A stretch of 64,000 nucleotides of DNA from an archaeon (GTDB lineage: Archaea; Iainarchaeota; Iainarchaeia; Iainarchaeales; 1-14-0-10-31-34). How positions within the stretch are numbered: position 1 is the stretch's first letter; each line of letters opens with the position of its first letter. The position numbers and the translations under genes are program-made. The notes under the pieces are model-generated. The model was not told where the DNA came from. It did not search any database and worked only from the letters and a program-made list of their open reading frames with translations. This document shows positions 1-64,000 of this stretch, one piece after another. The stretch is taken from contig JAJRVL010000004.1 of the NCBI GenBank assembly GCA_024277355.1, forward strand, positions 264,804-328,803. Reading direction: 5' to 3'.

Positions 1-449
1 TAGGCCATACAATAATCAACTTTAACGGCCCAAAATGTTCCTGTGGAAATAACGGCTGTTTAGAACAATACGTTGGAATAAAACCTTTAATGAAATTAAC
101 TGAAAGAAAAATAGAATTACATAATTCAATACTGAAAAAAATGTGGCCTTTAACTCCAAAAAAAGTTGATTTAGCAGCCAAAAAAAAAGATAAAACTGCA
201 GTTTCAATTTTAAAAGAAACAGGAATTTATTTAGGAATAGGGTTAACAAATATTTTAAATTCATTTAATCCTGACGTAATAATTTTAGGCGGAGGATTAA
301 GCAATTCAGATTTAATGATTAAAACAGCAGTAAAAGAAATGAAGTTAAGAGCATTTAAGAGAACAAGAAACACTAAAATACTTAAAGCAAAATTCAGAAA
401 TAATGCAGGAATTATTGGTGCCGGACTGATTGTATTCAAATCAAATTAA
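1..449 (+). CDS. ROK-family sugar kinase (glucokinase-like), C-terminal part; the 5' end lies outside the window
   Basis: The frame is open from nt 3. Its translation contains CSCGNNGCLEQYVG, the ROK CxCGxxGCxE zinc motif, then a glycine-rich ATP-binding segment (VIILGGGLS, AGIIGAG). It ends at a TAA at 447-449. Confidence 0.7.
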   Translation, partial: GHTIINFNGPKCSCGNNGCLEQYVGIKPLMKLTERKIELHNSILKKMWPLTPKKVDLAAKKKDKTAVSILKETGIYLGIGLTNILNSFNPDVIILGGGLSNSDLMIKTAVKEMKLRAFKRTRNTKILKAKFRNNAGIIGAGLIVFKSN

Positions 450-484
450 AACCTTTCTATGCATTAAATTTAATTAGTGATAAT

Positions 485-1156
485 ATGAATGAAAAACAAA
501 AAGAAAACGCAGCAAAAGAAGCAGTAAAATATATTGAAAAAGGAATGACAATAGGTTTAGGAAGCGGAAGTACAGCAGAATTGTTTGTAAAACTTTTAGC
601 TGAAAAAAATAAAAAAGAAAATTTAGATTTAACCTGTGTTGCAACCTCAAATAAAATTGCAGGATTAGCAATTGATTTAGGATTAAAAGTAATAAGCTTT
701 GATTCAGTTGAAAAAATTGATATTGCAGTTGACGGAGCAGACCAAATAAACGAAAAAAAAGAATTACTTAAAGGAATGGGAGCATATGCTTTCCTGAAAG
801 AAAAAAGAATTGATTATAAAGCAGAAAAATTTATTGTAATTGCAGATGAAAGTAAATTAGTTAAAGAATTAAACGGCGAAATTTTAGTTGAAGTTGAACC
901 AACAGAATTATTTAATATATTAAAAAAATTAAGCGATGATTATGATGCAGAAGCAGTACAGATTTCACAAAAATGTATGCCTTTAGAAACAGAAAACAAA
1001 AATTATGTTATTTCAATGCAATTGCATTCAGAAATAGAAAACGCAAAAAAAATGGAAAAACAAATTGACTCAATTCAAGGAGTAAAAGCAAACGGATTAT
1101 TTACAAGAAATTGCACTATAATTATTGGAACAGAAAAAGAAACAAAAATTTTATAG
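485..1156 (+). CDS. rpiA: ribose-5-phosphate isomerase A
   Basis: 223 aa. Contains the GLGSGST phosphate-binding motif, DGADQ and the conserved lysine region. The length is typical of RpiA. Confidence 0.85.
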   Translation: MNEKQKENAAKEAVKYIEKGMTIGLGSGSTAELFVKLLAEKNKKENLDLTCVATSNKIAGLAIDLGLKVISFDSVEKIDIAVDGADQINEKKELLKGMGAYAFLKEKRIDYKAEKFIVIADESKLVKELNGEILVEVEPTELFNILKKLSDDYDAEAVQISQKCMPLETENKNYVISMQLHSEIENAKKMEKQIDSIQGVKANGLFTRNCTIIIGTEKETKIL

Positions 1157-1183
1157 TAAAACCTTTAAAAAAAAAGGAATGAA

Positions 1184-2062
1184 GTGAAAAAAATGACAAC
1201 TTATTCTGAAGCAGGAGTAAACATAGAAAAAGGAACTGAAACAGTCAAAAGAATAAAAAAACACGTTAAATCTACTTTTAATGAAAATGTATTGCTTGAT
1301 TCAGGTTTATTTGCAGGCGCAATAGACTTAAAAAAAATAAAAAAAATGAATAATCCTGTGTTGCTTTCAAGCATTGACGGAGTAGGAACCAAAACAGTTA
1401 TAGCAGAAAAAATGAATAAATGGGATTCAATTGGACAAGATTTAGTTAATCATTCAGTTAATGACATTTTATGCCATGGAGGAGAACCAATTGCTTTTTT
1501 AGATTATGTTGCTTCTTCTTCAATTAAACCTGAAATAATAGAAGAAATAGTTCAAGGAATGACAGTTGCATGCAAAGAAAATGGAGTTGCATTAATTGGC
1601 GGGGAAACAGCAGAAATGCCTGATGTATACCAAGAAAATGAAATAGACTTAGCAGGAACAATACTTGGAATAGTAGAAAAAGAAAAACTTATTACAGGAA
1701 AAAACATAAAAGAAAAAGATGTACTTATTGCATTGCCTTCAAATGGTTTGCATACAAACGGATATTCTCTTGCAAGAAAAGTAATAGAAAAAACAAAAAT
1801 AAGCCTGAAAGAACAGTTTGTAGTAGAAAAAGAAGATTTAACTATTGGAGGAGAACTCTTAAAAATCCATAAAAGTTATCTGAAAGAAGTAAGTTTTTTA
1901 TTAAAAAAATTTGAATTAAAAGGAATTTCTCATATTACCGGCGGAGGATTAATTGATAATTTGCCAAGAATTTTTCCTGAAGGAATTGGAGCAAAAATAA
2001 ATCCAAACAAAATTAAAATTCCATTTATTTTTGAATGGATTCAAGAAAATGGAGTTATTTAA
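1184..2062 (+). CDS. purM: phosphoribosylformylglycinamidine cyclo-ligase (AIR synthase, PurM). The ORF ends at an in-frame TAA, and the conserved PurM C-terminus continues in the same frame to 2242.
   Basis: Contains YSEAGVNI, DGVGTK and HSVNDILCHGGEP. After TAA at 2060-2062 the same frame reads EEEMFKTFNMGVGMVLIV..., which is the conserved PurM C-terminal block. It ends at TAA 2240-2242. Confidence 0.85.
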   Translation: MKKMTTYSEAGVNIEKGTETVKRIKKHVKSTFNENVLLDSGLFAGAIDLKKIKKMNNPVLLSSIDGVGTKTVIAEKMNKWDSIGQDLVNHSVNDILCHGGEPIAFLDYVASSSIKPEIIEEIVQGMTVACKENGVALIGGETAEMPDVYQENEIDLAGTILGIVEKEKLITGKNIKEKDVLIALPSNGLHTNGYSLARKVIEKTKISLKEQFVVEKEDLTIGGELLKIHKSYLKEVSFLLKKFELKGISHITGGGLIDNLPRIFPEGIGAKINPNKIKIPFIFEWIQENGVI

Positions 2063-2242
2063 GAAGAAGAAATGTTTAAGACATTTAACATGGGAGTTGG
2101 AATGGTTTTAATTGTATCAGAAAAAGATTCAGATAAAATTATTTCAGAACTAAAAAAACAATTTAATTCAAATGCAATTGTAATTGGAGAAACAATTAAA
2201 GGAAAAGGAATTCAATTAGAAAAACCTTTATTTAAAGAATAA
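2063..2242 (+). other. purM: in-frame continuation of purM downstream of the internal TAA (59 codons encoding the conserved PurM C-terminus)
   Basis: It is in the same frame as 1184..2062. Its motif EEMxxTFNMGVGMV matches E. coli PurM (REEMYRTFNCGVGMI). Confidence 0.6.
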
Positions 2243-2306
2243 ATTTTTGCAGGACTATCAAGCAAAACAAAGACAGCACGCGTTACTCGCGGATGCAACT
2301 GCAACA

Positions 2307-2531
2307 TTAAAACATTCCTTTTGCAGATTTCCTTGCTTTTCTCATGCATTTTTTATGCCAGTATTGTCCAGCCCATTTTTTTTCTGAACCAGCTCCGCCA
2401 CATAAAGCACAATCCTGAACATATTTTCCTTCAGGTTCTGCAGTAACTTCTTCTTTTTTTTCTATTTCTTCTTCTTTTTTCTTAAACATATCAGTTAAAC
2501 CCATAAAACCACAGAAAAAGATAAAGAACAA
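2307..2531 (-). CDS. hypothetical small protein with an N-terminal hydrophobic segment and Cys/His-containing C-terminus (possible zinc ribbon)
   Basis: 74-aa ORF. CALCGG...HKKC arrangement. No recognisable family. Confidence 0.35.
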   Translation of the reverse strand: MFFIFFCGFMGLTDMFKKKEEEIEKKEEVTAEPEGKYVQDCALCGGAGSEKKWAGQYWHKKCMRKARKSAKGMF

Positions 2532-2566
2532 AAAATAAATAAAAGAAACGCACTATTAATAACTAA

Positions 2567-4195
2567 ATGAATAAAAAAATAAGTTTAATTTTAGTGTTTT
2601 TTATTTTAATTGGAACAACAACTATTGCAGGAGGAATAATTCTGCCGCCTCCAGTAGACAATCCTTCTCTTATAGCTGAATGGTATCCTATCTGGGATCA
2701 AACTCCTGAAAGAGTAGGACCAGCAACCTTTATCTATTTTAAAGTTAAAACAACCTGCAATAATGGACCATGCGACAATGTAACTGCAACAATTCAGTGC
2801 TGTGAAGGAGACGGCTGTACTAACTATGTGGATATGCCTTATCCTTCAGGAAGCTGCGGCAATTCAGGAATTCTTCAGACATATACTGAAACAATACAAG
2901 ACCTTGGAAGTTTTAGTGGAGATAAATATCCTAAATGGACTCTTCACATAAATTTTCCTGGAGCACAAGGACACATATTTAATTTAAGAATAATTACAAA
3001 AGGATCATTTATTGACACTAATTATCTTTCAGGAATGCAATTAGAAATGGATAATTATCCAGGAATTACTTTAAATTCTCCTTCTACTTCTGAAACAACT
3101 GAAGTTTCAATTGGAGGGCAATTATCAATTAACTGGACAACAACAGATTTAGATAACGATAACATTCTTTCAAGAATTTATTATTATCCTGTAGGAAATC
3201 CTGGAAACACACAAATGATTTATCAAAGTCCATGGCAGGCTCCGGGAACGCATTCAACTAACTGGACTATTCCTGATGTTGACACAGGAAATTATTATTT
3301 ATATGTTAATGCAAATGACAATTATACAAGCACTAATTCAAAAAATGCAACAATAAATATAAATCCTGCTCCTTCAACTCTTTCAGCTTTAATTCTTTCT
3401 CCTTCTGACTTAAATAATTTTTTTATTGGTTCAACAATAAACTTTAAGTCAAATATTAAATGCGGAAATTCTCCTTGCACTGTTAAATGGGATTCAAATA
3501 AAGACTCAGAATGGTATTCAACAGATGAAAATTTTAGTTATTCAGGTTTAAGCATTGGAGACCATAATATTACTTTAACTGTAACTGATTCTATTTCTGA
3601 AACTGCAACTGATTCAGTTAACATAAAAATTAATCCAATTACAGCAGATGTTTTATCTATTTCAGATTTTGAAATAATTAAAGTTGAACCAAATAATAGG
3701 TTTGCAGTAAACGGAAAAATCAGAATAAAAGCAAAAGTAAATTATTACCAAAGCCAATCAATAAGCGGAAAAGCTTTCATAATAATAAGCGATTCAATTA
3801 CACACAAAGCAATTTATGGTCCTGAACCATTTTATTTCAGTTTTACTATTCCTTCATTTGAAGAATATGACTTAAACATTGATTTAAGCAATTATCCTTT
3901 TGTTGAAAGACAAAATTACAAAGTAGAATTTTTAGCTGTAAGCAATCAAGTTGAATCATCAGGAGAATATTTTGTTAATCCAGTTGATTCTGATAGTGCT
4001 TACTGGGATGACGGAGACAGTTATTATATTCCAGATGAACAAATCCCTGAACAAAACAAAGCAAACAATTCAGGTTACCAAATAATAGAATTAGGTCCTG
4101 CAAATTTAGGGGACATAAGCCAACTACCCGAAACAAATCCTGCAATTATTTTATTAATTTTATTTAGTGTGCTGATAATAATTAAAAAAAAATAA
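2567..4195 (+). CDS. secreted cell-surface protein (542 aa) with N-terminal signal or anchor and a C-terminal LPETN-hydrophobic-KKK sorting-signal-like tail
   Basis: N-terminal hydrophobic segment. Cys-rich, Asn/Thr-rich extracellular body. The C-terminus reads QLPETNPAIILLILFSVLIIIKKK. Confidence 0.6.
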   Translation: MNKKISLILVFFILIGTTTIAGGIILPPPVDNPSLIAEWYPIWDQTPERVGPATFIYFKVKTTCNNGPCDNVTATIQCCEGDGCTNYVDMPYPSGSCGNSGILQTYTETIQDLGSFSGDKYPKWTLHINFPGAQGHIFNLRIITKGSFIDTNYLSGMQLEMDNYPGITLNSPSTSETTEVSIGGQLSINWTTTDLDNDNILSRIYYYPVGNPGNTQMIYQSPWQAPGTHSTNWTIPDVDTGNYYLYVNANDNYTSTNSKNATININPAPSTLSALILSPSDLNNFFIGSTINFKSNIKCGNSPCTVKWDSNKDSEWYSTDENFSYSGLSIGDHNITLTVTDSISETATDSVNIKINPITADVLSISDFEIIKVEPNNRFAVNGKIRIKAKVNYYQSQSISGKAFIIISDSITHKAIYGPEPFYFSFTIPSFEEYDLNIDLSNYPFVERQNYKVEFLAVSNQVESSGEYFVNPVDSDSAYWDDGDSYYIPDEQIPEQNKANNSGYQIIELGPANLGDISQLPETNPAIILLILFSVLIIIKKK

Positions 4196-4254
4196 AATAA
4201 AATTAACAAAAAAAACTAAATAAAAAAATAAAAAGAAAAGGAAAAATAATTTCC

Positions 4255-5415
4255 TTATTTATTTTCCATTAATTTTTTTAGAATTGGAGGGGTAGCTAAA
4301 GTTGTAAGCATTATTACTACTACTAAAACAGAATACATTCCATCTCCAATAAAAGCATGAGCTAAACCAAAAGTAGCAAAAATTAAACCTACTTCCCCTC
4401 TTGGAATCATTCCAACTCCAACCGCCATCTTTGAAGCAGGAGTTCCAATTGCACCAAAACCTGCAATAATTTTTCCCACTAAAGCAATTATTAACAAAAC
4501 AATTCCTAAGGGAATTAAATCAATATTAACAGTTGAAATATTTACTGCTACTCCAGCCATAACAAAAAAAATTGGAGTAAAAACATCTCCGATTACTTCA
4601 GTTTTCTTCATTATATGTTCTTTGTGTTCTTCTCTTTCAAGAACCAAACCTGCTGCAAAAGCTCCAACAATTGCAGCTAAACCAATTAATTGAGCTAAAT
4701 AACCTAAAGTTAAAGCAAAAATAACTGAAGTTACAACAAAAGTTCTCTGAACTTTTAATGCACGAATAATTTTTAGGATTGGCTCCTCTAATTTTATTCC
4801 AATTACAACTGTTACTGCTAAAAACAAAAAAGATACAACAATTGTCTGCAATACATTAAAGATTTCAACTGAACCTGTTTCAGCTATTCCAGCTAAAACA
4901 GACAAAATTATTAATCCTAAAATATCATCAATTACTGCAGCTCCAAGAATAATTTTTCCTTCAAGCGAAGTTACTTTTTTCATTTCACTTAAAACACGCA
5001 TTGTTACTCCAACACTAGTTGCAGTCAAAGTCGCAGCAATAAACAAAGCAGCATTAAAATTTAATAATTCAATATAAAGCAGATAAGGCAAAGCCAGCAG
5101 CATTGGAGCAACAACTCCAATTATTGCAACAATTAAAGCAGCTTTACCGCTTTTTAATAATTCATGAATATTAGATTCTAATCCAACTAAAAATAATAAA
5201 ATTATTACTCCTATTTCAGATAAAAACATTAAGATTTCTTCATGGCCAGTAATAAAACCAAATAAACTTGGCCCTAATAAAACTCCAACTAATAATTCTC
5301 CTAAAACTCTTGGCTGTTTTATTTGATCAAACAAATATCCTGCAAGTTTTGCAGAAATTAATATTACAATTAGTTTAAGCATTATTTCAGCTATTACTTC
5401 ACTTCCTCCAGACAA
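4255..5415 (-). CDS. monovalent cation:proton antiporter, CPA2 family (KefB/NapA-like Na+/H+ exchanger)
   Basis: 386 aa with about 11-12 TM helices. Start region LAGYLFDQIKQPRVLGELLVGVLLGPS is typical of the Na_H_Exchanger family. Confidence 0.8.
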   Translation of the reverse strand: MSGGSEVIAEIMLKLIVILISAKLAGYLFDQIKQPRVLGELLVGVLLGPSLFGFITGHEEILMFLSEIGVIILLFLVGLESNIHELLKSGKAALIVAIIGVVAPMLLALPYLLYIELLNFNAALFIAATLTATSVGVTMRVLSEMKKVTSLEGKIILGAAVIDDILGLIILSVLAGIAETGSVEIFNVLQTIVVSFLFLAVTVVIGIKLEEPILKIIRALKVQRTFVVTSVIFALTLGYLAQLIGLAAIVGAFAAGLVLEREEHKEHIMKKTEVIGDVFTPIFFVMAGVAVNISTVNIDLIPLGIVLLIIALVGKIIAGFGAIGTPASKMAVGVGMIPRGEVGLIFATFGLAHAFIGDGMYSVLVVVIMLTTLATPPILKKLMENK

Positions 5416-5635
5416 AAAAATTCCCCCTGATTCAATTCTAAAAGAAAAAAATAATCTCAGAAAACTTTAAAAACTTAATTAAATAAATTCAGAAATTCAA
5501 AAAAAAATATTGTTTTAAAAAAAACATTAAAAAAAATAAGAAATAATTAATTAAAATTTAGTTTAGAAATAACTTTAATTAATGCAACAACAAAAAGAAT
5601 AACTTTAATTACTTATTATTCTTTTTTAATATCAG

Positions 5636-5860
5636 ATGTTTGTCAAGACAATAAAAAAAATATTTAAAACTTTAAAAAAAATAGTTTCTGGTTTAATTAA
5701 TTCACTTCTTCTTTTATTAGTTTATTTCACTGCAGTGGCTTTAACTTCAATTTTTGCAAAAATTCTTGGGAAAAAATTCCTTGAAACAAAAGCAAAAAAA
5801 AGCTACTGGCAGGAAATGAAATTAAACACAAAAAAAGAAGATTATTACAGGCAATTCTGA
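5636..5860 (+). CDS. hypothetical small membrane protein
   Basis: 74 aa with one TM helix and a basic N-terminus. It lies immediately upstream of the methyltransferase gene on the same strand. Confidence 0.3.
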   Translation: MFVKTIKKIFKTLKKIVSGLINSLLLLLVYFTAVALTSIFAKILGKKFLETKAKKSYWQEMKLNTKKEDYYRQF

Positions 5861-5870
5861 GGAAAAAAAA

Positions 5871-6734
5871 ATGAATGCAGGAGAAAAAGTAAAAGAATTT
5901 TATAACAAAACACCTTTTCCTGGTTTTGAATTAAAAAAATTTAACAGCAAAAAAGAACTCAAAATTACTGCTTCTTCTTTTGCTGAAACATTAGACAGAA
6001 GTATCCCTGAAAATGCTTCAGTAATTGATGTAGGAACAGGAACAGGCCAGTTAGCAGGATTACTTTCATTAAGAAGAAAAAAAGTTATGGGAATAGATTT
6101 CTCTGAAAATTCTTTGAATCAAGCAAAAAAACTAAAAGAAAAATTAAAATTAAATTCACTGGAATTAAAAAAAATTGATTTATTAAATGACAAAGAAATT
6201 GAAGCAATAGGAAAATTTGATTATGTTTTATGTTTAGGAGTATTACAGCACACTGCAAATCCATATAAAGGATTTACAAACCTGCTGAAACTACTAAAAC
6301 CTAAAGGATTTATTGCAGTAGGATTATACAACAAGTTTGGAAGAATTCCACTGAAAATAAGAAAAGTTCTGACAAAAACAGTTTTCAAAGACAATGAAAA
6401 AATAAAAAAACATTTTATTTCAATGCAGTTGGATTCACTTAAAGATAAAAAAAAAACTGAAGCATGGTGGCAGGACCAGTATTTTCATCCATTTGAATCA
6501 ACTCATTTTTTAGGAGAAGTTTTAGACTGGTTTAAAAAAAATAAAATAGAATTTTATCAGACAATTCCTTCATTGAATTTTTTTGACGAACAAAAACTGG
6601 AAATTGCAGGAGTATGGAACAAATACAATGAAACAAAACCTTCTTTTTTAAAAAGAAATTTAATTCAGTTAAGCTGGATTTGGAAAACACAAAAAGAAGG
6701 CGGATATTGGATTACTTTCGGGAGAAAAAAATGA
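5871..6734 (+). CDS. class I SAM-dependent methyltransferase
   Basis: Motif I VIDVGTGTGQLAGLL and the post-I acidic residue. ATGA overlap with the downstream carbamoyltransferase start. Confidence 0.75.
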   Translation: MNAGEKVKEFYNKTPFPGFELKKFNSKKELKITASSFAETLDRSIPENASVIDVGTGTGQLAGLLSLRRKKVMGIDFSENSLNQAKKLKEKLKLNSLELKKIDLLNDKEIEAIGKFDYVLCLGVLQHTANPYKGFTNLLKLLKPKGFIAVGLYNKFGRIPLKIRKVLTKTVFKDNEKIKKHFISMQLDSLKDKKKTEAWWQDQYFHPFESTHFLGEVLDWFKKNKIEFYQTIPSLNFFDEQKLEIAGVWNKYNETKPSFLKRNLIQLSWIWKTQKEGGYWITFGRKK

Positions 6735-6934
6735 CTTATATTCTGGGATTAAGCTGCTATTACCATGACTCTTCCGCCTGCCTGCTTAAAAACGGAAAAA
6801 TAATTGCAGCAGCAGAAGAAGAAAGATTTACAAGAAAAAAACACGACAACTCTTTTCCTTTTAATGCAATAACATTCTGCTTAAAAAAAGAAAAAATCAC
6901 AATACAAGAAATAAACTTTATTGCTTTTTATTAA
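6731..6934 (+). CDS. carbamoyltransferase (NodU/CmcH family), N-terminal segment ending at an in-frame TAA
   Basis: MTYILGLSCYYHDSSACLLKNGKIIAAAEEERFTRKKHD is the hallmark N-terminus of NodU-type carbamoyltransferases. TAA at 6932-6934 sits where homologs have FY(E/D)KP. Confidence 0.7.
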   Translation: MTYILGLSCYYHDSSACLLKNGKIIAAAEEERFTRKKHDNSFPFNAITFCLKKEKITIQEINFIAFY

Positions 6935-6997
6935 AAACCTTTAATTAAATACGAAAGAATTCTTTCACAATACATTGAAACTTTTCCTTTAGGTTTT

Positions 6998-8452
6998 GTG
7001 AATTTTATTAAGAATATGCCTTTATGGCTGACAGAAAAATTAAAAGTAAGAGAAACAATCAAAAAAAAACTTAAATTTAAAGGAGACATTTTTTTTATTG
7101 AACACCACTTATCACACGCAGCAAGTGCATTTCTTTGTTCTCCTTTTCAGGAAGCAGCAATACTTACAATTGACGGAGTAGGCGAATGGACTACAACTGC
7201 TTTTGGAACAGGAACAGGAAATAAAATAAATTTAATAAAAGAAATAAGGTTTCCTCATTCAATTGGATTACTTTATTCAACAATTACAGCTTATTTAGGT
7301 TTCAGAGTAAATAATTCTGAATACAAAATAATGGGTTTGTCAGCTTACGGCAACATGAACAAAAAAAGAAATGAATATTATGAAAAACTAAAAAAAATAA
7401 TTGAAATAAAAGAAGACGGAAGCTTTAAACTTGACATGAAATATTTTGTTTTTCATTACGCAGAAAAAATGCCTTCAAGAAAATTATGTGAACTACTTAA
7501 AGGAAAAATAAGAAAACCAAAAGAAAAATTAACTCAAAGACACAAAGACATTGCAGCTGCCTTACAATTAATCACAGAAGAAACAATAATAAAAATTTTA
7601 AATAATGTTTTTGAAAAAACAAAAAAAGAAAATTTAGTTTTAGCAGGAGGAGTAGCATTAAACAGTGTAAGCAATGGAAAAATCTTAAAAAACACAAAAT
7701 TCAAAAACATCTGGATTCAGCCTAATGCTTCAGATGGAGGAGCAAGTTTAGGAGCAGCATTATATGTATTTAATTCAATTTTAAGCAATGCAAGAAATTA
7801 TGAAATGCAGAATGATTTTTTAGGACCTGAATATTCTTCTGAAGAAATCAAAAGCATTCTTGAAAAAAACAAAATAAATTATTTTAAATTCAAAAACGAA
7901 ACAGAACTAATAAAAAAAACTGCAGAATTAATTTATCAAAATAAAGTTGTCGGCTGGTTTCAGGGAAAAATGGAATTTGGGCCAAGAGCTTTAGGAAACA
8001 GAAGCATTATAGCTAACCCATGTAATCCAGAAATGAAAAAAATATTAAATGAAAAAGTTAAACATCGAGAATCATTTAGGCCTTTTGCACCCGCTGTATG
8101 CAAAGAAAATGCAGTACAATTTTTTGAATGCAGTCCCTTACAAAAACCAGCTGAATTTATGTTAATGACTTTTCCAGTTAAAAAAGAATTTGAAAAAAAA
8201 ATTCCTTCCGCGATTCATGTCGATAATACATCAAGAATTCAGGCAATAGACAAAAAAAACAATGAATTGTATTATAATTTAATTAAAGAATTTGAAAAAT
8301 TTTCAGGAATACCCATTTTAATTAACACTTCATTTAATGTTAAAGGAGAACCAATTGTCTGTTCACCTCAGGATGCATTAAATTGTTTCATGAAAACAGA
8401 AATTGATTTTCTTATTTTAGAAAAATACTTAATTGAAAAGAAAAAAAACTAA
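6998..8452 (+). CDS. carbamoyltransferase (NodU/CmcH family), main body. It is in the same frame as 6731..6934 and separated from it only by the TAA.
   Basis: Between the two ORFs the same frame reads KPLIKYERILSQYIETFPLGFVNFIKNMPLWLTEKL, which matches the family consensus FYxKPxxKFERxL...PxWLxxKL. The body then has HHLSHAASAF and a C-terminal carbamoyltransferase domain. Confidence 0.75.
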   Translation: MNFIKNMPLWLTEKLKVRETIKKKLKFKGDIFFIEHHLSHAASAFLCSPFQEAAILTIDGVGEWTTTAFGTGTGNKINLIKEIRFPHSIGLLYSTITAYLGFRVNNSEYKIMGLSAYGNMNKKRNEYYEKLKKIIEIKEDGSFKLDMKYFVFHYAEKMPSRKLCELLKGKIRKPKEKLTQRHKDIAAALQLITEETIIKILNNVFEKTKKENLVLAGGVALNSVSNGKILKNTKFKNIWIQPNASDGGASLGAALYVFNSILSNARNYEMQNDFLGPEYSSEEIKSILEKNKINYFKFKNETELIKKTAELIYQNKVVGWFQGKMEFGPRALGNRSIIANPCNPEMKKILNEKVKHRESFRPFAPAVCKENAVQFFECSPLQKPAEFMLMTFPVKKEFEKKIPSAIHVDNTSRIQAIDKKNNELYYNLIKEFEKFSGIPILINTSFNVKGEPIVCSPQDALNCFMKTEIDFLILEKYLIEKKKN

Positions 8453-8460
8453 GTGAAAAA

Positions 8461-9510
8461 ATGGAAAAAGAAAAATTAAAGGAATTTGGAAAAAATTTTG
8501 CTTTACTTTTAATTACAGTCATTTTATTTCTTTTTTTTCTTGAATTAACTTTAAGGATTTTTCCATGGTTGTTTGGACAGCAGATACAAAATCAATTAAT
8601 TACAAAATTCCATTCAGGAGAAACAGGAATATACAGTTATGATTCAAATATAGGAATGTTACTGCTAAAACCTGGAATTGAAACTGAAGTTTTCAGGAAC
8701 GGGCATTACTGGATTCATAAAACAGACTCAAAAGGATTCAGAAATGAAAAAGAAATTAATCAAGCAGACATTATTCTGCTTGGAGACTCAATAATTTACG
8801 GAACAGGACTAAACTATAAAAAAACTACAGCATACTTCCTGCAAAAAGAAACAGGATTAACAGTATTCAATTTATCAAGAGAAGGTGATTGTTCTTTTGA
8901 ACAAAAATTCCTGTTAAACAAATATGCTCCTGAATTAAAACCAAAACATATTTTTTATTTTTTCTTTGAAAACGATTTATATGACTTAAAAATAAAATTA
9001 ACAAAAAAAGAAATGAATTATTTTATTCAAGAACAGTCAATTGATGATTTTTCTGTTAAAAGAAAAAAAATTACAGGAACAGAAACCGCTAATTTATACA
9101 AAAAGTTAGTTGAATACTCTTTTGTTGCAAGAACAATTCATATTTTAATTCACTTAAAAGAAGACCAAATAAAATTAACAAACAAAATTGCAAACAAAAT
9201 CATTGACACAAACGGAATTGAATGGCAGTACACAGAAAAAGCAATAAAGCAGATGAAAAAATTCTCTGATTCAATCAATTCAGAATTCATTTTAGTTCCA
9301 CTGACAAACGAAAAAAACCAGCAGGAAAAACTAAAACAAATTGCAGAAGAAAATGGAATTCCTTTAATTGAAACAGAAGAATTAATTGGTTATAATCAGA
9401 TTCCTACAATAAAAAAAGAATATGCTTTGGAAAGAGACTGGCATTTAAATGAAAAAGGACATGAAAAACTTGCAGAAATTTTATTGAATTACCTTAAAAA
9501 AAATAAATAA
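8461..9510 (+). CDS. membrane-anchored SGNH/GDSL-like hydrolase family protein
   Basis: N-terminal TM helix. Block I ILLGDSIIYGTGL. Block V-like DWHLNEKGH near the C-terminus. Shares an operon with the methyltransferase and carbamoyltransferase. Confidence 0.5.
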   Translation: MEKEKLKEFGKNFALLLITVILFLFFLELTLRIFPWLFGQQIQNQLITKFHSGETGIYSYDSNIGMLLLKPGIETEVFRNGHYWIHKTDSKGFRNEKEINQADIILLGDSIIYGTGLNYKKTTAYFLQKETGLTVFNLSREGDCSFEQKFLLNKYAPELKPKHIFYFFFENDLYDLKIKLTKKEMNYFIQEQSIDDFSVKRKKITGTETANLYKKLVEYSFVARTIHILIHLKEDQIKLTNKIANKIIDTNGIEWQYTEKAIKQMKKFSDSINSEFILVPLTNEKNQQEKLKQIAEENGIPLIETEELIGYNQIPTIKKEYALERDWHLNEKGHEKLAEILLNYLKKNK

Positions 9511-9554
9511 TCAATTAAGCAATTATTATTAATATAAAAGAACTTTATTTTTTT

Positions 9555-9716
9555 ATGGAAAAAAACAAGCCTTATCTAAAAGAATTATGGGATTTTCTTA
9601 AAGTCAGAAAAAAATGGTGGCTGGCTCCAATAATCATAATGCTGATTTTAGTTGGAATAATAATTATAATAGGAAACAACAGTGTCGTTTCAACTTTTGT
9701 TTATGCCTTGTTTTAG
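9555..9716 (+). CDS. small membrane protein of the family commonly found next to carbamoyltransferases (DUF5989-like)
   Basis: Encodes MEKNKPYLKELWDFLKVRKKWWLAPIIIMLILVGIIIIIGNNSVVSTFVYALF (53 aa). LKELWxFLKxRKKWWLxPII is the signature of the small proteins found alongside NodU-like carbamoyltransferases in bacteria. It is below the 60-aa ORF-track cutoff. Confidence 0.55.
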   Translation: MEKNKPYLKELWDFLKVRKKWWLAPIIIMLILVGIIIIIGNNSVVSTFVYALF

Positions 9717-9872
9717 TTATTCAAGCATCACTAAAGCTAAATAAGAATTATGTTCATGTGAATCAGCAGTAGCAGAAAACTTAATATCAATTATTTTTTT
9801 ATCTTTAATAAATTCATTTACAGCTTCTTCCAATAATTGATAATCATTAAACTCAAAAAGTTTTATTTTCAT
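9717..9872 (-). CDS. small hypothetical protein (51 aa) resembling the Cse60/DUF2758 family
   Basis: Encodes MKIKLFEFNDYQLLEEAVNEFIKDKKIIDIKFSATADSHEHNSYLALVMLE. It ends at TAA. The KLF..E...N.F......I.DIK....S.D......Y.AL pattern matches Cse60-like proteins. Confidence 0.35.
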   Translation of the reverse strand: MKIKLFEFNDYQLLEEAVNEFIKDKKIIDIKFSATADSHEHNSYLALVMLE

Positions 9873-9926
9873 TAAAACACCCTATTAACTGAGTTTTAAT
9901 TAGTATTTAAATGTTTAGAAAAATAA

Positions 9927-9999
9927 TAGCTCCGAGGAGATTCGAACTCCTGTCAACGGGTTCAAAGCCCGTCATCCTTGGCCACTAGACTACGGAGCT
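9927..9999 (-). tRNA. tRNA-Gln (anticodon UUG)
   Basis: Minus-strand cloverleaf: acceptor AGCTCCG/CGGAGCT, anticodon stem ACGGG/CCCGT with loop CTTTGAA, T-arm AGGAG-TTCGAAT-CTCCT, discriminator A. No encoded CCA. Confidence 0.85.
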
Positions 10000-10019
10000 A
10001 GCAAACCGTAGTCTAAATT

Positions 10020-10060
10020 TTGTTCAACCTTTTTTTAAAAGGTTGCTAGACTACGGAGCT
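10020..10060 (-). promoter_or_regulatory. tRNA-Gln 5' leader/promoter region with hairpin CAACCTTTTAAAAAAAGGTTG (TATA-like A/T box) and a duplicated copy of the tRNA 5' 15 nt
   Basis: Seen directly. AGCTCCGTAGTCTAG (tRNA positions 1-15) recurs about 55 nt upstream on the same strand. An inverted copy of TAGACTACGG lies between the two. Confidence 0.35.
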
Positions 10061-10227
10061 ATTAAATTAATTAATAAAATAAAAATAGTCTTATAAATAA
10101 TTTAATTTCAATAAGTTTAAATTGGTTTACTTAAAGTACTTTTTATTACTGTTTGTGTTTACAGTCCGGCTAAATAAAGTTAATAGCAAGTATGCACTCA
10201 AACAGCAAAATATTTTCAAAAGTTTTT

Positions 10228-10372
10228 AGTAAAGCTTTTTTTGAAAAAGGTTTAGTTTGTGTTTGCAAAGCAAACCGTTTTTGATAAAACTTTTTTCTAA
10301 AAAGTTTGTTTTAATAAAACTTTTTCCAAAAAGGATTATGTTTTTGATAAAACTTTTTTCTAAAAAGTTTTT
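10228..10372. repeat. AT-rich palindromic dispersed repeat (family B) upstream of tRNA-Ile. It contains a 30-nt direct duplication (TTTTTGATAAAACTTTTTTCTAAAAAGTTT, two copies).
   Basis: 10228-10305 is about 85% identical to the reverse complement of 27247-27325. It holds multiple CTTTTT-N-AAAAAG hairpins. Confidence 0.6.
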
Positions 10373-10446
10373 GGGAGAGTAGCTTAGTTTGGTGGAGCAT
10401 TCGACTGATAATCGAAAGGTCGAGGGTTCAAATCCCTCCTTTCCCA
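10373..10446 (+). tRNA. tRNA-Ile (anticodon GAU)
   Basis: Acceptor GGGAGAG/CTTTCCC, D-arm GCTT..GAGC, anticodon stem TTCGA/TCGAA with loop CTGATAA, T-arm GAGGG-TTCAAAT-CCCTC, discriminator A. Confidence 0.9.
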
Positions 10447-10449
10447 TTT

Positions 10450-10860
10450 ATGAAAACTTTAACTAAATACATTTATTTTAATACAAAAAACAGAATTGAA
10501 TTTGTTAATATTACTAATCAAATAGAAGAAATTGTTTCTGAAAGCAAAATAAAAGAAGGAATAGTTTTAGTTAATCCAATGCATATTACTGCTTCAGTTT
10601 ACATTAATGACGCAGAATCAGGTTTAATTGAAGATTATAAAGAATGGTTAAAAAAATTGGTTCCAGAAAAAGATTACAAGCATAATTTAACTGGAGAAGA
10701 CAATGCTTTTTCTCATTTAATGAGAACAATAATGGGAAGAGAAGTTACAATAGCAATAACTAATGGAAAACTTGATTTTGGCACCTGGGAACAAATTTAT
10801 TACGCTGAATTTGACGGTCAAAGAAAAAAAAGAGTTTTAGTTAAAGTTTTAGGTGAGTAA
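10450..10860 (+). CDS. YjbQ/UPF0047 family protein (secondary thiamine-phosphate synthase-like)
   Basis: 136 aa. The pattern [15 protein letters not shown]...[10 protein letters not shown]...[40 protein letters not shown] matches the YjbQ family consensus. Confidence 0.8.
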
Positions 10861-11352
10861 TTCAACTATTTTTTTTCCAAACTCTCTTGCAGCTTTTGGT
10901 CCATTTGCAGTAATAATATTTCCTGAAACTTCAATGGAATTCCCTGAAAACAAAGCTCCTTTTTCTGTTAAATTTTCTTTTTCGCTTTCAAATGAAGTAG
11001 CTTTTTTTCCTTCCAATAAACCTGCATTAGCTAAAATTGAAGGCGCAATACAAATTGCCGCAACAACTTTTTGTTTTCTGTTAAATTCTTCAGCTAAATT
11101 CAATACAGTTTGATTGTCAAAATATTCTGCTGCACCGCTTCCGCCAACAAAAATTACTGCATTAAATTCTTCTGAATTAATTTCTTCAATTAATAATTCT
11201 GCTTTTATTGTTCCATTTAATTTTCCTTTGCATTCCCCTTTTTCAGTTGAAGCAACAACAGTTTCAATTCCTGCTTTTTCTAATTCTTCTTTTGGATGAA
11301 ATAATTCTTCATCCCTAAAATTCTGTTTTGCAATAACAAACACAACTTTCAT
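10849..11352 (-). CDS. DJ-1/PfpI family protein (intracellular protease / glyoxalase III-like)
   Basis: 167 aa. Nucleophile elbow AAICIAP within the class I glutamine amidotransferase-like fold. Convergent 12-nt overlap with the YjbQ gene. Confidence 0.8.
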
Positions 11353-11422
11353 ATAAATCCCATATAAAAAATGAAAGAAAAAAAATAAGAATGTTTTTAA
11401 AGAAAGAGAACTTGAATTTATT

Positions 11423-11923
11423 ATGCAGGAAAAAAAAGAATCAGAATATAAAATTGTTTCAGATTACCAAAAACTAGAAAAACAAGTAGAAAAACAAATA
11501 AGAAACGGCAACATAAAACTTCCTTTTGGGGGTTTTTATCAAACAGGTTATTTAGGGCATTCAATAAAAGCAATAGTTAAAGAAGAAAAACTTGTAAGTT
11601 TAATGGTTTATTCAATTAATGAAAAAACATGCGATATTGCATATATTTGGCATAATCCTCGTCTTGCAGTTGAATACAAAAAAACAAACAAAATATCTCC
11701 TTCAAAATTTTTATTAAAATCAATTGCTAAAAAAGGAATTACATCATTTACAACACAATATTTAACAAAAACCGGCAGAAAAATGGTATTAAAATTAATT
11801 AAAGAAAACGTAATAATTGAAAAAGGATTGAAAAGAATAAATCCAAAACCCAAATTCAGGAAATTTCTTAACAAAATGCCAACAGAATATAAATTTAAAT
11901 TAGTAAAACGACATCCCAAATAA
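11423..11923 (+). CDS. hypothetical basic protein
   Basis: 166-aa ORF with a lysine-rich C-terminus. No recognisable motif. The only long ORF across this interval. Confidence 0.4.
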   Translation: MQEKKESEYKIVSDYQKLEKQVEKQIRNGNIKLPFGGFYQTGYLGHSIKAIVKEEKLVSLMVYSINEKTCDIAYIWHNPRLAVEYKKTNKISPSKFLLKSIAKKGITSFTTQYLTKTGRKMVLKLIKENVIIEKGLKRINPKPKFRKFLNKMPTEYKFKLVKRHPK

Positions 11924-11927
11924 AATA

Positions 11928-13292
11928 TTATACCAGTATTGGCCAGACAAAATAAGCCATTAAAGTCAATAAAATTACTCCAATTAAAGCAATAACTATT
12001 CCAGGTTTAGCCATATCAGAAGTTTTAATGTATCCTGAAGAATAAGCTATAGTGCTTGGAGGCGTTCCAATTGGAACAATAAAATCCAAAGAAACACCAA
12101 TTGCAATAACCATTACCGCAAATTCAACTGGAATTCCCAATCCTTGCGCTAAAGGAATAACTAAAGGAATACTGATAGCTGCTGCAGCAGTATTGCTTGC
12201 AACTAAAGTAAAAATTACAGCAAAAACAATTAAAGCAAACAAAATCAGCAATAAAGCTTGTCCAGACAAAAAAGTAAATAAAATATCAGCAAATAATCCA
12301 TCTAATCCAACAGTCTGAATAGCACTTCCAAGAGTTAATCCTCCTCCAAATAAAATCAAAGAACTCCAAGAAACTTTATTTATATCGTTTGTTTCAAGTA
12401 AACCAAAAGAATACAATAAAATAATTGGAATCATTGCAACAACAGAAGTTGAAATTCCATGAATTTTAGTTGTAAGCCACATTAAAACTGTTACTCCAAA
12501 AATAAACAAAACAAGTTTTTGTTTTTGAGTCAAAGGTTTAAAAGAAAAATCTGATTTAATAAAATGAATTTCAGGAGGAAAAAATTTAGTTAAAACAAAC
12601 CACGCAACAGGAAGCAGTAAAATTACCATCGGCAAAGCATAAAACATCCAGTCAGTAAAACCAAAAGAAAAGCCTGCATCATTTAAATAACTTAAAGCCA
12701 TTGCATTAGGAGGAGAACCAATAACAGTTCCAATTCCTCCAATAGTGGCAGAAAAAGCAATACCTAAAACTAATGCTTTACCAAACTTTGAATCCAAAGG
12801 CTTTAATCCATTTGAATTTAATACAACTAAAGCAATTGGAAGCAAAATAGCAGTTGAAGCAGTGTTTGACATCCAAAAAGAAAAAAAAGCAGTTAAACAC
12901 ATTAAACCAAACAAAAATCGTTTAGGTTTATGTCCAACTTTTTTAATTAAATGAAAAGTAATTAATTTATCTAAACCATGTTTCTGTAAACCTAAAGCTA
13001 AAATAAATCCACCTAATAATAACATTATTACTGGATCAAAAAAAGGCGTAAAAACTGTTTTTGGAGTAAAAACTGTTTTGTCATAAAATCCTCCAACTAC
13101 AATTAACAAAAAAGCTGCAATAAAAGCAGTAATATGCAATGGAACTAATTCAGAAAACCATAAAATCATTGCTAAAAATAAAACAGACAAAACAACTTTT
13201 TGCAATGGTTCAATTTGCAGTGGAGAAAACAAAACTGCAAGAAATGCAATAACTGCAAAAACTGCAATAAAAAACCTTATTTTTTGTTTCAT
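11928..13292 (-). CDS. anion permease of the ArsB/NhaD/SLC13 (DASS) superfamily
   Basis: 454 aa, polytopic. Repeated halves with a GTPPN-like re-entrant motif (IGSPPNAMAL). Confidence 0.7.
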   Translation of the reverse strand: MKQKIRFFIAVFAVIAFLAVLFSPLQIEPLQKVVLSVLFLAMILWFSELVPLHITAFIAAFLLIVVGGFYDKTVFTPKTVFTPFFDPVIMLLLGGFILALGLQKHGLDKLITFHLIKKVGHKPKRFLFGLMCLTAFFSFWMSNTASTAILLPIALVVLNSNGLKPLDSKFGKALVLGIAFSATIGGIGTVIGSPPNAMALSYLNDAGFSFGFTDWMFYALPMVILLLPVAWFVLTKFFPPEIHFIKSDFSFKPLTQKQKLVLFIFGVTVLMWLTTKIHGISTSVVAMIPIILLYSFGLLETNDINKVSWSSLILFGGGLTLGSAIQTVGLDGLFADILFTFLSGQALLLILFALIVFAVIFTLVASNTAAAAISIPLVIPLAQGLGIPVEFAVMVIAIGVSLDFIVPIGTPPSTIAYSSGYIKTSDMAKPGIVIALIGVILLTLMAYFVWPILV

Positions 13293-13348
13293 TTAAATAA
13301 GAACAACAGTATCAAATATAAAAGTTAACATTAAGTAATTAATTTCTC

Positions 13349-14257
13349 ATGAAAAAAATTCTGATTGCTTTAGGCGGAAACGCATTAATAAAACAAGGAC
13401 AAACAGGTTATTTTGAAGAACAATTAAAAAACATTAATTCTGCAGCAAAAAAAATAGCTGAATTAACAAAAAAATATCAGGTTGTCTTAACTCATGGAAA
13501 TGGCCCTCAAGTAGGAAACCTTGAAATTCAAATGTCATGCAATGATGAAATCCCAAAAATGCCTTTAGATGTAGAAGATGCAATGACTCAAGGGCAGATC
13601 GGTTATTTTATTCAGAAATCTCTTAGAAATATTCTGCCAAAAAAAGAAATAATTACAATTATCACTGAAATTGAAGTAAACAAAAAAGATAAAGCATTTA
13701 ATAACCCAACAAAACCAATAGGTTCCTTTTATTCAAAAGAAATAATAAAAAAAATGAAAATAAAAAATTTTATTGAAGATTCAGGAAGAGGTTATAGAAA
13801 AATTGTGCCTTCACCTGAACCAAAAAAAATAATTCAATTAAAAACCATAAAAGAATTAATTGAAAAAGGAAAAATTGTTGTTTCCTGCGGAGGCGGAGGA
13901 ATTCCAGTAATAAAACAAGGAAAAAAATACAAAGGAGTTGAAGCAGTAATAGACAAAGATAAAGCTTCTGTTTTGCTTGCAAATTCTTTAAACATAAAAG
14001 AAATAGTTATTTTAACTGATGTTGAGTTTGTTTTTTTGAATTATAAAAAAGAAAATCAAAAAAAATTAAAGAAAATTAAAATAAATGAATTAAAAAAATT
14101 ACTGAAAAAAAATGAGTTTGGTAAAGGTTCAATGAAACCAAAAATTGAAGCATGCATTAATTTCATAGAAAAAGGAGGAAAAAAAGCAGTAATAACTTCA
14201 TTAAATAAATTAATTCCTGCATTAAAAGGAAAAACCGGAACACAAATCACAAAATAA
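13349..14257 (+). CDS. arcC: carbamate kinase
   Basis: Contains ALGGNAL, THGNGPQVG and the C-terminal amino acid kinase fold. 302 aa. Confidence 0.85.
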   Translation: MKKILIALGGNALIKQGQTGYFEEQLKNINSAAKKIAELTKKYQVVLTHGNGPQVGNLEIQMSCNDEIPKMPLDVEDAMTQGQIGYFIQKSLRNILPKKEIITIITEIEVNKKDKAFNNPTKPIGSFYSKEIIKKMKIKNFIEDSGRGYRKIVPSPEPKKIIQLKTIKELIEKGKIVVSCGGGGIPVIKQGKKYKGVEAVIDKDKASVLLANSLNIKEIVILTDVEFVFLNYKKENQKKLKKIKINELKKLLKKNEFGKGSMKPKIEACINFIEKGGKKAVITSLNKLIPALKGKTGTQITK

Positions 14258-14325
14258 AAACTTTTAAAAACTGTATCTTAAAGAAAATACATTATTCAGA
14301 AAGCTTTAAGGGGGTTGTGAGCTTA

Positions 14326-14460
14326 ATGAAAAAATTTGTATGCATTGCATGTTCAAATGAATATGACAATAAACAAGAAGCAGAAGAATGCTGTGGAGAA
14401 GAAGCAGAAGAAGTAAACGATGATGAAATAAATGAAAATCAAACAGAAATATTCGAATAA
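14326..14460 (+). CDS. small acidic Cys-containing protein (44 aa), possible zinc-ribbon protein
   Basis: Encodes MKKFVCIACSNEYDNKQEAEECCGEEAEEVNDDEINENQTEIFE. It is preceded by a strong Shine-Dalgarno-like AAGGGGG 9 nt upstream. Confidence 0.3.
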   Translation: MKKFVCIACSNEYDNKQEAEECCGEEAEEVNDDEINENQTEIFE

Positions 14461-14463
14461 AAA

Positions 14464-14982
14464 TTAAATTTCATTCCAGGCATCAACAAAACTATCAACT
14501 AAAGAATCCACAAAAGAACTCTTATGTTCCACTAACAAAGAAGTAACTTCATTTGGTTTAATTAAATAAAAAAAACTTTCTCTTCCCCTTTTTTCTTTTC
14601 CTATTACTTCTTCTTTAACTAATTGTTCTAAATGCCACGAAGTAGTTGAAGGAGACAACTCAACTTTTCTTGAAATATCAAAATTATTTGCTTTCTTTTT
14701 TTCCAGTAAAAATAAAATTATTTTTCTTGAACTAGGTTTTCTTAAAAAAGCCATTTCTGCTTTTTCTTCTACAACTGATTCTTTAACTGAATAATATCTT
14801 AAAAATTTGCCCTGCCTGAAAACTTTAATTAAATGTCTTTTCGGCAAAAAATCTAAATGATATTGAAGGCTGCCAACTGCAATTCCTGTTCTTCTTTCAA
14901 TTTCTCTGAAATGCAAACCGGGATTTTCTTCAATTAAATCATAAATTTTCCTTCTGGAATCTAAACTTAAAGCATCTTCCAT
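14464..14982 (-). CDS. winged-helix transcriptional regulator with two wHTH-like domains
   Basis: 172 aa. Contains RRKIYDLIEENPGLHFREIERRTGIAVGSLQYHL (ArsR/TrmB-like HTH) and a second FDISRKVELSPSTTSWHLEQL helix-turn-helix. Confidence 0.6.
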   Translation of the reverse strand: MEDALSLDSRRKIYDLIEENPGLHFREIERRTGIAVGSLQYHLDFLPKRHLIKVFRQGKFLRYYSVKESVVEEKAEMAFLRKPSSRKIILFLLEKKKANNFDISRKVELSPSTTSWHLEQLVKEEVIGKEKRGRESFFYLIKPNEVTSLLVEHKSSFVDSLVDSFVDAWNEI

Positions 14983-14994
14983 AATAACTCAAAC

Positions 14995-15378
14995 TTAATT
15001 CCTGTTTTTTGGTTTGAAAAACAATGCAACAAACAAAAACACTAAAATAAATAATTCAAATACATTTTCTGATGCATCAGGAAGAAAAGTTCCAGGACTT
15101 AAAAATAAATCAAGTATTTTTAAAAGCCATTTAAATGCAAATAAAGAAAATGCACCGCCAATTAACAAAAATCTTCTTGACTTAGTTTTAAAATAAGCTT
15201 TAACTGCAATAAAAAACAAAACCAAAGAAAAAATAAAAACAAGAAATTTAGTTATATTATCAAAAGAATAAGCCATTGAAACAACAGGCCTTAATAAATC
15301 CCATGGGCCTTTAGCAAAAGCCAAAGGAATCAAAGAAACAAAAAATAACAAAAAACTTTTTTTCAGCAAACCAATCAC
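14995..15378 (-). CDS. hypothetical membrane protein (4 TM)
   Basis: 127-aa hydrophobic ORF with no competing frame. Confidence 0.4.
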   Translation of the reverse strand: MIGLLKKSFLLFFVSLIPLAFAKGPWDLLRPVVSMAYSFDNITKFLVFIFSLVLFFIAVKAYFKTKSRRFLLIGGAFSLFAFKWLLKILDLFLSPGTFLPDASENVFELFILVFLFVALFFKPKNRN

Positions 15379-15581
15379 CTCAAATAATCTGAAACAAAAC
15401 TATTTTAATAAAAATCAATTAACATTTAAAGCAAAAAATAAAGAAAAATAAAAAAAGAGGGAAAATTCGTGAGGCGAAATTCCCTAAAAGGAGAAATAAA
15501 TGTTTTATTACAAACTAATAGTAATTTTGAGTTTATAAAGGCTTTTTGGTACAATTGTTGCAGAATAATACAATAGTCGAA

Positions 15582-16760
15582 TTAAGCAGTTCTTTTAATA
15601 AAATCCCTTACTTTTCCTGCTGAACCTGATGCATGAAATGCCTCAAAAAACATTACTGCTTCAGAATAAGCTCTTGCTTCCAAAGCTTTTTCAGTATTCT
15701 TATCCAGAGAATAAATTTTATCAAAGAAAATAAATTTGCCTTGATCGTTTTTTGCACCAACCGCAAACTTAATGTATTTTCCTAAAATTTCTATTTCACT
15801 TTTACAGCCTTTTTTTTCTGCTGTTTCTTTGAAATTAGTTAAAGTCCATTCAACTATTTCAGAATATAATTCAGGTTTAGTTGCTTTAATTACTTCATAA
15901 AAAATATTCTGCCATAAAGTTCCTACATTTCCTTTTAAAATTGATTCTGAAGGAAATTTAGTTTTAATTAATTCTCTTGGAGTTCCTGTAATTCCATGCT
16001 GGGCTATCCTTGTATTAAATCCTTCTTTTTTCATTGCTTCAGCTACACTAATAGTCTGTTCAATATCAATTGAAATTTGTTCAATTGGTTTTCCATTTTC
16101 ATCATAAATATTTCCATGAGTTGAACCATTAGCTATTCCAATTACATTAGGAAAAACTCCTCTTTTGTTTAATTCATTAATAAAAGCAACTGCTTCTTCA
16201 GGAGTAGTTAAAACCATTCCTTGTTCATTCTTCTTTCCAATTTCTCCTACTTCAACTTCTAATCCAAATTCTTTTCCATTCATTTTTTCTTTAATATAAT
16301 CAGCTAATTCAACTGTAACTTCAATATTTTTTTGAAGTTCTTCTTCAACTGTTTTACCATTAAAATCAAATAAAAAAGATGCATCCAAAGCAAAAGAAGT
16401 AAATCCAGCTGAAACCTGAGCATCAATTAATTTTTTCATTTCATCAATTTCTTCAGGAGTTCCTTTTTTTATTGTTAAATGATCTGCATGTAAACTCCAT
16501 ATATCAAATGCAACTTCAGAAGCAATTTCTTTGGTTATTTGTGCATAATCTTTTGGTTTTAATCCCGTATAGCCTCCTGATAAATCTGATTCAGATTTAG
16601 CTAATTCCATTATTACAGCTGAATCAGTTTTTTTTGCTGCCTTAAAAATTCCTTTAACTATTCCTTTAGTTATTCTTGTATTACAGGCCATAATAATTGT
16701 TTTATCATTTTTTAATGCATCAAACATTAAATTACCTGAAATTGGATTAAACTTGCTCAT
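15582..16760 (-). CDS. class II aldolase family enzyme (fructose/tagatose-bisphosphate aldolase-like)
   Basis: 392 aa. Contains SLHADHL (the LHxDH zinc ligands), IGIANGSTHGNIY (cf. the GNVHGVY motif of class II FBA) and QHGITGTP. It is adjacent to the FBPase gene. Confidence 0.65.
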   Translation of the reverse strand: MSKFNPISGNLMFDALKNDKTIIMACNTRITKGIVKGIFKAAKKTDSAVIMELAKSESDLSGGYTGLKPKDYAQITKEIASEVAFDIWSLHADHLTIKKGTPEEIDEMKKLIDAQVSAGFTSFALDASFLFDFNGKTVEEELQKNIEVTVELADYIKEKMNGKEFGLEVEVGEIGKKNEQGMVLTTPEEAVAFINELNKRGVFPNVIGIANGSTHGNIYDENGKPIEQISIDIEQTISVAEAMKKEGFNTRIAQHGITGTPRELIKTKFPSESILKGNVGTLWQNIFYEVIKATKPELYSEIVEWTLTNFKETAEKKGCKSEIEILGKYIKFAVGAKNDQGKFIFFDKIYSLDKNTEKALEARAYSEAVMFFEAFHASGSAGKVRDFIKRTA

Positions 16761-16764
16761 TACA

Positions 16765-17655
16765 TCACCTTAACATTTTTTCAGCTAAATTAATTTCTTT
16801 TTTTCCGCCAATATAAATTGGAGTTCTATGAGAAATTTTTTCCGGTTTAATTTCCAAAATTGACTGTTTTCCGTCAGTTGAAGCTCCGCCGGCATACTTT
16901 GCAATAAAAGATAAAGGATTGCATTCAAATAAAAGCCTTAACTTTCCTTCAGGCATTTTTTTTGTTGAAGGATAAGAAAATAATCCGCCATAAGATAAAA
17001 TTTGCTGGAAATCTGCAGTGAAAGAACCGGAAAACCTTGTTTTATAATTTTGTTTTTCAAGTTCTTCAATAAAATCCAAATGTTTTTTTGTCCAGTCAGT
17101 TCTTAACCCTCCTGAACCAAAAATAGTTCCTGATTCAGGAAACTTTAAGTCTTCCACTCTTAAAATAAAATTTCCTTTTGAATCCAAAACAAATTCATGA
17201 ACTCCATCTTTAGCAGAATAAACTAAACTTGTCTGAGGTCCATATAAAATATACATTGCTGCATCCATTTTATTTCCTTTTTCTAATACATTTCCTTCAT
17301 CAAAAATTCCAAGAATAGTTCCAACAGCTAAATTAGTTTTAACACAACTAACTCCATCTAAAGGATCAACTACAACCCCAAATTCTCCTTCAGATTTAAC
17401 TATTTCAATTATTTCTGATTGTTCTTCTGAAGCAACAGTCTTGACTATTTTTGACTGCTCCATTGCATCAAGAATTAAATAATCAGCCCATTTATCTAAT
17501 TCTAATTGGTCTTCACCGTAAACGTTTTGTGAACCGGCTAACTTATTATGTGTAAAAAAACCTTTTTGTATTTCTTTTGATTTTTCTGCTGCATTTAAAA
17601 TAATGCTTTTAATGCCTTCATCAATTCCATTTAAATGTTCTTCAAGAGTAGTCAT
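16765..17655 (-). CDS. fbp: fructose-1,6-bisphosphatase, class 1
   Basis: Contains the metal-binding DPLDGVS and the C-terminal block KLRLLFECNPLSFIAKYAGGASTDG, which is diagnostic of FBPase I. Confidence 0.8.
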   Translation of the reverse strand: MTTLEEHLNGIDEGIKSIILNAAEKSKEIQKGFFTHNKLAGSQNVYGEDQLELDKWADYLILDAMEQSKIVKTVASEEQSEIIEIVKSEGEFGVVVDPLDGVSCVKTNLAVGTILGIFDEGNVLEKGNKMDAAMYILYGPQTSLVYSAKDGVHEFVLDSKGNFILRVEDLKFPESGTIFGSGGLRTDWTKKHLDFIEELEKQNYKTRFSGSFTADFQQILSYGGLFSYPSTKKMPEGKLRLLFECNPLSFIAKYAGGASTDGKQSILEIKPEKISHRTPIYIGGKKEINLAEKMLR

Positions 17656-17764
17656 CTAAAAAAAAATGAAAGGAAACTTATTTAAGCAATTGTTATTTTT
17701 TCATAATTTTTATGAAAAACAGTTATAAATTAAATTAAAAAGTGTTCTATGTTAAAATAAAATT

Positions 17765-18325
17765 ATGCGCGGAAGAAATCCAGTCAGAAGAAATCAAGGA
17801 ACACATGCTTCAAAATTTCATGGACAAAAAAAGAAAACACCTTTTTTCAGAAAACTAGTGCAAAAAAAAGTTACAAAAGAAATAATGCAGAAAATTTACG
17901 GAATAGAAGCAAGAGAACAGCATTTAATTGAAAGAAGAGACGAAATACTTCATAAAACAAAAGGAATTCCTGCAATTTCAATTGGAAGATTTAGATTAAC
18001 TCCAAGTGCAAAAAACCCAAGAGAACACCAGCAAATATTATTTGAACTTCAGAATGGAGCAATGCCAAGAAAAATACTTCAGTTTTCTGAAATAAGAGAA
18101 TTAGCAAAAAGAAATCCAGTGCAATTTGGACAATTGTTTGATTTAGTTTACAAATATTTCACTGGAGAAATAACCAAAAAAGAAATAGATTCATTAACTA
18201 AATTTTTAAAGCATGCAATAGAAAAAGGAAAAACTACTGACCAAAAAATGGCAAGAGTAATTCAATTAAAAAAAAGAAGAGAAGAAGAAATAGATTTTAT
18301 CCAGTCTTATCACAAAGCAGCTTAA
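17765..18325 (+). CDS. hypothetical basic protein
   Basis: 186-aa ORF with an Arg/Lys-rich N-terminus. No recognised family. Confidence 0.4.
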   Translation: MRGRNPVRRNQGTHASKFHGQKKKTPFFRKLVQKKVTKEIMQKIYGIEAREQHLIERRDEILHKTKGIPAISIGRFRLTPSAKNPREHQQILFELQNGAMPRKILQFSEIRELAKRNPVQFGQLFDLVYKYFTGEITKKEIDSLTKFLKHAIEKGKTTDQKMARVIQLKKRREEEIDFIQSYHKAA

Positions 18326-19623
18326 GGATAACTTCTATTCAGTGTTCTAGGGAAAGGAATTGTATCTTTAATTGAATCTAATTTGCAAATCCATCTTAAT
18401 AATCTTTCAATACCGATTCCAAAACCTGAATGAGGAACACTTCCATATTTTCTTAAATCCAGATACCATTGATAGTTTTCCAAAGGAATTTTTTCTTTCT
18501 TTAATTTTTTAAGCATGTTTTCATTTATGTCTTCTCTTTGTCCGCCGGTACATAATTCTCCATAACCTTCAGGCCCTATTAAATCAAAACTATAACATTT
18601 TTTTGAGTCAGGCATTTCTTTTGCATAAAAAGCTTTTATTTTTGTAGGATAACCATAAATAAAAAAAGGAATTTTTTCATCCTGAGACAAAATTTTTTCT
18701 TCTTTAATGCTTAAATCAATTCCCCAAGGAATTTTCTTTTTGTATTTTTTTTCAAGTATTTCTAATGCTTCATCATAAGACATTTTTGCAAAAGGAGTTC
18801 TTATTGCCTTTAAGTCAGCTAAATCTCTTCCTAAAACTTTTAATTCTTCAGGGTTTTCTTCAGCTATTTTTTGACAAACAAAAGAAACCATTTTTTCTAT
18901 TTCATGCATTTGGTCATCCATGTTCATCCATGCACATTCTCCTTCTAAATGCCAGTATTCTGTTAAATGCCTTGCAGTTTTTGATTTTTCTGCCCTAAAA
19001 GAAGGAGTTAAACCAAAAACTTTTCCTAAAGCAAAAATCATTACTTCTAAATACATTTGTCCTGATTGAGAAAGATATCTTTCTTTACCAAAATATTTTA
19101 ATGGAAATAAAGTTGTTCCTCCTTCACAGGCATTAGGAGTAATCATTGCGGGACTGCATTCAAAATAATTTTCTTTTTTGTAAAATTCTCTTACAGCATA
19201 CATCAAAGTAGAACGGATTTTCATTATTGCCTGCATTTTACTGCTTCGCATCCATAAATGCCTTACATCCAATAAGAATTCTTCACTTAAATCTTTTTGT
19301 ATTGGAAAATTAATGCTTTCTCCTATTAATTTTAATTCTTCAGCCATTAATTCAAATCCAGAAGGAGCTCTTGAATCTTCCTTTAATTTTCCGGTTAATT
19401 CAACTGAAGCTTCAATGCTTTGTTTGCTTAATTTTTCAAATTCTTTTTTATCAATTTTTTCTGGTTCAATAATGCATTGAATTTCTCCTGTTTCATCTCT
19501 TAATAAAAGAAAAATTTTTTCTTTTAAATCTCTTTTTCTTTTAATCCATCCTCTGACTGAAACAAGTCCTTTTTTTTCAAAAGCTTTTTTTATTGAAATA
19601 AATTCTTTTTCCATTAATATCAC
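18322..19623 (-). CDS. asnS: asparaginyl-tRNA synthetase (class IIb, archaeal/eukaryotic type)
   Basis: N-terminal OB fold. Motif 2 FRAEKSKTARHLTEYWHLEGE, motif 3 GFGIGIERLLRW and the AsnRS-typical C-terminus IPFPRT. Confidence 0.8.
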   Translation of the reverse strand: MILMEKEFISIKKAFEKKGLVSVRGWIKRKRDLKEKIFLLLRDETGEIQCIIEPEKIDKKEFEKLSKQSIEASVELTGKLKEDSRAPSGFELMAEELKLIGESINFPIQKDLSEEFLLDVRHLWMRSSKMQAIMKIRSTLMYAVREFYKKENYFECSPAMITPNACEGGTTLFPLKYFGKERYLSQSGQMYLEVMIFALGKVFGLTPSFRAEKSKTARHLTEYWHLEGECAWMNMDDQMHEIEKMVSFVCQKIAEENPEELKVLGRDLADLKAIRTPFAKMSYDEALEILEKKYKKKIPWGIDLSIKEEKILSQDEKIPFFIYGYPTKIKAFYAKEMPDSKKCYSFDLIGPEGYGELCTGGQREDINENMLKKLKKEKIPLENYQWYLDLRKYGSVPHSGFGIGIERLLRWICKLDSIKDTIPFPRTLNRSYP

Positions 19624-19665
19624 TTCATTAATTTTTGTTAGGTTAAAAATTTAAACTAATTTTAA

Positions 19666-19831
19666 CGCCCTAGAAAGGATTTGAACCTTTGACCTTCCGG
19701 TATCTGCTTTCACATAGGTGGAATAAGGCACGGCATAAAGCCGTGCTAGCGCTACTTTATGTAGCGCACACGCGTCAACCGAGTGAGCGGTTGTTTAACA
19801 GCCGGATGCTCTACCACTAAGCTACCAGAGC
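19666..19831 (-). tRNA. tRNA-Asn (anticodon GUU) with a 94-nt intron (19701..19794) after the anticodon loop
   Basis: Exon 1 is GCTCTGGTAGCTTAGTGGTAGAGCATCCGGCTGTTAA and exon 2 is CCGGAAGGTCAAAGGTTCAAATCCTTTCTAGGGCG. The anticodon stem TCCGG/CCGGA re-forms only after removal of the intervening GC-hairpin-rich segment. Confidence 0.8.
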
Positions 19832-19841
19832 AAAAAAAAAT

Positions 19842-20561
19842 TCAGAAAACTATTTTTTGTCCGGGAATTCTTGGAAACAAAGTAACGTCTTTTATGTGTT
19901 GTTTTCCACTTAAAAACCTTACAAGCCTTTCAACCCCAAAACCTCCTCCAGCAGTAGGCTTTAACATTCCTTTTTCTGCAACAGAAAGATAAGAATCAAA
20001 TGCTTTTAAGTCAGTTTTTCTTTCAAGCATTTTTTTCTTTATTGTCATAAATTCAAATTCTCTTTCTCCGCCAGATAAAGCTTCACCAAACCCTTCAGGA
20101 TAAACTAAATCATAGTTAATGTGTTTTCCTGTTATTTCATCCTGTTTGTCATAAAATTCACGGTAATAATCTGTAATCCAAAAAGGGAATTTTTCTTTTT
20201 CTGAAACAATTGCTTCAAAATCTTCTCCAAATTTTTCTTTTAATTTAACTGAATCAAAAACCTTGAAAGGTTCTTTCAAAAAAGGAATTTCTCTTTTTAA
20301 TTCACTTAATTCTTTTTCACATTCAGTTTTAACAAAAGAAAAAACATAAGTAAACAATTCTTCAGTAAAATCCATGAATTGTCTTGAAGAAGTTTCCTTT
20401 AATTCAATGTCAACCTGTGAAAATTCAATTAAATGTCTTTTGCTTTCAGATAAAGATTCTTTTTCTAATCTTACGTTAGGAGAAACAATATAAATTCCTT
20501 TAGCAAAGTCAGCCATTAAAACTAACTGTTTATGCAAAATCATGCTTTTAGTTAATTCCAA
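19842..20561 (-). CDS. AsnRS-like catalytic core without anticodon-binding domain, interpreted as archaeal-type asparagine synthetase A (AsnA-like). This is the C-terminal part of a frameshifted gene.
   Basis: Contains HLIEFSQVDIE (motif 2 region) and GGGFGVERLVRFL...LFPR (motif 3). The ORF-track start is a TTG, not an ATG, and the frame stays open upstream to a TGA. Confidence 0.6.
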   Translation of the reverse strand: MELTKSMILHKQLVLMADFAKGIYIVSPNVRLEKESLSESKRHLIEFSQVDIELKETSSRQFMDFTEELFTYVFSFVKTECEKELSELKREIPFLKEPFKVFDSVKLKEKFGEDFEAIVSEKEKFPFWITDYYREFYDKQDEITGKHINYDLVYPEGFGEALSGGEREFEFMTIKKKMLERKTDLKAFDSYLSVAEKGMLKPTAGGGFGVERLVRFLSGKQHIKDVTLFPRIPGQKIVF

Positions 20562-20569
20562 TTTCTGCC

Positions 20570-20785
20570 CTAAATATCAATTGAAGAATCATAAACTGAA
20601 TGACTTAAAGGATCAGTTAAAGGAGAAAGCATCACAGGCATTAAATGCAATACTTTTTTTGAATACATAAAAGTATCAATAGCCTTTAATGCAGCTGACT
20701 GGATTTTCAGAATATGCTTTAATTCTGGTTTCATTAAATGCTGGATTGTTTTTTCCATTTTTATCACCTGAAATAAATGCACCAA
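20570..20785 (-). CDS. N-terminal fragment (71 aa) of the same AsnA-like gene, in a different frame
   Basis: Its motif-1-like segment HLMPVMLSPLTDPLSHSVYDSSIDI precedes the catalytic core. The two ORFs are 8 nt apart. One extra T in the TTT run near 20571-20576 would fuse them. Confidence 0.5.
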   Translation of the reverse strand: MVHLFQVIKMEKTIQHLMKPELKHILKIQSAALKAIDTFMYSKKVLHLMPVMLSPLTDPLSHSVYDSSIDI

Positions 20786-20873
20786 AAGAACTATTTAAAT
20801 AAAATCCAAAAAAAAAGGGAAAAATTACAAAAAACACAACAATTTAAATGGTTTATGGAACATATGTTTCAAA

Positions 20874-21308
20874 ATGGAAGATAAAAGCGAACAAATACTT
20901 GAGTTTTTAAGGAATAACAGCAAGCTTTCTTTAAGACAAATAGCCAAAAAAGCAGGAATTCCATTAACTACCGCCCATAACAGAATAAAAAAAATGCAGA
21001 AAGAAGGAGTAATAAAAAATTATTCTGTTGAAGTGGATTACTCTAAATTAGGGTTAAGTTTATGCGCTTATATTATGGCTTCAGTTAAATATGATGCAAT
21101 GCATAAATCACAGCAGGAAATTGCAAAAAAAATTTTAAAATTAAGTTTTGTCAAATCAGTGGATATTATTACCGGTGGATTTGATTTATTAATTAAAGTA
21201 AGAGCAAAAAATATTTCTCAGTTAAACAAATTAATTACAAAAGAATTAAGAAATGTCGAAGGAATAGACAAAACCACTACCATGATTGTATTAGAAGAAA
21301 TAAATTAA
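20874..21308 (+). CDS. Lrp/AsnC family transcriptional regulator
   Basis: 144 aa. N-terminal HTH LSLRQIAKKAGIPLTTAHNRIKKM and a C-terminal RAM domain. It is divergent from the asnA-like gene, as in the classical asnC-asnA arrangement. Confidence 0.8.
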   Translation: MEDKSEQILEFLRNNSKLSLRQIAKKAGIPLTTAHNRIKKMQKEGVIKNYSVEVDYSKLGLSLCAYIMASVKYDAMHKSQQEIAKKILKLSFVKSVDIITGGFDLLIKVRAKNISQLNKLITKELRNVEGIDKTTTMIVLEEIN

Positions 21309-21312
21309 ATTT

Positions 21313-22293
21313 TTATTTTTTTAATTTAATGTTTAATTCATCTAATTGTTTTTCTGAAACTTTACTTGGAGCTTCTTCTAATAAACCCATTGCATTTTTG
21401 TTTTTTGGAAAAGCAATTACTTCTCGAATTGAATTACTTTCAGTTAAAATCATTATTAATCTATCTAATCCAATTGCAAAACCTCCATGAGGAGGAGCAC
21501 CATACTGAAATGCTTCCAATAAAAAACCAAATTTTTGTTTTGCCTGCTTTTCATTTATTCCCAAAAAATCAAATATTTTTTGCTGGGTTTTAGGATTATG
21601 AATTCTAATTGATCCTGAACCTAATTCAGTTCCATTTAAAACTAAATCATAAGAACGGCTTCTGATTGATAATAAATCTTTTTTATTTTTTGATTCAAGT
21701 TTTTTTTCATCTTCTTTGTTAAACTGAGTAAAAGGATGATGACATGGAACAATTTCTTTTTCGTCATTTAATTCAAATAAAGGAAAATCCGTAACCCACA
21801 AAAAAGAATTCTTTAATTTTGTTTCTTTTCTTGTATCAGGTTTATCTGTTTTGTATTTTTCCATTGCTTTACTATAAGTTATTCTTGGAAAAGGAATTTT
21901 TAAGTCTTCATTTAATGCATTTTTAAAAACAAACTGCATTGTTTTTTCAAGCAAAGAATAAACATCTTCTTCTTCAACAAAACTCATTTCCAAATCCAAT
22001 TGAGTAAATTCAGGCTGCCTGTCTCCTCTTAAATCTTCATCCCTGAAACATCTTGCAATCTGAAAGTATTTGTCAAAACCTGAAACCATTAATAACTGCT
22101 TGTATAATTGAGGACTTTGAGGCAAAGCAAAAAAACTTCCATTAAATTTTCTGCTTGGAACTAAATAATCTCTTGCACCTTCAGGAGTGCTTTTAGATAA
22201 AATTGGAGTTTCAATTTCCAAAAAATCCTGCGAATCAAAAAAATCTCTCATTGATTTAATTATTTTATGTCTTAATAACAAATTATTAAACAT
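21313..22293 (-). CDS. aspS: aspartyl-tRNA synthetase catalytic domain (bacterial-type, no GAD insertion). This is the C-terminal part of a frameshifted gene.
   Basis: Contains [48 protein letters not shown] and AFPK. Confidence 0.8.
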
Positions 22294-22694
22294 TTTTTTC
22301 TTCTTAAATCTAAATACCTGTATTTTAATCTTGTATCTTCATTTGCTTTTACTTCATCTTCTATTGCAAAAGGAATTGGTTCAGCTGAATTTAATACTTC
22401 AATACTTTCAGCACTAACTTCAATTGTTCCTGTTTCAATTTTTGGATTAGAATCAGGTCTTTTTTTTACTGTTCCTTTAATTCTTAAAACAAATTCATTT
22501 AACAAAGAAGAAACTATTTCATCAGTTTTTTTGTCTTTTCTTGAAATAAAAATCTGAGTTAAACCAGTTTTATCCCTTAAATCAATAAAAGCAAATTTTT
22601 TTTGGGCACGAATTGAATTAATCCATCCTTCTAACACTACTTTTTTTCCTGTGTCTTTTTCTCTTAATTCACCGCAAAAATGAGTTCGATTCAT
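22272..22694 (-). CDS. aspS: aspartyl-tRNA synthetase N-terminal anticodon-binding OB-fold domain, in a different frame from the catalytic domain
   Basis: It ends ...[13 protein letters not shown], then runs into a spurious tail. The downstream ORF starts [19 protein letters not shown]. The join falls exactly at an A7/T7 homopolymer (plus-strand T run 22293-22299). With 8 rather than 7 bases the reading is the consensus [13 protein letters not shown]... Confidence 0.75.
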
Positions 22695-22763
22695 TTAACC
22701 ACTTTTTAAATTATATTAAAGTTTTATTTTAAAATGAATTGTTTCTGCATAATTTCCTTATTT

Positions 22764-23939
22764 TTAATTCATTATACCTGGATATTTTTTTATATAATAA
22801 TCCAACGCTAAAGGAAAAGCCACTGTAGTTAAAATTGTAACTAAAATAATTGCAGTGTAAAGTTCCTGAGGAAAACCAATGTCTTGCTTTAATACAATTG
22901 CAAGAATAACTAATTCAATAAAACCCCTTGAATTCATTCCCCAACCAACTAAAGTTAACTGCCTAAAATTAAGTTTACTAAACGGCTTAACAATTAAAGC
23001 TCCAAGCATTTTTCCTGTAAAAGCAATAAACAAAACTCCAATAATTATTAAAGGATTAATAACTAAATTCAATAAGTTTGCATTTAATCCAATATGTAAA
23101 TGAAAAAAAGGAATAATCAAAGCAAAAGTTACAACCTTTAAATGATTTTCAATTGCATGCTCTACTTTTTCTGACTTAATTGCTTTCTTTAAAAGAAAAC
23201 CTGCAACTAACGCTCCTGCAATAGTTCCTAAAGACAAAACTGAAGCCAAAAAAGCAATTCCTAAAGCAATTAATACAGCTAAAGTAAAATAACCATCTTC
23301 ACTTTCCTGCTTAAATAAACTAAAAAACCTTGGAAGAAGTTTTAATGCAATAAAAACTGCAACAAAAAAACCAATTATTTCAAAAGGAATTAAAGCTAAA
23401 TCAGTTCCAGTTTGGTTTCCAACAAACAAAAGAATTACAGATAAAAAAATTAATTCAAAAAAATCATCTACTGCTCCAGCCAAAAGCATTATTTCTCCTA
23501 ATCTTGTTTTAATTACATTTTTCTGCATTAAAACAATTGATTTTGTTGCTTCAGAAGTAACAGATAAAGCTGCTCCTGCAATAAAAGCAAAAAGCAATGA
23601 ATTCCAGATTAAAAAAACAAAAATAAACCCTAAAATAAAAGGAATTAAAACAGAGAAAAAAGAAATAATCAAAACATCTTTAGAACATTCCTTTATTTTT
23701 TTTAAGTCAACTTCCAGTCCAGTTAAAATTAACAGAAAAATTACTCCTAATTCAGATAAAACTAAAATCATTGAATTGCTTTCTAAAGGAATCAAACCAG
23801 TAAAAAAAGGCAGACCTAAAACTAATCCAGCAACAATTTGCCCAATACTTCTAGGCAAATGAAACCTGAAAAAAATTTCTCCAAAAACAAATGCAGCTAA
23901 AATTACTACAAAAAATAAAAGCAAATTTGGTTCAACCAT
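22764..23939 (-). CDS. monovalent cation:proton antiporter, CPA2 family (second copy in the window)
   Basis: 391 aa, polytopic. Na_H_Exchanger-type N-terminus GEIFFRFHLPRSIGQIVAGLVLG. Confidence 0.75.
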   Translation of the reverse strand: MVEPNLLLFFVVILAAFVFGEIFFRFHLPRSIGQIVAGLVLGLPFFTGLIPLESNSMILVLSELGVIFLLILTGLEVDLKKIKECSKDVLIISFFSVLIPFILGFIFVFLIWNSLLFAFIAGAALSVTSEATKSIVLMQKNVIKTRLGEIMLLAGAVDDFFELIFLSVILLFVGNQTGTDLALIPFEIIGFFVAVFIALKLLPRFFSLFKQESEDGYFTLAVLIALGIAFLASVLSLGTIAGALVAGFLLKKAIKSEKVEHAIENHLKVVTFALIIPFFHLHIGLNANLLNLVINPLIIIGVLFIAFTGKMLGALIVKPFSKLNFRQLTLVGWGMNSRGFIELVILAIVLKQDIGFPQELYTAIILVTILTTVAFPLALDYYIKKYPGIMN

Positions 23940-23988
23940 TTAATTACCTTTAATGAATACAGCAAAGGCATAAATAACTCTTTCGTTA

Positions 23989-24972
23989 TCAAAAATCAAG
24001 TAAATTGCTTTGGCCTTTTTCATCTAAAGGCCTTGCATTAATTCCAAGCTTTCTTCTAATAGAAGACGCTAACTCTTTTGCAAAACCATGATTAGTTAAA
24101 ACATTTTTTGGATTAGATTTTTCAACATATTCAAGCAGTTGATTAAAATCTGCATGATCAGATAAAGGAAAAGCCTTAAAACCAAAATTTCCTTTCCAGC
24201 CGGAAGCAAAAACAGGAGAAATTTTTCTTCCTGAAGAAATTTCTAATGCTTTAATTAAATCAGGTTTAATTAAATGAGGAGGCAGAATCAAAACATTAAA
24301 TTCTTTTAAGTTATGATCAAGCAATTCAAATTTGCCTAAATCAACTCCATTTTTTTTGTAAACATTATTTGGCTTTAAAATTGATTCATGAATTAAAGGA
24401 ATTTCATTTAAGAATTCATTTGAAATTTTAGTTAATTCCTGTGCTTTGCCAATCGAATAACCTCCTAAAATCAGCAATTTGTTTTCTTTTAATTCATATT
24501 TTGCATATTTTTCTAATTCTTCATAAATTTTATTTCTTTCAGGGAAAACAAAATCAGGTAAACCAAAAGTTGATTCAATAACTAAAGTTTCTGCTTCAAG
24601 GATTTTTGCACCCTTAAATAAAACTGAATCACTTAACTTGAAATCAGAAGTAAAAACTATCTCCCCTGAATTAACCTGAATTTGTGAACTTCCAAGAATA
24701 TGCCCTGAAGAAAAAAAAGAAAATTCATTTCCTTCAACTGAAAACTTTTTTTTAAATGGAATCTCTTTTGCATTAAATTCTTTTTTTTCTCTTACTTTAA
24801 TTAATTCATTTGTTTCTGAAGTTAAAAAAAAAGTTTTTTCTTTTGATTTACATACTTTTGCATGATCTGAATGAGCATGAGTTATAATGCAGTTATTCTT
24901 TTTAGGAGAAGAACTGGGATCAATTAAGATTTCTTCAAACAAAATACCCTTAGAATGCTTTATTTTCACCAT
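23989..24972 (-). CDS. metallo-beta-lactamase fold hydrolase
   Basis: Contains the CIITHAHSDH zinc-binding motif near the N-terminus. 327 aa. Confidence 0.6.
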   Translation of the reverse strand: MVKIKHSKGILFEEILIDPSSSPKKNNCIITHAHSDHAKVCKSKEKTFFLTSETNELIKVREKKEFNAKEIPFKKKFSVEGNEFSFFSSGHILGSSQIQVNSGEIVFTSDFKLSDSVLFKGAKILEAETLVIESTFGLPDFVFPERNKIYEELEKYAKYELKENKLLILGGYSIGKAQELTKISNEFLNEIPLIHESILKPNNVYKKNGVDLGKFELLDHNLKEFNVLILPPHLIKPDLIKALEISSGRKISPVFASGWKGNFGFKAFPLSDHADFNQLLEYVEKSNPKNVLTNHGFAKELASSIRRKLGINARPLDEKGQSNLLDF

Positions 24973-25035
24973 AAAAAAAGAAAAAAGAAATAAAAATATA
25001 AACCAGAAGCCTCTAATAAATAAAAAGGGACTAAA

Positions 25036-26142
25036 ATGGAAAGAATACTTGACACTTTAATGATTAAACTGAATGAACTTCACGAAATGATTACAGGAAA
25101 TGAATGGAAACATTATTCAAGAAAAAGTTTTGTTCATGCATTAAATCAAAGCATTGCAAGATTAGAAGAAACCGTTGAAATAATAGAAGAATTACATAAA
25201 AGAATTGAATCTGAACCTTCAGTTGATTCCCCTGATTTAACGCCGTTAATTAAAAGTTATAATAAAACATTAATTTCACTTAGAAGAAATGTTATTTTAG
25301 AAGAAGCAAAAAAAGAAGTGCCTTTTGACTTAAAAGATAAAACTGAAGTACCAGAATTATATGCTTTTATTGGACAAAAAATAATGTCTTTACTTTTAAA
25401 AACAAGATTTGTGCTTGAAAGAGTTCATTTGCACGCAGTAAGAGAAAGAGTTACACCAGAACAGGAAAAAGCTACAGCTAAAAACATTTTATCTTTGCTT
25501 CAGACAAAAGAAAAAGAATTTGAAGAACTAAAAGAAAAATACGAAAAATTAAGGCATAAAAGTTTAAGTATCCCAACAGGAGAAAAAAATATTGCAGAAA
25601 CAGAAAAAGAATTCAATTCATTAATAAGAAAAATTGAAACTGAAACCGAATTAATTGAAAACCACTTTACTTACTTCAGAAAAAAAATGGAGTCAATTAA
25701 TTCAGAGTTTAATTCTTTAAGGCTGAAAAGCAAAGTAATTGAAAATCTTGCAAACGAAACATCAGAAAAAGGAAGCGAATTAATTTCAATTCTAAAAACA
25801 GAAAGAGATAATGCAAAACAAATGTTAATGGAAATTGAATCAGAATCCCTTTCATTAAGAGGAATGTATTCAAAAGAATTACTGAAATTAAATGAAAGCA
25901 AAATTCAGGCAAAAAAAGAAATAGAAAAAGAATTAAGAGAAAAAATGTTAATGGAAAAAGATGCAATCAAAGAAAAAAGCAAGTTATTAGAACAATTTGA
26001 ACAAATAATTGACGACAGAAATAAAAGAATAAATGAATTAGAAAAAGAATTAGGATACAAAAAAGCAAAAAAAATGTTAGATGACGCTTTAAAGCCAAAA
26101 AAGAAATCTAAAAAAAAAGAAAAAATAAACAAAAAAAACTAA
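25036..26142 (+). CDS. coiled-coil protein with a lysine-rich C-terminus (hypothetical)
   Basis: 368 aa. Heptad-rich and E/K-rich throughout. No enzymatic motif. Confidence 0.5.
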   Translation: MERILDTLMIKLNELHEMITGNEWKHYSRKSFVHALNQSIARLEETVEIIEELHKRIESEPSVDSPDLTPLIKSYNKTLISLRRNVILEEAKKEVPFDLKDKTEVPELYAFIGQKIMSLLLKTRFVLERVHLHAVRERVTPEQEKATAKNILSLLQTKEKEFEELKEKYEKLRHKSLSIPTGEKNIAETEKEFNSLIRKIETETELIENHFTYFRKKMESINSEFNSLRLKSKVIENLANETSEKGSELISILKTERDNAKQMLMEIESESLSLRGMYSKELLKLNESKIQAKKEIEKELREKMLMEKDAIKEKSKLLEQFEQIIDDRNKRINELEKELGYKKAKKMLDDALKPKKKSKKKEKINKKN

Positions 26143-26233
26143 TTAAAAGAAAAATAAACAAAAATAATTAAAAAAACAGAAAAACTAATTAAATAAAAAA
26201 TCAAAAAAATAGAATTTAATTAAAATTATTTTT

Positions 26234-26659
26234 TTATTTTACTTCAATCCAGAACCAAATTGAATAAGGTTCTTCTTCGTTTTCCTTAAAAACTTCAATT
26301 AAAACTTTTTCTTTTCCGTCAGTTAATTCATTAAAAATAATTTCCACTTCAATTCTGTTTTTTTGTTTGTCTTCAAGAATAAAAGAATCAGATAAAAATT
26401 CTTCTCCTTTAACTGAAATAACATAAGAATAATTCACTGCTTTTCCTTCTCTGTTATCTATTTCAAATTCAATTGGAATTTTTTCTCCTATAACCGCAGA
26501 ATTAACTATTTTATCTGGAATTAAATAAACCTGAGTAAAAGTTTCAGGTTTAACATTTAAATAAGAATAAACTAACAAAAGCCCTAAAACTACAATTAAA
26601 ACTATCACTAAGCCTTTAAACAAAAAACTATCCATTTTTTCTTCTGGAATCATATTCAT
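26234..26659 (-). CDS. hypothetical membrane-anchored protein (single N-terminal TM, extracytoplasmic beta-rich domain)
   Basis: 141-aa ORF with a TM helix at residues about 15-35. Confidence 0.45.
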   Translation of the reverse strand: MNMIPEEKMDSFLFKGLVIVLIVVLGLLLVYSYLNVKPETFTQVYLIPDKIVNSAVIGEKIPIEFEIDNREGKAVNYSYVISVKGEEFLSDSFILEDKQKNRIEVEIIFNELTDGKEKVLIEVFKENEEEPYSIWFWIEVK

Positions 26660-26753
26660 AATAATAAATCAAATAGTATTTAATTGTTTTTAAATTTGTT
26701 TTTCATTAAAACAGAAAACAATAAATACCTGAAAGATTAATAGTATTCCTATT

Positions 26754-27110
26754 ATGGCTCAAATAATAAATTTCTTTATTCATATAATTACATTTCTCTT
26801 TATTTTAATTCCTTTATTTCTCCTGTATAGAATTAAATCCAAAGAATACTCAAAATTAATAGGAATAAAATCAAAAAATAAATTAATTAAATCCCTTAAT
26901 CTTATTGTATTAGGATTTATTCCAATTGCATTAATTCATTTATTTGAAGCACTTTCAGTTTACGGAATTAATATACTTCCTCATGAAACCACTTTGTTTC
27001 ATATGACTGCAGAACACCTTGCATTAATAATTGCATTTATTTCCATCAGCTTTTTTCTGCTTAAATTTGAACAGACTTTAACTGAATTAAAAGATGCTTT
27101 ATGCAAATAA
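26754..27110 (+). CDS. hypothetical membrane protein (3-4 TM)
   Basis: 118-aa hydrophobic ORF. Confidence 0.4.
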   Translation: MAQIINFFIHIITFLFILIPLFLLYRIKSKEYSKLIGIKSKNKLIKSLNLIVLGFIPIALIHLFEALSVYGINILPHETTLFHMTAEHLALIIAFISISFFLLKFEQTLTELKDALCK

Positions 27111-27190
27111 ACTTTTAGAAAAAAAAGCTTTATCAAAACAACTGTTTCGGCAGTTGAGTGCGATGCGCTATCTTTGATAGCGTTGCAATG
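27111..27190. repeat. structured GC-rich element, family A copy 1 (candidate ncRNA or intron-like element)
   Basis: AACTTTTAGAAAAAAAAGCTTTATCAAAACAACTGTTTCGGCAGTTGAGTGCGATGCGCTATCTTTGATAGCGTTGCAATGAAC. Its head is about 90% identical to 49187-49235. It contains the hairpins CAACTG-TTTCGG-CAGTTG and GCGCTATC-TTT-GATAGCG. Confidence 0.6.
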
Positions 27191-27360
27191 AACTTTTCCA
27201 AAAAAAGCTTTACCAAAAACTTAAATTTTCTGTATTCCGTCACACAAACCTTTTTAGAAAAAAGGTTTATCAAAAATTAGTTTGCAAACACAAACTAAAC
27301 CTTTTTGGAAAAAAGCTTTACCAAAAACTTAAATCTTTTGTATTCCGTCACACATAGGGA
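27191..27360. repeat. composite AT-rich repeat: two ~55-nt direct repeats (27193-27247 and 27300-27356) flanking an inverted copy of the family B element seen at 10228-10305
   Basis: The direct repeat is CTTTT(C/T)(C/G)(A/G)AAAAAAGCTTTACCAAAAACTTAAAT(T/C)TT(C/T)TGTATTCCGTCACACA. The centre aligns to the reverse complement of 10228-10305. Confidence 0.6.
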
Positions 27361-27538
27361 AAGCTTTGCATCCCCAAAAAGAACCAAATTTTCCTTTTCT
27401 AATAGTCATTTCAAGTTTACAGTTAGGACACTTTGGAGACTTAACTGAAACTTTTGAATGCCTTGAACAAACAGGAATATCATTTGAATTAAGTTTGGTT
27501 GCAAAAGAACCACATTTAGCACATTTCATAAAAATCAA
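27329..27538 (-). CDS. stand-alone topoisomerase-type C4 zinc-ribbon protein
   Basis: Encodes CAKCGS...CSRH...CPNCKLEMTIRKGKFGSFWGCKAFPMC. This matches the zf-C4_Topoisom pattern CPxCG...R.G..G.F.GCS.YP.C. Confidence 0.6.
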   Translation of the reverse strand: MIFMKCAKCGSFATKLNSNDIPVCSRHSKVSVKSPKCPNCKLEMTIRKGKFGSFWGCKAFPMCDGIQKI

Positions 27539-27566
27539 AAATAAAAAAAGAAGAAAAATAATTTAA

Positions 27567-27638
27567 AGCCCTTGGAGGGAATCGCACCCCCAACCTCCAC
27601 TTTACGAAAGTGATGCACTACTATTATGCTACAAGGGC
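27567..27638 (-). tRNA. tRNA-Thr (anticodon CGU)
   Basis: Minus-strand cloverleaf: acceptor GCCCTTG/CAAGGGC, anticodon stem TCACT/AGTGG with loop TTCGTAA, T-arm GGGGG-TGCGATT-CCCTC, discriminator U. Confidence 0.85.
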
Positions 27639-27726
27639 AGCAACTTTTTCAAAAGTTGCATCAAAATGCACGACTTCACTTTTGTTCAGTCCTGCTTTCA
27701 TAAAAAAAATAGTGCAGAAGAACTAA

Positions 27727-29220
27727 TTAAAGTTCCTTAAACGTCGTTTTGCCTACTGAAAGCTTCCATAATAATTCAGCTAAATTTTTAATTGGAATTC
27801 TTTTTTGTTCAGTTGAATCTCTTTCTCTAATAGTAATAGTTTCATCTTTTACTGAATCAAAATCAACTGTTAAAGCAAAAGGAATTCCAATTTCATCTAT
27901 TCTTGCATAACGTTTTCCAATTGAACCTTTAACATCAAAAAAAACCGGAAGTTTATGTGCTAATAATTCATTAAAAATTTCTTTTGCTTTTTCACCTAAA
28001 CCTTCTTTTTTAACTAAAGGAAAAACTCCTGCAACAAAAGGAGCAATCTTTGGACTTAAAGAAAGAAACAATCTTTTTTCTTCTTTTTTTGTTTCTTCTC
28101 TTAAAGCTAACTCCAATAAAACATAAAGTGTTCTGTCTACTCCTGCAGAAATTTCCCATACATGAGGAATAAATTCAGTTTCTTCTTTTACTTTAAGGTT
28201 TTTTGAAGAAACTTTTGAATGATTTTTTAAGTCATAATCAGTCCGGTAATTATTTGCAACTAATTCAATCCATCCAAGAGAAGTTTCAACTTCAAAATCC
28301 CAGCCTTCTTTAGCATAAAAAGCTCGTTCTTCTTTACCTACTTCCCTAAACCTTAATTTATCTCTTGGAATCCCTAAATTTTCATAAAACAACTGTAATC
28401 TTGATAAATAATAAGCAATTAATTTTCCTGAAACAATTTTTTTTGAAACTAAATCCTTTGCTTTGATTTCTTCAGTTGATTTCTTTCCTTCTAATAAAAC
28501 CCTTAACTTAAAGTTTTCTATTTCTTCAAAGTTTTCTGTTTCATTTATTTTATTTGGATTAAAAAAAACTTCAATTTCCATTTGAGTTATTTCCCTGATT
28601 CTTAAAATTGAATTTCTTGGCGCAATTTCATTTCTAAAACATTTTCCTGTTTGAGCTATACCTAAAGGAAGGTTTTTTCTCATTGTTTTATAAATTCTGT
28701 CAAAATCCAAAAAAATATTCTGGCAGGTTTCAGGCCTCAAATACCCTTTAAGTTTTCCTGTTCCTCCAATATCTGTTCCCATCATTAAATTAAATTTTTT
28801 TGTTTTGCCTAAAATTCCTTTGCATTTAGGGCAGACAACTTTGTTTTCTTTAATTAATTCATCAAATCGTTCAATTGGAGTTCCTTCAGTTAACTCAAAT
28901 TCTTTTCCTAATAAAGAATCAGCTCGATGAAGTGAATGACATTTATTGCATTGAACTAAAGGATCATTAAAATTATTTAAATGACCTGACGCAACAAAAA
29001 CTTTTTCCGGAAGAATTTGACAGCCGTCAATTTCAACAAAACCTTCTTTTTCAACTAAATCTTTTCTCCAGGATTCAATTATTCGGTTTTTTATTGCAGT
29101 TCCATAAGCTCCATAATCCCAAAAACCACTGAATGAATCTCCATAAATTTCAGCTGAAGGAAAAAAAATGCTTCTCCTTAAAGATAAATCCATTAACACT
29201 TCAGATTTTTTTTGTACCAT
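27727..29220 (-). CDS. glyS: glycyl-tRNA synthetase (archaeal/eukaryotic dimeric type)
   Basis: N-terminal YGDSFSGFWDYGAYG, class II motifs and a C-terminal anticodon-binding domain. 497 aa. Confidence 0.85.
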   Translation of the reverse strand: MVQKKSEVLMDLSLRRSIFFPSAEIYGDSFSGFWDYGAYGTAIKNRIIESWRKDLVEKEGFVEIDGCQILPEKVFVASGHLNNFNDPLVQCNKCHSLHRADSLLGKEFELTEGTPIERFDELIKENKVVCPKCKGILGKTKKFNLMMGTDIGGTGKLKGYLRPETCQNIFLDFDRIYKTMRKNLPLGIAQTGKCFRNEIAPRNSILRIREITQMEIEVFFNPNKINETENFEEIENFKLRVLLEGKKSTEEIKAKDLVSKKIVSGKLIAYYLSRLQLFYENLGIPRDKLRFREVGKEERAFYAKEGWDFEVETSLGWIELVANNYRTDYDLKNHSKVSSKNLKVKEETEFIPHVWEISAGVDRTLYVLLELALREETKKEEKRLFLSLSPKIAPFVAGVFPLVKKEGLGEKAKEIFNELLAHKLPVFFDVKGSIGKRYARIDEIGIPFALTVDFDSVKDETITIRERDSTEQKRIPIKNLAELLWKLSVGKTTFKEL

Positions 29221-29279
29221 AATACCAAATAGTCGGTAATTCTTTATAAATAATTTGCGATAAAAGCTTTATAGAGAAC

Positions 29280-30074
29280 ATGGATAAAACTAAATTAAAG
29301 CAAAGATTAACTCAAAAAACCAAAGAAAGAGTAGCAGAAGCTTTTACAGGAAAAGATATTCACATAATTAAAGCTGTTTCTTTAATTGATGAATTAGACA
29401 AAATGGTTAATTTAATTTCAGAAAACGCAAGAGAATGGTATTCAACTCATTTTCCTGAATTAAATTCTTTAATTGAAGATAACGAAACTTTTTTAGAATT
29501 AATTAAAATAGGAAACAGAAAAAATTTCACAGAAAAAAAAGTTTTAGAAGTTTATAAAAATACAGATAAAATAAAAAAAATAATTGAAAAATCAAAAGAT
29601 TCAATGGGTTCAATAATAGAAGAAGAAACATTAAATCAAATTAAAGGTTTAGCAGAAAAAGGATTAGCAATAAAAAAAGAAAGAAATGAACTAACAAAAT
29701 TCATTGAAAAAGAAATGAAAATTTTGCTTCCAAACTTCACTGAATTAGCTGAACCATTAATTGGAGCAAGAATGTTAGCTAAAGCAAGTTCAATAAAAAA
29801 ATTAGCTTTAATGCCTTCATCTACAATTCAATTATTAGGTGCAGAAAAAGCTTTATTTAATCATATTAAATCAGGAGCAAAACCACCAAAATATGGATTT
29901 ATTTTCGGGCATCCAATGCTAAAACAAGTTAAAAGAAATTTTCAGGGAAAATTTGCAAGAAGTTTAGCAGGAAAATTAAGTATTGCAGTAAGACAAGATT
30001 ACTTTAAAGGAAAAAAAAACGTAAAAGAACTCAAAATAGATTTAGAAAAAAGAATAAAAGAATTGAATAAATAA
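29280..30074 (+). CDS. Nop5 (Nop56/58-like) box C/D snoRNP protein, short form lacking the N-terminal domain
   Basis: Nop domain: LIGARMLAKASSIKKLALMPSSTIQLLGAEKALF...KPPKYGFIFGHP...GKFARSLAGKLSIAVRQDYF. It lies immediately upstream of fibrillarin, the canonical gene pair. Confidence 0.8.
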   Translation: MDKTKLKQRLTQKTKERVAEAFTGKDIHIIKAVSLIDELDKMVNLISENAREWYSTHFPELNSLIEDNETFLELIKIGNRKNFTEKKVLEVYKNTDKIKKIIEKSKDSMGSIIEEETLNQIKGLAEKGLAIKKERNELTKFIEKEMKILLPNFTELAEPLIGARMLAKASSIKKLALMPSSTIQLLGAEKALFNHIKSGAKPPKYGFIFGHPMLKQVKRNFQGKFARSLAGKLSIAVRQDYFKGKKNVKELKIDLEKRIKELNK

Positions 30075-30173
30075 AAAAAAATAAAACAAGGAAATAAAAT
30101 TAAAAACAAAAAAAGAAAAATAAATAAAATAAAAATGAATTAAAATAAAAAAAATAATTAAAGAGAATTTTTT

Positions 30174-30836
30174 ATGAAATTAAATAAGATTGCAGACGGA
30201 ATTTATTCTGATGGAAGAAAAAATTACACTGAAAACTTAGTTAAAGGAAAAAAAGTTTACGGTGAAAGATTAATTTCATTTAAAGGAAAAGAATTCAGAG
30301 AATGGAATCCTTTCAGATCAAAATTAGGCGCAGGACTAAAAAAAGGAATTTTTCCTCCAATAAAAAACGGTTCAAATATTCTTTATTTAGGTGCAGCAGA
30401 AGGAACAACAATATCCCATTTATCAGATATCATAAAAGAAAACGGTTTAATTATTGGAATTGATGTTAGTGCCAGAGTAATGCATAAATTAGTTGAATTA
30501 AGCGAAGAAAGAAGCAATTTAATTCCTTACTTAGAAGATGCAAATAATACAGAAGAAACAAAAAAAGAATTAAAAGAAATAAAATTTGATTTTTTGTTTC
30601 AGGATGTTTCACAAAAAAACCAGACAGAAATTTTTTTAAATAATGCAAAAACTTTTTTAGAAAAAGGAAAGCCAGCAATAATTTCAATTAAAGCAAGAAG
30701 TATTTCACAAAAAAATTCAAAAAAAATTCTAGAAGAAGAAAAAAGAAAACTAGAAAAAGAATTTATTGTTAAAAAAGCTGTTTTTTTGGAACCATTTCAA
30801 AAAGAACACTTGCTTGTTTACTGTGAAAAAAAATAA
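30174..30836 (+). CDS. flpA: fibrillarin-like rRNA/tRNA 2'-O-methyltransferase
   Basis: Contains RSKLGAG, ILYLGAAEGTTISHLSDII and IGIDVSARVMHKLVEL. 220 aa. Confidence 0.9.
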   Translation: MKLNKIADGIYSDGRKNYTENLVKGKKVYGERLISFKGKEFREWNPFRSKLGAGLKKGIFPPIKNGSNILYLGAAEGTTISHLSDIIKENGLIIGIDVSARVMHKLVELSEERSNLIPYLEDANNTEETKKELKEIKFDFLFQDVSQKNQTEIFLNNAKTFLEKGKPAIISIKARSISQKNSKKILEEEKRKLEKEFIVKKAVFLEPFQKEHLLVYCEKK

Positions 30837-30837
30837 A

Positions 30838-31431
30838 TTAAGCCAGACTAAAAGCCTTAATAATTCTCTGCAAAGCAGTTAAATTAGAAAGAACAGCAAA
30901 CAAAACCAAAAAATAAACTACATATTGAAAAGAAAAAATTCCACTCAAAAGAGTCAGGAATAAAATCAATAATCTTTCAGGTCTTTCAAGTAAACCGCCT
31001 TTTAATTCTTTTTCTAAAAACAATTTTTCTTTTGCAGCAGCCTTAGAATAAGTAGTCATCATTGTTCCAAATAAAGCCAATAAAATCCAGACTTTTGCTT
31101 CAACAAAAAAGAAAGGCAAAGAAACAAAAAACAACCCAAACAAAACAATAAAATCAGTATAACGGTCAGTTATTGTATCCAAATAAGCCCCTTTGTTTGA
31201 TGTTTTGCCTTGTACTCTTGCTACAGCACCATCAATTAAATCAACTAACGCCGTCAATACAAAAAAAATTAAAGCAAACAAAAAGTTTTCCTGCAATAAA
31301 AAATAAAAAGTTAAAACAGCAGGAATTAAAGCAGACAAAGTCCATTGATTAGGAGTAAAAGGCAATTTACCAAAAAGTAATCCTGCTTTAAGAGAAATAA
31401 AATTAAATTTTTCTCTGTTCTCTGAAATCAT
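30838..31431 (-). CDS. CDP-alcohol phosphatidyltransferase (archaetidylinositol-phosphate synthase-like)
   Basis: Signature DLIDGAVARVQGKTSNKGAYLDTITDRYTD, that is D-G-x2-A-R-x8-G-x3-D-x3-D. 197 aa, polytopic. Adjacent to the MIPS gene. Confidence 0.75.
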   Translation of the reverse strand: MISENREKFNFISLKAGLLFGKLPFTPNQWTLSALIPAVLTFYFLLQENFLFALIFFVLTALVDLIDGAVARVQGKTSNKGAYLDTITDRYTDFIVLFGLFFVSLPFFFVEAKVWILLALFGTMMTTYSKAAAKEKLFLEKELKGGLLERPERLLILFLTLLSGIFSFQYVVYFLVLFAVLSNLTALQRIIKAFSLA

Positions 31432-31433
31432 AA

Positions 31434-32537
31434 TTACCTGTCTCTTTTACCTTTAATAAATTCTTCAACCATTGTCTTGCAGACTGAATCAGAAAACTGA
31501 TGCAAAGGATGCTTCATAAAATAAGAAGAACAAGAAGTTAATTCTCCTCCAATTCCTCTGTCTCTTGCTAATTTTATAGCACGCAAAGCATCAATTGTTA
31601 TTCCTGCTGAATTAGGTGAATCCATTACACTTAATCTCATTTCTAATTCCAAAGGAATATCCCCAAATTTTCTTCCTTCCATTCTAATAAAACAAACTTT
31701 ATTGTCTTTCTGCCATGGAACATAATCACTTGGACCAATATGAATATTATCTGCATCTAATTTCTGAGGCAGTTGAGATTGAACTGATTCAGTCTTGGAA
31801 ATTTTTTTGCTTTTCAGCCTTTTTCTTTCAAGCATATTCAAAAAATCTGTATTTCCTCCAGTGTTTAACTGATAAGTTCTGTCTAATTTTACTCCTCTGT
31901 CAGAAAACAATTTAGTTAAAACTCTATGAGTAATTGTTGCTCCAACCTGACTTTTAATGTCATCTCCAACAATAGGAAGTCCTTTATCTCTAAATTTTTT
32001 TTCCCATTCAGGATTAGAAGCAATAAAAACAGGCATACAATTAACCATTCCTACTCCTGCATCCAAACAAGCCTGAGCATAATATTTTGTTGCTTCTTCA
32101 GAACCAACAGGCATAAAATTAATTAAAACATCAGCTTTAACTTCCTTTAAAACTTTTACAACATCAACTGCATTTTCATCTGAAACAACAAATCTTTTGC
32201 TTTCATCATAATTTTCCATATGCGAAGCAAAACCATCTAATACAGGGCCTTTTTGTACAATCACATTTTGTTCCGGAACATCTTTCTGGAAAACTGTAGT
32301 ACAATTAGGTTTTTCAAAAATTGCCTGACTTAAATCTTTTCCAACTTTTCTTTTATCAATATCAAATGCCGCAACAAACTTAATGTCTTTAATTGAATAA
32401 CCTGCAAACACATTATGCATTAAACCAGGAATTAATTCATCTGAATTCTTAACTGAATTATAATAATAAACTCCCTGAACTAAAGAACTCGCACAGTTCC
32501 CCACTCCTGAAATTGCAACTCTGATTTCTTTTTCCAT
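31434..32537 (-). CDS. myo-inositol-1-phosphate synthase
   Basis: NAD-binding [14 protein letters not shown] and the conserved C-terminal MIPS blocks. 367 aa. Confidence 0.8.
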
Positions 32538-32626
32538 TAAACCACCTATTTTACAACCATAAACGTTTTACTATCATAAAATATACTGCTTTTTGTATTT
32601 TAAATCTTTTCTTTCTCCTTAATAAC

Positions 32627-32938
32627 ATGGATTCTCCTGAAATCAAAAGACTAAAAGAAAAAACAGGAATAGAAATTTTATGGATTTATATTTTAGCTTT
32701 ACTAAAAAAAGAATCCTGCCACCCTTATTTGTTAAGAAAAAAAATTTCAGAAGAATTTAATTTTCTGCCAGGAAACGTAACAGTTTATGTTGTAATGTAC
32801 AAATTGAAATCAAGAGGCTATGTTAATTCAAAAAAAAATAAAAACAAAGTAATTTATTCAATAACAAAAAAAGGAAATGAACTATTAAAAGAAGCAGAAA
32901 AAATAATTAATACAAAAACAAAAAAAATATTTAAATAA
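32627..32938 (+). CDS. PadR-family winged-helix transcriptional regulator
   Basis: 103 aa. LWIYILALL...HPYLLRKKISEEF...VTVYVVMYKLKSRGYV matches the PadR N-terminal domain. Confidence 0.6.
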   Translation: MDSPEIKRLKEKTGIEILWIYILALLKKESCHPYLLRKKISEEFNFLPGNVTVYVVMYKLKSRGYVNSKKNKNKVIYSITKKGNELLKEAEKIINTKTKKIFK

Positions 32939-33081
32939 ACTTTTTTTTCAACTTTTTAGTTGATTTTTGTTGAACTTCAGTTATATTAATTCCTAAAAGA
33001 AATTTTCTTCAGGCTGTGGAAAGTCTGAGAGAGTCTGCTTTCTTTTGAATTCAGGCTTTCTCTTTTCTAAAGGGAAAAAAA

Positions 33082-33348
33082 ATGAATTTATTTGATGCTG
33101 CATGTTTTAAAGCAAAAAAAAGAAGAAGATATTATTCAGAAAAACATTCAAAAGTTTTTTCTAATATTCTAAGGTTTGAAGAAATTTATTTAGATGAATT
33201 AAGCGAATTAATGAATTTAAGCCAAAAAGAAACAAAAGAAATATTAAATAAATTAATTGAAAGAAAACTAATAAAACAAAAAAACTACAAATATTGTTTA
33301 ATTGAACCATTTGAATCAGCTAATTCTTTTTTATTCAATAAAAACTGA
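33082..33348 (+). CDS. small putative winged-helix DNA-binding protein
   Basis: 88 aa. LSELMNLSQKETKEILNKLIERKLIK resembles a MarR/TrmB recognition helix. Confidence 0.35.
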   Translation: MNLFDAACFKAKKRRRYYSEKHSKVFSNILRFEEIYLDELSELMNLSQKETKEILNKLIERKLIKQKNYKYCLIEPFESANSFLFNKN

Positions 33349-33405
33349 TTTCTTTAAACCAAAAACAATAAATACAATTAAAAGCTATTAATTAATGATA
33401 ATAAT

Positions 33406-36201
33406 ATGAAAATAAAAATATTGATTATACTTATTTTTAGTTTAATTATATTAAGTAATTTATCCTGGGGAAACACAACAATTTGGGTTCCCTCTGAAGA
33501 AGATACATATCATTTTAATCAAATAATACTTGCAGGAGAAGACTTTAATTTATACTTAAAACAAAATTTTTATCACTCAGACCCAAGCGACGCATATTCT
33601 TGGGGAGGCTATTCAAACGGAAACTGGAATATTAATACTGATTGTAGCGGAGGAGAAGACGCAAATTTATTTAGAGCTCCACCAGAAGCAGGATGCACCT
33701 TAAAAGAATATACTGCAACAAACAATTATCTATTCCAAGCAGGCAAGCCAGAAGAAAGCACCCATGAAACTATAATGACATTAAATTGTGCGCCTGGAAA
33801 TTACACTATTCCAACCAAATACAGTTTAAAATATTTAACAAGAGATTATTGCAGCAACTATAATCTTAGCGAACCAACATTTACATTTAGAGTATTACCT
33901 GCAATAAATATGCCTCCATTTTATGATTATAATTTATTCTGGTCTAAATCCGGAACAACAAAAAGACAGTATATTCATGCACAAGATATAAACGAACAAT
34001 CAGATGGAAATTATTTTATTAAAAGCTTTGAAGTAAAAGTTGCAGATGAATGCACAATTATCGACGGAGGAGCAAAAGATAAAACAAAACAAAACGAGAT
34101 TGGAAGCTTGCAGATAACAACTTATTCAAACCAGCATTCAAAGTTTACAGTACCTTACGGCATAACAACAAGTTTTCAGGATGGATTAAATAGTTATAAT
34201 GACACAGACGATACAGGATATATAGGAATAAGAAACGGAGTTAATGATAATGGAAGCAGCACAACAACTACTTATGCAAACATGCATTATTCTTTTCCAA
34301 TTCATGCCGGATTAATATTCAAAAACATTTTTGGAGAACAAGCAAACCAAATTAAACTTAATTCAGATATTATTTCAGCATTTTTAGTTCTTGATATAAA
34401 TAACGCAACTGATGGCTATGGAGATTTTAATTTAGCTTTATATCCTGTAACAGACCCAAATGGAAACGGACTGCCTGACTTTGATCATACAGCTTTAGAT
34501 AAATGGAATAATAGAAAAACAAGTGTTCCATGGAACACTCCTGGAGGAGATTATTCAACAGCAAATTCTGCATTTCAATTTATTCCGCAAGGAAGTGACG
34601 GAACTAAATTTACATTTAATGTAACTCAAGCAGTACAGCAATGGACTGACTTAAACAATAATCAAGGATGGATAATGAAATTAGTTTCTAAAGTACCTGA
34701 TATAAATTATGGATATAATTTAAGAATTAATACTTCAGAAAACGCTATTATTAATGACAGACCAAAACTAATAATTACATGGTGGAATCCTTCAATTCCA
34801 TTAAATCCCGATTTAAATAATTTAAATTTATATGTTGATGTTCAATGCAGTCAAAGAGGCTTCAGGGACTTTAATGTAAGCATAACAGACTTTGATGATA
34901 ATTCAATTGACTTAAATACTTCAATTTTAGATTTAAATGCTTATAGAACAGATGCAGGAGATTTTAATGCAAACAATGGTCCTCCAGGAGTAAATTTAGA
35001 AGGAAGCCCCTATTTTGCAGGAAGCTTTGGAATAGTTAAAGTAAATGCTTACGGAGTAATAGATTATGAAACAGACACAAATCATTTTATTGTTGATGGA
35101 ACTCCAAACTGGAAAATATGCACGCCAAGCGAAGGAATCTCTTGTTTTTTGCCTGACGGAGGCGATAAAAACTGTTATTTTGTTGACTCTATTCAAGGAA
35201 ATGACACTAACACAATTTACACCGAAGATTATAATTCAATTTTAGGAGGAGAAACAGCAGGAGGAGTAATTCAAAAAATTCACGAAGAAAAATTTGTTAT
35301 CTGCAGTACTCCAGGCCCAAGAAAAATAATTTATTATCTTAGTTCTTCTGCCGACTCAAAAACATATTTAGATATAGCAGACATTTATTTTTTAGATATT
35401 AAATCTGAATTAAAAAACCCTTATTATGCAATAGCAGATTATAATACTCAAATAAATGGTTTAGGAATAGATAATGATTCTATAGTAAACATCCAGGAAT
35501 CAGTTTGGTATGCTTATGATGAAGACTGCGGACCAAAAGGAAGCATAAATACTTGGGAATTAGATAATCAAACAACAGTCTTTCTTCCTCCTGATTCAAA
35601 TGGTTCAGATACAAATACAACAGGAACAATTAACTGCACTACAACAGGAAAAAAAGCAATTAATTTAGTAGTAATTGCAGATAAAGAATTTTATTCAGGA
35701 TCAGGATTAAATATTTACATAAGAGGAGACACTTTTGTTAATGTAATAATTCCTGATTCATTAAGAATGGAATCATTTGAAATAGCACCATCAAAAGTCA
35801 AAAAAGGAAACACCACAGAATTCATAGTAGTAGTTAAAAGCAAAGTAGAAGGAATGGACTTAAATATTGAAGTTGTATTTGATGTATTTGATGAAACAGG
35901 AGTTTTTATTGAATCAATTACAGTTCCAGGAATGGCTTTAGCTCAAGGGCAAACACAAATTAAAACTACTTATAATACTTCAGCATTAAACGAAAAAACT
36001 TCTTACAGAGTAACTGCAAAAGCATTTCTTTTATCAGGCTCTGGGCCAATACAAGACAAACAGCCAATAAATGACTTAGAAGAAAGATATTTCTGGGTAT
36101 TAGAAGAAAACAATAAACTTGAAACTCTGCCTGAAACAAATTATCTTTCAATAATAATATTATTAATTTCAGTAACTTTAATTCTAACAAAAAAAGATTA
36201 A
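33406..36201 (+). CDS. giant secreted cell-surface protein (931 aa) with signal peptide and a C-terminal LPETN-hydrophobic-KKD tail
   Basis: N-terminal hydrophobic signal with WGNTT. Asn/Thr/Gly/Asp-rich beta-rich body with many N-x-T/S sequons. The C-terminus reads ETLPETNYLSIIILLISVTLILTKKD. Confidence 0.6.
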   Translation: MKIKILIILIFSLIILSNLSWGNTTIWVPSEEDTYHFNQIILAGEDFNLYLKQNFYHSDPSDAYSWGGYSNGNWNINTDCSGGEDANLFRAPPEAGCTLKEYTATNNYLFQAGKPEESTHETIMTLNCAPGNYTIPTKYSLKYLTRDYCSNYNLSEPTFTFRVLPAINMPPFYDYNLFWSKSGTTKRQYIHAQDINEQSDGNYFIKSFEVKVADECTIIDGGAKDKTKQNEIGSLQITTYSNQHSKFTVPYGITTSFQDGLNSYNDTDDTGYIGIRNGVNDNGSSTTTTYANMHYSFPIHAGLIFKNIFGEQANQIKLNSDIISAFLVLDINNATDGYGDFNLALYPVTDPNGNGLPDFDHTALDKWNNRKTSVPWNTPGGDYSTANSAFQFIPQGSDGTKFTFNVTQAVQQWTDLNNNQGWIMKLVSKVPDINYGYNLRINTSENAIINDRPKLIITWWNPSIPLNPDLNNLNLYVDVQCSQRGFRDFNVSITDFDDNSIDLNTSILDLNAYRTDAGDFNANNGPPGVNLEGSPYFAGSFGIVKVNAYGVIDYETDTNHFIVDGTPNWKICTPSEGISCFLPDGGDKNCYFVDSIQGNDTNTIYTEDYNSILGGETAGGVIQKIHEEKFVICSTPGPRKIIYYLSSSADSKTYLDIADIYFLDIKSELKNPYYAIADYNTQINGLGIDNDSIVNIQESVWYAYDEDCGPKGSINTWELDNQTTVFLPPDSNGSDTNTTGTINCTTTGKKAINLVVIADKEFYSGSGLNIYIRGDTFVNVIIPDSLRMESFEIAPSKVKKGNTTEFIVVVKSKVEGMDLNIEVVFDVFDETGVFIESITVPGMALAQGQTQIKTTYNTSALNEKTSYRVTAKAFLLSGSGPIQDKQPINDLEERYFWVLEENNKLETLPETNYLSIIILLISVTLILTKKD

Positions 36202-36202
36202 T

Positions 36203-36760
36203 ATGAAAAAAGAATACAGAAGACAATTTTTACATTTCTTTTTCGGAAGCACCATAATAATCTTAATTGGATTAATTGGAACAAAAAATTTTATTGCATT
36301 TAATTTACTAATTTTAATTACAGGTTATATTTTAGCACTAAAAATAAAAAAAGGACTAAAACTTCCAATAATAAAAGAATTCATTGATTATACAGAAAGA
36401 GAAACAGAAAAAGAACTCCCGGGAAAAGGCGCAATAACTTTTTTTATAGGAACATTAATTACATCAGTTTTATTTTACAACAATATTTTCATAGTTATTG
36501 GAGGAGTTATTACCTTAGTTTTTGGAGACAGCATTTCAAATATTGCAGGAAAAACAATAGGCAAAATAAAAATACAAGACAAAACATTAGAAGGAAGTTT
36601 TGCAGGAATAATAATTTCATTTATTTATTTATCAATTTTATTTCCTTTTTCCACTGCATTAATTGCAGCAGTAATCGGAATGACAATGGAATACCTTCCA
36701 ATAGAAGACAATTACACTATTCCAATTGCAACAGGAACAATATTAATGCTTTTAATTTAA
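36203..36760 (+). CDS. CTP-transferase family 1 membrane protein (CDP-archaeol synthase CarS-like / dolichol kinase-like)
   Basis: 185 aa, 5 TM. The C-terminal block FGDSISNIAGKTIGKIKI...KTLEGSFAGIIIS matches the CdsA/CarS/dolichol-kinase signature FGDSxAxxxGxxxGKxK...KTxEGSxAG. Its start is 2 nt after the stop of the giant surface protein gene. Confidence 0.5.
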   Translation: MKKEYRRQFLHFFFGSTIIILIGLIGTKNFIAFNLLILITGYILALKIKKGLKLPIIKEFIDYTERETEKELPGKGAITFFIGTLITSVLFYNNIFIVIGGVITLVFGDSISNIAGKTIGKIKIQDKTLEGSFAGIIISFIYLSILFPFSTALIAAVIGMTMEYLPIEDNYTIPIATGTILMLLI

Positions 36761-36797
36761 AGAAAACTTAATAAGGATTATCTAATAAATTTAATTC

Positions 36798-37193
36798 ATG
36801 AATTCAATTAAAACAATTTTAGTTTTTCTAATTTTAGCAGTAATTTTTTCAGGATGTGTGCAGACAAACACAACAACAAACCAAAATAATTCAGACACTA
36901 CAAATAAATCAATGCAAAAAGAAATGAATGAAATGATGAACGAAATGCATGGATTTAATATAAAAGAAATAGCAAAACATAATTCAGAAAAAGACTGCTG
37001 GCTGTTAATTAATGGAAAAGTTTATGATGTAACCGGCTTTGAAGAAACTCACAGCGGAGGAAAAGCAATTCTTGAAGGATGCGGAAAAGATGCAACAGCA
37101 TTATTTGAATCAAGACCAATGGGTTCAGGAACACCTCATTCAGACAACGCAAGAGAATTACTTTCAGAATTTTATATTGGAAACTTAAATTAA
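36798..37193 (+). CDS. lipoprotein with cytochrome b5-like heme-binding domain
   Basis: Lipobox-like VIFSGC. C-terminal NSEKDCWLLINGKVYDVTGFEETHSGGKAIL...ATALFE matches the cyt-b5 fold with the HPGG-type heme ligand motif (THSGG here). Confidence 0.65.
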   Translation: MNSIKTILVFLILAVIFSGCVQTNTTTNQNNSDTTNKSMQKEMNEMMNEMHGFNIKEIAKHNSEKDCWLLINGKVYDVTGFEETHSGGKAILEGCGKDATALFESRPMGSGTPHSDNARELLSEFYIGNLN

Positions 37194-37898
37194 ATATTTC
37201 AAATAAACAAAATAAGCCAAAACAAAATACAATAAAATTAAAAAATAACCAATTAAAGCCCCTAAACCAGAAAAATTCTTTTTTTTTCTTTCAATAATAA
37301 ACCAGTAAAGTTCTCCAGTCAAAGCAAAAAAAGAAACAATTAACAAAAAATAACCGGCTAAATTCATTAAAGCAAAAGGATTAACCAGCAAAAAATGTCC
37401 AATTAAAGCCCAAAAAGAAAAATAAACTAATCTTTGAATTTTTTTCCAGTTAACGCCTAATTTTGCTACAGCAAAATCAGTTGAAATTAAACTTAACAAA
37501 ACTAAAATTCCTAAAGAAAAATACCCAAAAATTAAAGGATTAAAAAAAGGATTAAAAGAATAAAAAATCAAAGAAATATCAAAATTAAAAATAATATTTA
37601 AGACCAGCAAAAAATGAATTAATCCAAATAAAGTTCCTGTAACCCCTAAACTTCTTCTTACAGTCCAATATTTCAATAAAGCAGGTTTAAACTTGAAAAC
37701 AGAACTTGAAAGTAAAGACAAAGCAATAAAAGTTGCTCCACTAAAAGCAAAACTTCGAATTAAAGCATAATTAAATGAAGTAAAAGAAATAAAATAAAAC
37801 TGATAAAAAAATTCAGTTAACCAAAACAAAACCGAAACAAAAACAAAAATTAAAACAAACTTCCAGTTCCTTATTGTGCCTTCAAACAATTTAACCAT
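37185..37898 (-). CDS. polytopic membrane protein resembling the ferric-reductase-like / MsrQ-type heme b-binding transmembrane domain
   Basis: 237 aa, about 6 TM. Conserved His in TM helices (GLIHFLLVL, LIGHFLLV). Convergent tail overlap with the cyt b5-like gene. Confidence 0.4.
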   Translation of the reverse strand: MVKLFEGTIRNWKFVLIFVFVSVLFWLTEFFYQFYFISFTSFNYALIRSFAFSGATFIALSLLSSSVFKFKPALLKYWTVRRSLGVTGTLFGLIHFLLVLNIIFNFDISLIFYSFNPFFNPLIFGYFSLGILVLLSLISTDFAVAKLGVNWKKIQRLVYFSFWALIGHFLLVNPFALMNLAGYFLLIVSFFALTGELYWFIIERKKKNFSGLGALIGYFLILLYFVLAYFVYLKYLI

Positions 37899-37953
37899 GA
37901 AAACAAAAGAAAATAACTTAATTTAAGTTTTTCTTATTCTAATTAATACAAAA

Positions 37954-38174
37954 GGGCCCATAGTCTAGTGGATAGGACAGCAGCCTCCTAAACTTTTTTC
38001 GCAAAAAAGTTTAATCAAAAAAGCAAACTTTTCTGCGAAAAGTTTGTATACAAAAAATAATTTTGTTGCAACTTTAGGGAGAGGCAGTGCGACTTTACGT
38101 CGCACATTTTGGCAACTTGCCTTTTCTTAAAAGGCAGAAAGCTGCGGACCCGAGTTCGACTCTCGGTGGGCCCG
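37954..38174 (+). tRNA. tRNA-Arg (anticodon CCU) with a ~149-nt intron after the anticodon loop
   Basis: Exon 1 is GGGCCCATAGTCTAGTGGATAGGACAGCAGCCTCCTAA. Exon 2 is (A)GCTGCGGACCCGAGTTCGACTCTCGGTGGGCCCG. The anticodon stem GCAGC/GCTGC re-forms after removal of 37991/2..38139/40. Confidence 0.8.
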
Positions 38175-38280
38175 TAAAAAGAATTTGTTTTCAAATGACA
38201 GCAATCAAAAATCACTAGCAAGATACTAACAACAGGAATAGCAATAGCTAAAAAAAAATTGTAAAAATAAAAAAACAGCT

Positions 38281-38766
38281 TTATTTTTTGTTTAAGTTAA
38301 GTTTTGTAATAAAGCCACCGACTACACCAGCTATTGCACCTAATACTGCAAACAAAATAATATAAAAAACCAGACTACTTATCAGGCTGCCTACATCAAA
38401 TTGATATGCTGTATTTCCAATTAAAGTATCTGCTTGATATACTTGATAAATTTCTGAGCTAATTGAATATATTACTGCAATAATAACGCCAAGGATAGCT
38501 CCAATCTTTGCTGTGTCAATTAGTTTACCATTGGCTTTTGATATAACATATCCAGACCAGATTACAAGCAAGATTACAATCACTGCTAACACATTATCAA
38601 CAACAGCCTTGTTATCCCAAAAAGAAACTGCTATAACATCAGATTCTGAATATTGGTTAAATCCAAGCATAAAAGGCAGAATTGATAAAGCAACTGCAAT
38701 AACTACAACAACAACACAAGCAATCACTGGCAATTTTGCTGAACTAAAAAGTTTTGACAATTCCAA
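38281..38766 (-). CDS. hypothetical membrane protein (4 TM)
   Basis: 161-aa hydrophobic ORF. Confidence 0.4.
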   Translation of the reverse strand: MELSKLFSSAKLPVIACVVVVVIAVALSILPFMLGFNQYSESDVIAVSFWDNKAVVDNVLAVIVILLVIWSGYVISKANGKLIDTAKIGAILGVIIAVIYSISSEIYQVYQADTLIGNTAYQFDVGSLISSLVFYIILFAVLGAIAGVVGGFITKLNLNKK

Positions 38767-38957
38767 CTTATCACCGTTTAATATAAATAAAAGGAAGTAT
38801 AAAAACTTTTTGGAAAAAAAACTTAAGTAAAACTAAAACTTTTAATTTACAGCAGTTATAAGCAAAATAAACCAAATAGACATTTGTCGAAAAAACAAGG
38901 GTTTTTAAATGACAATTGACGTAAAGGCTTTTTAAGTGTTTTTTTCTCATTTAATGC

Positions 38958-39659
38958 ATGGATAAACTTTCTTCTATTATGGCTGGCGAAATCTGCTTAA
39001 GCAAAGATCCAGGCGGATCAATGAAAAAATGGAGAGAAATTTTTGGTGTTTCTCAAACAGAATTAGCTGACTACTTAAAAGTAAGCCCTTCAACTATATC
39101 TGATTATGAAGGAGGCAGAAGAGAAAGCCCAGGAATAGGAATAGTAAAAAGATTAGTTAATGCATTAATTTTAATTGACGAAAAAAGAGGCGGAAAAGTA
39201 AAAAAACAATTAGAAAAAGATTTTACTCCGCCAAAAGAAGTTTTTGGAACAAGAGAATTTTATTCTTCAATTAAAGGATTATTATTTCTTAAAAAAATTA
39301 ACGGAAAAGTTGTAGCTAACCCAAGCAAATTAAAAGAAATAGTAATTTATGGTTATACTTTAATTGATTCATTAAAAGTTATTCTAAATATTCCTGTTCA
39401 CGAATACATGCAGTTATACGGAAAGACACCTGAAAGAGCATTAATTTTTCAGTCAGTAGAAAACGGAAGAAGCCCAATGATTGCAGTGAAAATAGGAAGG
39501 TTTTCAACTGACATGAAACCATCAATAATAGTGCTGCATGGAGTAAAAAATGTTGATCCTTTAGCAATAAAAATAGCTGAAAGCGAAAAAATTCCTTTAA
39601 TTATTTCAGATAAACCAATAGAAAAAATCATTGATTCATTAAAAGAATTTGAAGTTTAA
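38958..39659 (+). CDS. XRE-family HTH transcriptional regulator with a C-terminal domain of unknown function (DRTGG-like)
   Basis: N-terminal FGVSQTELADYLKVSPSTISDYEGGRR is a classic XRE HTH. 233 aa. Confidence 0.55.
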   Translation: MDKLSSIMAGEICLSKDPGGSMKKWREIFGVSQTELADYLKVSPSTISDYEGGRRESPGIGIVKRLVNALILIDEKRGGKVKKQLEKDFTPPKEVFGTREFYSSIKGLLFLKKINGKVVANPSKLKEIVIYGYTLIDSLKVILNIPVHEYMQLYGKTPERALIFQSVENGRSPMIAVKIGRFSTDMKPSIIVLHGVKNVDPLAIKIAESEKIPLIISDKPIEKIIDSLKEFEV

Positions 39660-40354
39660 AATCTTACACAATAGGTATATCTTCTTTTTTCTTTTCCTGA
39701 TTTATCGACTCCAACAACAGAAAAAGAACGGATTACTTTTGAATTATATTTTTTTGCAAGTTTTTCTGAAGAAATTTTTGCTGAACGATTAGAACTTAAA
39801 ACTAAATCAAATCCTTTTCTGTTTTTTATTGTTTTAACTACTCTGGACAAAGGATCTTTTTTATTCATTTCAGAAATCAATAACTTAAATTCATTCATAA
39901 CTTTTTCTTGTTTTTCATTTTTTTCTTCAAATCTTGCCTGAATTGTTGCTTCAAAAAAATCAGAAGAAATTTTCATGCATGAATCACAAGTCCCTGAAGC
40001 AAACTGAAGTTTAATTACTCCTCTTAAACTTAAAAGATTATTTTCAATTAATCCTTTTACTTCAAGCAATGCATTAAAGTTTTTTTCATCTATTTCTTCT
40101 AATTCAATTTCAATATCCTGAACTTCAAAATCTTTTGATTTAACTTTTGATTTAACAAAATCAAGTAATTCCATTGAATCAAATTCAACCCAATGCCTTT
40201 GCACTTTAATTTTATTGCATTTTCTGCAGAACTCAAACTGAAGTTTATCAGGCAAAATAAGCAGTTTATTATCCTGTAAAAAACAGTTTTCACAGAAACC
40301 TTTAATGAATATTCCTTCTTTTTTTCCGCATTTTGGACAAAATCTAAAACTCAT
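39656..40354 (-). CDS. Nmd3-family ribosomal large-subunit biogenesis/export factor homolog
   Basis: N-terminal zinc clusters CPKCG...CENC...CRKC, then the Nmd3 core with SDFFEATIQARF. 232 aa. Confidence 0.65.
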   Translation of the reverse strand: MSFRFCPKCGKKEGIFIKGFCENCFLQDNKLLILPDKLQFEFCRKCNKIKVQRHWVEFDSMELLDFVKSKVKSKDFEVQDIEIELEEIDEKNFNALLEVKGLIENNLLSLRGVIKLQFASGTCDSCMKISSDFFEATIQARFEEKNEKQEKVMNEFKLLISEMNKKDPLSRVVKTIKNRKGFDLVLSSNRSAKISSEKLAKKYNSKVIRSFSVVGVDKSGKEKRRYTYCVRF

Positions 40355-40360
40355 AAAATA

Positions 40361-41155
40361 TCATTCCTTAAAATACAACAAAGGATTTAACACCATTGAA
40401 TAAGTTGCTAAAACCGCAGTAATAATTCTTAATACAGCAAAAACAATTAAAGCTAAAATGCTTATTAATTCAGTTTCAGCAAAAGAAACAATAAAAGCAG
40501 AAATTAAACTTAAAATCAAAGCAATAAAAGTCCCAAAAGATGCTTCTTTAATATTTTTAAAAGACTTTTTTACTGCATTAAAAACAGAACTTAAACCTTT
40601 TTTTTCTATTGCTGCAACAGGATAAATAAAATAAAACAAAACTGTAACAATAAAAACTGCAATTAAAATAACTAAACCTGAAAGAACAGAAAAAAACAAG
40701 TTATTCTGAACAAAAGAAAAAGAAAAAAAAGTTATAAAAGGAACAAGAATAATCATTGAAAGAATAAAAGCAAAAAGCACTGGAACAACAATTTTAGTGA
40801 AATTTTTTAGTACTTCTTTAATTGAAACTGAAACTGAAATACTTTTTTTATTTAAATAATTTTGTATCATTAAAGGATAAGCTGAATTAATAACTGAATC
40901 AAACACAAAAAAAATAAAAGACAAAACAAGCAAAAAAACTGCTTCAGGAAAAATTTTATTTAACAAAAAAGTTTTTTCTTCTAAAGAAGAAAGCAAATTA
41001 ATTACCTGCATTTTTTTTAATAAATTCATAGCAAATAAAAGCATTAAACCCCAGACTAATGCAAGGAAAATTTTAGGAAAAAAAAGTTTTGGTTGTTTTT
41101 TTAAAACAATAAATGAATTTTTTAAAACTTCAATTAAAGAACTCATTTTAATCAA
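40361..41155 (-). CDS. hypothetical polytopic membrane protein
   Basis: 264 aa, 6-7 TM, no motifs. 8-nt overlap with the downstream MBL ribonuclease gene. Confidence 0.4.
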   Translation of the reverse strand: MIKMSSLIEVLKNSFIVLKKQPKLFFPKIFLALVWGLMLLFAMNLLKKMQVINLLSSLEEKTFLLNKIFPEAVFLLVLSFIFFVFDSVINSAYPLMIQNYLNKKSISVSVSIKEVLKNFTKIVVPVLFAFILSMIILVPFITFFSFSFVQNNLFFSVLSGLVILIAVFIVTVLFYFIYPVAAIEKKGLSSVFNAVKKSFKNIKEASFGTFIALILSLISAFIVSFAETELISILALIVFAVLRIITAVLATYSMVLNPLLYFKE

Positions 41156-42422
41156 GTTTTATTTCCTGTCCTAATTTTGGCGCAACAGAATTAAAGCCTT
41201 CATTTTTCAGTCTTTTCTGGAAAACTTTTATTACTTTTTCATCTCCATGAACACAAATAATTTTTTCAGGGTTAGTTAATTTAGCTAATTCAATTAATTC
41301 ATCCTGTGAAGCATGAGCAGAAAAATCAAATTGTTTTACTTGATTTCTTACTTTAACTATTTCTCCATCTAAATCCACTATTCCTTTTTCCATTAAAGTT
41401 CTTCCATTAGTTCCTTCAACTTGATATCCAGTTAAAAAAATCTTTGATTTAGGGTCTTTATATAATTTTTTTAAATACCACATTACTGGACCTCCCTGAA
41501 GCATTCCAGCTGAAGTTACAATAACACAAGGCTTTTTTAAAACTGGATTTCTTCTTCCTTTTTTAATCCAGTTAGCTGAATGCAAGGCTTTTCCTAACAT
41601 TTTTGGGTTCTTTAAATGTTCAGGGAATTCAAGGGTTGTTCTTGCAACTCTTTGCCCCATTCCATCATAAAAAATATCTGCAGTAACTTTGTTTTCATAT
41701 AAAATATCAATTAATTCCTGACTTCTTCCAACAGCAAAAGCAGGAACAATTGCATGCCCGCCTTTATTTAGTGTTTCTTTTACTTCATCAACAAAAGATT
41801 TTTCTAATTCTTTTCTGTTTCCATGATTTCTGTCACCATAAGTTGACTCAATAATCAATACATCAGTTTTACCTATTTTTTTGTCTGCTCCCTTAAACAT
41901 TCTTGTATCTTCTATTTTAAAGTCTCCTGAATAAACTACATCTTTTTTTTCTGATTCAACTTTAATCATTGAAGAACCCAAAATATGCCCTGCATCAAAT
42001 AATTCAATTGAAGTGCTTTCAGATAAATTAACTTTTTTTCTGTAAGGCAAAGTAAAAGTAGATCTTTCTGTACTTCCTATATCTGCAGCAGAAAAATGAG
42101 GAGTTACCCCTTCAATTCTGGCTATTTTTAATGAATCAGCCCACAAAATCTGGCTTAATTCCAAAGTAGGCAGAGTCATATAAACAAAAGAATTTGACTG
42201 AGAAAATAATTCAGGTACAGCTCCAGAATGATCTAAATGAGCATGAGAAATAACTATTGCATCTAAATTTGTTTTTACAGGCAAAGGATATTCTATTTCA
42301 TCGCTTCCTAATTTTATTCCTCTGTCTAAAAGAATTTTTTCTCCTACATCCAACAAAAAAGAACTTCTTCCAACTTCATTTGATGCACCTAAAGCAGTTA
42401 ATTTACTCATAACAAAACACAA
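41148..42422 (-). CDS. beta-CASP family metallo-beta-lactamase ribonuclease (aCPSF/RNase J-like)
   Basis: HAHLDHSG motif II. Conserved D and H of motifs III and IV and of the beta-CASP A-C motifs. 424 aa. Confidence 0.7.
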   Translation of the reverse strand: MCFVMSKLTALGASNEVGRSSFLLDVGEKILLDRGIKLGSDEIEYPLPVKTNLDAIVISHAHLDHSGAVPELFSQSNSFVYMTLPTLELSQILWADSLKIARIEGVTPHFSAADIGSTERSTFTLPYRKKVNLSESTSIELFDAGHILGSSMIKVESEKKDVVYSGDFKIEDTRMFKGADKKIGKTDVLIIESTYGDRNHGNRKELEKSFVDEVKETLNKGGHAIVPAFAVGRSQELIDILYENKVTADIFYDGMGQRVARTTLEFPEHLKNPKMLGKALHSANWIKKGRRNPVLKKPCVIVTSAGMLQGGPVMWYLKKLYKDPKSKIFLTGYQVEGTNGRTLMEKGIVDLDGEIVKVRNQVKQFDFSAHASQDELIELAKLTNPEKIICVHGDEKVIKVFQKRLKNEGFNSVAPKLGQEIKLD

Positions 42423-42465
42423 AAATTATCCTTAAATAAAAATAATGGTTTAAGTTTAAAAAAGA

Positions 42466-43143
42466 GTGTTTTGCACAAAATTTAAATTAATTAAAACGCT
42501 TAATAATTGCATGGATTTTATTGAATCAAAAAAATTACTTGAAAAATACAAAATAAAGTTTGTTAAAGGAAAATTAATTAAAAACAAAACAGAATTAATT
42601 AATGCCTCAAAAAAAATTGGTTATCCTATTGCATTAAAAATTATTTCAAAACAAATTTCCCATAAAAGTGATGTTGGAGGAATAGCAGTAAATATCCAGA
42701 ACGAAAAACAGGCAATAGAAAAATATAATTTAATTATGAAAAATGTAAAGAAAAAAATGCCAAAAGCAATAATACAGGGAATTTTTGTGCAAAAATTTAT
42801 TTTAGGAAAACAAATTATTATTGGCGGAAAATATGACAGGCAGTTTGGCCCTACAATATTATTTGGTTTAGGGGGAATATTTGTTGAATTAATGAAAGAT
42901 GTTTCATTAAGAATCTGTCCAATTACAAGAGATGACGCAAAACAAATGATTCAAGAAATAAAAGGTTACGCCATACTAAAAGGAACAAGAGGCGAAAAAG
43001 GAATTAATTTAAAAGAATTAGAAAATGTTTTAATAAAAGTAAATGATTTAATGATGAAAGAAAAAATAAAAGAATTAGACATTAATCCTTTAATCGCAGA
43101 CGAAAAAGAAGTAATTGCAGTTGATGCAAGAGTGATTGAATGA
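42466..43143 (+). CDS. ATP-grasp domain protein (acyl-CoA synthetase NDP-forming beta-subunit-like)
   Basis: 225 aa. SKKLLEKYKIKFVKGKL...IGYPIALKIIS...HKSDVGGIAVNI resembles the ATP-grasp of ADP-forming acetyl-CoA synthetase / succinyl-CoA synthetase beta. Confidence 0.5.
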   Translation: MFCTKFKLIKTLNNCMDFIESKKLLEKYKIKFVKGKLIKNKTELINASKKIGYPIALKIISKQISHKSDVGGIAVNIQNEKQAIEKYNLIMKNVKKKMPKAIIQGIFVQKFILGKQIIIGGKYDRQFGPTILFGLGGIFVELMKDVSLRICPITRDDAKQMIQEIKGYAILKGTRGEKGINLKELENVLIKVNDLMMKEKIKELDINPLIADEKEVIAVDARVIE

Positions 43144-43388
43144 AAATTGAAATTGATTCTCCTGCAAAAATTAATTTAACTTTAGACATCATCAAAAAAA
43201 GAAAAGATAATTATCATGAATTAGAAATGATAATGCAGGAATTAGAATTAAAAGACAAAATTGAATTAAAAGAAATAAAAGAAAACACAATAAAAATTAA
43301 ATCTAATTCAAAACAAATTCCATTAAATGAAAAAAACCTTGTATGGAAAGCAGCAAAAAAATCAAAAAAAACAAAAAAATTGAAATAG
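43140..43388 (+). CDS. ispE: 4-diphosphocytidyl-2-C-methyl-D-erythritol kinase (IspE), N-terminal part of a frameshifted gene
   Basis: Contains SPAKINLTLDI...DNYHELEMI...NLVWKAAKK, the IspE N-terminal signature. It ends inside an A-rich tract. Confidence 0.7.
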   Translation: MKIEIDSPAKINLTLDIIKKRKDNYHELEMIMQELELKDKIELKEIKENTIKIKSNSKQIPLNEKNLVWKAAKKSKKTKKLK

Positions 43389-43990
43389 GAATAGAAATTT
43401 TTATTGACAAAAAGATTCCTGTTGCAGGAGGATTAGGCGGAGGAAGTTCTAATGCAGCAGCAGTAATTAAAGGATTAAACCAGTTATGGAATTTAAAAAT
43501 GGAAAAAAAAGAAATGCAAGACATTGCAGAAGAAATCGGAATGGATGTAGCATTCTTTTTGCAAGGAAAAACTGCTTTTGCTTCAGGTAGAGGAGAACAA
43601 ATCAAGCAAATAAATTCTTTTCCTAAAACAAGAATTTTAATCTGCAATCCTGGAATTCCAGTTTCAACAAGAAACGCTTATTCAAATATAAACTATGAAA
43701 AATCAGGCAAAATTTTAGCTTCACAAAAAATGAAACAAGCAATAGAACAAAAAAAAGAAATAAAAGAATTAACTGAATTAATTCACAATGACTTTGAATT
43801 TTCTGTTTTAAATTCTTTTCCTGAAATAAAAAAACTAAAAGAAGAAATGAAAGAAAATTCTTTTAATGTTTTAATGAGCGGTTCTGGAAGCACGGTTTTT
43901 TGTTTTCCTAAAACAGAAAAAGATTCAAAAGAATTAGCAGAAAAATTAAAACAAAAATATCCGGTTGTAATTGAAACATTTAGTGTTTAA
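43343..43990 (+). CDS. ispE: IspE C-terminal part (GHMP kinase ATP-binding and C-terminal domains), in a different frame from the N-terminal part
   Basis: Contains IEIGIEIFIDKKIPVAGGLGGGSSNAAAVIKGLNQLW, EIGMDVAFFL and SGSGSTVFCF. The frame switch lies in the runs A7/A8/A7 at about 43355-43385. Confidence 0.75.
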   Translation: MESSKKIKKNKKIEIGIEIFIDKKIPVAGGLGGGSSNAAAVIKGLNQLWNLKMEKKEMQDIAEEIGMDVAFFLQGKTAFASGRGEQIKQINSFPKTRILICNPGIPVSTRNAYSNINYEKSGKILASQKMKQAIEQKKEIKELTELIHNDFEFSVLNSFPEIKKLKEEMKENSFNVLMSGSGSTVFCFPKTEKDSKELAEKLKQKYPVVIETFSV

Positions 43991-43995
43991 GTTTT

Positions 43996-44253
43996 TTATT
44001 TGTATATTTTATCATGATGAGCATAATCTTCTAACACAACAGTTTTTCCTTTAATAGAATAAACCAATACAAAACTTTTCAGAATATGAACTCTTCTTTT
44101 ATTCTGTAATGGCTTTCTTAAAGGCTTAAATGTGAAAGGATTTTCAAGAATTTGTCTTATTTTATTTTTCACTGCTTTTTCATGCAAAGAATCTTTTTTT
44201 GCTATTTTTTCAAATATTTTATCAACATGCTTTTTTACTTCTAATTTATACAA
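43996..44253 (-). CDS. RelE/ParE-family type II toxin
   Basis: 85 aa. KIRQILENPFTFKPLRKPLQNKRRVHILKSFVLVYSIKGKTVVLEDYAHHDKIY matches the RelE/ParE fold consensus (NP...GK.L.G.....R.RIG.YR..Y....v.il.igHR). Confidence 0.65.
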   Translation of the reverse strand: MYKLEVKKHVDKIFEKIAKKDSLHEKAVKNKIRQILENPFTFKPLRKPLQNKRRVHILKSFVLVYSIKGKTVVLEDYAHHDKIYK

Positions 44254-44259
44254 TTAAAA

Positions 44260-44502
44260 TCATCTCTTGCGAAGCTTTTCAAAATATTCATCAAGACTTT
44301 TAACCTTAATTGTTTTTTCCTTCTCAATCATTTTCATTTTCTCAATATAATCAGTTCTTAATTCTGGTTCAAGCAATTCTTTTTCATATTCTTCAGCCAT
44401 TTTATTTATTGCCTGGCTTTTATCCTTTAAATCATACTTTGCTTTAACCAGATTTATAACATGATTAGCTTCTTTATTTATTTTCACAATCGCAGTCGGC
44501 AC
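44260..44502 (-). CDS. putative cognate antitoxin
   Basis: 80-aa ORF immediately upstream of the toxin on the same strand with a 6-nt gap. This is the classic antitoxin-first bicistron. Confidence 0.45.
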   Translation of the reverse strand: MPTAIVKINKEANHVINLVKAKYDLKDKSQAINKMAEEYEKELLEPELRTDYIEKMKMIEKEKTIKVKSLDEYFEKLRKR

Positions 44503-44613
44503 ATTATCACCATATTAATACCATATTAACATGATATTAACAAAGCATTAAAAGTCTTTACTTAAAGTAATTTGAAAGAAAATAAAAAGCTTTAGTTACG
44601 TCAATTGCAGAAA

Positions 44614-45849
44614 TTATTTGCTGTAATGCCCTTCAACATATTCTTCAATTAACTTAATGAATTCTTCAGTTAATTGTTTTGCGTTTCCTTTTAAAACTTT
44701 AATTTGTTTGCCGTCAGCAAAAACAGGAGCTGCAGGAGTTTCACCTGAACCAGGCAAACTTAAACCAATATTTGCGTTTTTGCTTTCTCCTGGACCATTA
44801 ACAATACAGCCCATTACTGCAACTTCCATTTTTTCTACTCCTTTAACTCCTTTTTTCTTCCATTCAGGAGTTTTTTTCTGTAAAAATTTTTCTACTTGTT
44901 CGGCTATTTCCTGAAATACAGTACTAGTAGTTCTTCCGCATCCAGGACAAGAAGTTATTTCAGGAGTAAAAAACCTTAAACTTAAAGACTGTAAAATTTG
45001 CTTGCAGATTTTTACTTCTTCTGTTCTGCTTGTGCCTGGAGTAGGAGTTAAAGAAGTTCTGATTGTATCTCCGATTCCTTTTTGTAATAAAACACTTAAT
45101 CCGGCAGTTGAATGAATCGCTCCCTTTAATCCTTGTCCTGCTTCAGTTACCCCTAAATGCAATGCATTATCACATCTTTCAGCAAGCAAAGAATAAGCTT
45201 TAATCATATCCTGAACTCTTGAACTTTTAGTTGAAATTACAATTTTTTTATTTTCTAAACCTAATTCAACTGCTTTGTTTTTGCTTTCAATTGCACTTGT
45301 AACTAAAGCATCAATTAAAACATCAGTATTAGCTTTTGAATAATTATTTTTTGCGTTTTCATCCATTAATCTTGCTAAAACATTTTGGTCTAATGAACCC
45401 CAATTAACTCCAATTCTAACTGGTTTATCATTATCAACTGCAACTTTAACCATTGCTTCAAAATTTGAGTCATGGCTTTCTCCAAAACCTACATTGCCTG
45501 GATTAATTCTGTATTTATCTAATGCCTGAGCACAATCAGGAAATTTAGTTAACAATAAATGACCGTTATAATGAAAGTCTCCAATTAAAGGAACTTCATA
45601 ATTTTCATCTAACAATGCTTTTTTAATTAAAGGAACTGCTTTTGCTCCTGCATCATCTTTTACAGTAAACCTGACTAATTCACTTCCTGCATCAGCTAAC
45701 TCTTTTATTTGATTAACAGTAGCTTTAACATCTTCAGTTGGAGTATTAGTCATTGATTGAATTACAACAGGATTATCTCCTCCAATAATTATGTTTCCAA
45801 CTTTAACTGCAATACTTTTTCTTCTCATTAAAAAACTAAATAAGAACAA
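44614..45849 (-). CDS. ispG: 4-hydroxy-3-methylbut-2-enyl diphosphate synthase (IspG/GcpE)
   Basis: 411 aa. TIM-barrel N-terminal domain. C-terminal 4Fe-4S cysteines CPGCGRT and VAVMGCIVNGPGE. Confidence 0.85.
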   Translation of the reverse strand: MFLFSFLMRRKSIAVKVGNIIIGGDNPVVIQSMTNTPTEDVKATVNQIKELADAGSELVRFTVKDDAGAKAVPLIKKALLDENYEVPLIGDFHYNGHLLLTKFPDCAQALDKYRINPGNVGFGESHDSNFEAMVKVAVDNDKPVRIGVNWGSLDQNVLARLMDENAKNNYSKANTDVLIDALVTSAIESKNKAVELGLENKKIVISTKSSRVQDMIKAYSLLAERCDNALHLGVTEAGQGLKGAIHSTAGLSVLLQKGIGDTIRTSLTPTPGTSRTEEVKICKQILQSLSLRFFTPEITSCPGCGRTTSTVFQEIAEQVEKFLQKKTPEWKKKGVKGVEKMEVAVMGCIVNGPGESKNANIGLSLPGSGETPAAPVFADGKQIKVLKGNAKQLTEEFIKLIEEYVEGHYSK

Positions 45850-45928
45850 ATATTTAAAGAAATTGTATTAAAGAACACCTGAAAAGATTTAAGGAATATT
45901 AATAAATTTTACTCTCTTTTTTTATTTC

Positions 45929-46783
45929 ATGCATATTCCTGATGGATTTTTATCAATTGAAATTTCACTTTTATTCTGGATAATTTCTTTTATTGTTGTT
46001 TCATTTTCTTTTAAAAAATTAAAAAAGAATTCAAAAAAAATTATTTTATTTGGTTTAGCAGGAGCAGTAATTTTTCTTGCACAAATGTTTAATTTTCCTG
46101 TTTTAGGAGGCACATCAGGACATTTAATTTTAGGAGGACTGCTTGCATTACTTTTAGGATTTGATTCAGCAGTAATCATAATGGCTTCAGTTTTGTTTAT
46201 TCAGTCAGCAGTATTCCATGACGGCGGAATTTTTTCATTAGGGGCAAATGTTTTCAATATGGCGATTATTTCTCCTTTTGCTGCAGTAAAAACAAAACAA
46301 TTAATAAAAAATAATTTTTCTGTTTTAATTGCAGGAATACTTTCAGTTTTAACTGCTGTATTTCTTGTTTCATTGCAGTTGTTTTTTTCAGGAACAACAG
46401 AATTAATGCCTGTATTAAATTCAATGCTTTTAGTTCATTTAGTAATTGGATTAATTGAAGGAATTTTTTCTTTTTGTGTTTATTATATTTTAATTAACAA
46501 AAATATTTCATTAAAAATTAATCCAAAAAAAATAATTCTTGCTTCAATAATTATTGGATTAATTATTGTGCCTTTTGCTTCTGCTCTGCCTGATGGATTA
46601 GAAAAAACAGCAGAAAAACTTGAATTTAATGAACTTGCATTAAATTCAATGACTCCAATAACAGTAATGGCAGACTATTTGTTTCCAGGAATAGAAAATG
46701 AATTAATTGCAGTTTCTTTAGCCGGCTTTTTTGGTTCAGTAATAGTTTTTTCATTAATTTTTATTTTAATGAAACCAAAATGA
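45929..46783 (+). CDS. cbiM: ECF/cobalt transporter substrate component CbiM with C-terminal PDGLE domain
   Basis: The invariant N-terminus MHIPDGFL. 6-7 TM. C-terminal ALPDGLEKTAEKLEF (PDGLE motif). Confidence 0.8.
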   Translation: MHIPDGFLSIEISLLFWIISFIVVSFSFKKLKKNSKKIILFGLAGAVIFLAQMFNFPVLGGTSGHLILGGLLALLLGFDSAVIIMASVLFIQSAVFHDGGIFSLGANVFNMAIISPFAAVKTKQLIKNNFSVLIAGILSVLTAVFLVSLQLFFSGTTELMPVLNSMLLVHLVIGLIEGIFSFCVYYILINKNISLKINPKKIILASIIIGLIIVPFASALPDGLEKTAEKLEFNELALNSMTPITVMADYLFPGIENELIAVSLAGFFGSVIVFSLIFILMKPK

Positions 46784-47574
46784 TTTTTTATATGCAAAAA
46801 AACAAAACAATACTACTCTTATTTCTTTTAATTTTTTTATCTGCATGCATACAAAATAATAATTCATTTAACTGCGAAAACGGAAAAACTTATTTTGTTT
46901 CAAGAATAATAGATGGAGATACAATTGAAGCAGAAAACAAAAAAATAAGATTAAATGGAATTAATACTCCTGAAAAAAAAGAAGCCTGTTTTAATAAAGC
47001 AAAAGAATTCTTAGAAAAAGAAATTTTAGAAAAAAAAGTTTTAATTAAAGAAAAAGGAACAGACAAATACGGAAGAATTATAGGAAGTGTTTGTGTTAAC
47101 GGAAAATCAGTAAACAAAGAATTAATTAAACAAGGCTTAGCCCATTATGCTTTTACTGAATCAGAAGAATTAAAAAAAATACAGGAAAAAGCAATAAAAG
47201 AAAACAAAGGATGCTTATGGAAAAAAGGAACAGACAAATACATTCAGGAAAAATGCATTAAATTAAAAAAACTTGAATTTAATCAGAAAAACTTTAACGG
47301 AGAGTTTGTTGAATTTTCAAATGACTGCAATTATTCAATTGACTTAAATGGATTTTATTTAAAAGATGAAGCAACACACTTGTATTTTTTTCCTGCAATA
47401 GAACTGAAAGGAAAATCTTTTGTAAGAGTTTTCTCTGAAAAAGGAATTAATTCAGGAAACGAATTATATTGGGGAAAAGGAAACATCTGGAATAATGATT
47501 CAGACCAGTTATTTTTAAGAAATGAAAAAGGATTTTTAATTGTTTATTTTGAATACAACAATACTTTAAATTAA
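46780..47574 (+). CDS. secreted lipoprotein nuclease: staphylococcal-nuclease (SNase) domain fused to a C-terminal lamin-tail-like domain
   Basis: Lipobox FLSAC. SNase blocks VSRIIDGDTIE...RLNGINTPE...DKYGRIIGSV...GKSVNKELIKQGLA. C-terminal roughly 100-aa beta-domain FVEFSNDCNYSIDLNGFYLKDE...FFP...SFVRVFSEKG matches lamin-tail domain patterns. Confidence 0.65.
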   Translation: MIFYMQKNKTILLLFLLIFLSACIQNNNSFNCENGKTYFVSRIIDGDTIEAENKKIRLNGINTPEKKEACFNKAKEFLEKEILEKKVLIKEKGTDKYGRIIGSVCVNGKSVNKELIKQGLAHYAFTESEELKKIQEKAIKENKGCLWKKGTDKYIQEKCIKLKKLEFNQKNFNGEFVEFSNDCNYSIDLNGFYLKDEATHLYFFPAIELKGKSFVRVFSEKGINSGNELYWGKGNIWNNDSDQLFLRNEKGFLIVYFEYNNTLN

Positions 47575-47595
47575 ATTTCCTTTACTATTTTAATA

Positions 47596-48339
47596 ATGCA
47601 GTTAATTTATATTTTTGGAAGCGTTATATTAGTAAGTTTAATTTCTTTAATTGGAGTATTTACTTTAGGATTAAATAAAGAATTCTTAAGCAAAATACTG
47701 CTTTATTTAGTTAGTTTTTCTGCAGGTTCATTATTTGGAGGAACATTTATTCACTTACTTCCTGAAGCAGTGGAAGAATATGGTTTTGGAACAGAAATAT
47801 CAGTTTTTCTTTTATCCGGAATAGTTGTATTTTTTGTTATAGAAAAAACAATTCACTGGCACCACTGCCACGGCTATCCTTCTGGAAAATGCGAACACAA
47901 AAGTTTTACTTATATGAATTTAATTGGAGATGGAATACACAACTTTATTGACGGAATGGTAATAGCAGGAAGTTATCTGGCAAACACAACACTAGGAATA
48001 ACAACAACAATAGCAGTACTATTGCACGAAATCCCTCAGGAAATAGGCGATTATGCAGTATTAATTCACGGAGGATTCAGCAAAAAAAAAGCATTATTAA
48101 TGAATTTTCTTTCAGCTTTAACTTCAATACTTGGAGCAGCAACAATAATATTTATTTCAACAACAACAGAAAACATTCTGGCAATACTTCTTCCATTTAC
48201 TGCAGGAAGCTTTATTTACATTGCAGGCTCAGATTTAATTCCAGAATTACACAAAGAATATGAATTAAAAAAATCAATCGGATTATTAATTTCATTTATT
48301 GCAGGAATAACAATAATGTTTTTGCTGACTTTTATATAA
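47596..48339 (+). CDS. ZIP-family metal cation transporter (ZupT-like)
   Basis: HEIPQEIGDYAVL signature (HExPxExGD), a His-rich loop HWHHCHGYPSGKCEH and 8 TM. Confidence 0.75.
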   Translation: MQLIYIFGSVILVSLISLIGVFTLGLNKEFLSKILLYLVSFSAGSLFGGTFIHLLPEAVEEYGFGTEISVFLLSGIVVFFVIEKTIHWHHCHGYPSGKCEHKSFTYMNLIGDGIHNFIDGMVIAGSYLANTTLGITTTIAVLLHEIPQEIGDYAVLIHGGFSKKKALLMNFLSALTSILGAATIIFISTTTENILAILLPFTAGSFIYIAGSDLIPELHKEYELKKSIGLLISFIAGITIMFLLTFI

Positions 48340-48360
48340 TAAAAAGGTTTAAAAAGACTA

Positions 48361-48630
48361 TTGTACATTTGTACACTTATGCAAGTGTTTAAATCTCTTT
48401 CATGCGATTCAAAAGTAAAAATCCTTGAACTTTTGTTAAAAGACAATCACGACTGCAGTAATTCCCTTTCAAAAAAAATTAAGTTGGATCCTTCAACTGT
48501 TTCTAGACATTTAAAGGAATTAACTAATGCAGGATTAATTAAAATGCAGAAAAAAGGAAAAAGCATTGAATGTGTTGTCTTAAACAAAAAAAAAGTTTCA
48601 TTGCTTTTAAAGACTGCAAGAGAGATATAA
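48361..48630 (+). CDS. ArsR/SmtB-family metalloregulatory wHTH repressor
   Basis: 89 aa. KILELLLKDNHDCSNSLSKKIKLDPSTVSRHLKELTNAGLI has a Cys pair in helix 3 and the STVSxHLxxLxxAGL recognition helix. Confidence 0.6.
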   Translation: MYICTLMQVFKSLSCDSKVKILELLLKDNHDCSNSLSKKIKLDPSTVSRHLKELTNAGLIKMQKKGKSIECVVLNKKKVSLLLKTAREI

Positions 48631-48633
48631 ATA

Positions 48634-48885
48634 ATGCAAAATGAGGCAAATAAAATGAGTGTAATAATTTATTCAACACAAACATGCCCTTATTGTAACA
48701 TGGCTAAAGCTTACTTTAAGGAAAAAGGAGTCGAATTCACAGAATACGACGTAGGACAAGACCAAGAAAAAGCAAAAGAAATGATTGAAAAATCAGGACA
48801 GCAAGGTGTACCAGTAATTGACATTAACGGAACAATCATCACAGGCTTTGATAAAACAAAAATTGATGAAGCATTAGGGCAATAA
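48634..48885 (+). CDS. glutaredoxin
   Basis: CPYC active site in IIYSTQTCPYCNMAKAYF. Thioredoxin fold. C-terminal GVPVIDINGTII. The true start may be the internal Met at 48655. Confidence 0.75.
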   Translation: MQNEANKMSVIIYSTQTCPYCNMAKAYFKEKGVEFTEYDVGQDQEKAKEMIEKSGQQGVPVIDINGTIITGFDKTKIDEALGQ

Positions 48886-48949
48886 AAAGCCTTAATTCTT
48901 ATTCTTTTTTAAACATTTTCTGAAACTTTTCTTTAATACAAAAAATGTT

Positions 48950-48962
48950 TTGTTTATTTATG
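48950..48962 (+). promoter_or_regulatory. candidate TATA box (TTTATTTA) about 20-27 nt upstream of the tRNA-Asp 5' end
   Basis: Position and A/T composition fit an archaeal TATA at about -26. Weak evidence in an AT-rich genome. Confidence 0.25.
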
Positions 48963-48979
48963 CATTCAAAACAGTTTTT

Positions 48980-49179
48980 GCCCTGGTCGTCTAGTGGTTA
49001 GGATACAGCCCTGTCAATCCACCCTTTCTTTTTAGAAAAAAGAAAGTGTAAGTTGCCTAAAAAAAACTTGTTTGAAATAAAACGGTTTTTTCTTTTTGGA
49101 CAACTTGTACTTTTTCTTTTTTCCAAAAAAGAAAAAGGACAGAAAGGCTGTGACTCGGGTTCAAGTCCCGGCCAGGGCG
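48980..49179 (+). tRNA. tRNA-Asp (anticodon GUC) with a ~128-nt intron (about 49018..49145)
   Basis: Exon 1 is GCCCTGGTCGTCTAGTGGTTAGGATACAGCCCTGTCAA and exon 2 is GGCTGTGACTCGGGTTCAAGTCCCGGCCAGGGCG. The anticodon stem CAGCC/GGCTG re-forms after intron removal. Confidence 0.8.
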
Positions 49180-49186
49180 TAAAACT

Positions 49187-49320
49187 TTTAAAAAAAAGTT
49201 TTATCAAAACAACTGTTTCGGCAGTTGAGTGCGATATGCTATCTTACGATAGCAGTGCTTGGAATTCGCGGTTGCGTCCGCGAGCAACGCGTGCTATCTA
49301 AAGATAGCACTGCAATAAAC
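49187..49320. repeat. structured GC-rich element, family A copy 2, immediately 3' of tRNA-Asp
   Basis: AAACTTTTAAAAAAAAGTTTTATCAAAACAACTGTTTCGGCAGTTGAGTGCGAT is shared with 27111-27165. It is followed by the hairpins GCTATC-TTAC-GATAGC, CGCGGTTGCG..CGCGAGCAACGCG and GTGCTATC-TAAA-GATAGCAC, then TGCAATAAAC (cf. TGCAATGAAC in copy 1). Confidence 0.6.
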
Positions 49321-49424
49321 TCTCACTATTTAGACAAAAAATCACGCCAACAATAAATTAATAAAAAGTTTATATGCGAATATTATGTTCATTCTGATTT
49401 TACAGAATTGACTAAGGGATTAAA

Positions 49425-50666
49425 ATGCAGTTTTTAGATGAATTCAAAAAAGGTTTAATGTGGGGCATGCTTACAAGTGTAGACTTGTTTGAATGTAATC
49501 CAAAAAAAATTCGTTCAAAACAAGACATTAAAGAATATGTTAAACAATTATGCAAAAAAATTGACATGAAAACTTTTGGAGAAACAATTGTAGTAAGATT
49601 TGGTAAAGACAAAAGAGTTCAAGGTTACTCAATGACGCAATTAATTGAAACTTCTTTAATCAGCGGTCATTTTGCTGAAAACACTAATTCAGCTTACTTG
49701 GATATTTTCAGCTGTAAATATTATAATGCAGAAGAAGTAGAAGATTTCTCTAAAAAATTTTTTGAAGCAAAAAAATCAGAGTCAAATATTACTTTCAGAA
49801 AAATGCCTGAAGCAGCAAAAAATAAATTACTTGACATTCCTAATTCAAAAAACTGGTTTTTTGAATCAATTGAATTTAATCAGGGAAGAGCTTTAGCATT
49901 AAAAGCCAAACAATTATATTCAACTCAAAGTTCTTTTCAAAAAATAGAAGTATATAATACTAATTCTTTTGGAAAAATGCTTGTATTAGACGGAGCAATA
50001 CAATTAACTCAAGCAGATGAATTTGCTTATCACGAAATGATAGTGCACCCTGCATTAAATACTCATCCTAAAACAGAAAAAGTTTTAATTATTGGCGGAG
50101 CAGACGGCGGAACAGCAAGAGAAACAGCAAAACACAAAACAATAAAAGAAATTCATTTATGTGATTTAGATAAAAAAGTTGTTTTAACATCAAAAAAATT
50201 CCTGCCTTTTACTGCAGCAGGATTAAAAGATAAAAGATTAAGTGTTTTTCATAAAGATGGATTTAAGTTTTTAAAAGAAAAAGAAAATTATTATGATGTA
50301 ATAATAATTGATTCAACTGATCCAATTGGAGTCGGAAAAATATTATTTAGTTCAAAGTTTTTTAAACTTGTATTTAATTCATTAAAAAAAGACGGAATAA
50401 TGGTTAATCAATTTCAAAGCATGTTTTATGAAAAAAAATTAATTAAAGAAATAACAAAAACAATAAAGAAAATTTTCCCTAAATTCTGGTATTATTATAC
50501 TTTAGTTCCTTCATATCCTTCTGGAACAATAGGTTTTGGTTTTGCAAGCAAAAAACATTCTCCTTTAAATCCAAAAAATAAAAACATTAAGGACTTGAAG
50601 TATTATAATTTAGAAATCCATAAAGCAAGTTTTGTTTTGCCTAAATTTATGGAAAAAATAGTTTAA
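49425..50666 (+). CDS. speE: fusion protein: S-adenosylmethionine decarboxylase proenzyme (SpeH/SpeD-like, pyruvoyl-dependent) fused to spermidine synthase (SpeE)
   Basis: N-terminal ~120 aa has the small AdoMetDC pattern (..LIETSLISGHFAENTNSAYLDIFSCKYY; cf. ESHISIHTWPE...DVFTCG). The C-terminal domain has FQKIEVY, VLDGAIQLTQADEFAYHEM, IIGGADGG and IIIDSTDPIGVG of aminopropyltransferases. Confidence 0.7.
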   Translation: MQFLDEFKKGLMWGMLTSVDLFECNPKKIRSKQDIKEYVKQLCKKIDMKTFGETIVVRFGKDKRVQGYSMTQLIETSLISGHFAENTNSAYLDIFSCKYYNAEEVEDFSKKFFEAKKSESNITFRKMPEAAKNKLLDIPNSKNWFFESIEFNQGRALALKAKQLYSTQSSFQKIEVYNTNSFGKMLVLDGAIQLTQADEFAYHEMIVHPALNTHPKTEKVLIIGGADGGTARETAKHKTIKEIHLCDLDKKVVLTSKKFLPFTAAGLKDKRLSVFHKDGFKFLKEKENYYDVIIIDSTDPIGVGKILFSSKFFKLVFNSLKKDGIMVNQFQSMFYEKKLIKEITKTIKKIFPKFWYYYTLVPSYPSGTIGFGFASKKHSPLNPKNKNIKDLKYYNLEIHKASFVLPKFMEKIV

Positions 50667-51787
50667 TATAATTTCATTGAAGAATCAAGCCAACCTGAAT
50701 GGTTGTCTGCTTTTCTTCTAAAAATAGTTCCTAATAATTCAGGGTTTCTTGCCTGATGCTGTTTAAAATAAATATAACCTTTAGACAACCCTAAAATTTC
50801 AATTTTTCCTCTTTTATGAGACATCATATACTTGAATCTTTTGCTGTGTCCATTCATTTTCTTTTTTGCTTCTTCAACTATTTTACATCCTTCAGCAATA
50901 GATAATTCAAATTCATGTTTTACTCTTTTAACCGGACGGCATTGGAAAACATAATAAGGATTTACTCCAACTGAAACAAGTTTATTCATTAATTCTGCTA
51001 AAACATCAGGATTATCATTTACTCCTTTAAGCAGTACAGTCTGATTATTTACAATTACTTTTGATCCAAGCAATGCATCAATTGCCTGAATTGATTTAGA
51101 AGTTAATTCTCTTGGATGATTAAAATGAGTTACAATATAAAGTCTTTTTCTTTTGAATGAATGTTTTGAAAATAATTTCAGTAAATTTTTATCCTGACTT
51201 ATTCTGTCAGGAAAAACCACTGGAACTCTGCTTCCAATTCTAATAAAATCTAAATGATCTATATCTGCAAGCCCATCTAAAAATTGCTTTAAAACTTTTG
51301 TCGGCAAAGTTAAAGGATCTCCACCTGAAATTAAAACATTATTAATTTCATTGTGTTTTTCAATGTAATTTATTGCTTCATCAAATCTCTTTAACACTTC
51401 TGAATCAGACAACCCAACTAATCTTTTCCTGAAACAAAAACGACAGTAAGCAGCACACCTGTTAGTTGAAAGCATTAAAGCAGTCTGAGAATATTTATGC
51501 TGTAATCCTACGCTTTTAGTATTTTCTTTTTCTCCGCTTGTATCATAAGTTCCTAAAGGATTTAATTCTTCTTTTGAAGGAACAACAAGTCTTCTAATTG
51601 GATCTTTTTTGTCTTCTTTGTTAATTAAAGATAAATAATATTTAGTTATACTCATTGGATGCATTTCAATTGCTTTTTTTATTGCTTTTTCTTCCATTGG
51701 AGTTAAATGAATATATTTTTTTAATTCAGAAACAGTAGTAATATTTTCTTTTAATTTATTTCTCCAATACATTAAACAAAACTCCAA
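50663..51787 (-). CDS. KamA-family radical SAM protein (lysine 2,3-aminomutase-like)
   Basis: CAAYCRFCFR radical-SAM cluster motif in the KamA arrangement. 374 aa. Confidence 0.75.
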   Translation of the reverse strand: MEFCLMYWRNKLKENITTVSELKKYIHLTPMEEKAIKKAIEMHPMSITKYYLSLINKEDKKDPIRRLVVPSKEELNPLGTYDTSGEKENTKSVGLQHKYSQTALMLSTNRCAAYCRFCFRKRLVGLSDSEVLKRFDEAINYIEKHNEINNVLISGGDPLTLPTKVLKQFLDGLADIDHLDFIRIGSRVPVVFPDRISQDKNLLKLFSKHSFKRKRLYIVTHFNHPRELTSKSIQAIDALLGSKVIVNNQTVLLKGVNDNPDVLAELMNKLVSVGVNPYYVFQCRPVKRVKHEFELSIAEGCKIVEEAKKKMNGHSKRFKYMMSHKRGKIEILGLSKGYIYFKQHQARNPELLGTIFRRKADNHSGWLDSSMKLY

Positions 51788-51860
51788 TACTTAAAATTAA
51801 AAATAAAAACTCACTTAAGGGTTACTATTAGTATAAAAAAAATAAAAAAAGATTAATTAA

Positions 51861-52469
51861 TTATTTTTCTTCTTTTTTTTCGGTTTTCTTTGATTTTTCT
51901 TTAGTTTCTTTTTCTTTTTTTTCTTCTTTGATTTCTTTTTTTGTTTCTGTTTTAGTTTCTTTTGCTGATTCAACTGGTTTTGTTTTTGAGTTTTCTTCTG
52001 TTTTTTTTGATTCATGTTTCTTTTCAGTTTTATTATGTTTTCTTTTTTGTTTTTTTGGTTTTGATTCAGTAAACTCAACTAAAACTGCATTAATTGTTCC
52101 ATGCTGTCCTGGTCTTGAAACAACTTTAGCGTGCTTTTTTCCGTTTAATTCAACTTCAATTATTGCACCTTTAGTAATAATATTTCTTCTTGCATACTGC
52201 CTGTTAGCATTATTTTCAGCAATTGTAAGAATTTTTGCTTTAGAAGTTTTTTTTGTTGAAAGGTCAGTTATATTTGCATGAATTGCATATCTAACCTGCC
52301 TTTTTGCAGTACTTCCTCTTCCATTTACTTCAACTCTTTCTTCTTTTTCTGATAATCTTGTCTGTGAAAAAAGATTTCCTTTCCAAGCTAATTTTTTTGT
52401 ACTTCTTCTGGAAGTTCTTCTTCTTCCTCCGCTGACTTTTCTGTCAGACTTCATATGCCATTGAACCAT
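51861..52469 (-). CDS. rps8e: ribosomal protein S8e with a long Lys/Glu-rich C-terminal extension
   Basis: N-terminus MVQWHMKSDRKVSGGRRRTSRRSTKK is typical of S8e. The last ~75 residues are low-complexity KE/KT-rich. Confidence 0.75.
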   Translation of the reverse strand: MVQWHMKSDRKVSGGRRRTSRRSTKKLAWKGNLFSQTRLSEKEERVEVNGRGSTAKRQVRYAIHANITDLSTKKTSKAKILTIAENNANRQYARRNIITKGAIIEVELNGKKHAKVVSRPGQHGTINAVLVEFTESKPKKQKRKHNKTEKKHESKKTEENSKTKPVESAKETKTETKKEIKEEKKEKETKEKSKKTEKKEEK

Positions 52470-52550
52470 TTTTTTACACCTATAATAATTTTAACAGCCC
52501 TTTAAACAGGGCAGTATTTTTAAAGCTTTAAATCCATATAATTTACTGCC

Positions 52551-53051
52551 ATGATCTACAAAAAAAATAAACTTTTTTGTTCAATAAAAACAGGCAAAGT
52601 AAAAATAAATTCTATTGCTAAAAGTATAAAAAGTATTATGTTAAAGGAAAAAAGCCTTTTTGTGCTGTTTAACCTTAATTCTACTCCTTCAATAAGCCAT
52701 ATTATTTTCTGCATTAATTCAATTCCTGAAAAATTCACTGCAATAGACTTTTTAATTAAATTAACAGGAGAAAAACAACTTTCTTTAATTAGAAAAAAAA
52801 CTGAATTAAACAAAACTAAAAATGCTTGTTTAATTGTATTTGAATCAAATAAAATTAAAGCTAAAAAAATTTCTGAAAAAATAAGCAAAGAAATTGGATT
52901 AAAAGAAAACAAAGAAATTTCATCTGAAAAAAGACTTAAAGAATTAATTAAAAAAGAAAAATTAAATAAAAAAATACTTAATGGATTTGGCGAAGACTTT
53001 TATTCTTCTGTGAACAATTTTTTTATTGAAAAAAGTGCTGTGGTTAAATGA
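52551..53051 (+). CDS. hypothetical protein
   Basis: 166-aa ORF. ATGA overlap with the downstream oligosaccharyltransferase-like gene suggests co-transcription. Confidence 0.4.
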   Translation: MIYKKNKLFCSIKTGKVKINSIAKSIKSIMLKEKSLFVLFNLNSTPSISHIIFCINSIPEKFTAIDFLIKLTGEKQLSLIRKKTELNKTKNACLIVFESNKIKAKKISEKISKEIGLKENKEISSEKRLKELIKKEKLNKKILNGFGEDFYSSVNNFFIEKSAVVK

Positions 53052-54478
53052 AAAAAGTTTCTGCCGAAGGCAATTTTGATAAAACTTTGAAAAAAGTTTT
53101 TGTTGTTTTATTGTTAATTGTTTTTCTTGGTTTTTTGTTAAGAGTTCCGGATTTTGTTTTTGATTCTTTTGGAGAACCAGATAACTATTTTCATTTAAGA
53201 ATGATAAAAAAAGTAGTTGAAGAAAAAAGTGTTCCTGAATTTGATGAATTGTCAATGCAAGGCAGATATTATTCTTATGCGCCTTTATACCATGTAATTT
53301 TTGCGGAATTATATTTGTTTTCAGAATTAGATTTTGAGTTTTTGCTTCATTTGTTTCCAATATTATACGGTTTAATGGGAATTTTTTTAGTTTTTGTTTT
53401 TGCAAGAAAAATTTTTAATGAAAAAATAGGATTATATTCAGCGTTTTTTTTGTCTACAATGATGTATCATATGATTAGAACTTCAGGTAATTCAAGACCT
53501 GACGGATTAGCCTTGCTTTTAATTCCTGCAGTACTTTATTTAATTTACACTAAAAAATACAAAATAGCTTTTTTGCTTGGAATTACACAAATGATACTGC
53601 ATCCGCTTTCTTCATTTAATTTAATTCTTTTTTTATTAGTGTGGATTGTAATTGCTAAAACTAAAAAAATAGAAATTGCAGTAAAAAAAATTTTATTAAT
53701 AATTGAAGGCATGCTTTTAGTTTTTCTTTTATGGCTTAATTCTCTGCCTTATCATTATTCAGAGTATGTTTCAAAAGTTTCATTTGAATCAAGTGAAATG
53801 GCTAAATCAACTTTATTTACCCAATTAACTTTAATGCTTTATTCATGGGTTTTTATTTTAATTGCATTATTCAAAACAGAAAAAAAGAATTATTTTTTGA
53901 TTGTGTGGTTTATGTTTGAATTATTTTACGGAGTGTTTGGAACAAGATTAGGAATTTTTGTTTCTTTTCCTGCAGCAATCCTTGCAGGGCAAGGTTTTTC
54001 AATTATAATAGAAAAAGTAAAACCTTATGCAAAGATTTTTTTTGTTTTAATTTTATTTATGGGTTTAATGATTTATATTCCAAATGTACAGTTTCCTGGA
54101 AAAAGTTTAAGTTCCACAGAAAAAAATGCAATGAAATGGTTAAACGAATTCACAGAAAAAGACATTAATATTCTTTCTTCCTGGGACAGAGGACATCCTT
54201 TAGCTGAAATAACAAAAAGAAAAGTAGTAATTGACGGTTACTTTGAGTTTGCACCTCAATTAAATGAAAGAAATAATTCCATAAAAGAAATCAGTTCAAC
54301 TTCAGATTGTAATAAAATTAAAACTGAAGCAGAAAAATTTAATTCAAATTACTTTTTTGTTTTTAATACAGCAATAAAATCAAAAACATACAAAAATGGT
54401 TTGCTTGAAGCAGAATGCGATTTTATGAATTATATTTTTGACAGTGATTCATCTAAAATAATTCAATTTACTAATTAA
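53048..54478 (+). CDS. STT3/AglB-family oligosaccharyltransferase-like membrane protein (short form)
   Basis: About 13 TM. The first external loop FGEPDNYFHLRMIKKVVEE resembles the AglB/STT3 DxD...YYHxR region. The C-terminal SSWDRGHPL resembles the WWDYG motif. 476 aa. Confidence 0.5.
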   Translation: MKKVSAEGNFDKTLKKVFVVLLLIVFLGFLLRVPDFVFDSFGEPDNYFHLRMIKKVVEEKSVPEFDELSMQGRYYSYAPLYHVIFAELYLFSELDFEFLLHLFPILYGLMGIFLVFVFARKIFNEKIGLYSAFFLSTMMYHMIRTSGNSRPDGLALLLIPAVLYLIYTKKYKIAFLLGITQMILHPLSSFNLILFLLVWIVIAKTKKIEIAVKKILLIIEGMLLVFLLWLNSLPYHYSEYVSKVSFESSEMAKSTLFTQLTLMLYSWVFILIALFKTEKKNYFLIVWFMFELFYGVFGTRLGIFVSFPAAILAGQGFSIIIEKVKPYAKIFFVLILFMGLMIYIPNVQFPGKSLSSTEKNAMKWLNEFTEKDINILSSWDRGHPLAEITKRKVVIDGYFEFAPQLNERNNSIKEISSTSDCNKIKTEAEKFNSNYFFVFNTAIKSKTYKNGLLEAECDFMNYIFDSDSSKIIQFTN

Positions 54479-54486
54479 GTGATTTA

Positions 54487-55032
54487 ATGACAGAATACCT
54501 TGATGTAATAAATAAAAACAATGAAATAACAGGAAAAAAAACAAGAAAAGAAATTCATGAAAAAGGATTAATGCATAAATCTGTTCATGTCTGGATTTTA
54601 AATGAAAAAAAAGAAGTTTTATGCAATTTAAGAAACAAAAATAAAGATTTGTTTGCTGGTTTATGGGATGCTGTTTTCGGCGAACACTTAAAAACAGGAG
54701 AAAATTTTGAAACAGCAGCAGTAAGAGGCATAAAAGAAGAATTAGGAATTAAAACAAATAAAAAAAATTTAATTGAATTAGGAATAAATAAAGAAAAACA
54801 AAAAGATTCAGAAAAAAATTTATTTAATAATGAATTCCAGAAAATTTTTTTATTTAAAACCACAAAAAAAATAAATGAATTAAAATTTCAAAAAACTGAA
54901 ATAGAAAAAATAAAATTCATTGAAATAAATAAATTAAAAGAAATTTTAAAACAAGAAAAAATGAATTTTATTCCTAAAAATAAATATTATTTGAAAATAA
55001 TCAAAAAAATAAAAACAGAGTACAATTTATAA
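54487..55032 (+). CDS. NUDIX hydrolase
   Basis: Nudix box GEHLKTGENFETAAVRGIKEELGI (GX5EX7REUXEEXGU). Confidence 0.7.
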   Translation: MTEYLDVINKNNEITGKKTRKEIHEKGLMHKSVHVWILNEKKEVLCNLRNKNKDLFAGLWDAVFGEHLKTGENFETAAVRGIKEELGIKTNKKNLIELGINKEKQKDSEKNLFNNEFQKIFLFKTTKKINELKFQKTEIEKIKFIEINKLKEILKQEKMNFIPKNKYYLKIIKKIKTEYNL

Positions 55033-55076
55033 TAGTTTTTTACTTATTATTAATAACTTTTGCAGAAGGGGGATAA

Positions 55077-56138
55077 ATGAAATCTTTAATGGAAGACGTA
55101 TTAAATTCAAATAACCAGACTAAAACTGGATCAAACGAAGAATTTTTAGCTCCAAGAATAATGGTAATTGGAGCAGGCGGAGCAGGATGCAACACTGTAA
55201 ACAGAATTTCAAATATTGGAGCAGCAGGCGCTCAATTAGTTGCAGTTAACACAGACAAACAGCATTTGTCTATAATCAATGATGAATTAACTAAAATTTT
55301 AATTGGAAAAAGTGTAACAAGAGGATTAGGAGCAGGCGGATACCCTGAAATAGGAAGAAAATCTGCTGAAATTTCACGTAAAGCATTAGAAGAAGTTTTA
55401 AGCAATGTAGACATGCTTTTTATTTCTGCTGGAATGGGCGGAGGAACAGGAACAGGTTCAGCACCAGTAATAGCAGAAATAGCAAAACAACAAGGCGCAA
55501 TAGTAATTTCAATTGTAACTTATCCTTTTGCATTAGAAAAAGCCAGACTACTTAAAGCAGAAGACGGATTACAGCAATTAAATGCAGTCAGCGATACTTT
55601 AGTTGTAATTGACAACAACAGATTAGTTGAATTAGTGCCTAATTTACCAATACAAGATGCATTTAAAGTAGCAGACGAAGTAACAGCAAGAACAGTAAGA
55701 GGAATAACAGAAACAATAACCCAACCTTCATTAATTAACTTAGATTTCGCTGACATTAAAAGTGTTATGGGCAATAAAGGATTAAGTGTAATTGCAGTAG
55801 GAGAATCAAAATCAAACAACAAAGTAGAAGAAGTAGTACAAGAAACACTAAAAAATTCTTTATTAGATGTTGATATTTCTGGTGCAACAGGAGCATTAAT
55901 TCATATTACCGGAGGCCCAGAATTAACTTTAGGAGAAGCAAATCAAGTAGGCGAATTACTAACTGAAAGAATTGACCCTAAAGCAACAGTCATCTGGGGT
56001 TCAAGAGTTGACCCAACATTTGAAAACAAAATAGAAGTAATCTCAATTTTTACAGGGTTATCAGAAAAAGAAGTTAAAGGAATGAAAATTCAAAACCAAA
56101 AAAAAGACAAACAAGGATTAAATTTAGGTTTTATATAA
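55077..56138 (+). CDS. ftsZ: cell division GTPase FtsZ
   Basis: IGAGGAGCN, the tubulin signature [21 protein letters not shown], and the T7 loop. Confidence 0.9.
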
Positions 56139-56227
56139 AACAAACTTTTTCGGAAAAAGTTTAATAAAAACAATCTTCTAAAAAAAAAGGTTGAATAAAA
56201 ACTTTTATCAGCTTTTTCCAAAAAGTT

Positions 56228-56593
56228 TTAATTTTCAATTTTAATTGTTATTTGTTCGTCTTTGCTTTCTAAAACATAATTATAGTCTTCAAAGTGTTCT
56301 GAAACATTTAATAAAGCAGTATAATTTCCTGTTTCAACAACTTTTGAAGGAAAAATTTCATAAGAAAATTTTCTTGTTTGCCCCTGCATTAATTTTTGTG
56401 CGATTCTTTTTCTTACAATTCTGTTTAATCCAGCTTTATCTAATCCTAACTGAGGAGGCAGTTCCAAAGAAAAAGAAACAAGCTTTGGTTTAATTCCATT
56501 ATTTGAAATAGTAAAACTTAATTCAATTGGTTCACGATTTTTTAATTTCATTCTAAAAGGAAATAAACTTGTTTTAACATTTAATCCAGCCAT
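56228..56593 (-). CDS. hypothetical protein
   Basis: 121-aa ORF with no motif. Confidence 0.35.
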   Translation of the reverse strand: MAGLNVKTSLFPFRMKLKNREPIELSFTISNNGIKPKLVSFSLELPPQLGLDKAGLNRIVRKRIAQKLMQGQTRKFSYEIFPSKVVETGNYTALLNVSEHFEDYNYVLESKDEQITIKIEN

Positions 56594-56651
56594 TATCTCA
56601 CCCTTAACAAATATAGTATATTTATGCTAAAAAAAGTTAATAAATAGAATA

Positions 56652-57227
56652 GTGCTAAATTTTAATATGCCTCCTAAAAAAAAAGCTTTTTTAATTTCAG
56701 GATTGTGCGGTTCAGGAAAAACAACTTTATCACAAGCTATTACTAAAAAATTTAACGGGCATCACATAACATTTACAACAAAACTGGCGGGTAAAAAAAG
56801 CGGAAGAGGTTCTGTAGCAAAAGCCATAAAACGTTATTTAAAACTTAGAAACAAAGTAAAAACTGAAGCAGTTGCAGACAGCTATCAAGATTTCATAAAA
56901 AGCGGGAAAACTTCTCTTGTATTAGACGGAATAATAAGTCCAACAGAAATAAATGAACTAAGAAAAATTGATTCAACTATAGAAATTAACACAATTTTTA
57001 TTTCAGCACAAAAAAAAAGAAGAGTTTCATTAGTTCAATTAAGACATCCTAACAAAGGAGGCGGAACAAAATTAAGAAGTTTTCTTTGGGTAAAATTTAT
57101 GGATTTATTGCATAACCGGCTTTTAGGAGTTGACTTAGAAAGTTTAAAAAAACAAAGTAATATAACTATAGAAAACAATGGAACTAAAACTGATTTAATC
57201 AGAAAAGCAACTGAAAAAATTAAATAA
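56652..57227 (+). CDS. P-loop NTPase (small nucleotide kinase-like)
   Basis: Walker A GLCGSGKTT at the N-terminus. 191 aa. Confidence 0.45.
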   Translation: MLNFNMPPKKKAFLISGLCGSGKTTLSQAITKKFNGHHITFTTKLAGKKSGRGSVAKAIKRYLKLRNKVKTEAVADSYQDFIKSGKTSLVLDGIISPTEINELRKIDSTIEINTIFISAQKKRRVSLVQLRHPNKGGGTKLRSFLWVKFMDLLHNRLLGVDLESLKKQSNITIENNGTKTDLIRKATEKIK

Positions 57228-57231
57228 TAAA

Positions 57232-59502
57232 CTAGTCTTCTTTATATTCAGCGTCAATTAATTTTCTTATTTCTTTAGCTTTTTTTTCGCCGATTTTATC
57301 TGTTTTCATTAATTTTTTTTCATCAGCATTAAATATTTTTTTAACTGAACCAAATTTTTTCAGTAAATTTTTAGCTAAAGTTGGGCCGATTAAAGGCAGA
57401 GATTCAACTACAAACTGCTGTAATTCAGGAACAGACAATCCTTTTCTTCCCACTCTTAAACGAATTTCTTTTGCTTTACCTATTTGTTCCCGTTTAGCAA
57501 TCAAATGAAGATAAGAAACAGTTTCTTTAACTGAATCAGAAAACAAAATTGGAACCTGATAATCCAATAAAATTGAACTTAAAGCGCCTTTAACTGCATT
57601 TTCATGAATATTTCTTAAAGTAAATAATTCTTGTTTGTTTCCTTCAACAATCATTAAAGGTTTCTTGCAGTTAGCAGACAAATCAATTAACTGAGAAAAT
57701 AATCTTCCATCTAACATTGAACTTAAAAAATCTTCAACAGTTTTTCTTTCAACGATTACTTCATCACTTAAAACATAATCTCCTATTTCTAATTGTTTTA
57801 CTTTAACTGAAACATTTTCATACTGACTTAATTCTCTTACAGCATTTGATGCTTGTTCTCTTGAATCAACAAAAATTAAAATTAAATCTTTGTTGCCTGA
57901 AAAAGAATTCAAAGTTGTCTGAGAATCCATTTTTCTTGAATTATTTTCTTTGCTTAAATCTGAATTCATTGACTTCATTTTATTCAAAACAGATTTCATT
58001 TTTTTTTCTTTTGCCATGCTGCTCCAGTAAAAAGCTTCATCTCTTGTAGCTTTAGCCATTAAAATAATTGTTTTTCCTTTAGATACTCTTCCTGTTCTTC
58101 CTCTTCTTTGAATAGTTCTTATTTCAGATGGAACAGGCTCAAAAAATACAACTAAATCAACTTCAGGAATATCAATTCCTTCTTCTGCAACCGAAGTGCA
58201 GATTAAAGCATTATATTTTCCTTCCCTTAAATCCTGTATAGTTTGAATTTGCTGTTTTTGATTCATTCCTTTGTCATTTTGTTTTGAAGCCTGCCCAATA
58301 AATTTTTTTGCTTTAATTTCAGGAAAAACATTTAATTGTTTTTCAAGAAAAGAAGCTGATTCACGATAATGATTAAAAACTAAAACTTTACTTGCAGGAT
58401 TTTCATTAAACTGTTTTTTTAATAAATTAATTAACTCTAAAAGTTTTGGGTGTTCAACTTTTTTTTCTTGTAACTTTTTTGCTAAAGAAATTGCTTTTAA
58501 AACAGATTTATCTGATAAAATAGATTTTGCAGCTTTAGTTTTCTGGTCTTTTTCTAATCTAAAAAAATAATCATTCAAAGAATTAATGCCTTGTGTTTCT
58601 AATAATAATTCTGCATGCGAAACTTTCAGTAAAGCTGCAAGTCTTGAAATTGCAGTAAACAAAGCAGGTTTTTTTTCTGGATCAGAAGCAATAGCTTTTC
58701 TTATTTTTGACTGCATTTCAAGCAAATCAATTTTTCTTATATATTGGACTGAAATACTTTTAGCAAAACCAAATTTTTTTAAAAAAACTAATTGTTCTTT
58801 CATGAAATTTCTAAGCAAAGCTTTAATTTCCAGAAATTCAGGAGGCAGATTAACTTTAATCCATTCAACTTCAATTTCATTTACATAAGGCATTACATCT
58901 AAATCTTTTTCTGATTTAATTTCAATGTTTTTAATAAATAAATTCCTGCATACATCATCAATTCTTTCTTTTTTTCCGCCTGGAGAAGCAGTTAACCCTA
59001 AAATTAAACCTTTAGGATTTTGTTTCAGGTAATTTAATGCCAAAAAAACATAACTGTAATCTCCTACAGCTTTATGTGCTTCATCAAAAACAATCAAAGA
59101 AATTTCCTTGAAAGAAATTTTTCCCTGCAGTAAATCATTTTCAATTGACTGAGGAGTAGCAGAAATAATTCTTGAATTCTCCCATAAAGGAATTCTTTTA
59201 ACTGAAGGAATTGAACCAGTCATTAAAGAAATTTGGTTTTCAGGCAAATTCAAAAATTTAATAAAAGAATTATAATGCTGTACAGCTAAAGGTTTAGTTG
59301 GAGAAAACATTAAAATTTTTTTTTCAGGTTGTTTTTCTAACAAAAAAGCTGAAACCATTGAAGCTACAATAGTTTTACCTAAAGCAGTCGGCGCTACTAC
59401 TAATGAATTTCCTTTCTCTAAAACTCTTGCAGTTAAAACTTCCTGATAAATTCTTGATTCAATTGAGTTTTCTTTAATTAAAGGATGCTTTACAAAACCC
59501 AT
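57232..59502 (-). CDS. hef: Hef (helicase-associated endonuclease for fork-structured DNA; XPF/FANCM homolog)
   Basis: N-terminal SF2 helicase (APTALGKT Walker A, DEAH box, TASPG, QRRGRTGR). C-terminal ERCC4 nuclease (FVDSREQ...ERK..D) and tandem HhH (LPLIGPTLAKNLLKKFGSV). Confidence 0.8.
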   Translation of the reverse strand: MGFVKHPLIKENSIESRIYQEVLTARVLEKGNSLVVAPTALGKTIVASMVSAFLLEKQPEKKILMFSPTKPLAVQHYNSFIKFLNLPENQISLMTGSIPSVKRIPLWENSRIISATPQSIENDLLQGKISFKEISLIVFDEAHKAVGDYSYVFLALNYLKQNPKGLILGLTASPGGKKERIDDVCRNLFIKNIEIKSEKDLDVMPYVNEIEVEWIKVNLPPEFLEIKALLRNFMKEQLVFLKKFGFAKSISVQYIRKIDLLEMQSKIRKAIASDPEKKPALFTAISRLAALLKVSHAELLLETQGINSLNDYFFRLEKDQKTKAAKSILSDKSVLKAISLAKKLQEKKVEHPKLLELINLLKKQFNENPASKVLVFNHYRESASFLEKQLNVFPEIKAKKFIGQASKQNDKGMNQKQQIQTIQDLREGKYNALICTSVAEEGIDIPEVDLVVFFEPVPSEIRTIQRRGRTGRVSKGKTIILMAKATRDEAFYWSSMAKEKKMKSVLNKMKSMNSDLSKENNSRKMDSQTTLNSFSGNKDLILIFVDSREQASNAVRELSQYENVSVKVKQLEIGDYVLSDEVIVERKTVEDFLSSMLDGRLFSQLIDLSANCKKPLMIVEGNKQELFTLRNIHENAVKGALSSILLDYQVPILFSDSVKETVSYLHLIAKREQIGKAKEIRLRVGRKGLSVPELQQFVVESLPLIGPTLAKNLLKKFGSVKKIFNADEKKLMKTDKIGEKKAKEIRKLIDAEYKED

Positions 59503-59672
59503 ACAAAAAAAAACAAGGAATTACATTAAAAACTAATCCAACTAAACTGCCGGTGAACTAAATTCAGCTAAAACAACAGAAAAAAGCTTTGAATTCAAAA
59601 AAAACCTTAAAAAAAGGATAAATTTTTAAATAAAGCAACCTTATTGTTTATTGACTAAAAGGAGGCGTTTTA

Positions 59673-59876
59673 ATGACTGAATTGCCTTTAGCAGCATTAG
59701 ATAGAATAATAAGAAAAAGTTCAGGTTTAAGAGTAAGCGAAAGTGCTTCAAAAGAATTAGGTTTATTTTTAGAAACAGAAGGAGAAAAAATTTCAAGAAC
59801 TGCAGCAGAATTCGCAAAACATGCAGGAAGAAAAACAATTATTGATGCAGACATAAAATTAGCAGTAAAAAAATAA
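59673..59876 (+). CDS. archaeal histone (HMf family)
   Basis: 67 aa. Histone fold with AEFAKHAGRKTIIDADIKLAVK. Strong SD-like AAGGAGGCG 8 nt upstream. Confidence 0.8.
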   Translation: MTELPLAALDRIIRKSSGLRVSESASKELGLFLETEGEKISRTAAEFAKHAGRKTIIDADIKLAVKK

Positions 59877-59918
59877 TCACAGAATTTCCTTTAATTTTTT
59901 TAAAGCAATTTCCTGTAC

Positions 59919-60455
59919 TTATTTTTCACTTAAATTTTCTGTGTCAATAATTAAATTAAATTTTTCAAGTTCTTCTCCTAAAGTAAATCCATATAATTTT
60001 TTGTAAATTTCAGCTGTTTTTTCTTCTTTTGATTTAATTGCTTTAAGTATTTCTTCAAAAGTTCTGCAGTTTCTTTTAGTAATTCTTTTTGCTCTTGTTT
60101 CAAGTGAAGCATTAAGCCAGATTTTAAATCCTTTTTTGCTTAAATAACCCATAGTCCATGAATCCATTACAATATTTCCTTGTTCAATAAATTCAAGTAA
60201 TTTTTTATCTAATATTTTATCAAATTCTGATTGTTCAAGTCTTTTTTCAATTAATTTTCTTCCTTTACTGCTTTCCCATAAACCTTTATTTCCAATGTTA
60301 TTTTCTTCAGTTAAATGAGTATTATTATTTTCAATTATTTCTTTTAACAAAGCAGAAGTATGAATACATTTTAAATTGAATTCTTCTGCAATTTTATCAA
60401 CTAAATTGCTTTTTCCTGAACCACTTAAACCAGAAACAATCACAACTTTATTCAT
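59919..60455 (-). CDS. P-loop nucleotide kinase (archaeal cytidylate kinase-like)
   Basis: Walker A SGLSGSGKSN at the N-terminus. 178 aa. Resembles archaeal Cmk / adenylate-kinase-like enzymes. Confidence 0.5.
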   Translation of the reverse strand: MNKVVIVSGLSGSGKSNLVDKIAEEFNLKCIHTSALLKEIIENNNTHLTEENNIGNKGLWESSKGRKLIEKRLEQSEFDKILDKKLLEFIEQGNIVMDSWTMGYLSKKGFKIWLNASLETRAKRITKRNCRTFEEILKAIKSKEEKTAEIYKKLYGFTLGEELEKFNLIIDTENLSEK

Positions 60456-60508
60456 ACAAAAAAAGGGTTTGTATTTGTATTTAAACTTTAGCTTTCAAAG
60501 AGTTTTTA

Positions 60509-61258
60509 ATGGACTCAAAAGAAAAATACAAAAAATTAGTTAAAAAAACAAAAGAATTCTTTGAAAAACAAAGGTTTCATAAAGCAGTAATTGGTTTAAG
60601 CGGAGGAATTGATTCCTCTTTAACTGCAAAAATTGTTTCTGACGCAATAGGCAAAGAAAATGTAATTGGAATAATAATGCCTGAAAAAACTAACAGTCCT
60701 GAAAGCAAAGAATATGCATTAAATTTAGCTGAACAAATAGGAATTAAAACAGTTGAAGTAAACATAAATGAATTTTTCAAGCCTTTTTATAAAATGCTTC
60801 CATGGGAACAAAACCGTGCATCAAAAACAAACTTAAAGCCAAGAATACGAATGATTGTATTATACAATTACGCAAACAAAAATAATGCTTTAGTAGTAGG
60901 AACATCCAATAAATCAGAATTAATGTTAGGTTATTTTACTAAACACGGAGACGGAGCAACAGATTTCACTCCAATCGCAGACTTATATAAAACAGAAGTG
61001 TTTGAAATAAGCAAAATAGCAGAAATTCCAGAAAAAATAATTCAAAGAAAACCTTCAGCTGAATTAGAAGAAAATCAATTTGATGAAGATGAATTAGGTT
61101 TAAGTTATAAAGAAATAGATGAAATTTTAATCAACGTAGAAAAAGGAAAACAAGAAAAAGAATTAATCGAAATGTTTGGAGAAAAAACAAAAAAAATAAT
61201 TGAAAGAATGGAATTAAACAAACATAAAACCTGCATGATAGAAAAAATTGAATTTTAA
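60509..61258 (+). CDS. nadE: NH3-dependent NAD+ synthetase
   Basis: PP-loop GLSGGIDSS. C-terminal NadE blocks (GTSNKSELMLGYFTKHGDGA). Confidence 0.85.
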   Translation: MDSKEKYKKLVKKTKEFFEKQRFHKAVIGLSGGIDSSLTAKIVSDAIGKENVIGIIMPEKTNSPESKEYALNLAEQIGIKTVEVNINEFFKPFYKMLPWEQNRASKTNLKPRIRMIVLYNYANKNNALVVGTSNKSELMLGYFTKHGDGATDFTPIADLYKTEVFEISKIAEIPEKIIQRKPSAELEENQFDEDELGLSYKEIDEILINVEKGKQEKELIEMFGEKTKKIIERMELNKHKTCMIEKIEF

Positions 61259-61298
61259 CTGAAAAAACTATAAAAAAAATAATTAAAAAAATTAATTT

Positions 61299-62132
61299 AT
61301 GATTTTTATGTTAAGCAAAGAAATGAAACAAAAATTAATTTCTTTTGTAAAAGAAGACATCTCAAAAAAAGACATAACAACAGAATTAATTACAGAAAAA
61401 AAAGTTAACGCAGTAATTAAATTAAAAGAAAACTCAGTAATTTCAGGTTTAGAAGAAGCAGGATTTTTGTTTAATTATTTTGGAATTAAAACAAAAATTT
61501 ATGCAAAAAACGGAAAAAAATATTCAAAAGGAAAAATTTTAATTAAACTTTATGGAAGCAATAAAAAAATTCTTTCAACTGAAAGAACTGCATTAAATAT
61601 TTTAAGCAGAATGTCAGGAATAGCAGTAATTTCATTTAAAGCACAAAAAATCGCAGGGAAAAACTGTAAAATAATGTTAACAAGAAAAACATCTCCAGGA
61701 TTAAATGAATTTGACAAAAAAGCAGGAAAAGAAGCAGGCGTTTTATCTCATAGAAAAAATTTAAATGCTGCTTTTTTAATTAAAGAAAATCACTTAAAAT
61801 TTAATTCAATTACAGAATTAATTAAAAAAGCAAAACAAACAAACAAAAATAAAAAAAATAAAAAAATCATTGAAGTTGAAGTAAAAAATTTCAAAGAAAT
61901 CAGGGAAGCCGTTCAGGCAAAACCAGATGTAATATTATTAGACAATTTTTCAGTTAAAAATGCAAAAAAAGCAATAAAAGAAATCAAAAAAACAAAAATT
62001 AAAATTGAATTATCAGGAAACATTAATTTTTCAAATTTAAAGAATTATGCAGAATTAAAGCCTGATTTTATTTCAATGGGTTTTTTGACGCATTCAGTTA
62101 AAGGAATAAATTTAACTTTACTTTTAATTTAA
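61299..62132 (+). CDS. nadC: nicotinate-nucleotide pyrophosphorylase (carboxylating), NadC family
   Basis: Contains TERTALNILSRMSGIA and TRKTSPGLNEFDKKAG..GVLSHRKNLNAAFLIKENH, which are QPRTase signatures. Confidence 0.7.
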   Translation: MIFMLSKEMKQKLISFVKEDISKKDITTELITEKKVNAVIKLKENSVISGLEEAGFLFNYFGIKTKIYAKNGKKYSKGKILIKLYGSNKKILSTERTALNILSRMSGIAVISFKAQKIAGKNCKIMLTRKTSPGLNEFDKKAGKEAGVLSHRKNLNAAFLIKENHLKFNSITELIKKAKQTNKNKKNKKIIEVEVKNFKEIREAVQAKPDVILLDNFSVKNAKKAIKEIKKTKIKIELSGNINFSNLKNYAELKPDFISMGFLTHSVKGINLTLLLI

Positions 62133-62140
62133 TTTTTAAA

Positions 62141-62716
62141 GTGAAACAAATGAAAATAGGTTTATTTGGAGGGTCATTTGATCCAGTGCATTTTGGGCAT
62201 TTAATTTCAGCCAAACAAATAATAGACAAAAAAATATGCGATGAAATCTGGTTTATTCCCTGTTTTCAGAATCCACTCAAAAAAAAACCAACTAAAGCAG
62301 AACACAGAAAAAAAATGATTGAAATAGCAATAAAAAATGAAAAACAAATTAAATTAAATGAAACTGAATTAAATCAAAAAAAAACCACTTATACTATTGA
62401 CACTATTAAGAAACTCAAAAAAGAATTTCCTGAACATGAATTTTATTTTGTTATTGGAAGCAAAGTATTAAAAGAAATAAATGAATGGAAAGATTATTTG
62501 GAACTGCTTAAAGAAGTAAAATTAATTGTTCTGCCTAATCCTTTCACTGAAATTCCTGAAGAAATAAAAAAATTTAATCCAATTGAATTAAATTCAACTT
62601 TAAGCAGTAATATTTCTTCTACTTTAATCAGAAAAAAAATAAAAGAAAACAAAAATGTTTTAAGTTTACTTCCAGAAACTGTTTTTGATTATATAAAAGA
62701 AAATAAATTATATTAA
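62141..62716 (+). CDS. nadD: nicotinate-nucleotide adenylyltransferase
   Basis: Contains GLFGGSFDPVHFGHL (the (H/T)xGH nucleotidyltransferase motif) and the TTYTIDTI region. Confidence 0.8.
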   Translation: MKQMKIGLFGGSFDPVHFGHLISAKQIIDKKICDEIWFIPCFQNPLKKKPTKAEHRKKMIEIAIKNEKQIKLNETELNQKKTTYTIDTIKKLKKEFPEHEFYFVIGSKVLKEINEWKDYLELLKEVKLIVLPNPFTEIPEEIKKFNPIELNSTLSSNISSTLIRKKIKENKNVLSLLPETVFDYIKENKLY

Positions 62717-62757
62717 TAACATAAATTTATTAAGTTGAAATAAACATATTTAATTAA

Positions 62758-63258
62758 ATGAAACCAAAAAAAAATATATCACTGCATAAAACAGCGATTT
62801 TTAGTTTGTTAAAAAAAGCACCAGGTATTTCTACGCATTATGCATTAGAAATATTAAGCAAAAACGGAAAAAAAACAAATAAATGGACTTTTAAAAGAGC
62901 CAAAAACAAATTTTTTAAACAAGGACATCAGTTTGGAGAACACAGTGTTCTTGGAAGCAGAGACACTAAAATAGCTAAAAGACTTCATAAAGGAGATTCA
63001 CCAACTAAAGTTGCTAAAGATTTGCAGATTTCAAGAAGCACAGTATATAAGATTAGCGACATAATGGAACAATATGGAATTCCTGCTTCTTATTCAGCAC
63101 GAAAAACAATTTTAAAAAAAGAAATTAAAGAAATATATGCTAAAAACCCTAAGATTTCTATTAAAAAAGTATTTGAAGAATTAAAGAAAAAACATAAAGA
63201 ACTAAAAATATACACTGTTTCAAGAATAATAAGCCAGCAAAAAAACAAAAAAAAATAA
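62758..63258 (+). CDS. HTH-domain protein resembling the N-terminal DNA-binding part of IS630/Tc1-type transposases, with no catalytic DDE domain
   Basis: Two HTH-like segments (IAKRLHKGDSPTKVAKDLQISRSTVYKI and IKKVFEELKKKHKELKIYTVSRIIS). 166 aa. Confidence 0.4.
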   Translation: MKPKKNISLHKTAIFSLLKKAPGISTHYALEILSKNGKKTNKWTFKRAKNKFFKQGHQFGEHSVLGSRDTKIAKRLHKGDSPTKVAKDLQISRSTVYKISDIMEQYGIPASYSARKTILKKEIKEIYAKNPKISIKKVFEELKKKHKELKIYTVSRIISQQKNKKK

Positions 63259-63270
63259 ATTTATTAAATA

Positions 63271-63582
63271 ATGCTGATTAAAATGAATTTCAATGAAAAA
63301 GTCTGGAAGAAAATTAAACTAATTCCTAAAGGAAAAATTTCAACTTATAAAGAAATAGCTAAAGCAATTGGAAACAAAAATTCAGCAAGAGCAATAGGAA
63401 ATGCCTGCAATAAAAATCCTTTTGCTCCAAAAGTTCCCTGTCACCGAGTAATTAAATCAAACGGAAGTTTAGGCGGATTTGCATTTGGAACAAAACAAAA
63501 AATTTCTTTATTAAAAAACGAAGGAATTGAAATAAAAAAAGAAAAAATAATTGATTTTAAAGAAAAATTATTTAAGTTTTAG
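63271..63582 (+). CDS. ogt: methylated-DNA-protein-cysteine methyltransferase (MGMT/Ogt) DNA-binding and active-site domain
   Basis: Active-site PCHRVI and upstream HTH ISTYKEIAKAIGNKNSARAIGNACNKNP. 103 aa, so C-terminal domain only. Confidence 0.75.
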   Translation: MLIKMNFNEKVWKKIKLIPKGKISTYKEIAKAIGNKNSARAIGNACNKNPFAPKVPCHRVIKSNGSLGGFAFGTKQKISLLKNEGIEIKKEKIIDFKEKLFKF

Positions 63583-64000
63583 TTATAACTTGAATCTTTT
63601 TCTTTCTTCTTTTGTTTCTTCCCTTAAATAATTAATAAATTCATCTCTAAAATTAGAGATATCTAATACTTTGCCTGTTTCTAAAAAAGAAGTTATGTTT
63701 TTAATGAAAACATTACTGCCAATAATATCAGGCAAAATAACAAAATCAACTTTTTTTTCATAAAATTCCAATGCATCTCTTTTAGTTTTTGCTCTGGTAA
63801 AAATTGAAATTTTAGGGTTAATTCTTTTTGCTTTATCAACTAAATATAATGAATGCATTACTTCAGGAATAGCAATAACCAATAAAACAGCTTTAGATAA
63901 ATTAACTTTATTCCACACTTCATCATTTTCAATGTTTCCGCAGACAGAATTAAGTCCTAAATTAATTTGATTAAAAATTACATCCGGATCATGATCAATT
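63583..64000 (-). CDS. TrkA-N/RCK-domain (NAD-binding) protein; the N-terminus lies beyond the window end
   Basis: The frame is open to nt 64000. VLLVIAIPEVMHSLYLVDKAKRINPKISIFTRAKTKRDALEFYEKKVDFVILPD matches TrkA-N Rossmann-domain blocks. Confidence 0.55.
   Translation of the reverse strand, partial: IDHDPDVIFNQINLGLNSVCGNIENDEVWNKVNLSKAVLLVIAIPEVMHSLYLVDKAKRINPKISIFTRAKTKRDALEFYEKKVDFVILPDIIGSNVFIKNITSFLETGKVLDISNFRDEFINYLREETKEERKRFKL

Follow-up and report, generated by a model that had tools for sequence, protein, structure and literature searches.

Does a DPANN archaeon label its surface proteins with a signal of the bacterial sortase type? The question arises from the last 32 codons (4100..4195) of the open reading frame for a 542-aa secreted protein in the 64-kb stretch of DNA analyzed here (the window), where the pentapeptide LPETN is followed by a hydrophobic segment and a short run of lysines, and from a second, 931-aa secreted protein with the same tail. 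LPETG is the substrate of Staphylococcus aureus sortase A (SrtA), and sortase B (SrtB) substrates carry a motif that likewise ends in Asn (NPQTN). The original prediction, made from the sequence of the window, took the tail for a Gram-positive, LPXTG-type signal and held it to be distinct from the known archaeosortase signals.

Two Unrelated Surface Proteins Carry a Common Tail

The first gene (2567..4195, + strand) encodes a signal peptide, four beta-sandwich domains of the Ig/PKD/CARDB-like type, a linker and the tail, with the C-terminus reading GDISQLPETNPAIILLILFSVLIIIKKK before the stop codon. The encoded protein gives weak PKD/Big profile matches alongside generic multi-Ig ones, and its AlphaFold model (mean pLDDT 71) features four beta domains, a disordered segment at residues 513-524 and a helix at 525-541. 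The predicted Sec-type signal peptide spans approximately residues 1-23 (MNKKISLILVFFILIGTTTIAGG; 2567..2635, +), is hydrophobic from residue 3 with a model helix at 5-18, and is presumably cleaved near that approximate boundary; its M-N-K-K start is invariant across all orthologues of the protein, which were recovered in relatives. At the other end, LPETN occupies residues 520-524 (4124..4138, +) and is predicted by the model to lie within a disordered linker leading directly to the helix; hydrophobicity and the modeled helix both support a 15-residue transmembrane stretch here, PAIILLILFSVLIII (4139..4183, +). The frame closes with KKK (4184..4192) and the stop codon (4193..4195), together 4184..4195 on the + strand. 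The second gene (33406..36201, +), with orthologues found and its neighbourhood conserved, ends in NKLETLPETNYLSIIILLISVTLILTKKD: LPETN at residues 908-912 (36127..36141, +; DNA pattern match at 36130..36192), a hydrophobic segment of 16 residues as the putative transmembrane stretch, YLSIIILLISVTLILT (36142..36189, +), and KK(D) with the stop codon (36190..36201, +).

Both proteins open with a hydrophobic, signal-peptide-like segment, and no other protein of the window has both a signal peptide and a C-terminal anchor. BLASTP finds no similarity between them (best E 0.92), so that the common tail does not stem from paralogy, and the two tails keep the same register despite their unrelated bodies. 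In the window's proteins (18,175 residues) LPETN is observed twice against 0.013 expected, each copy sitting 23-24 residues from the C-terminus, while a DNA-level search for P-E-[TI]-[NH] followed by a helix and K/R picks out just these two sites in the window, with 0.01 expected from shuffles. The pair is far beyond chance, and the shared tripartite signal on unrelated secreted proteins that was originally proposed, composed of LPETN, 15-16 hydrophobic residues and a Lys cluster, is borne out.

The Conserved Core Is Pro-Glu and Matches No Modeled Signal

What the tail resembles depends on which of its residues are held constant. A column table of 21 tails, drawn from orthologues and from other families, shows no invariant residues except Pro and Glu: the third motif position is Glu in 21/21 tails, whereas the corresponding X of LPXTG is free. 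The Thr position holds Ile in 5/21, the last position varies among Asn, His, Asp and Arg, and the first among Leu, Ala, Phe and Met; the family signature is [LAFM]-P-E-[TI]-[NH], with K/R at offset 21 in 19/21 tails. LPETN is the commonest form, and variants in relatives include APEIN, APEIH and MPETR, such that a likeness to LPXTG in a single genome can simply reflect which variant happens to be used there. Where orthologues share 36-67% identity, the linker ahead of the motif is free to vary but P-E and the helix length are fixed; in the 542-aa protein P521, E522 and one Lys are the sole invariant tail residues. The motif abuts the helix directly, with no spacer, in a domain of 23-26 residues. 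There are exceptions: the orthologue P0019 has LNEIN, with the Pro missing, and two paralogues (P0011 and L008) have degenerate motifs, which means that processing may not be universal.

None of the NCBIfam or Pfam sorting-signal models recognizes the tails, even at E values up to 10; PGF-, PEF-, VPXXXP-CTERM and the other modeled archaeal signals leave them unmatched, as does PF00746. For TIGR01167 (LPXTG) two tails yield sub-threshold matches, the best at 13.6 bits against a cut-off of 15.9, in which tail residues 10-32 align to profile positions 11-34, that is, to the helix alone, and the motif is placed ~7 positions too near the helix. Matches below cut-off to Loki-, Heimdall-, JDVT- and GG_III-CTERM cover the helix and basic part and nothing else, Loki- and Heimdall-CTERM scoring at most 16.7 against cut-offs of 19.9-24 with the models' signature positions skipped. 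Archaeal CTERM models comprise 26-28 positions and LPXTG_anchor 34, and the length of the tails thus fits the former rather than the latter. The tails do combine the features of a tripartite sorting domain, namely a signature, a helix and a basic cluster at the very C-terminus of proteins that begin with a signal peptide. The original view that the tail does not have the architecture of the known archaeosortase signals was consequently right as to the motif alone: the PGF-, PEF- and VPXXXP-CTERM models fail and the motif letters are new, but the architecture itself is archaeosortase-like. Should the tail belong to the exosortase/archaeosortase-dependent class, it would represent a new signal type.

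The Tail Marks Unrelated Protein Families in DPANN Archaea

We scanned 596 Gb of species-representative genomes (185,579 species) with a hand-built degenerate DNA pattern and found C-terminal, in-frame LPETN tails in DPANN archaea only: 6 of the 13 matches are such tails, all in genomes labeled Micrarchaeota, Diapherotrites or "archaeon," and the remaining 7 are bacterial or other, out-of-frame noise. When a tail profile was searched against 1.84 billion proteins, every match ended 0-5 residues from the C-terminus. A tail HMM, the construction of which had been part of the original proposal, gives at least 18 bits for true tails and at most 8 bits for noise over ~400 kb of loci. The tail is found on five unrelated families that, once it is removed, show no pairwise similarity (best E 0.10), and three unrelated tail families occur together in a single assembly (locus-tag prefix ABH986 / JBDRFE01). 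On these sequence comparisons, the tail is a real, previously unmodeled protein-sorting signal. In the literature searched we found no relevant match for LPETN, no paper linking sortase to DPANN phyla and no mention of paceosortase, heimosortase or Loki-CTERM.

A Close Relative Encodes an Archaeosortase-Family Protein

As originally stated, the 64-kb window has no candidate processing enzyme: our searches of it found neither a sortase-like protein nor a rhomboid or CPBP gene, and the gene tables of related loci likewise lack PF04203, rhomboid and CPBP entries. A metagenome scan for the 542-aa family returned only 7 loci, which share one gene context and hold no enzyme, and viral contigs scanned for enzyme and tail pattern gave nothing. 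Two membrane proteins of the window were considered and set aside. The 264-aa, 8-helix protein (40361..41155) is without Cys, His or a family match; its gene's position between those for NMD3 and a beta-CASP nuclease is conserved in relatives. The 185-aa membrane protein (36203..36760) contains no Cys, matches nothing in Pfam, NCBIfam or the PDB, shares with CarS only a "KTxEG" motif by hhalign, and has a single-sequence AlphaFold model (pLDDT 47) too poor for use; its gene is coupled to that of the 931-aa protein. Inositol-lipid genes flank the 931-aa gene, and GPI-like anchoring was considered for this reason; it is rejected because these genes lie behind a PadR gene and are transcribed divergently, and because the tail has a presumably cytoplasmic basic cluster and lacks a spacer.

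A candidate enzyme is found in a relative: L023:1511-2005, which lies between carS and secD/secF, near sppA and 3.8 kb away from a tail gene, codes for a 164-aa member of the exosortase/archaeosortase family. The protein scores 48.8 bits against TIGR04178 (cut-off 23) and 32.9 bits against PF09721 (gathering score 25.7). A PF09721 assignment is also precomputed for it, NCBI names it "archaeosortase/exosortase family protein," and its single Cys70 (NPSCTG), Arg112 (NLLRIY) and His132 (LMHEIS) are the putative catalytic residues. It falls below the cut-off of every named subfamily (ArtE 33.4/95, heimosortase 30/130, ArtD 29.7/125, paceosortase 28.1/80, ArtA 20.7/75). Tail and archaeosortase-family gene occur together in GCA_043819075.1 and GCA_043824355.1, near-identical assemblies that also hold the 542-aa orthologue and further tail proteins. 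The archaeosortase-type protein P0031 shares GCA_043824355.1 with P0003, and P0023 and P0032 share the locus-tag prefix ABH986 with the JBDRFE01 contigs carrying L023 and L025. The pairing of enzyme and signal is based on this one species, seen in two assemblies, and on gene proximity. This genome is as near to the window as the window's other relatives are, with PurM at 71% and RpiA at 78% identity and the same gene order. We infer that the 164-aa protein is the processing enzyme of the tail and that the window's own genome also has an archaeosortase.

Discussion

Taken together, the evidence leads us to propose, with a probability of about 65%, that the tails are a lineage-specific C-terminal sorting domain of a DPANN clade, processed by an archaeosortase and serving to lipid-anchor surface proteins. 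With Pro-Glu as its core and an archaeosortase encoded in a close relative, the tail most likely works like the known archaeosortase systems rather than like a bacterial sortase signal. In this domain the signature is directly followed by a membrane helix of 15-16 residues and by 2-4 Lys/Arg. By analogy with ArtA and PGF-CTERM, the C-terminal helix would hold the carriers, Sec-exported proteins with multiple Ig domains, in the membrane after export, the Lys cluster facing the cytoplasm. A small, polytopic cysteine transpeptidase of the archaeosortase family would then recognize the P-E motif at the outer membrane face, remove the helix and transfer the newly formed C-terminus to a lipid of the membrane, by which the protein would stay anchored to the cell surface. 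Cleavage and lipidation of the tail are postulated here from the precedent of Haloferax volcanii, where ArtA is a polytopic Cys/Arg/His transpeptidase whose PGF-CTERM substrate ends lipid-anchored (PMC6098224) and which is the only system in which enzyme-dependent helix removal and lipid attachment have been shown (PMC6098224).

The parallel with that system extends to an archaeal motif-helix-basic signal on surface glycoproteins exported via Sec/Tat and to an enzyme that passes the family signature TIGR04178, but the motif is P-E-[TI]-[NH] and not P-G-F, the enzyme of the relative has just 164 residues and scores below the ArtA cut-off, and the lineage is DPANN and not Euryarchaeota. In the PEP-CTERM/exosortase system of bacteria and the PEF-CTERM/archaeosortase C system of methanogens an invariant Pro-Glu likewise starts a motif that abuts the helix and is followed by a basic cluster, and one enzyme serves many unrelated substrates per genome (PMC6098224, PMC9723798). 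The tails differ from these in having T/I and N/H as the third and fourth residues of the motif rather than P or F and in matching no CTERM model, as the enzyme differs in scoring below all subfamily cut-offs. Also comparable are pacearchaeosortase (NF033505), heimdallarchaeosortase (NF045528) with Heimdall-CTERM, and Loki-CTERM, lineage-specific archaeal systems described by NCBIfam models only: they pair archaeosortases of small size with short C-terminal signals restricted to a clade, and occur in uncultured archaea, DPANN among them, although the 164-aa protein matches the two enzyme models only weakly.

The most serious competitor, which we nevertheless regard as improbable, is a plain, permanent membrane anchor in which P-E-T-N would be a conserved but uncleaved element beside the membrane that caps the helix, for example, or touches lipid or the S-layer. 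Archaeal surface proteins are commonly anchored by a C-terminal helix, the LNEIN and degenerate motifs described above persist, and the window yielded no enzyme. However, an identical pentapeptide, a fixed helix length and a basic cluster on five unrelated families are a hallmark of enzyme-recognized sorting domains, and the archaeosortase-family gene co-occurs with the tail at a distance that we estimate to arise for ~1% of tail genes, given about one such gene per roughly 1-Mb genome.

We consider it still less probable that another membrane protease, be it a rhombosortase, a CPBP/myxosortase-type glutamic protease or an undescribed enzyme, processes the tail while the archaeosortase serves a different signal. 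Several C-terminal signals have proved to use non-exosortase enzymes (10.1101/2023.06.07.544157; PMC6219818), and the enzyme-signal pairing comes from a single species; yet the tail has neither the Cys needed for myxosortase-type signals nor the Gly/Ser-rich motif of GlyGly-CTERM, exosortase/archaeosortase substrates typically have such a P-E core directly next to the helix, and rhomboid and CPBP genes are missing from the window and the loci searched. A comparably small chance attaches to a source genome that may lack an archaeosortase altogether, its tail being handled by an enzyme class new to archaeal sorting, either a sortase-fold transpeptidase working in a DPANN cell that has no wall or a membrane protease not yet described, in which case the LPXTG look would be true convergence of mechanism and cleavage would follow Thr/Ile.

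A true LPXTG-like signal, with a sortase-fold transpeptidase cutting after the Thr of LPETN and linking the protein to a wall or lipid acceptor, can be considered very unlikely: the likeness of LPETN to LPETG and NPQTN, the common tripartite design and the two weak TIGR01167 matches speak for it, but the fixed Glu, the variable Thr and Asn, the missing spacer, the shorter domain, the sub-threshold scores, the lack of a sortase in the window and related gene tables, and a tail-bearing relative with an archaeosortase, from a family unrelated to sortase, all count against this part of the original prediction, and we know of no wall acceptor in these archaea.

If the archaeosortase reading is correct, lipid anchoring of the archaeosortase type would reach into this DPANN clade and the list of known signal/enzyme pairs would grow by one, with the tail pointing to a minimal 164-aa archaeosortase outside the named subfamilies as the probable anchoring enzyme. 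The pattern of [LAFM]-P-E-[TI]-[NH], helix and K/R offers a sequence handle by which the anchored surface proteins of one DPANN clade can be catalogued. Archaea of the DPANN group are tiny and in most cases host-attached, and their large surface proteins are therefore likely to be contact machinery.

Two Secreted Proteins with a Common C-Terminal Tail

The window, with a G+C content of 27.8%, carries an intron-containing tRNA, FtsZ and, by synteny, fibrillarin/Nop5-type neighbors, which mark it as archaeal. Its 542-aa protein (2567..4195, +) ends ...QLPETNPAIILLILFSVLIIIKKK and its 931-aa "giant" protein (33406..36201, +) ends ...TLPETNYLSIIILLISVTLILTKKD; each opens with a hydrophobic segment resembling a signal peptide, and BLASTP finds no similarity between them (best E 0.92). 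LPETN occurs twice in the window's proteins against 0.013 expected, both times 23-24 residues before the stop, and a DNA pattern for P-E-[TI]-[NH], helix and K/R matches the two tail sites only (0.01 expected), so that the shared LPETN-helix-basic tail is, as originally predicted, real and not a product of chance. No additional copy was picked up in the window by a local tail HMM. For the 542-aa protein, AlphaFold (10-sequence alignment, mean pLDDT 71) predicts a signal helix followed by four beta-sandwich domains, then a disordered linker (513-524) that holds the signature motif, and finally a terminal helix (525-541); structural matches to the model are generic multi-Ig proteins.

Distribution and Conservation of the Signature

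Against 1.84 billion representative proteins the tail profile gave 15 matches at E below 0.001, all at the extreme C terminus, and this search revealed a third unrelated carrier family (P0028, 939 aa, ending ...NLPETNHIFILLVLFVVLFVVRKK). A degenerate DNA pattern encoding L-P-E-T-N, then six helix codons whose second base is T, and finally K/R, was first checked on the window and retrieved loci and then scanned over the genomes of 185,579 species, one per species, the window's own genome not among them. Six of the 13 matches are in-frame tails ending long ORFs, in archaea labeled Candidatus Micrarchaeota, Candidatus Diapherotrites or "archaeon"; the remaining seven are out-of-frame noise, six of them from records of bacteria or unclassified bacteria and the seventh from a record labeled Euryarchaeota (L017). 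The scan added two carrier families, a 257-aa protein (locus L023) and a 798-aa protein (L022, from a 50% G+C genome), and no pairwise similarity is found among the five families once their tails are removed (best E 0.10). Over ~400 kb of fetched loci, the local HMM scores true tails at 18-50 bits and all else at 8 bits or less. In two distant genomes (L022:5083-5745, L025:5900-6532) the gene for a large LPETN-tailed protein is followed, its stop codon overlapping the next start, by one for a 210-220-aa protein that has both a signal peptide and a C-terminal helix; these 210-220-aa proteins share weak similarity (E 3e-4) and may represent a conserved partner.

Orthologs of the 542-aa protein (47-67% identity) end in LPETN, APEIN, APEIH, APETH, FPETN, MPEIN or MPETR, and those of the 931-aa protein (36-57%) in LPETN or, once, LNEIN; among tail residues, only Pro, Glu and one Lys are invariant in the family alignment. 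In a register table of 21 tails, Pro and Glu are both present in 21/21, preceded by L (12), A (5), F (2) or M (2) and followed by T (16) or I (5) and then N (16), H (3), D (1) or R (1). Between the signature and a hydrophobic stretch of constant length lie one to three residues; offset 8 is I/V in every tail and offset 21 is K/R in 19. The signature is therefore [LAFM]-P-E-[TI]-[NH] and not LPXTG; the "X" is fixed, and the would-be scissile Thr varies. Two 542-family paralogs, P0011 (on the window's own 526,574-bp contig, beyond the window's limits) and L008:1238-2362, have motifs decayed to LSEIEV and ASETK, with the C-terminal helix and basic cluster kept and a longer cytoplasmic tail; these may be forms that escape processing and stay permanently anchored by the helix.

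An Archaeosortase-Family Protein in a Tail-Bearing Genome

No processing enzyme was expected in the window, and the scan bears this out: the 64 kb contain no TLxTC-type motif, and none of the membrane proteins of unknown function, all of which were scanned, qualifies. Those with a single helix, at the N terminus, comprise an SGNH esterase, a DUF1616 fragment, a cytochrome b5 lipoprotein and a nuclease; every polytopic one is a transporter, a lipid enzyme or an unknown protein without Cys. Loci around the orthologs share the window's gene order and likewise contain no candidate.

At L023 (archaeon isolate MEGAHIT-group-1.353, contig JBDRFE010000073.1), which carries the 257-aa protein with its LPETNH tail, a 164-aa polytopic protein (1511..2005) scores 48.8 bits against the exosortase/archaeosortase model TIGR04178 (cut-off 23; E 6e-13) and 32.9 bits against PF09721 (gathering score 25.7), passing both, and is named "archaeosortase/exosortase family protein" by NCBI. 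Its one Cys lies in NPSCTG, and it has an Arg in NLLRIY and a His in LMHEIS. Its scores fall well below the ArtE, ArtD, ArtA, pacearchaeosortase and heimdallarchaeosortase cut-offs; this tail-associated enzyme belongs to none of the named archaeosortase subfamilies. Along the locus come sppA, carS, archaeosortase, secD, secF, NOG1 GTPase and tail gene, with 3.8 kb between archaeosortase and tail gene. The same 164-aa protein is found in GCA_043824355.1, which also encodes P0003, a full-length ortholog of the window's 542-aa protein with the tail APEINP... In the other, near-identical assembly the same 575-aa ortholog (P0023, ABH986_05525) shares its locus-tag prefix with the LPETNY-tailed 903-aa protein of L025 (P0032, ABH986_06720). 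From this co-occurrence and common prefix it follows that one genome combines one archaeosortase-family gene with at least three tail proteins of three unrelated families, in both APEIN and LPETN variants. With PurM and RpiA 71% and 78% identical to the window's and the same gene order, it is as close to the window's genome as the window's other relatives.

Neighborhood of the Giant Gene and Other Loci

In every genome examined, a 185-186-aa polytopic membrane protein begins 2-35 nt past the giant-gene stop (window 36203..36760, +; L010:12879-13439, L011:7499-8059, L012:7838-8398, L013:4825-5385, L019:2070-2630). It is 67-68% identical across genomes versus 36-42% for the giant protein, lacks Cys and any Pfam, NCBIfam or PDB match, and contains a stretch, GDS...GK..GK...KTLEGS, resembling cytidylyltransferase/polyprenol-kinase families. 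Upstream and divergent are myo-inositol-1-phosphate and archaetidylinositol-phosphate synthase genes (30838..32537, -), an arrangement kept in L010, L011 and L012; relatives have a PadR-like gene in between, L001 has a second copy of inositol-lipid genes near its 542-family gene, and the inositol-1-phosphate synthase of L011 and L012 contains an intein (PF14890 + LAGLIDADG). A secreted protein with a cytochrome b5 domain and a lipobox-type signal (36798..37193, +) and the adjoining six-helix MsrQ/ferric-reductase-like membrane protein (37185..37898, -) would be an extracytoplasmic heme electron-transfer pair, unexpected in a small DPANN genome.

Elsewhere, purM (AIR synthase; 1184..2236, +) has an in-frame TAA at 2060..2062 where orthologs have Gln or Leu (...ENGVI*EEEMF vs. 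...KGNIQEKEML), with homology continuing in frame for a further 58 codons; read-through, an error in sequencing or a nonsense mutation/pseudogene could account for it. At 21313..22694 (-), a gene resembling class II aspartyl-tRNA synthetase is split into OB-fold (N-terminal; 22272..22694, -) and catalytic (21313..22293, -) parts, overlapping ORFs in different frames that suggest a frameshift; the window has another AspRS/AsnRS-like ORF at 18322..19623. The 166-nt tRNA match at 19666..19831 (-), found by Rfam and not by ARAGORN, implies that the gene is interrupted by a long intron (~90 nt). A secreted staphylococcal-type nuclease (lipobox-like LSAC) fused to a lamin-tail domain (46780..47574, +) fits scavenging of external DNA. 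An eight-helix, 259-266-aa membrane protein without Cys, His or family match (40361..41155, -; L010:16336-17115, L011:10890-11690) is conserved between NMD3-like and beta-CASP nuclease genes, its start overlapping the upstream gene.

Discussion

We propose, with a probability of about 65%, that the tails are archaeosortase-type sorting signals. After export through Sec, the protein would be held transiently by its C-terminal helix, whose Lys cluster would stay on the cytoplasmic side; a small archaeosortase would then recognize the P-E motif, remove the helix and transfer the C terminus to lipid, as shown for Haloferax ArtA (PMC6098224). The sequence data establish the tails and their co-occurrence with an archaeosortase gene, and these enzymatic steps are inferred by analogy with ArtA. 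An anchor left unprocessed, its signature a conserved juxtamembrane motif, appears unlikely, and processing of the tail by another protease class more doubtful still.

Neither the full proteins nor the tails match LPXTG, PGF-, PEF-, PEP- or VPXXXP-CTERM models in Pfam or NCBIfam at E up to 10, in keeping with the predicted dissimilarity to the modeled archaeal signals PGF-, PEF- and VPXXXP-CTERM. Scanned singly, 15 tails gave sub-threshold matches only (Loki-CTERM, Heimdall-CTERM, JDVT-CTERM, GG_III-CTERM, LPXTG_anchor), all covering the helix and basic part and skipping the signature; the tail signal is outside every current Pfam or NCBIfam model. The broader contention that its architecture is not that of archaeosortase signals fails: design and P-E core agree with the exosortase/archaeosortase substrates PEP-CTERM and PEF-CTERM (PMC6098224, PMC9723798), and the 23-26-residue tail domain is similar in length to archaeal CTERM models (26-28 positions), whereas LPXTG_anchor is longer (34). 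A true sortase, the original reading, is highly improbable, as the invariant Glu, the Thr/Ile alternation, a TIGR01167 alignment limited to profile positions 11-34 (13.6 bits, cut-off 15.9) and a design and P-E core at odds with sortase substrates all speak against it.

The supposed cross-domain sortase surprise gives way to what is probably a DPANN form of a sorting system whose kind is already well known, NCBIfam already holding a DPANN archaeosortase model (pacearchaeosortase). A literature search found no paper on this tail signal or its associated enzyme. The signal can serve to catalog surface proteins in a DPANN clade.

Follow-up and report, generated by a model that had tools for sequence, protein, structure and literature searches.

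Near-identical hairpin-forming elements in a DPANN archaeon belong to an oriented, modular family of intergenic cassettes

Short, modular, multi-copy hairpin repeats of several described families lie between the genes of bacteria, among them REP/BIME, BOX of Streptococcus pneumoniae and the Correia elements of Neisseria. These repeats are found just after stop codons and also within operons, their modules are shuffled or duplicated, and some of them carry promoters or terminators. To our knowledge, almost nothing is known of the non-coding signals of DPANN archaea, which are uncultured and have tiny genomes and no transcript maps. Nanoarchaeum equitans places fixed-distance box A promoters, 26 to 27 nt upstream of the start, at its leaderless tRNA and sRNA genes, and its small RNA genes neighbour tRNA genes, overlap the 3' ends of mRNAs or lie within tRNA introns (PMC3491384).

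Here we describe an intergenic element that resembles each of these systems in part. Two intact copies (copy 1 and copy 2) were found in the window, by which we mean the whole stretch of 64,000 nucleotides analyzed. Like REP/BIME, BOX and Correia repeats, the element is short, modular, hairpin-forming, multi-copy and intergenic. It differs from them in being archaeal, in its strict orientation relative to transcription, in a core that is conserved above coding DNA, and in that no RAYT/IS200-type transposase, terminal inverted repeat (TIR) or target duplication was found with it. The mobile C/D box sRNA genes of N. equitans offer a second parallel in their tRNA-adjacent positions, their occurrence at mRNA 3' ends and in tRNA introns, and their rearranged modules (PMC3491384), but our element has neither C/D boxes nor a match to an Rfam snoRNA or sRNA. 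No published description of the family was found in Rfam 15 or in the literature searched. The family itself is real, conserved, oriented and modular; its function is inferred.

The source is a DPANN archaeon. Genes in the window include those for an archaeal-type GlyRS, a Nop-domain protein and ribosomal protein S8e; the closest relatives of the GlyRS are 76 to 83% identical and are deposited as 'archaeon' or 'Candidatus Diapherotrites'. The original prediction described GC-rich islands in DNA of about 28% GC, with a head of about 55 nt that is nearly identical in two copies. Indeed, the GC content of the window is 27.8%, and the aligned heads (27111-27165 and 49183-49236) agree at 51 of 56 positions, with a 36-nt run, TTTATCAAAACAACTGTTTCGGCAGTTGAGTGCGAT, that is identical in copy 1 (27129-27164) and copy 2 (49200-49235) and has a chance expectation of 0. 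The match of the heads therefore stands, although the span first given for copy 2 (49187-49241) was about 4 to 5 nt too high. The hairpins built on GCTATC/GATAGC and the terminal TGCAAT(G/A)AAC that had been noticed are likewise present in both copies. At the equivalent place copy 1 has 19 nt (27165-27183) and copy 2 has 75 nt (49236-49310), so that the insertion claimed at about 60 nt amounts to 56 extra bases, which form two further hairpins. The best-conserved part between the copies is thus the box plus the palindrome H1 (36 of 36 positions identical), whereas the hairpin part differs by the 56-nt insertion. The parts of the element and related sequences are listed in Table 1.

Table 1. 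Positions of the element's parts and of related sequences in the window (HP, A/T hairpin; H1, 18-nt palindrome; H2, hairpin within the closing helix)
Feature	Position	Strand	Composition and remarks
Copy 1 A/T hairpin HP	27111-27138	+	ACTTTT-AG-AAAAAAAAGC; 3' half plus TTTATCAAAA = BRE/TATA-like box
Copy 1 H1 palindrome	27139-27156	+	CAACTG-TTTCGG-CAGTTG; invariant core common to other DPANN genomes
Copy 1 putative short transcript	27157-27197	+	Linker AGTGCGAT, closing helix and H2; ends predicted
Copy 1 closing helix	27159-27162 / 27184-27187	+	UGCG / UGCA; from fold
Copy 1 H2	27165-27183	+	GCGCTATC-TTT-GATAGCGT; from fold; helix covariation
Copy 1 tail, then T4 run	T4 at 27194-27197	+	ATGAAC
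Further HP/BRE-TATA-like units u2-u4	27192-27340	+	Three units with short spacers; repeat family and inverted repeat
Copy 2 HP	49180-49209	+	TAAAACTTTT-AAAAAAAAGTTTTA plus TTTATCAAAA
Copy 2 H1 palindrome	49210-49227	+	Identical to copy 1 H1
Copy 2 hairpin part	49228-49320	+	Linker AGTGCGAT, closing helix, three hairpins, tail TGCAATAAAC; from fold
Copy 2 closing helix	49230-49233 / 49311-49314	+	UGCG / UGCA
Copy 2 hairpin H2a	49236-49255	+	
Copy 2 GC hairpin	49265-49284	+	TTCGCGG-TTGCGT-CCGCGAG
Copy 2 hairpin H2c	49291-49310	+	
Third copy, decayed	2245-2324	-	GCAGTTG...CATCCGCGAGTAACGCGTGCTGTC...TGATAGTCCTGCAAAAAT; nhmmer E 6e-5 against copy 2
Degenerate fragment	~10193-10215	-	GCTGTTTGAGTGCATAC
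Head of 94-nt tRNA-Asn intron	19766-19798	-	AAACAACCG-CTCACT-CGGTTGA...; likeness only; 11.7 bits, E 0.7

Both copies fold in a common way, with H1 (CAACUG/CAGUUG) followed by a closing helix (UGCG/UGCA) around the H2 hairpin or hairpins. The closing helix has 4 bp; a single GCUAUC/GAUAGC hairpin lies within it in copy 1, and copy 2 has three hairpins there. Folding energies are -20.8 kcal/mol for copy 1 (z -3.0 against shuffles) and -47.5 kcal/mol for copy 2 (z -4.9), with none of 200 shuffles as stable as the latter. The compensatory changes looked for in the folds were found in H2, where they keep 93.8% of cells paired and give a covariation score that 0 of 500 shuffles reached, but not in the H1 stem, which shows no covariation among free-standing copies. 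A recurrent mismatch in H2 of three related loci (L002, L003 and L019) is A·C on the plus strand and G·U on the minus strand, and in H2 of copy 1 a G·U pair falls on the plus strand.

Copy 1 directly adjoins the TAA stop (27108-27110) of a 118-aa ORF and lies in a convergent gap. Copy 2 begins 1 nt past the 3' end of tRNA-Asp (48980-49179; 130-nt intron), and downstream of it lies an AdoMetDC-spermidine synthase (speE) fusion gene; there is no T-run between the tail of copy 2 and the conserved promoter of this gene (AAAAAGTTTATATG, ~49362). The decayed copy is located directly 3' of the TAA stop of a 65-aa Cys-rich ORF, also in a convergent gap. Both intact copies sit in variable regions beside tRNA genes, and each is preceded by the A/T hairpin HP (CTTTT-N-AAAAAG) and TTTATCAAAA. 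The HP motif recurs elsewhere in the window, three times at 27192-27340, four times at 10220-10371 and inside the tRNA-Arg intron, where it is conserved in a relative (L039); it also abuts the ends of tRNA-Ile, tRNA-Thr and tRNA-Asp. Two of the spacers between units u2 to u4 (CTTAAATYTTYTGTATTCCGTCACAC) resemble a decayed H1 of the type found in Woesearchaeota, described below. Runs of five to six T residues lie inside the tRNA-Arg and tRNA-Asp introns, suggesting that oligo-T is not an efficient stop in the source organism. If the element is read as a promoter, these runs also suggest that the HP hairpins are not strong terminators, and the proposal that the A/T hairpins act as oligo-T terminators is weakened accordingly.

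We compared the element with known RNA families and other described signals. Searched with the covariance models of Rfam 15, the elements gave no match, whether at the gathering threshold or with E relaxed to 10; ten related loci gave none either, nor did the L019 composite at E up to 1. Over the window and the related loci, only tRNAs were found. A regular-expression search for C/D boxes (C, RUGAUGA with at most one mismatch; D, CUGA exact) returned none on either strand of either copy. A C/D box sRNA was therefore rejected; the minus-strand UGAUGA...CUGA of relatives is wrongly spaced (31 nt) and is missing from the copies in the window. An H/ACA sRNA was set aside for want of a pocket and a 3' ACA, and replication-origin repeats because neither Orc1/Cdc6 nor another replication gene is adjacent. 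DGR, integron attC and SECIS-like recoding signals were rejected for their setting among housekeeping genes, in which only a 6-codon extension precedes an in-frame UGA.

To find related loci, GTDB species genomes and metagenome contigs were each scanned once with a degenerate pattern. In addition to random-looking matches at about the chance rate, the scans returned ten Woesearchaeota-type loci, all of which carry TAAAACAACTGTT(C/T)CGTCAGTTGAGTGCG(G/A)G. A 30-nt core, TAAAA-CAACTG-N6-CAGTTG-AGTGCG, is nearly identical between the window and the Woesearchaeota contigs. It consists of a TA-rich box (TAAAA; in the window TTTATCAAAA after A8G), the 18-nt palindrome H1 (CAACTG-N6-CAGTTG) and AGTGCG, all invariant. 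This supports the earlier suggestion that the repeated, hairpin-forming element is a member of a family, and extends that family to other DPANN genomes. In the eight loci whose contig includes the upstream ORF, the TAA of the core is the stop codon of that ORF (8/8), and in all eight the element points the same way as the genes on both sides. Five types of junction are occupied: PDCD5-like/rpl39e (in four organisms), upstream ORF/rpoA', rps12/rps7, upstream of rpoD, and GHMP kinase/ispH. The Woesearchaeota copies sit within conserved operons.

The modules of the Woesearchaeota copies run in the order H1, AGTGCGGG, HP, CATCAAAAA, H2 (GTRCCATC-TTYG-GATGGCAC), GAA. Module order varies between genomes; in these relatives, an A/U hairpin with a BRE/TATA-like box lies between H1 and H2. 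The block is often followed by a two-hairpin RNA that we call RNA-X, which has seven covarying pairs, as judged from four sequences only, and whose G·U pairs fall on the plus strand. Between loci, the 88-nt block is 82 to 99% identical, and the core is 95 to 100% identical as against 76 to 79% for the neighbouring PDCD5 coding DNA. A profile of the relatives' H1-HP block aligns over 27135-27220 of the window (E 3.4e-7), with the window H2 appearing as extra sequence inserted after H1 and ahead of the next HP. Extra hairpins inside the block are found in L002, in L030 and in copy 2.

No copy is present in the nearest relatives, either in the GlyRS/tRNA-Thr region (L038-L040) or upstream of the speE fusion (L042-L045), and a model search over 95 kb of these relatives gave no match. 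One of them (L042) keeps the speE promoter and leader and lacks the element; where the intact copies would lie, relatives hold LAGLIDADG, Fic and other inserts. Similarly, the PDCD5-rpl39e junction exists empty (TAA followed directly by ATG in L053; an 11-nt gap in L055), with RNA-X and other upstream modules (L048, L056), and filled with H1-HP-H2-RNA-X (the L019 group). With three copies and degenerate units in 64 kb, all intergenic and variably present, the element is multi-copy in the manner of a MITE/REP-type repeat. The original prediction had called it possibly mobile, which agrees with presence and absence at orthologous sites, although neither terminal repeats nor a transposition apparatus came to light. 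The two ends (TAAAAC... and ...TGCAATRAAC) do not form inverted repeats, no RAYT/IS200-IS605-type transposase was found among the eighteen window ORFs scanned, and no convincing target-site duplication was found; the A-rich AAAACAA that flanks the element at either end in L003 and L034 is too frequent a sequence to be taken for one. Transposon ends of the IS200/IS605-like or TIR-type MITE kind were rejected, as the H1 and H2 sequences differ and both TIRs and transposase are absent. An exact-pattern scan of viral contigs returned no copies, and a looser pattern gave two matches, both unrelated and apparently coding sequence, so a viral or plasmid origin was rejected. We conclude that both stretches belong to a family of modular intergenic cassettes with a fixed orientation, found in DPANN archaea, and are probably recent additions specific to this lineage.

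The best reading of the element, which we favour tentatively and at somewhat less than an even chance, is a promoter-bearing cassette. The A-rich run and TTTATCAAAA would then serve as BRE and TATA, and H1 would be a DNA spacer between TATA and the transcription start, not primarily an RNA. Transcription would begin at a purine at about 27153-27158 in copy 1 and about 49224-49229 in copy 2, that is, at (A)GUGCG, and what is transcribed would be the GC-rich hairpin with its UGCG/UGCA closing helix. Copy 1 would yield an RNA of about 40 nt with its 3' end at the U4 run, and copy 2 a structured leader, about 90 nt long, directed toward the speE-fusion gene. Promoter activity, start site and RNA extent are predicted here from sequence features.

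These features are as follows. The promoter consensus of the window, drawn from 45 upstream regions, is AAAAAG-N-TTTAWATA at about 24 to 33 nt before the ATG, and both copies carry AAAAAAAAG(C/T)TTTATCAAAA, which matches this BRE/TATA consensus at the sequence level. The leaderless gene at 52551 has the first T of its box 24 nt ahead of the ATG. The start was extrapolated from the 24 to 28 nt spacing of this gene and of the tRNA-Ile and tRNA-Thr flanks, together with the spacing in N. equitans. A start at the 3' edge of H1 puts H1 in the spacer between TATA and start, and leaves the closing helix and H2 as the transcript. Upstream of tRNA-Ile, TTTTTGATAAAAC is followed by a 19-nt hairpin, TTT and then +1; upstream of tRNA-Thr, ATTTTGATG is followed by CAACTTTTGAAAAAGTTG, CT and then +1. 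The copies parallel this layout with TTTATCAAAA, CAACTGTTTCGGCAGTTG, A and then GTGCG, and the hairpin upstream of tRNA-Thr has CAACT...AGTTG in common with H1. In one relative (L056), 28 nt separate TATTATCAAAAAAG from the 5' end of RNA-X downstream of it.

The element thus resembles archaeal stable-RNA promoters in having an A-rich BRE-like run and a TTTA-type box at the N. equitans box A distance from a purine, in the layout seen at the tRNA-Ile and tRNA-Thr flanks. It differs from them in that its spacer is a conserved, GC-containing perfect palindrome and its box is TTTATCAA instead of TTTAAA or TTTATATA; further, it is repeated, looks mobile and is conserved far past the needs of a promoter. 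Since the best-conserved head coincides with the BRE/TATA-like box and its spacer, the head is more likely promoter DNA than RNA. A promoter would explain why the head, and not the hairpin part, is best conserved between the copies, why a TA-rich box always lies ahead of H1, and why the orientation matches that of the downstream gene.

Other observations fit less readily with a promoter. As TATA boxes, both TTTATCAA and TTTCATCA are imperfect. In their convergent gaps, copy 1 and the decayed copy have no gene ahead of them that a promoter could drive. Read on the minus strand, H1 with TTTT behind it has the geometry of a classic terminator, and a GC-rich perfect palindrome is unusual as a spacer in a region that must melt. 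A promoter also leaves unexplained the A·C mismatch in H2 of three lineages, which turns into G·U on the minus strand. Conservation extends over the whole 88-nt block, beyond BRE and TATA, so that a promoter alone is an insufficient explanation. In addition, TAA abuts the core at five of five junction types, for which the chance is about (1/3)^5 if frames are random, suggesting an upstream 3'-end role or an insertion preference. These points leave room for three alternatives in particular: a 3' UTR element, a decaying repeat and a minus-strand terminator.

The first of these, possible though unlikely, is that H1 and H2 act in cis as the 3' UTR or trailer of the upstream transcript, as a stabiliser, terminator or processing signal, in the manner of REP/BIME or BOX elements of bacterial operons. 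The position of the element directly after a stop codon or a tRNA 3' end, in the same orientation, is consistent with such a role, as are its location inside operons of relatives, where it must be either transcribed or operon-splitting, the compensatory changes that preserve its hairpins and the tolerance of the block for additional ones (L002, L030 and copy 2). In the convergent gaps of copy 1 and the decayed copy, only a 3'-end role is sensible. However, no U-run follows H1 on the plus strand, where relatives have 12 nt before U5 and the window has H2 in between, and the T5-T6 runs within tRNA introns suggest that oligo-T would be an inefficient stop. The lack of any covariation in the H1 stem among free-standing copies and the recurrent plus-strand A·C mismatch in H2 argue in the same direction.

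Less likely than a 3' UTR element is that the copies have no function and belong to a mosaic repeat, as remnants of local duplication or as a decaying, selfish MITE-like element. Their presence is lineage-specific, they are accompanied by decayed copies and tandem arrays of degenerate units, the intact copies occupy variable, tRNA-adjacent regions in which relatives have LAGLIDADG, Fic and other inserts, and orthologous sites in Woesearchaeota are both empty and filled. A decaying repeat would not be expected to keep a core that is more conserved than adjacent coding DNA among organisms sharing the insertion, nor so strict an orientation bias. The missing terminal inverted repeats, clear target duplication and window transposase, together with the lack of copies on viral contigs, also speak against it.

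It is also doubtful, and somewhat more so, that the element works on the minus strand, where the minus-strand form of H1 followed by U4 (and then U8) would make an intrinsic-type terminator, or the 3' end of a short antisense RNA started at the neighbouring HP unit when this is read in the orientation of a tRNA promoter. In both copies, a scan for terminators picks out minus-strand CAACTGCCGAAACAGTTG with TTTTGATAAA behind it, and T8 comes next on that strand in each; a GC-containing stem with a T-run within 0 to 2 nt is seen only for H1 on the minus strand, while the plus-strand H2 helix has T4 after 6 nt. The identical geometry in relatives ends exactly at the complement of the stop codon, and the A·C mismatch in H2 of L002, L003 and L019 becomes G·U on this strand. 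Moreover, the minus-strand unit at 27192-27220 abuts CATTGCAACGC as similar units abut tRNA-Ile and tRNA-Thr. On the other hand, the roughly ten independent instances examined all run in the direction of the genes around them, so that any product of the minus strand would in every case be antisense. The covarying leader RNA-X beside the block has its G·U pairs on the plus strand, as does H2 of copy 1, and the upstream promoter unit available to copy 2 on the minus strand is merely degenerate.

An equally doubtful proposal, and the leading candidate of the original prediction, is a stand-alone, trans-acting small RNA gene comprising H1 and H2, with products of about 55 nt (copy 1) and about 115 nt (copy 2). 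The stable folds, the GC-rich islands in a genome of 28% GC, and the several copies conserved across genomes would suit a small RNA, and the settings of the element resemble those of the N. equitans small RNA genes (PMC3491384). In addition to the absence of an Rfam family and of C/D boxes, the predicted start argues against this, as TATA at 27129 places it at the 3' edge of H1 and so leaves H1 outside the RNA. Relatives, further, insert an A/U hairpin with a BRE/TATA-like box between H1 and H2 and vary the module order, copies decay, and close relatives have none.

The original prediction had also likened the head to the tRNA-Asn intron and proposed an orphan intron or a bulge-helix-bulge (BHB) processing cassette. 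By eye, head and intron both show AAACAAC, a stem of 6 bp in which one pair has changed in a compensatory way, GTTGA and, equally spaced, a GCGCTAC hairpin. This likeness proved statistically inseparable from background: with a covariance model built without the intron, the intron head is the best non-self match at 11.7 bits (E 0.7), the next background match reaching 11.3 bits, its ungapped identity to the head is 28/47 where the background maximum is 26, and nhmmer found no link between the two. A strict helix-bulge-helix-bulge-helix scan, which recovered the true tRNA-Asp motif tacagcc[CTGT](CAA)...[ACAG](AAA)ggctgtg as a positive control, gave nothing convincing around either copy; on either strand, the regions 27080-27360 and 49160-49430 yielded A/T-rich chance matches only. 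No pair of tRNA exon halves encloses either copy: ARAGORN, with introns allowed, predicts six tRNAs and none across either copy, and copy 2 stands behind a complete tRNA-Asp, so a hidden intron-bearing tRNA was rejected. Archaeal BHB introns do share similar A/U and GC hairpins with the element, as well as a 4-bp helix followed by three unpaired bases on each strand (AUG in copy 1 or AUA in copy 2, on both strands), and introns of the source genome contain hairpins of similar kinds, including HP inside that of tRNA-Arg. Yet with no complete BHB, no outer helix, an extra base between the inner and central helices, no flanking exon halves and no significant similarity, an origin as an orphan or mobilised tRNA intron, or cleavage of the element by the splicing endonuclease, is highly improbable.

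Beyond the two intact copies, the core and its hairpins could represent a previously undescribed class of insertable, self-contained promoter-and-leader cassettes of DPANN archaea, or a new cis-acting RNA signal, with the linked idea that hairpin spacers are general in stable-RNA promoters; we regard this broader proposal as speculative and on balance improbable. By inserting into operons that are universal elsewhere (for example rps12-rps7, or at the junction ahead of rpoA'), a promoter-and-leader cassette would divide them and rewire their transcription. A cis-acting RNA signal could serve, for instance, in processing or self-cleavage, from a position immediately behind the stop codon. If hairpin spacers between TATA and +1 are general, they could insulate leaderless tRNA transcription, a need expected in lineages whose RNase P is reduced or absent.

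In either case the family provides a sequence-defined handle, with an ultra-conserved 30-nt core across distant DPANN lineages, insertions into core information-processing operons, and sites that are empty in some organisms and filled in others. As an RNA signal, it would constitute a new and abundant RNA motif. As a promoter cassette, the reading that we favour, it would illustrate how reduced genomes divide and re-wire their operons, and would define a promoter architecture with a palindromic spacer.

Three tRNA genes in the window carry long introns, each after position 37/38 (see the table). None of the three was detected by ARAGORN at default settings, and with introns allowed the program miscalled tRNA-Asp as Ser(aga). 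The strict hBHBh' motif is confined to tRNA-Asp; the intron motifs of tRNA-Asn and tRNA-Arg are relaxed, without the inner helix. T5-T6 runs are present inside the tRNA-Asp and tRNA-Arg introns.

Coordinates of the intron-bearing tRNA genes, tandem arrays, RNA-X elements and companion module
Feature	Sequence	Positions	Strand	Detail
tRNA-Asn gene	window	19665-19832	-	94-nt intron
tRNA-Arg(CCU) gene	window	37954-38174	+	149-nt intron
tRNA-Asp gene	window	48980-49179	+	130-nt intron
Tandem array	window	10220-10371		4 units of ~50 nt
Tandem array	window	27192-27340		3 units of ~50 nt
RNA-X	L019	6540-6640, 7700-7775		
RNA-X	L056	9305-9434, 10435-10513, 13949-14033, 17710-17788		
RNA-X	L048	9332-9419, 10445-10529, 18730-18787		
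RNA-X	L002, L003, L030, L031, L034			
Module ACAATCACGAGAGC...AAGGAGACCAGCTTTTGA	L048	10390-10440, 18620-18670		
Module ACAATCACGAGAGC...AAGGAGACCAGCTTTTGA	L030	1150-1200		
Module ACAATCACGAGAGC...AAGGAGACCAGCTTTTGA	L019	6400-6450		

Each unit of the two tandem arrays combines an A/T hairpin, TTTAYCAAAAA and a short spacer. The arrays share their spacers, and 50 nt are 94% complementary between them. The four-unit array is oriented toward tRNA-Ile, resembling tandem promoters, and the three-unit array occupies a convergent gap. Upstream of tRNA-Gln (10001-10065, minus strand), a second copy of the tRNA's initial 15 nt (AGCTCCGTAGTCTAG) pairs with the complement TAGACTACGG downstream, with an A/T hairpin between them; the result is a long inverted repeat enclosing a BRE/TATA-like box ~28 nt 5' of tRNA position +1. 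In the rps8e divergent promoter region (52470-52550), the GC-rich hairpin CTGCCCTGTTTAAAGGGCTG lies immediately 3' of AAAGCTTTAAAAATA and is a further example of a hairpin between the TATA and the expected start.

In L038, a contig from the nearest relatives of the window organism, a free-standing LAGLIDADG ORF (11720-12742) lies immediately 3' of tRNA-Thr. Since its site corresponds to that of the window's array and copy 1 of the hairpin-bearing cassette, the region downstream of tRNA-Thr is a hotspot for insertions. The same contig encodes an inositol-1-phosphate synthase (4480-6489) containing an intein with a LAGLIDADG domain. L044, also from a close relative, has a GC-rich, apparently structured intergenic stretch of ~120 nt (3590-3710; …GGGGTTACAGTTAGCTGTTAAGGACTGGTCAGGGCGTACCCGATTCCGTGCGGTTGTAACGGAGCACAACCTGTGG…), which may be an unannotated RNA gene.

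Within the window, TTGTACATTTGTACA (48340-48378) contains two TGTACA palindromes and sits between a BRE/TATA-like box and the ATG of a small ORF (48379-48630). It looks like a classic autoregulatory operator, because the L044 counterpart of this ORF is an HTH_5 (ArsR-type) protein. Coding-like sequence apparently continues past the called end of a PurM-like ORF (1193-2062, plus strand) to ~2243 (…MFKTFNMGVGMVLIVSEKD…), which could mean that the reading frame shifts here, that the sequence contains an error or that one gene was called as two. The widest gap among called ORFs (43991-44613; 623 nt, 25% GC) lies upstream of the GcpE gene; an RNA family search of this gap gave no match, and it may contain short minus-strand ORFs.

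RNA-X, a two-hairpin structured element, is abundant in Woesearchaeota, with 3-4 occurrences per 20 kb. It has no match in Rfam and was not found within the 64-kb window. It begins with GGCGARG and a stem that shows covariation and contains tandem G.A loops; GAGCAC comes next, then a short hairpin whose loop is of the GAA type, and finally GGATTGAAAA. Most occurrences lie some tens of nucleotides 5' of start codons, and the downstream genes include rps19e, rpl39e, rps7, rpoA' and the Lhr helicase gene. At some loci a second recurrent module, ACAATCACGAGAGC...AAGGAGACCAGCTTTTGA, is found 5' of RNA-X, and its recurrence in this position suggests that these elements belong to a larger repertoire of modules that can replace one another.

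Follow-up and report, generated by a model that had tools for sequence, protein, structure and literature searches.

What kind of gene is it in which the two halves of a tRNA-Arg are separated by 149 nucleotides of hairpin-rich sequence, and where does the intervening sequence come from? The question is raised by a gene at positions 37954-38174 of a 64,000-nucleotide stretch of archaeal DNA, which was analysed at its full length and is called the window hereafter. An initial annotation had described this gene, together with a tRNA-Asp gene in the same window, as interrupted by exceptionally long tRNA introns that might host small RNAs or might have been colonized by a repeat family.

The window has a G+C content of 27.8%, and Pfam/NCBIfam scans showed that it codes for the archaeal proteins NMD3, Hef, an aCPSF1-like nuclease, an STT3-like protein, Nop5 and fibrillarin. 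The NMD3 proteins of the closest relatives, which are labelled Candidatus Diapherotrites or Micrarchaeota, are 60 to 72% identical to that of the window, and the gene order of the NMD3 neighborhood is kept among relatives. The host belongs to the Diapherotrites/Iainarchaeum group of DPANN archaea. A tRNA-Arg(CCT) gene is found at the same position near NMD3 in every close relative examined, with an intron in every copy. In the window, the gene and the elements of its intron are arranged as follows.

37954-38174, plus strand: tRNA-Arg(CCT) gene (ARAGORN in intron mode)
37954-37990, plus strand: 5′ exon, tRNA positions 1-37 (ARAGORN in intron mode)
37991-38139, plus strand: intron of 149 nt at 37/38 (ARAGORN in intron mode; orthologue comparison; fold z = -5.3)
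37989-38023, plus strand: conserved 5′ module of the intron, hairpin TAAACTTTTTT-cgc-AAAAAAGTTTA plus tail ATCAAAAAAG
37989-38013, plus strand: palindrome TAAACTTTTTTcgcAAAAAAGTTTA (read from the sequence)
38024-38046, plus strand: second AT-rich hairpin module of the intron, CAAACTTTT-ctgcg-AAAAGTTTG (palindrome CAAACTTTTctgcgAAAAGTTTG)
38087-38105, plus strand: GC-rich hairpin of the intron, GTGCGAC-tttac-GTCGCAC (GTGCGACtttacGTCGCAC; read from the sequence and present in the MFE fold)
38118-38139, plus strand: 3′ hairpin of the intron, TGCCTTTT-ctt-AAAAGGCA (hairpin and central-helix scans)
38140-38174, plus strand: 3′ exon, tRNA positions 38-73 (ARAGORN; spliced product; co-variation with the 5′ exon)

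The gene thus reads GGGCCCATAGTCTAGTGGATAGGACAGCAGCCTCCTA, then 149 nt, then AGCTGCGGACCCGAGTTCGACTCTCGGTGGGCCCG, and splicing the exons in silico yields a 72-nt tRNA that ARAGORN calls Arg(CCT). The hairpin of the 5′ module takes in the exon bases U36 and A37. The palindromes and the GC-rich hairpin that the initial annotation had named are all present in the intron, at 37989-38013, 38024-38046 and 38087-38105.

The second interrupted gene is organized in the same way.

48980-49179, plus strand: tRNA-Asp(GTC) gene with a 128-nt intron at 37/38 (Rfam tRNA model; ARAGORN in intron mode)
48980-49016, plus strand: 5′ exon (Rfam tRNA model, 40 bits; spliced product)
49017-49144, plus strand: intron of 128 nt at 37/38 (homology to other introns; motif and hairpin scans)
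49145-49179, plus strand: 3′ exon (Rfam tRNA model; spliced product)

In intron mode, ARAGORN called this gene at 48979-49180 with a 128-nt intron located at 34/35 and labelled it Ser(AGA). This isotype is incorrect, as the gene has the short variable arm of class I. When aligned to it, the Rfam tRNA model placed 130 inserted nucleotides after CUGUC (40 bits, E = 4.9e-7), and the exons spliced at 37/38 give a 72-nt tRNA called Asp(GTC). The orthologue at L002 is also called Asp (L numbers denote loci of related genomes). The variable arm, the Rfam alignment, the product of splicing at 37/38 and the L002 orthologue therefore identify the gene as tRNA-Asp(GTC) and not Ser(AGA). Both junctions are flanked by an A, so that the intron can be placed with equal validity at 49017-49144 or at 49018-49145, the coordinates first proposed for it. 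Both introns, of 149 and 128 nt at 37/38, are confirmed as originally described. Both genes were missed by ARAGORN with default settings and by Rfam at the gathering threshold.

The window also contains a third gene with a long intron, which is absent from the initial annotation.

19666-19831, minus strand: tRNA-Asn(GTT) gene with a 94-nt intron, 19702-19795, at 37/38 (Rfam, 53.7 bits; ARAGORN)

ARAGORN in intron mode places this gene at 19665-19832 of the minus strand, and its exons spliced in silico form a 72-nt tRNA-Asn(GTT). In all three genes, taking out the intron gives back a canonical cloverleaf whose 7-nt anticodon loop is intact.

The set of tRNA-Arg(CCT) orthologues was assembled from NMD3 neighborhoods and two pattern scans. 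An exact 31-mer of the 5′ exon had no match in the genome contig collection; a degenerate pattern found five loci in that collection and five more in the metagenome collection. Each of the 10 distinct orthologues obtained carries an intron at 37/38, with lengths of 77, 80, 84, 96, 115, 136, 146, 149, 168 and 185 nt, so that the comparison with relatives suggested at the outset bears out the intron and its site. The introns of tRNA-Asp(GTC) measure 115 nt at L002, 128 nt in the window and 200 nt at L018, and those of the window and L018 are homologous. Next to the spermidine synthase gene, no tRNA-Asp was found near it at L019, L020 or L021. A search for the tRNA-Asn orthologue by way of AsnRS led to a single locus, L022, where the genes are ordered differently and no tRNA is present.

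The exons of tRNA-Arg(CCT) occur in six variants, across which 100% of the cloverleaf cells are paired. Pair 6:66 of the acceptor stem is CG, UG or UA, and pair 27:43 of the anticodon stem is GC, AU or UA; both pairs change in a compensatory manner, with one partner on each side of the intron. These changes across the intron indicate that the two exons evolve as one functional tRNA. The exon assignment, which the initial annotation would have given up in favor of two separate tRNA fragments had refolding required it, is thus that of a single gene.

The interiors of the Arg introns cannot be aligned between orthologues, the exons and the opening module being the conserved parts. In a distant relative, L006, whose NMD3 is 40% identical to that of the window, ARAGORN mislabels tRNA-Arg(CCT) as Ala(GGC). 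Parsed manually, that gene contains two short introns, one of 32 nt at 29/30 and one of 14 nt at 37/38. Given the presence of only 14 nt at this site in L006, the long intron seems to have arisen by enlargement of a short ancestral intron.

We then considered the splice junctions. In the hBHBh′ motif, a 4-bp helix lies between two 3-nt bulges and is flanked by outer helices; for the canonical motif at 37/38, intron bases n-5 to n-2 must pair with tRNA positions 32 to 35. Among 15 introns, this central helix forms with all four pairs in six cases (Asp and Asn of the window, L002 Asp, L012 Arg, L014 Arg and the 14-nt intron of L006), with three pairs in seven cases and with two in the remaining two (L002 Arg and L005 Arg). 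The pair C32:G(n-2) forms in 15 of 15 introns, and the 3′ bulge is 3 nt long in all of them. As a measure of chance, the proportion of 4-mers of the same intron that equal the observed pairing is usually 1 to 7%, rising to 29% in the weakest cases. In the window, the Asp helix CUGU:ACAG and the Asn helix CUGU:GCAG are perfect, and both bulges are 3 nt long in each gene, as they also are in L002 Asp, L012 Arg, L014 Arg and L006. The Arg intron of the window belongs to the group with three of four pairs, owing to a C-C mismatch, and only 5% of its 4-mers do equally well. Its 3′ hairpin overlaps the GCAG strand, i.e., bases n-5 to n-2 that face positions 32 to 35, after which comes the AA of the 3′ bulge.

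The tRNA-Arg junction departs from the textbook BHB motif, as 8 of the 10 orthologues have one or two central-helix mismatches. Beyond the 5′ bulge, the outer helix also varies. At L005 an 11-bp pairing of the two intron ends can be read from the sequence. In many other introns this position is taken by a local hairpin that starts 1 to 7 nt past the 5′ splice site, and another hairpin ends just before the central helix, so that the outer helix is often a local structure rather than a pairing of the two intron ends. In view of the central-helix mismatches and the frequent replacement of the outer helix, the tRNA-Arg junction appears to be a relaxed form of the BHB motif. Relaxed motifs have been linked to splicing endonucleases of broad specificity, including those of DPANN lineages (PMC5829648). 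Pfam/NCBIfam scans of 36 of the 41 window ORFs of at least 200 aa and of four shorter tRNA-adjacent ORFs revealed neither a splicing endonuclease nor an RtcB ligase. The related genome of L021 codes for RtcB and archease.

To what does the intron owe its length? The Arg intron opens with an oriented module of consensus AAACTTTTT-NNN-AAAAAAGYTTTAWCAAAAA, an AT-rich hairpin with an asymmetric tail. The window contains 11 copies of this module against 1.3 expected; all are outside ORFs, and they are distributed over the introns and four clusters.

10222-10371, minus strand: four hairpin modules in tandem, lying between tRNA-Gln and tRNA-Ile
27109-27330, plus strand: array of four modules immediately past the stop codon of the small ORF 26754-27110
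49180-49208, plus strand: module directly 3′ of the end of tRNA-Asp
56141-56227, no strand assigned: two modules between convergent genes (81% identity with the L002 tRNA-Asp intron over 75 nt)

The simpler pattern CTTTTTN{0,6}AAAAAG is found 13 times in the window against 3.4 expected, and none of 100 shuffles reached 13. The CTTTTT/AAAAAG modules reported for the Asp intron correspond to hairpins at 49021-49049 and 49106-49141, and this intron as a whole is an imperfect palindrome of about 115 nt. The Asn intron contains GC-rich hairpins. Folded alone, the Arg intron has a z-score of -5.3, and the other two have z-scores of -4.2 and -4.3. The introns are mosaics in which AT-rich hairpin modules are combined with GC hairpins and a palindromic element of about 115 nt.

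Parts of these mosaics are shared between tRNA genes of different identity, as judged by alignment z-scores calculated against dinucleotide-preserving shuffles. The Asp intron of the window aligns over about 130 nt with the Arg intron of L012 (z = 8.2) and over 52 nt at about 90% identity with the Arg intron of L007 (z = 10.9), and the first 24 nt of the Asn intron match the start of the Arg intron of L005 (z = 9.8). The second AT-rich module of the window Arg intron (38024-38046) is common to the introns of L007 and L014. Sharing extends to intergenic DNA. The Asp intron of L002 consists of three tandem modules that are about 80% identical to the intergenic arrays of the window, including 80% identity over 81 nt with the array at 10222-10371. 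The element of the window Asp intron recurs in an intergenic spacer of L007, and a 21-nt GC hairpin of the window Asn intron is identical to a hairpin in an intergenic spacer of L001. The intergenic copies are at 15842-15913 of L007, 17892-17912 of L001, and 10277-10372 and 56128-56202 of the window.

We also counted T4/A4-centred hairpins, defined as a run of at least four T, a loop of 1 to 5 nt and at least four A, with arms of at least 8 nt. In the relatives, 1.4 kb of tRNA introns contain 18 of them, and roughly 34 kb of intergenic sequence only 10. There, such hairpins reside mainly in tRNA introns; in the genome of the window, the spread of the family has reached spacers as well, for the most part beside tRNA genes. 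The presence of the same modules in intergenic arrays and in the introns of other tRNAs, at z = 8 to 11, gives good support to the earlier proposal that the introns have been colonized by a repeat family. The modules usually follow the end of a co-oriented gene. Their copies differ in the outer bases of the stem and yet stay complementary, which favors the hairpin rather than one fixed protein-binding sequence as the conserved feature. No transposase is encoded among the 40 window ORFs scanned with Pfam/NCBIfam (the 36 of 41 of at least 200 aa and the four shorter ones). We found no terminal duplications or other mark of mobility, duplications having been looked at unsystematically.

Our preferred reading, to which we assign a probability of roughly 80%, is that these are functional tRNA genes with protein-spliced BHB introns at 37/38 that would have grown unusually long by taking up shared hairpin modules. 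It builds on observations, namely the exon assignment, the conservation of the intron site, the co-variation of the exons, the central-helix complementarity and the mosaic sharing of modules. According to this reading, the pre-tRNA would fold into the cloverleaf, and intron bases n-5 to n-2 would pair with positions 32 to 35 of the anticodon loop to form the central helix. Each splice site would lie in a short bulge or junction, with a stable local hairpin 1 to 7 nt past the 5′ site. A splicing endonuclease would cut both sites, RtcB would presumably join the exons, and the intron would probably be released as a structured circle. Since the endonuclease would read only the junction motif, the interior of the intron would be free to grow. 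Thus, an ancestral short intron, such as the 14-nt one of the distant relative, would have been enlarged to 77 to 200 nt in the clade. The material added would be AT-rich hairpin modules, GC hairpins and the element of about 115 nt, pieces that may move or recombine among the introns of different tRNAs and intergenic spacers.

One feature of the Arg intron calls for a further explanation. Its first 32 to 33 nt are 97 to 100% identical in 7 of the 10 orthologues, and the unpaired tail of this opening module, TAATCAAAAAA, is as conserved as its hairpin. Passive accretion of repeats does not account for the near-identity of these 33 nt, unpaired tail included. The intron might hold an internal promoter, in which case the 3′ exon and the remaining intron sequence would form a separate transcript joined to the 5′ half at the same BHB, and the gene would be partly split. 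BRE and TATA are the core promoter elements of archaea. The right half of the module (AAAAAAG plus TTTAATCA) matches a promoter-like motif of this genome, AAA[GC][CGT]TTTA, which is enriched 5.7-fold in intergenic DNA and often located 9 to 76 nt before start codons, as BRE/TATA would be. The conservation of only the module and the exons, with the downstream sequence free to vary, is a promoter-like pattern as well. In addition, two structured RNA-like elements (27137 and 49205) each follow a module of the opening type, and the modules mostly come after the ends of co-oriented genes. However, the two halves of the gene are adjacent and co-oriented, so that read-through is the simplest expectation, and the TTTAAT tail is missing in 3 of the 10 orthologues (L002, L004 and L005). 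Moreover, T6 runs are not avoided in the sense strands of coding sequences, where 111 were observed against 86 expected; the T-runs after the 5′ exon are thus unlikely to stop transcription, and we dropped the idea that they act as terminators that force the 3′ half to be transcribed separately. We regard a partly split gene as quite improbable. That the 33-nt module is an active promoter and, more broadly, that the introns of this clade are the home base from which the repeats spread to spacers is a bolder proposal, which we consider unlikely.

That the Arg intron is conserved over its first 33 nt could alternatively reflect a function of the intron RNA. The introns would then persist as carriers of a functional small RNA, either a box C/D guide like that of the tRNA-Trp intron or a stable circular regulatory RNA. 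Their strong structure (z = -4.2 to -5.3) and the presence in the window of the genes for Nop5 and fibrillarin, at 29280-30836, are compatible with such a role. Box C/D sRNAs are characterized by a C box, RUGAUGA, and a D box, CUGA. Neither RUGAUGA nor CUGA boxes are present in the three introns of the window, and at L002 there is just a C-like match of 6 of 7 positions, with no D box. In Rfam searches at E-values of up to 10 for the Arg intron and up to 1 for the Asp intron, nothing matched except chance miRNA-like hairpins, and no snoRNA family came near threshold for either. In the searches of the whole window at the gathering threshold, and of the Arg, Asp and 27-kb regions by E-value, Rfam reported only tRNAs and chance miRNA-like hairpins. 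The box C/D intron was therefore rejected for the lack of boxes and of a snoRNA family. The unalignable interiors of the Arg introns, whose lengths range from 77 to 185 nt among orthologues, argue against a small RNA encoded in the interior. The small-RNA proposal of the initial annotation is thus not sustained, and we consider a functional small RNA very improbable.

A more skeptical view is that the modules are related neither by descent nor by mobility. AT-rich hairpins would recur by slippage and base composition, and their similarities would be coincidences of low-complexity sequence. The genome has a G+C content of 27.8%, most modules are palindromes of a T-run and an A-run, which arise easily, and many weak matches of 10 to 14 nt are scattered over the window. 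However, the alignments between introns span 52 to 133 nt at z = 8 to 11 and include the non-repetitive stretches GGACAACTTGTAC, GTAAGTTGCC and GAAATAAAAC. The excess of the oriented tail motif (11 copies versus 1.3 expected), with every copy outside ORFs, and the identity of the 21-nt GC hairpin in the window Asn intron and the L001 spacer also speak against this view. Coincidence therefore hardly seems credible as the source of the shared modules.

The last alternative concerns the genes themselves. In the standard code, tRNA-Asp(GUC) is the sole acceptor of Asp. As for self-splicing, the smallest known group I introns are about 200 nt long and have a conserved catalytic core, P3-P9. That the exons are wrongly assigned or the genes dead, i.e., pseudogenes, two unrelated tRNA fragments or carriers of a self-splicing group I intron, is almost certainly wrong, because the failure of default ARAGORN and of Rfam at gathering threshold to report the Arg and Asp genes and the wrong isotype given to the latter by ARAGORN are outweighed by spliced products that are perfect 72-nt cloverleaves, by compensatory changes that span the intron, by the preservation of the genes in the same neighborhood in every relative examined, by the need for the only Asp acceptor and, for group I in particular, which we rejected, by the absence of group I or II matches in Rfam (E up to 10 for Arg and 1 for Asp), of a conserved core and of a minimal length, the shortest intron having 77 nt.

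Functional genes with enlarged, protein-spliced introns can be compared with several known systems. Canonical BHB introns of archaeal pre-tRNAs at 37/38 were reportedly described by Marck and Grosjean in 2003, and protein-spliced introns at this site are well known as a mechanistic class. The genes described here share with them the 37/38 site, the pairing of the 3′ end of the intron with positions 32 to 35 and a normal exon cloverleaf, and the Asp and Asn genes match the 3-nt bulges and the pairing perfectly. They differ in that their interiors are made of repeated hairpin modules and that the Arg motif is relaxed, with a local hairpin for the outer helix. They also differ in length, as they measure 77 to 200 nt, when archaeal tRNA introns have been reported to range from 11 to 129 nt with medians of 12 to 25 nt (2014 review; PMC4090602); the view taken at the outset, that their length is far above the archaeal norm, was correct.

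In Thermoproteales, transposed tRNA introns have closely similar sequences in different isoacceptors, according to the accounts of Fujishima et al. (2010) given in PMC4090602 and PMC8450103, and this similarity suggests that intron sequence moves between tRNA genes. We similarly found highly similar intron sequences in tRNA genes of different identity, at z = 8 to 11. In contrast to those of Thermoproteales, it is segments and not whole introns that are shared here, all insertion sites are canonical, the segments are also intergenic, and the lineage is DPANN rather than Crenarchaeota.

The tRNA-Trp intron of Haloferax, of about 105 nt, offers another comparison. Introns of this kind are long and structured, are inserted at 37/38 and are conserved in position across a clade, as are those described here. 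The latter, however, interrupt tRNA-Arg, -Asp and -Asn rather than tRNA-Trp and have neither C/D boxes nor a conserved interior. The median length of the box C/D-bearing tRNA-Trp intron in archaea is 65 nt (PMC4090602).

Another DPANN archaeon, Nanoarchaeum equitans, has split tRNA genes. Its genes resemble the present ones in the division at the anticodon loop, in the flanking complementarity that could form a splice motif and in the promoter-like element before the 3′ half. The difference is that the two halves are adjacent and co-oriented at one locus here. As this arrangement holds in every genome, we rejected a split gene of the Nanoarchaeum type, with separate loci joined in trans.

Finally, the modules themselves are reminiscent of the short palindromic repeats known as REP/BIME in bacteria and MITEs in prokaryotes (PMC2817692, PMC10969869). 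Like those, they are multicopy imperfect palindromes with a conserved asymmetric flank, restricted to non-coding DNA, arranged in tandem mosaic arrays and often located after gene ends. Unlike those, they are archaeal, AT-rich and concentrated in tRNA introns, and we identified no associated transposase or target duplication. What sets the present system apart is the clade-wide intron length of up to 200 nt, the sharing of modules with spacers and among isoacceptors, the relaxed Arg junction and the conserved promoter-like module. For Diapherotrites or Micrarchaeota, we found no description of long introns built from repeats in the searchable literature, which is incomplete.

These introns have consequences for how genomes of this group are read. 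Because default gene finders miss the interrupted genes, genomes of this DPANN clade would wrongly seem to lack essential tRNAs, including their sole tRNA-Asp. Incomplete tRNA sets have been noted in DPANN archaea, and undetected disrupted genes were suspected (2018 study; PMC5829648). At one orthologous site, the intron measures 14 nt in a distant relative and 77 to 200 nt in this clade; this series represents a natural experiment on the growth of protein-spliced introns, and it suggests that the endonuclease can cope with insertions that are large and structured and with a relaxed motif at the junction. The occurrence of palindromic repeats in the introns of different tRNAs extends the idea of intron-sequence transposition from Thermoproteales to DPANN archaea. 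The origin of split tRNA genes and their relation to intron-containing genes become more testable as well: if the opening module proved to be an active promoter, the Arg gene would represent an extant transitional form between tRNA genes with introns and split ones.

Some of the AT-rich hairpin modules closely adjoin tRNA genes. Upstream of tRNA-Ile and tRNA-Thr, modules (10343-10371 and 27640-27659, respectively) end 1 to 2 nt before the mature 5′ end, and TTTTGAT(A/G) is found at about −30 of both genes. Thus, modules abut the tRNA processing sites of several genes, namely 5′ ends, 3′ ends and splice sites. Modules also form part of two direct repeats, both about 55 nt long, in which a module is followed by CTTAAATYTTYTGTATTCCGTCACACA:

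27190-27245, first direct repeat
27298-27355, second direct repeat

A small ORF on the minus strand (27329-27538) has its 3′ end within the second copy.

Another duplication involves a tRNA gene itself:

9926-10000, minus strand, tRNA-Gln

The first 15 nt of this gene (AGCTCCGTAGTCTAG) are duplicated 56 nt upstream (region 10018-10059, minus strand), and the two copies are separated by a hairpin module and an inverted copy (TAGACTACGG). This arrangement could be the trace of an insertion or a rearrangement at the 5′ end of the tRNA.

Two related elements are each preceded by a hairpin module and share the 3′ end ...GATAGCRCTGCAATRAAC:

49205-49330, GC-rich structured element shortly 3′ of tRNA-Asp (fold z = −5.0)
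27137-27192, shorter paralogue (91% identity across 46 nt)

A similar hairpin followed by CTGCAATAA is located downstream of tRNA-Arg in two relatives (loci L002, 11594-11624, and L005). Because no Rfam family matched, the two elements may represent an undescribed small RNA or 3′-end element.

Upstream of the spermidine-synthase gene, a relative's locus, L019, whose contig is shared with L003, contains about 10 kb (1-9700) of small ORFs, hardly any of which match Pfam; this position is occupied in other genomes by the glutaredoxin gene and tRNA-Asp. This region may be an element integrated at or near the tRNA-Asp locus. Two metabolic genes of the window are conserved throughout the clade:

44614-45849, minus strand, IspG/GcpE, an enzyme of isoprenoid synthesis by the bacterial-type MEP pathway
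49425-50666, fused S-adenosylmethionine decarboxylase and spermidine synthase

Genes with intein or LAGLIDADG matches were found at five loci of relatives:

L001, 15357-17867
L002, 12537-14912
L004, 13706-16054
L007, 13333-15843
L021, 5328-8282

Intein_splicing and LAGLIDADG matches identified inteins in inositol-1-phosphate synthase of relatives and in RtcB at L021, and the enlarged GARS genes of L002 and L004 gave faint LAGLIDADG matches. The inositol-1-phosphate synthase of the window (31434-32537) has no intein.

A third long-intron gene, missing from the initial annotation, is tRNA-Asn(GTT) (19666-19831, minus strand). Its 94-nt intron (19702-19795) is GC-rich, and the gene lies 42 nt upstream of that for asparaginyl-tRNA synthetase (18322-19623).

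ARAGORN, the tRNA finder, labeled the long-intron tRNA-Asp(GTC) genes (window, 48979-49180; relative's locus L018, 6950-7223) as Ser(AGA) with an intron at 34/35. At L006, from a more distant DPANN relative, tRNA-Arg(CCT) (13210-13331, minus strand) carries two short introns, one at 29/30 (32 nt) and the other at 37/38 (14 nt); ARAGORN wrongly called it Ala(GGC) with a single intron. The systematic misassignment of tRNA-Asp(GTC) to Ser(AGA) could mislead automated annotation.
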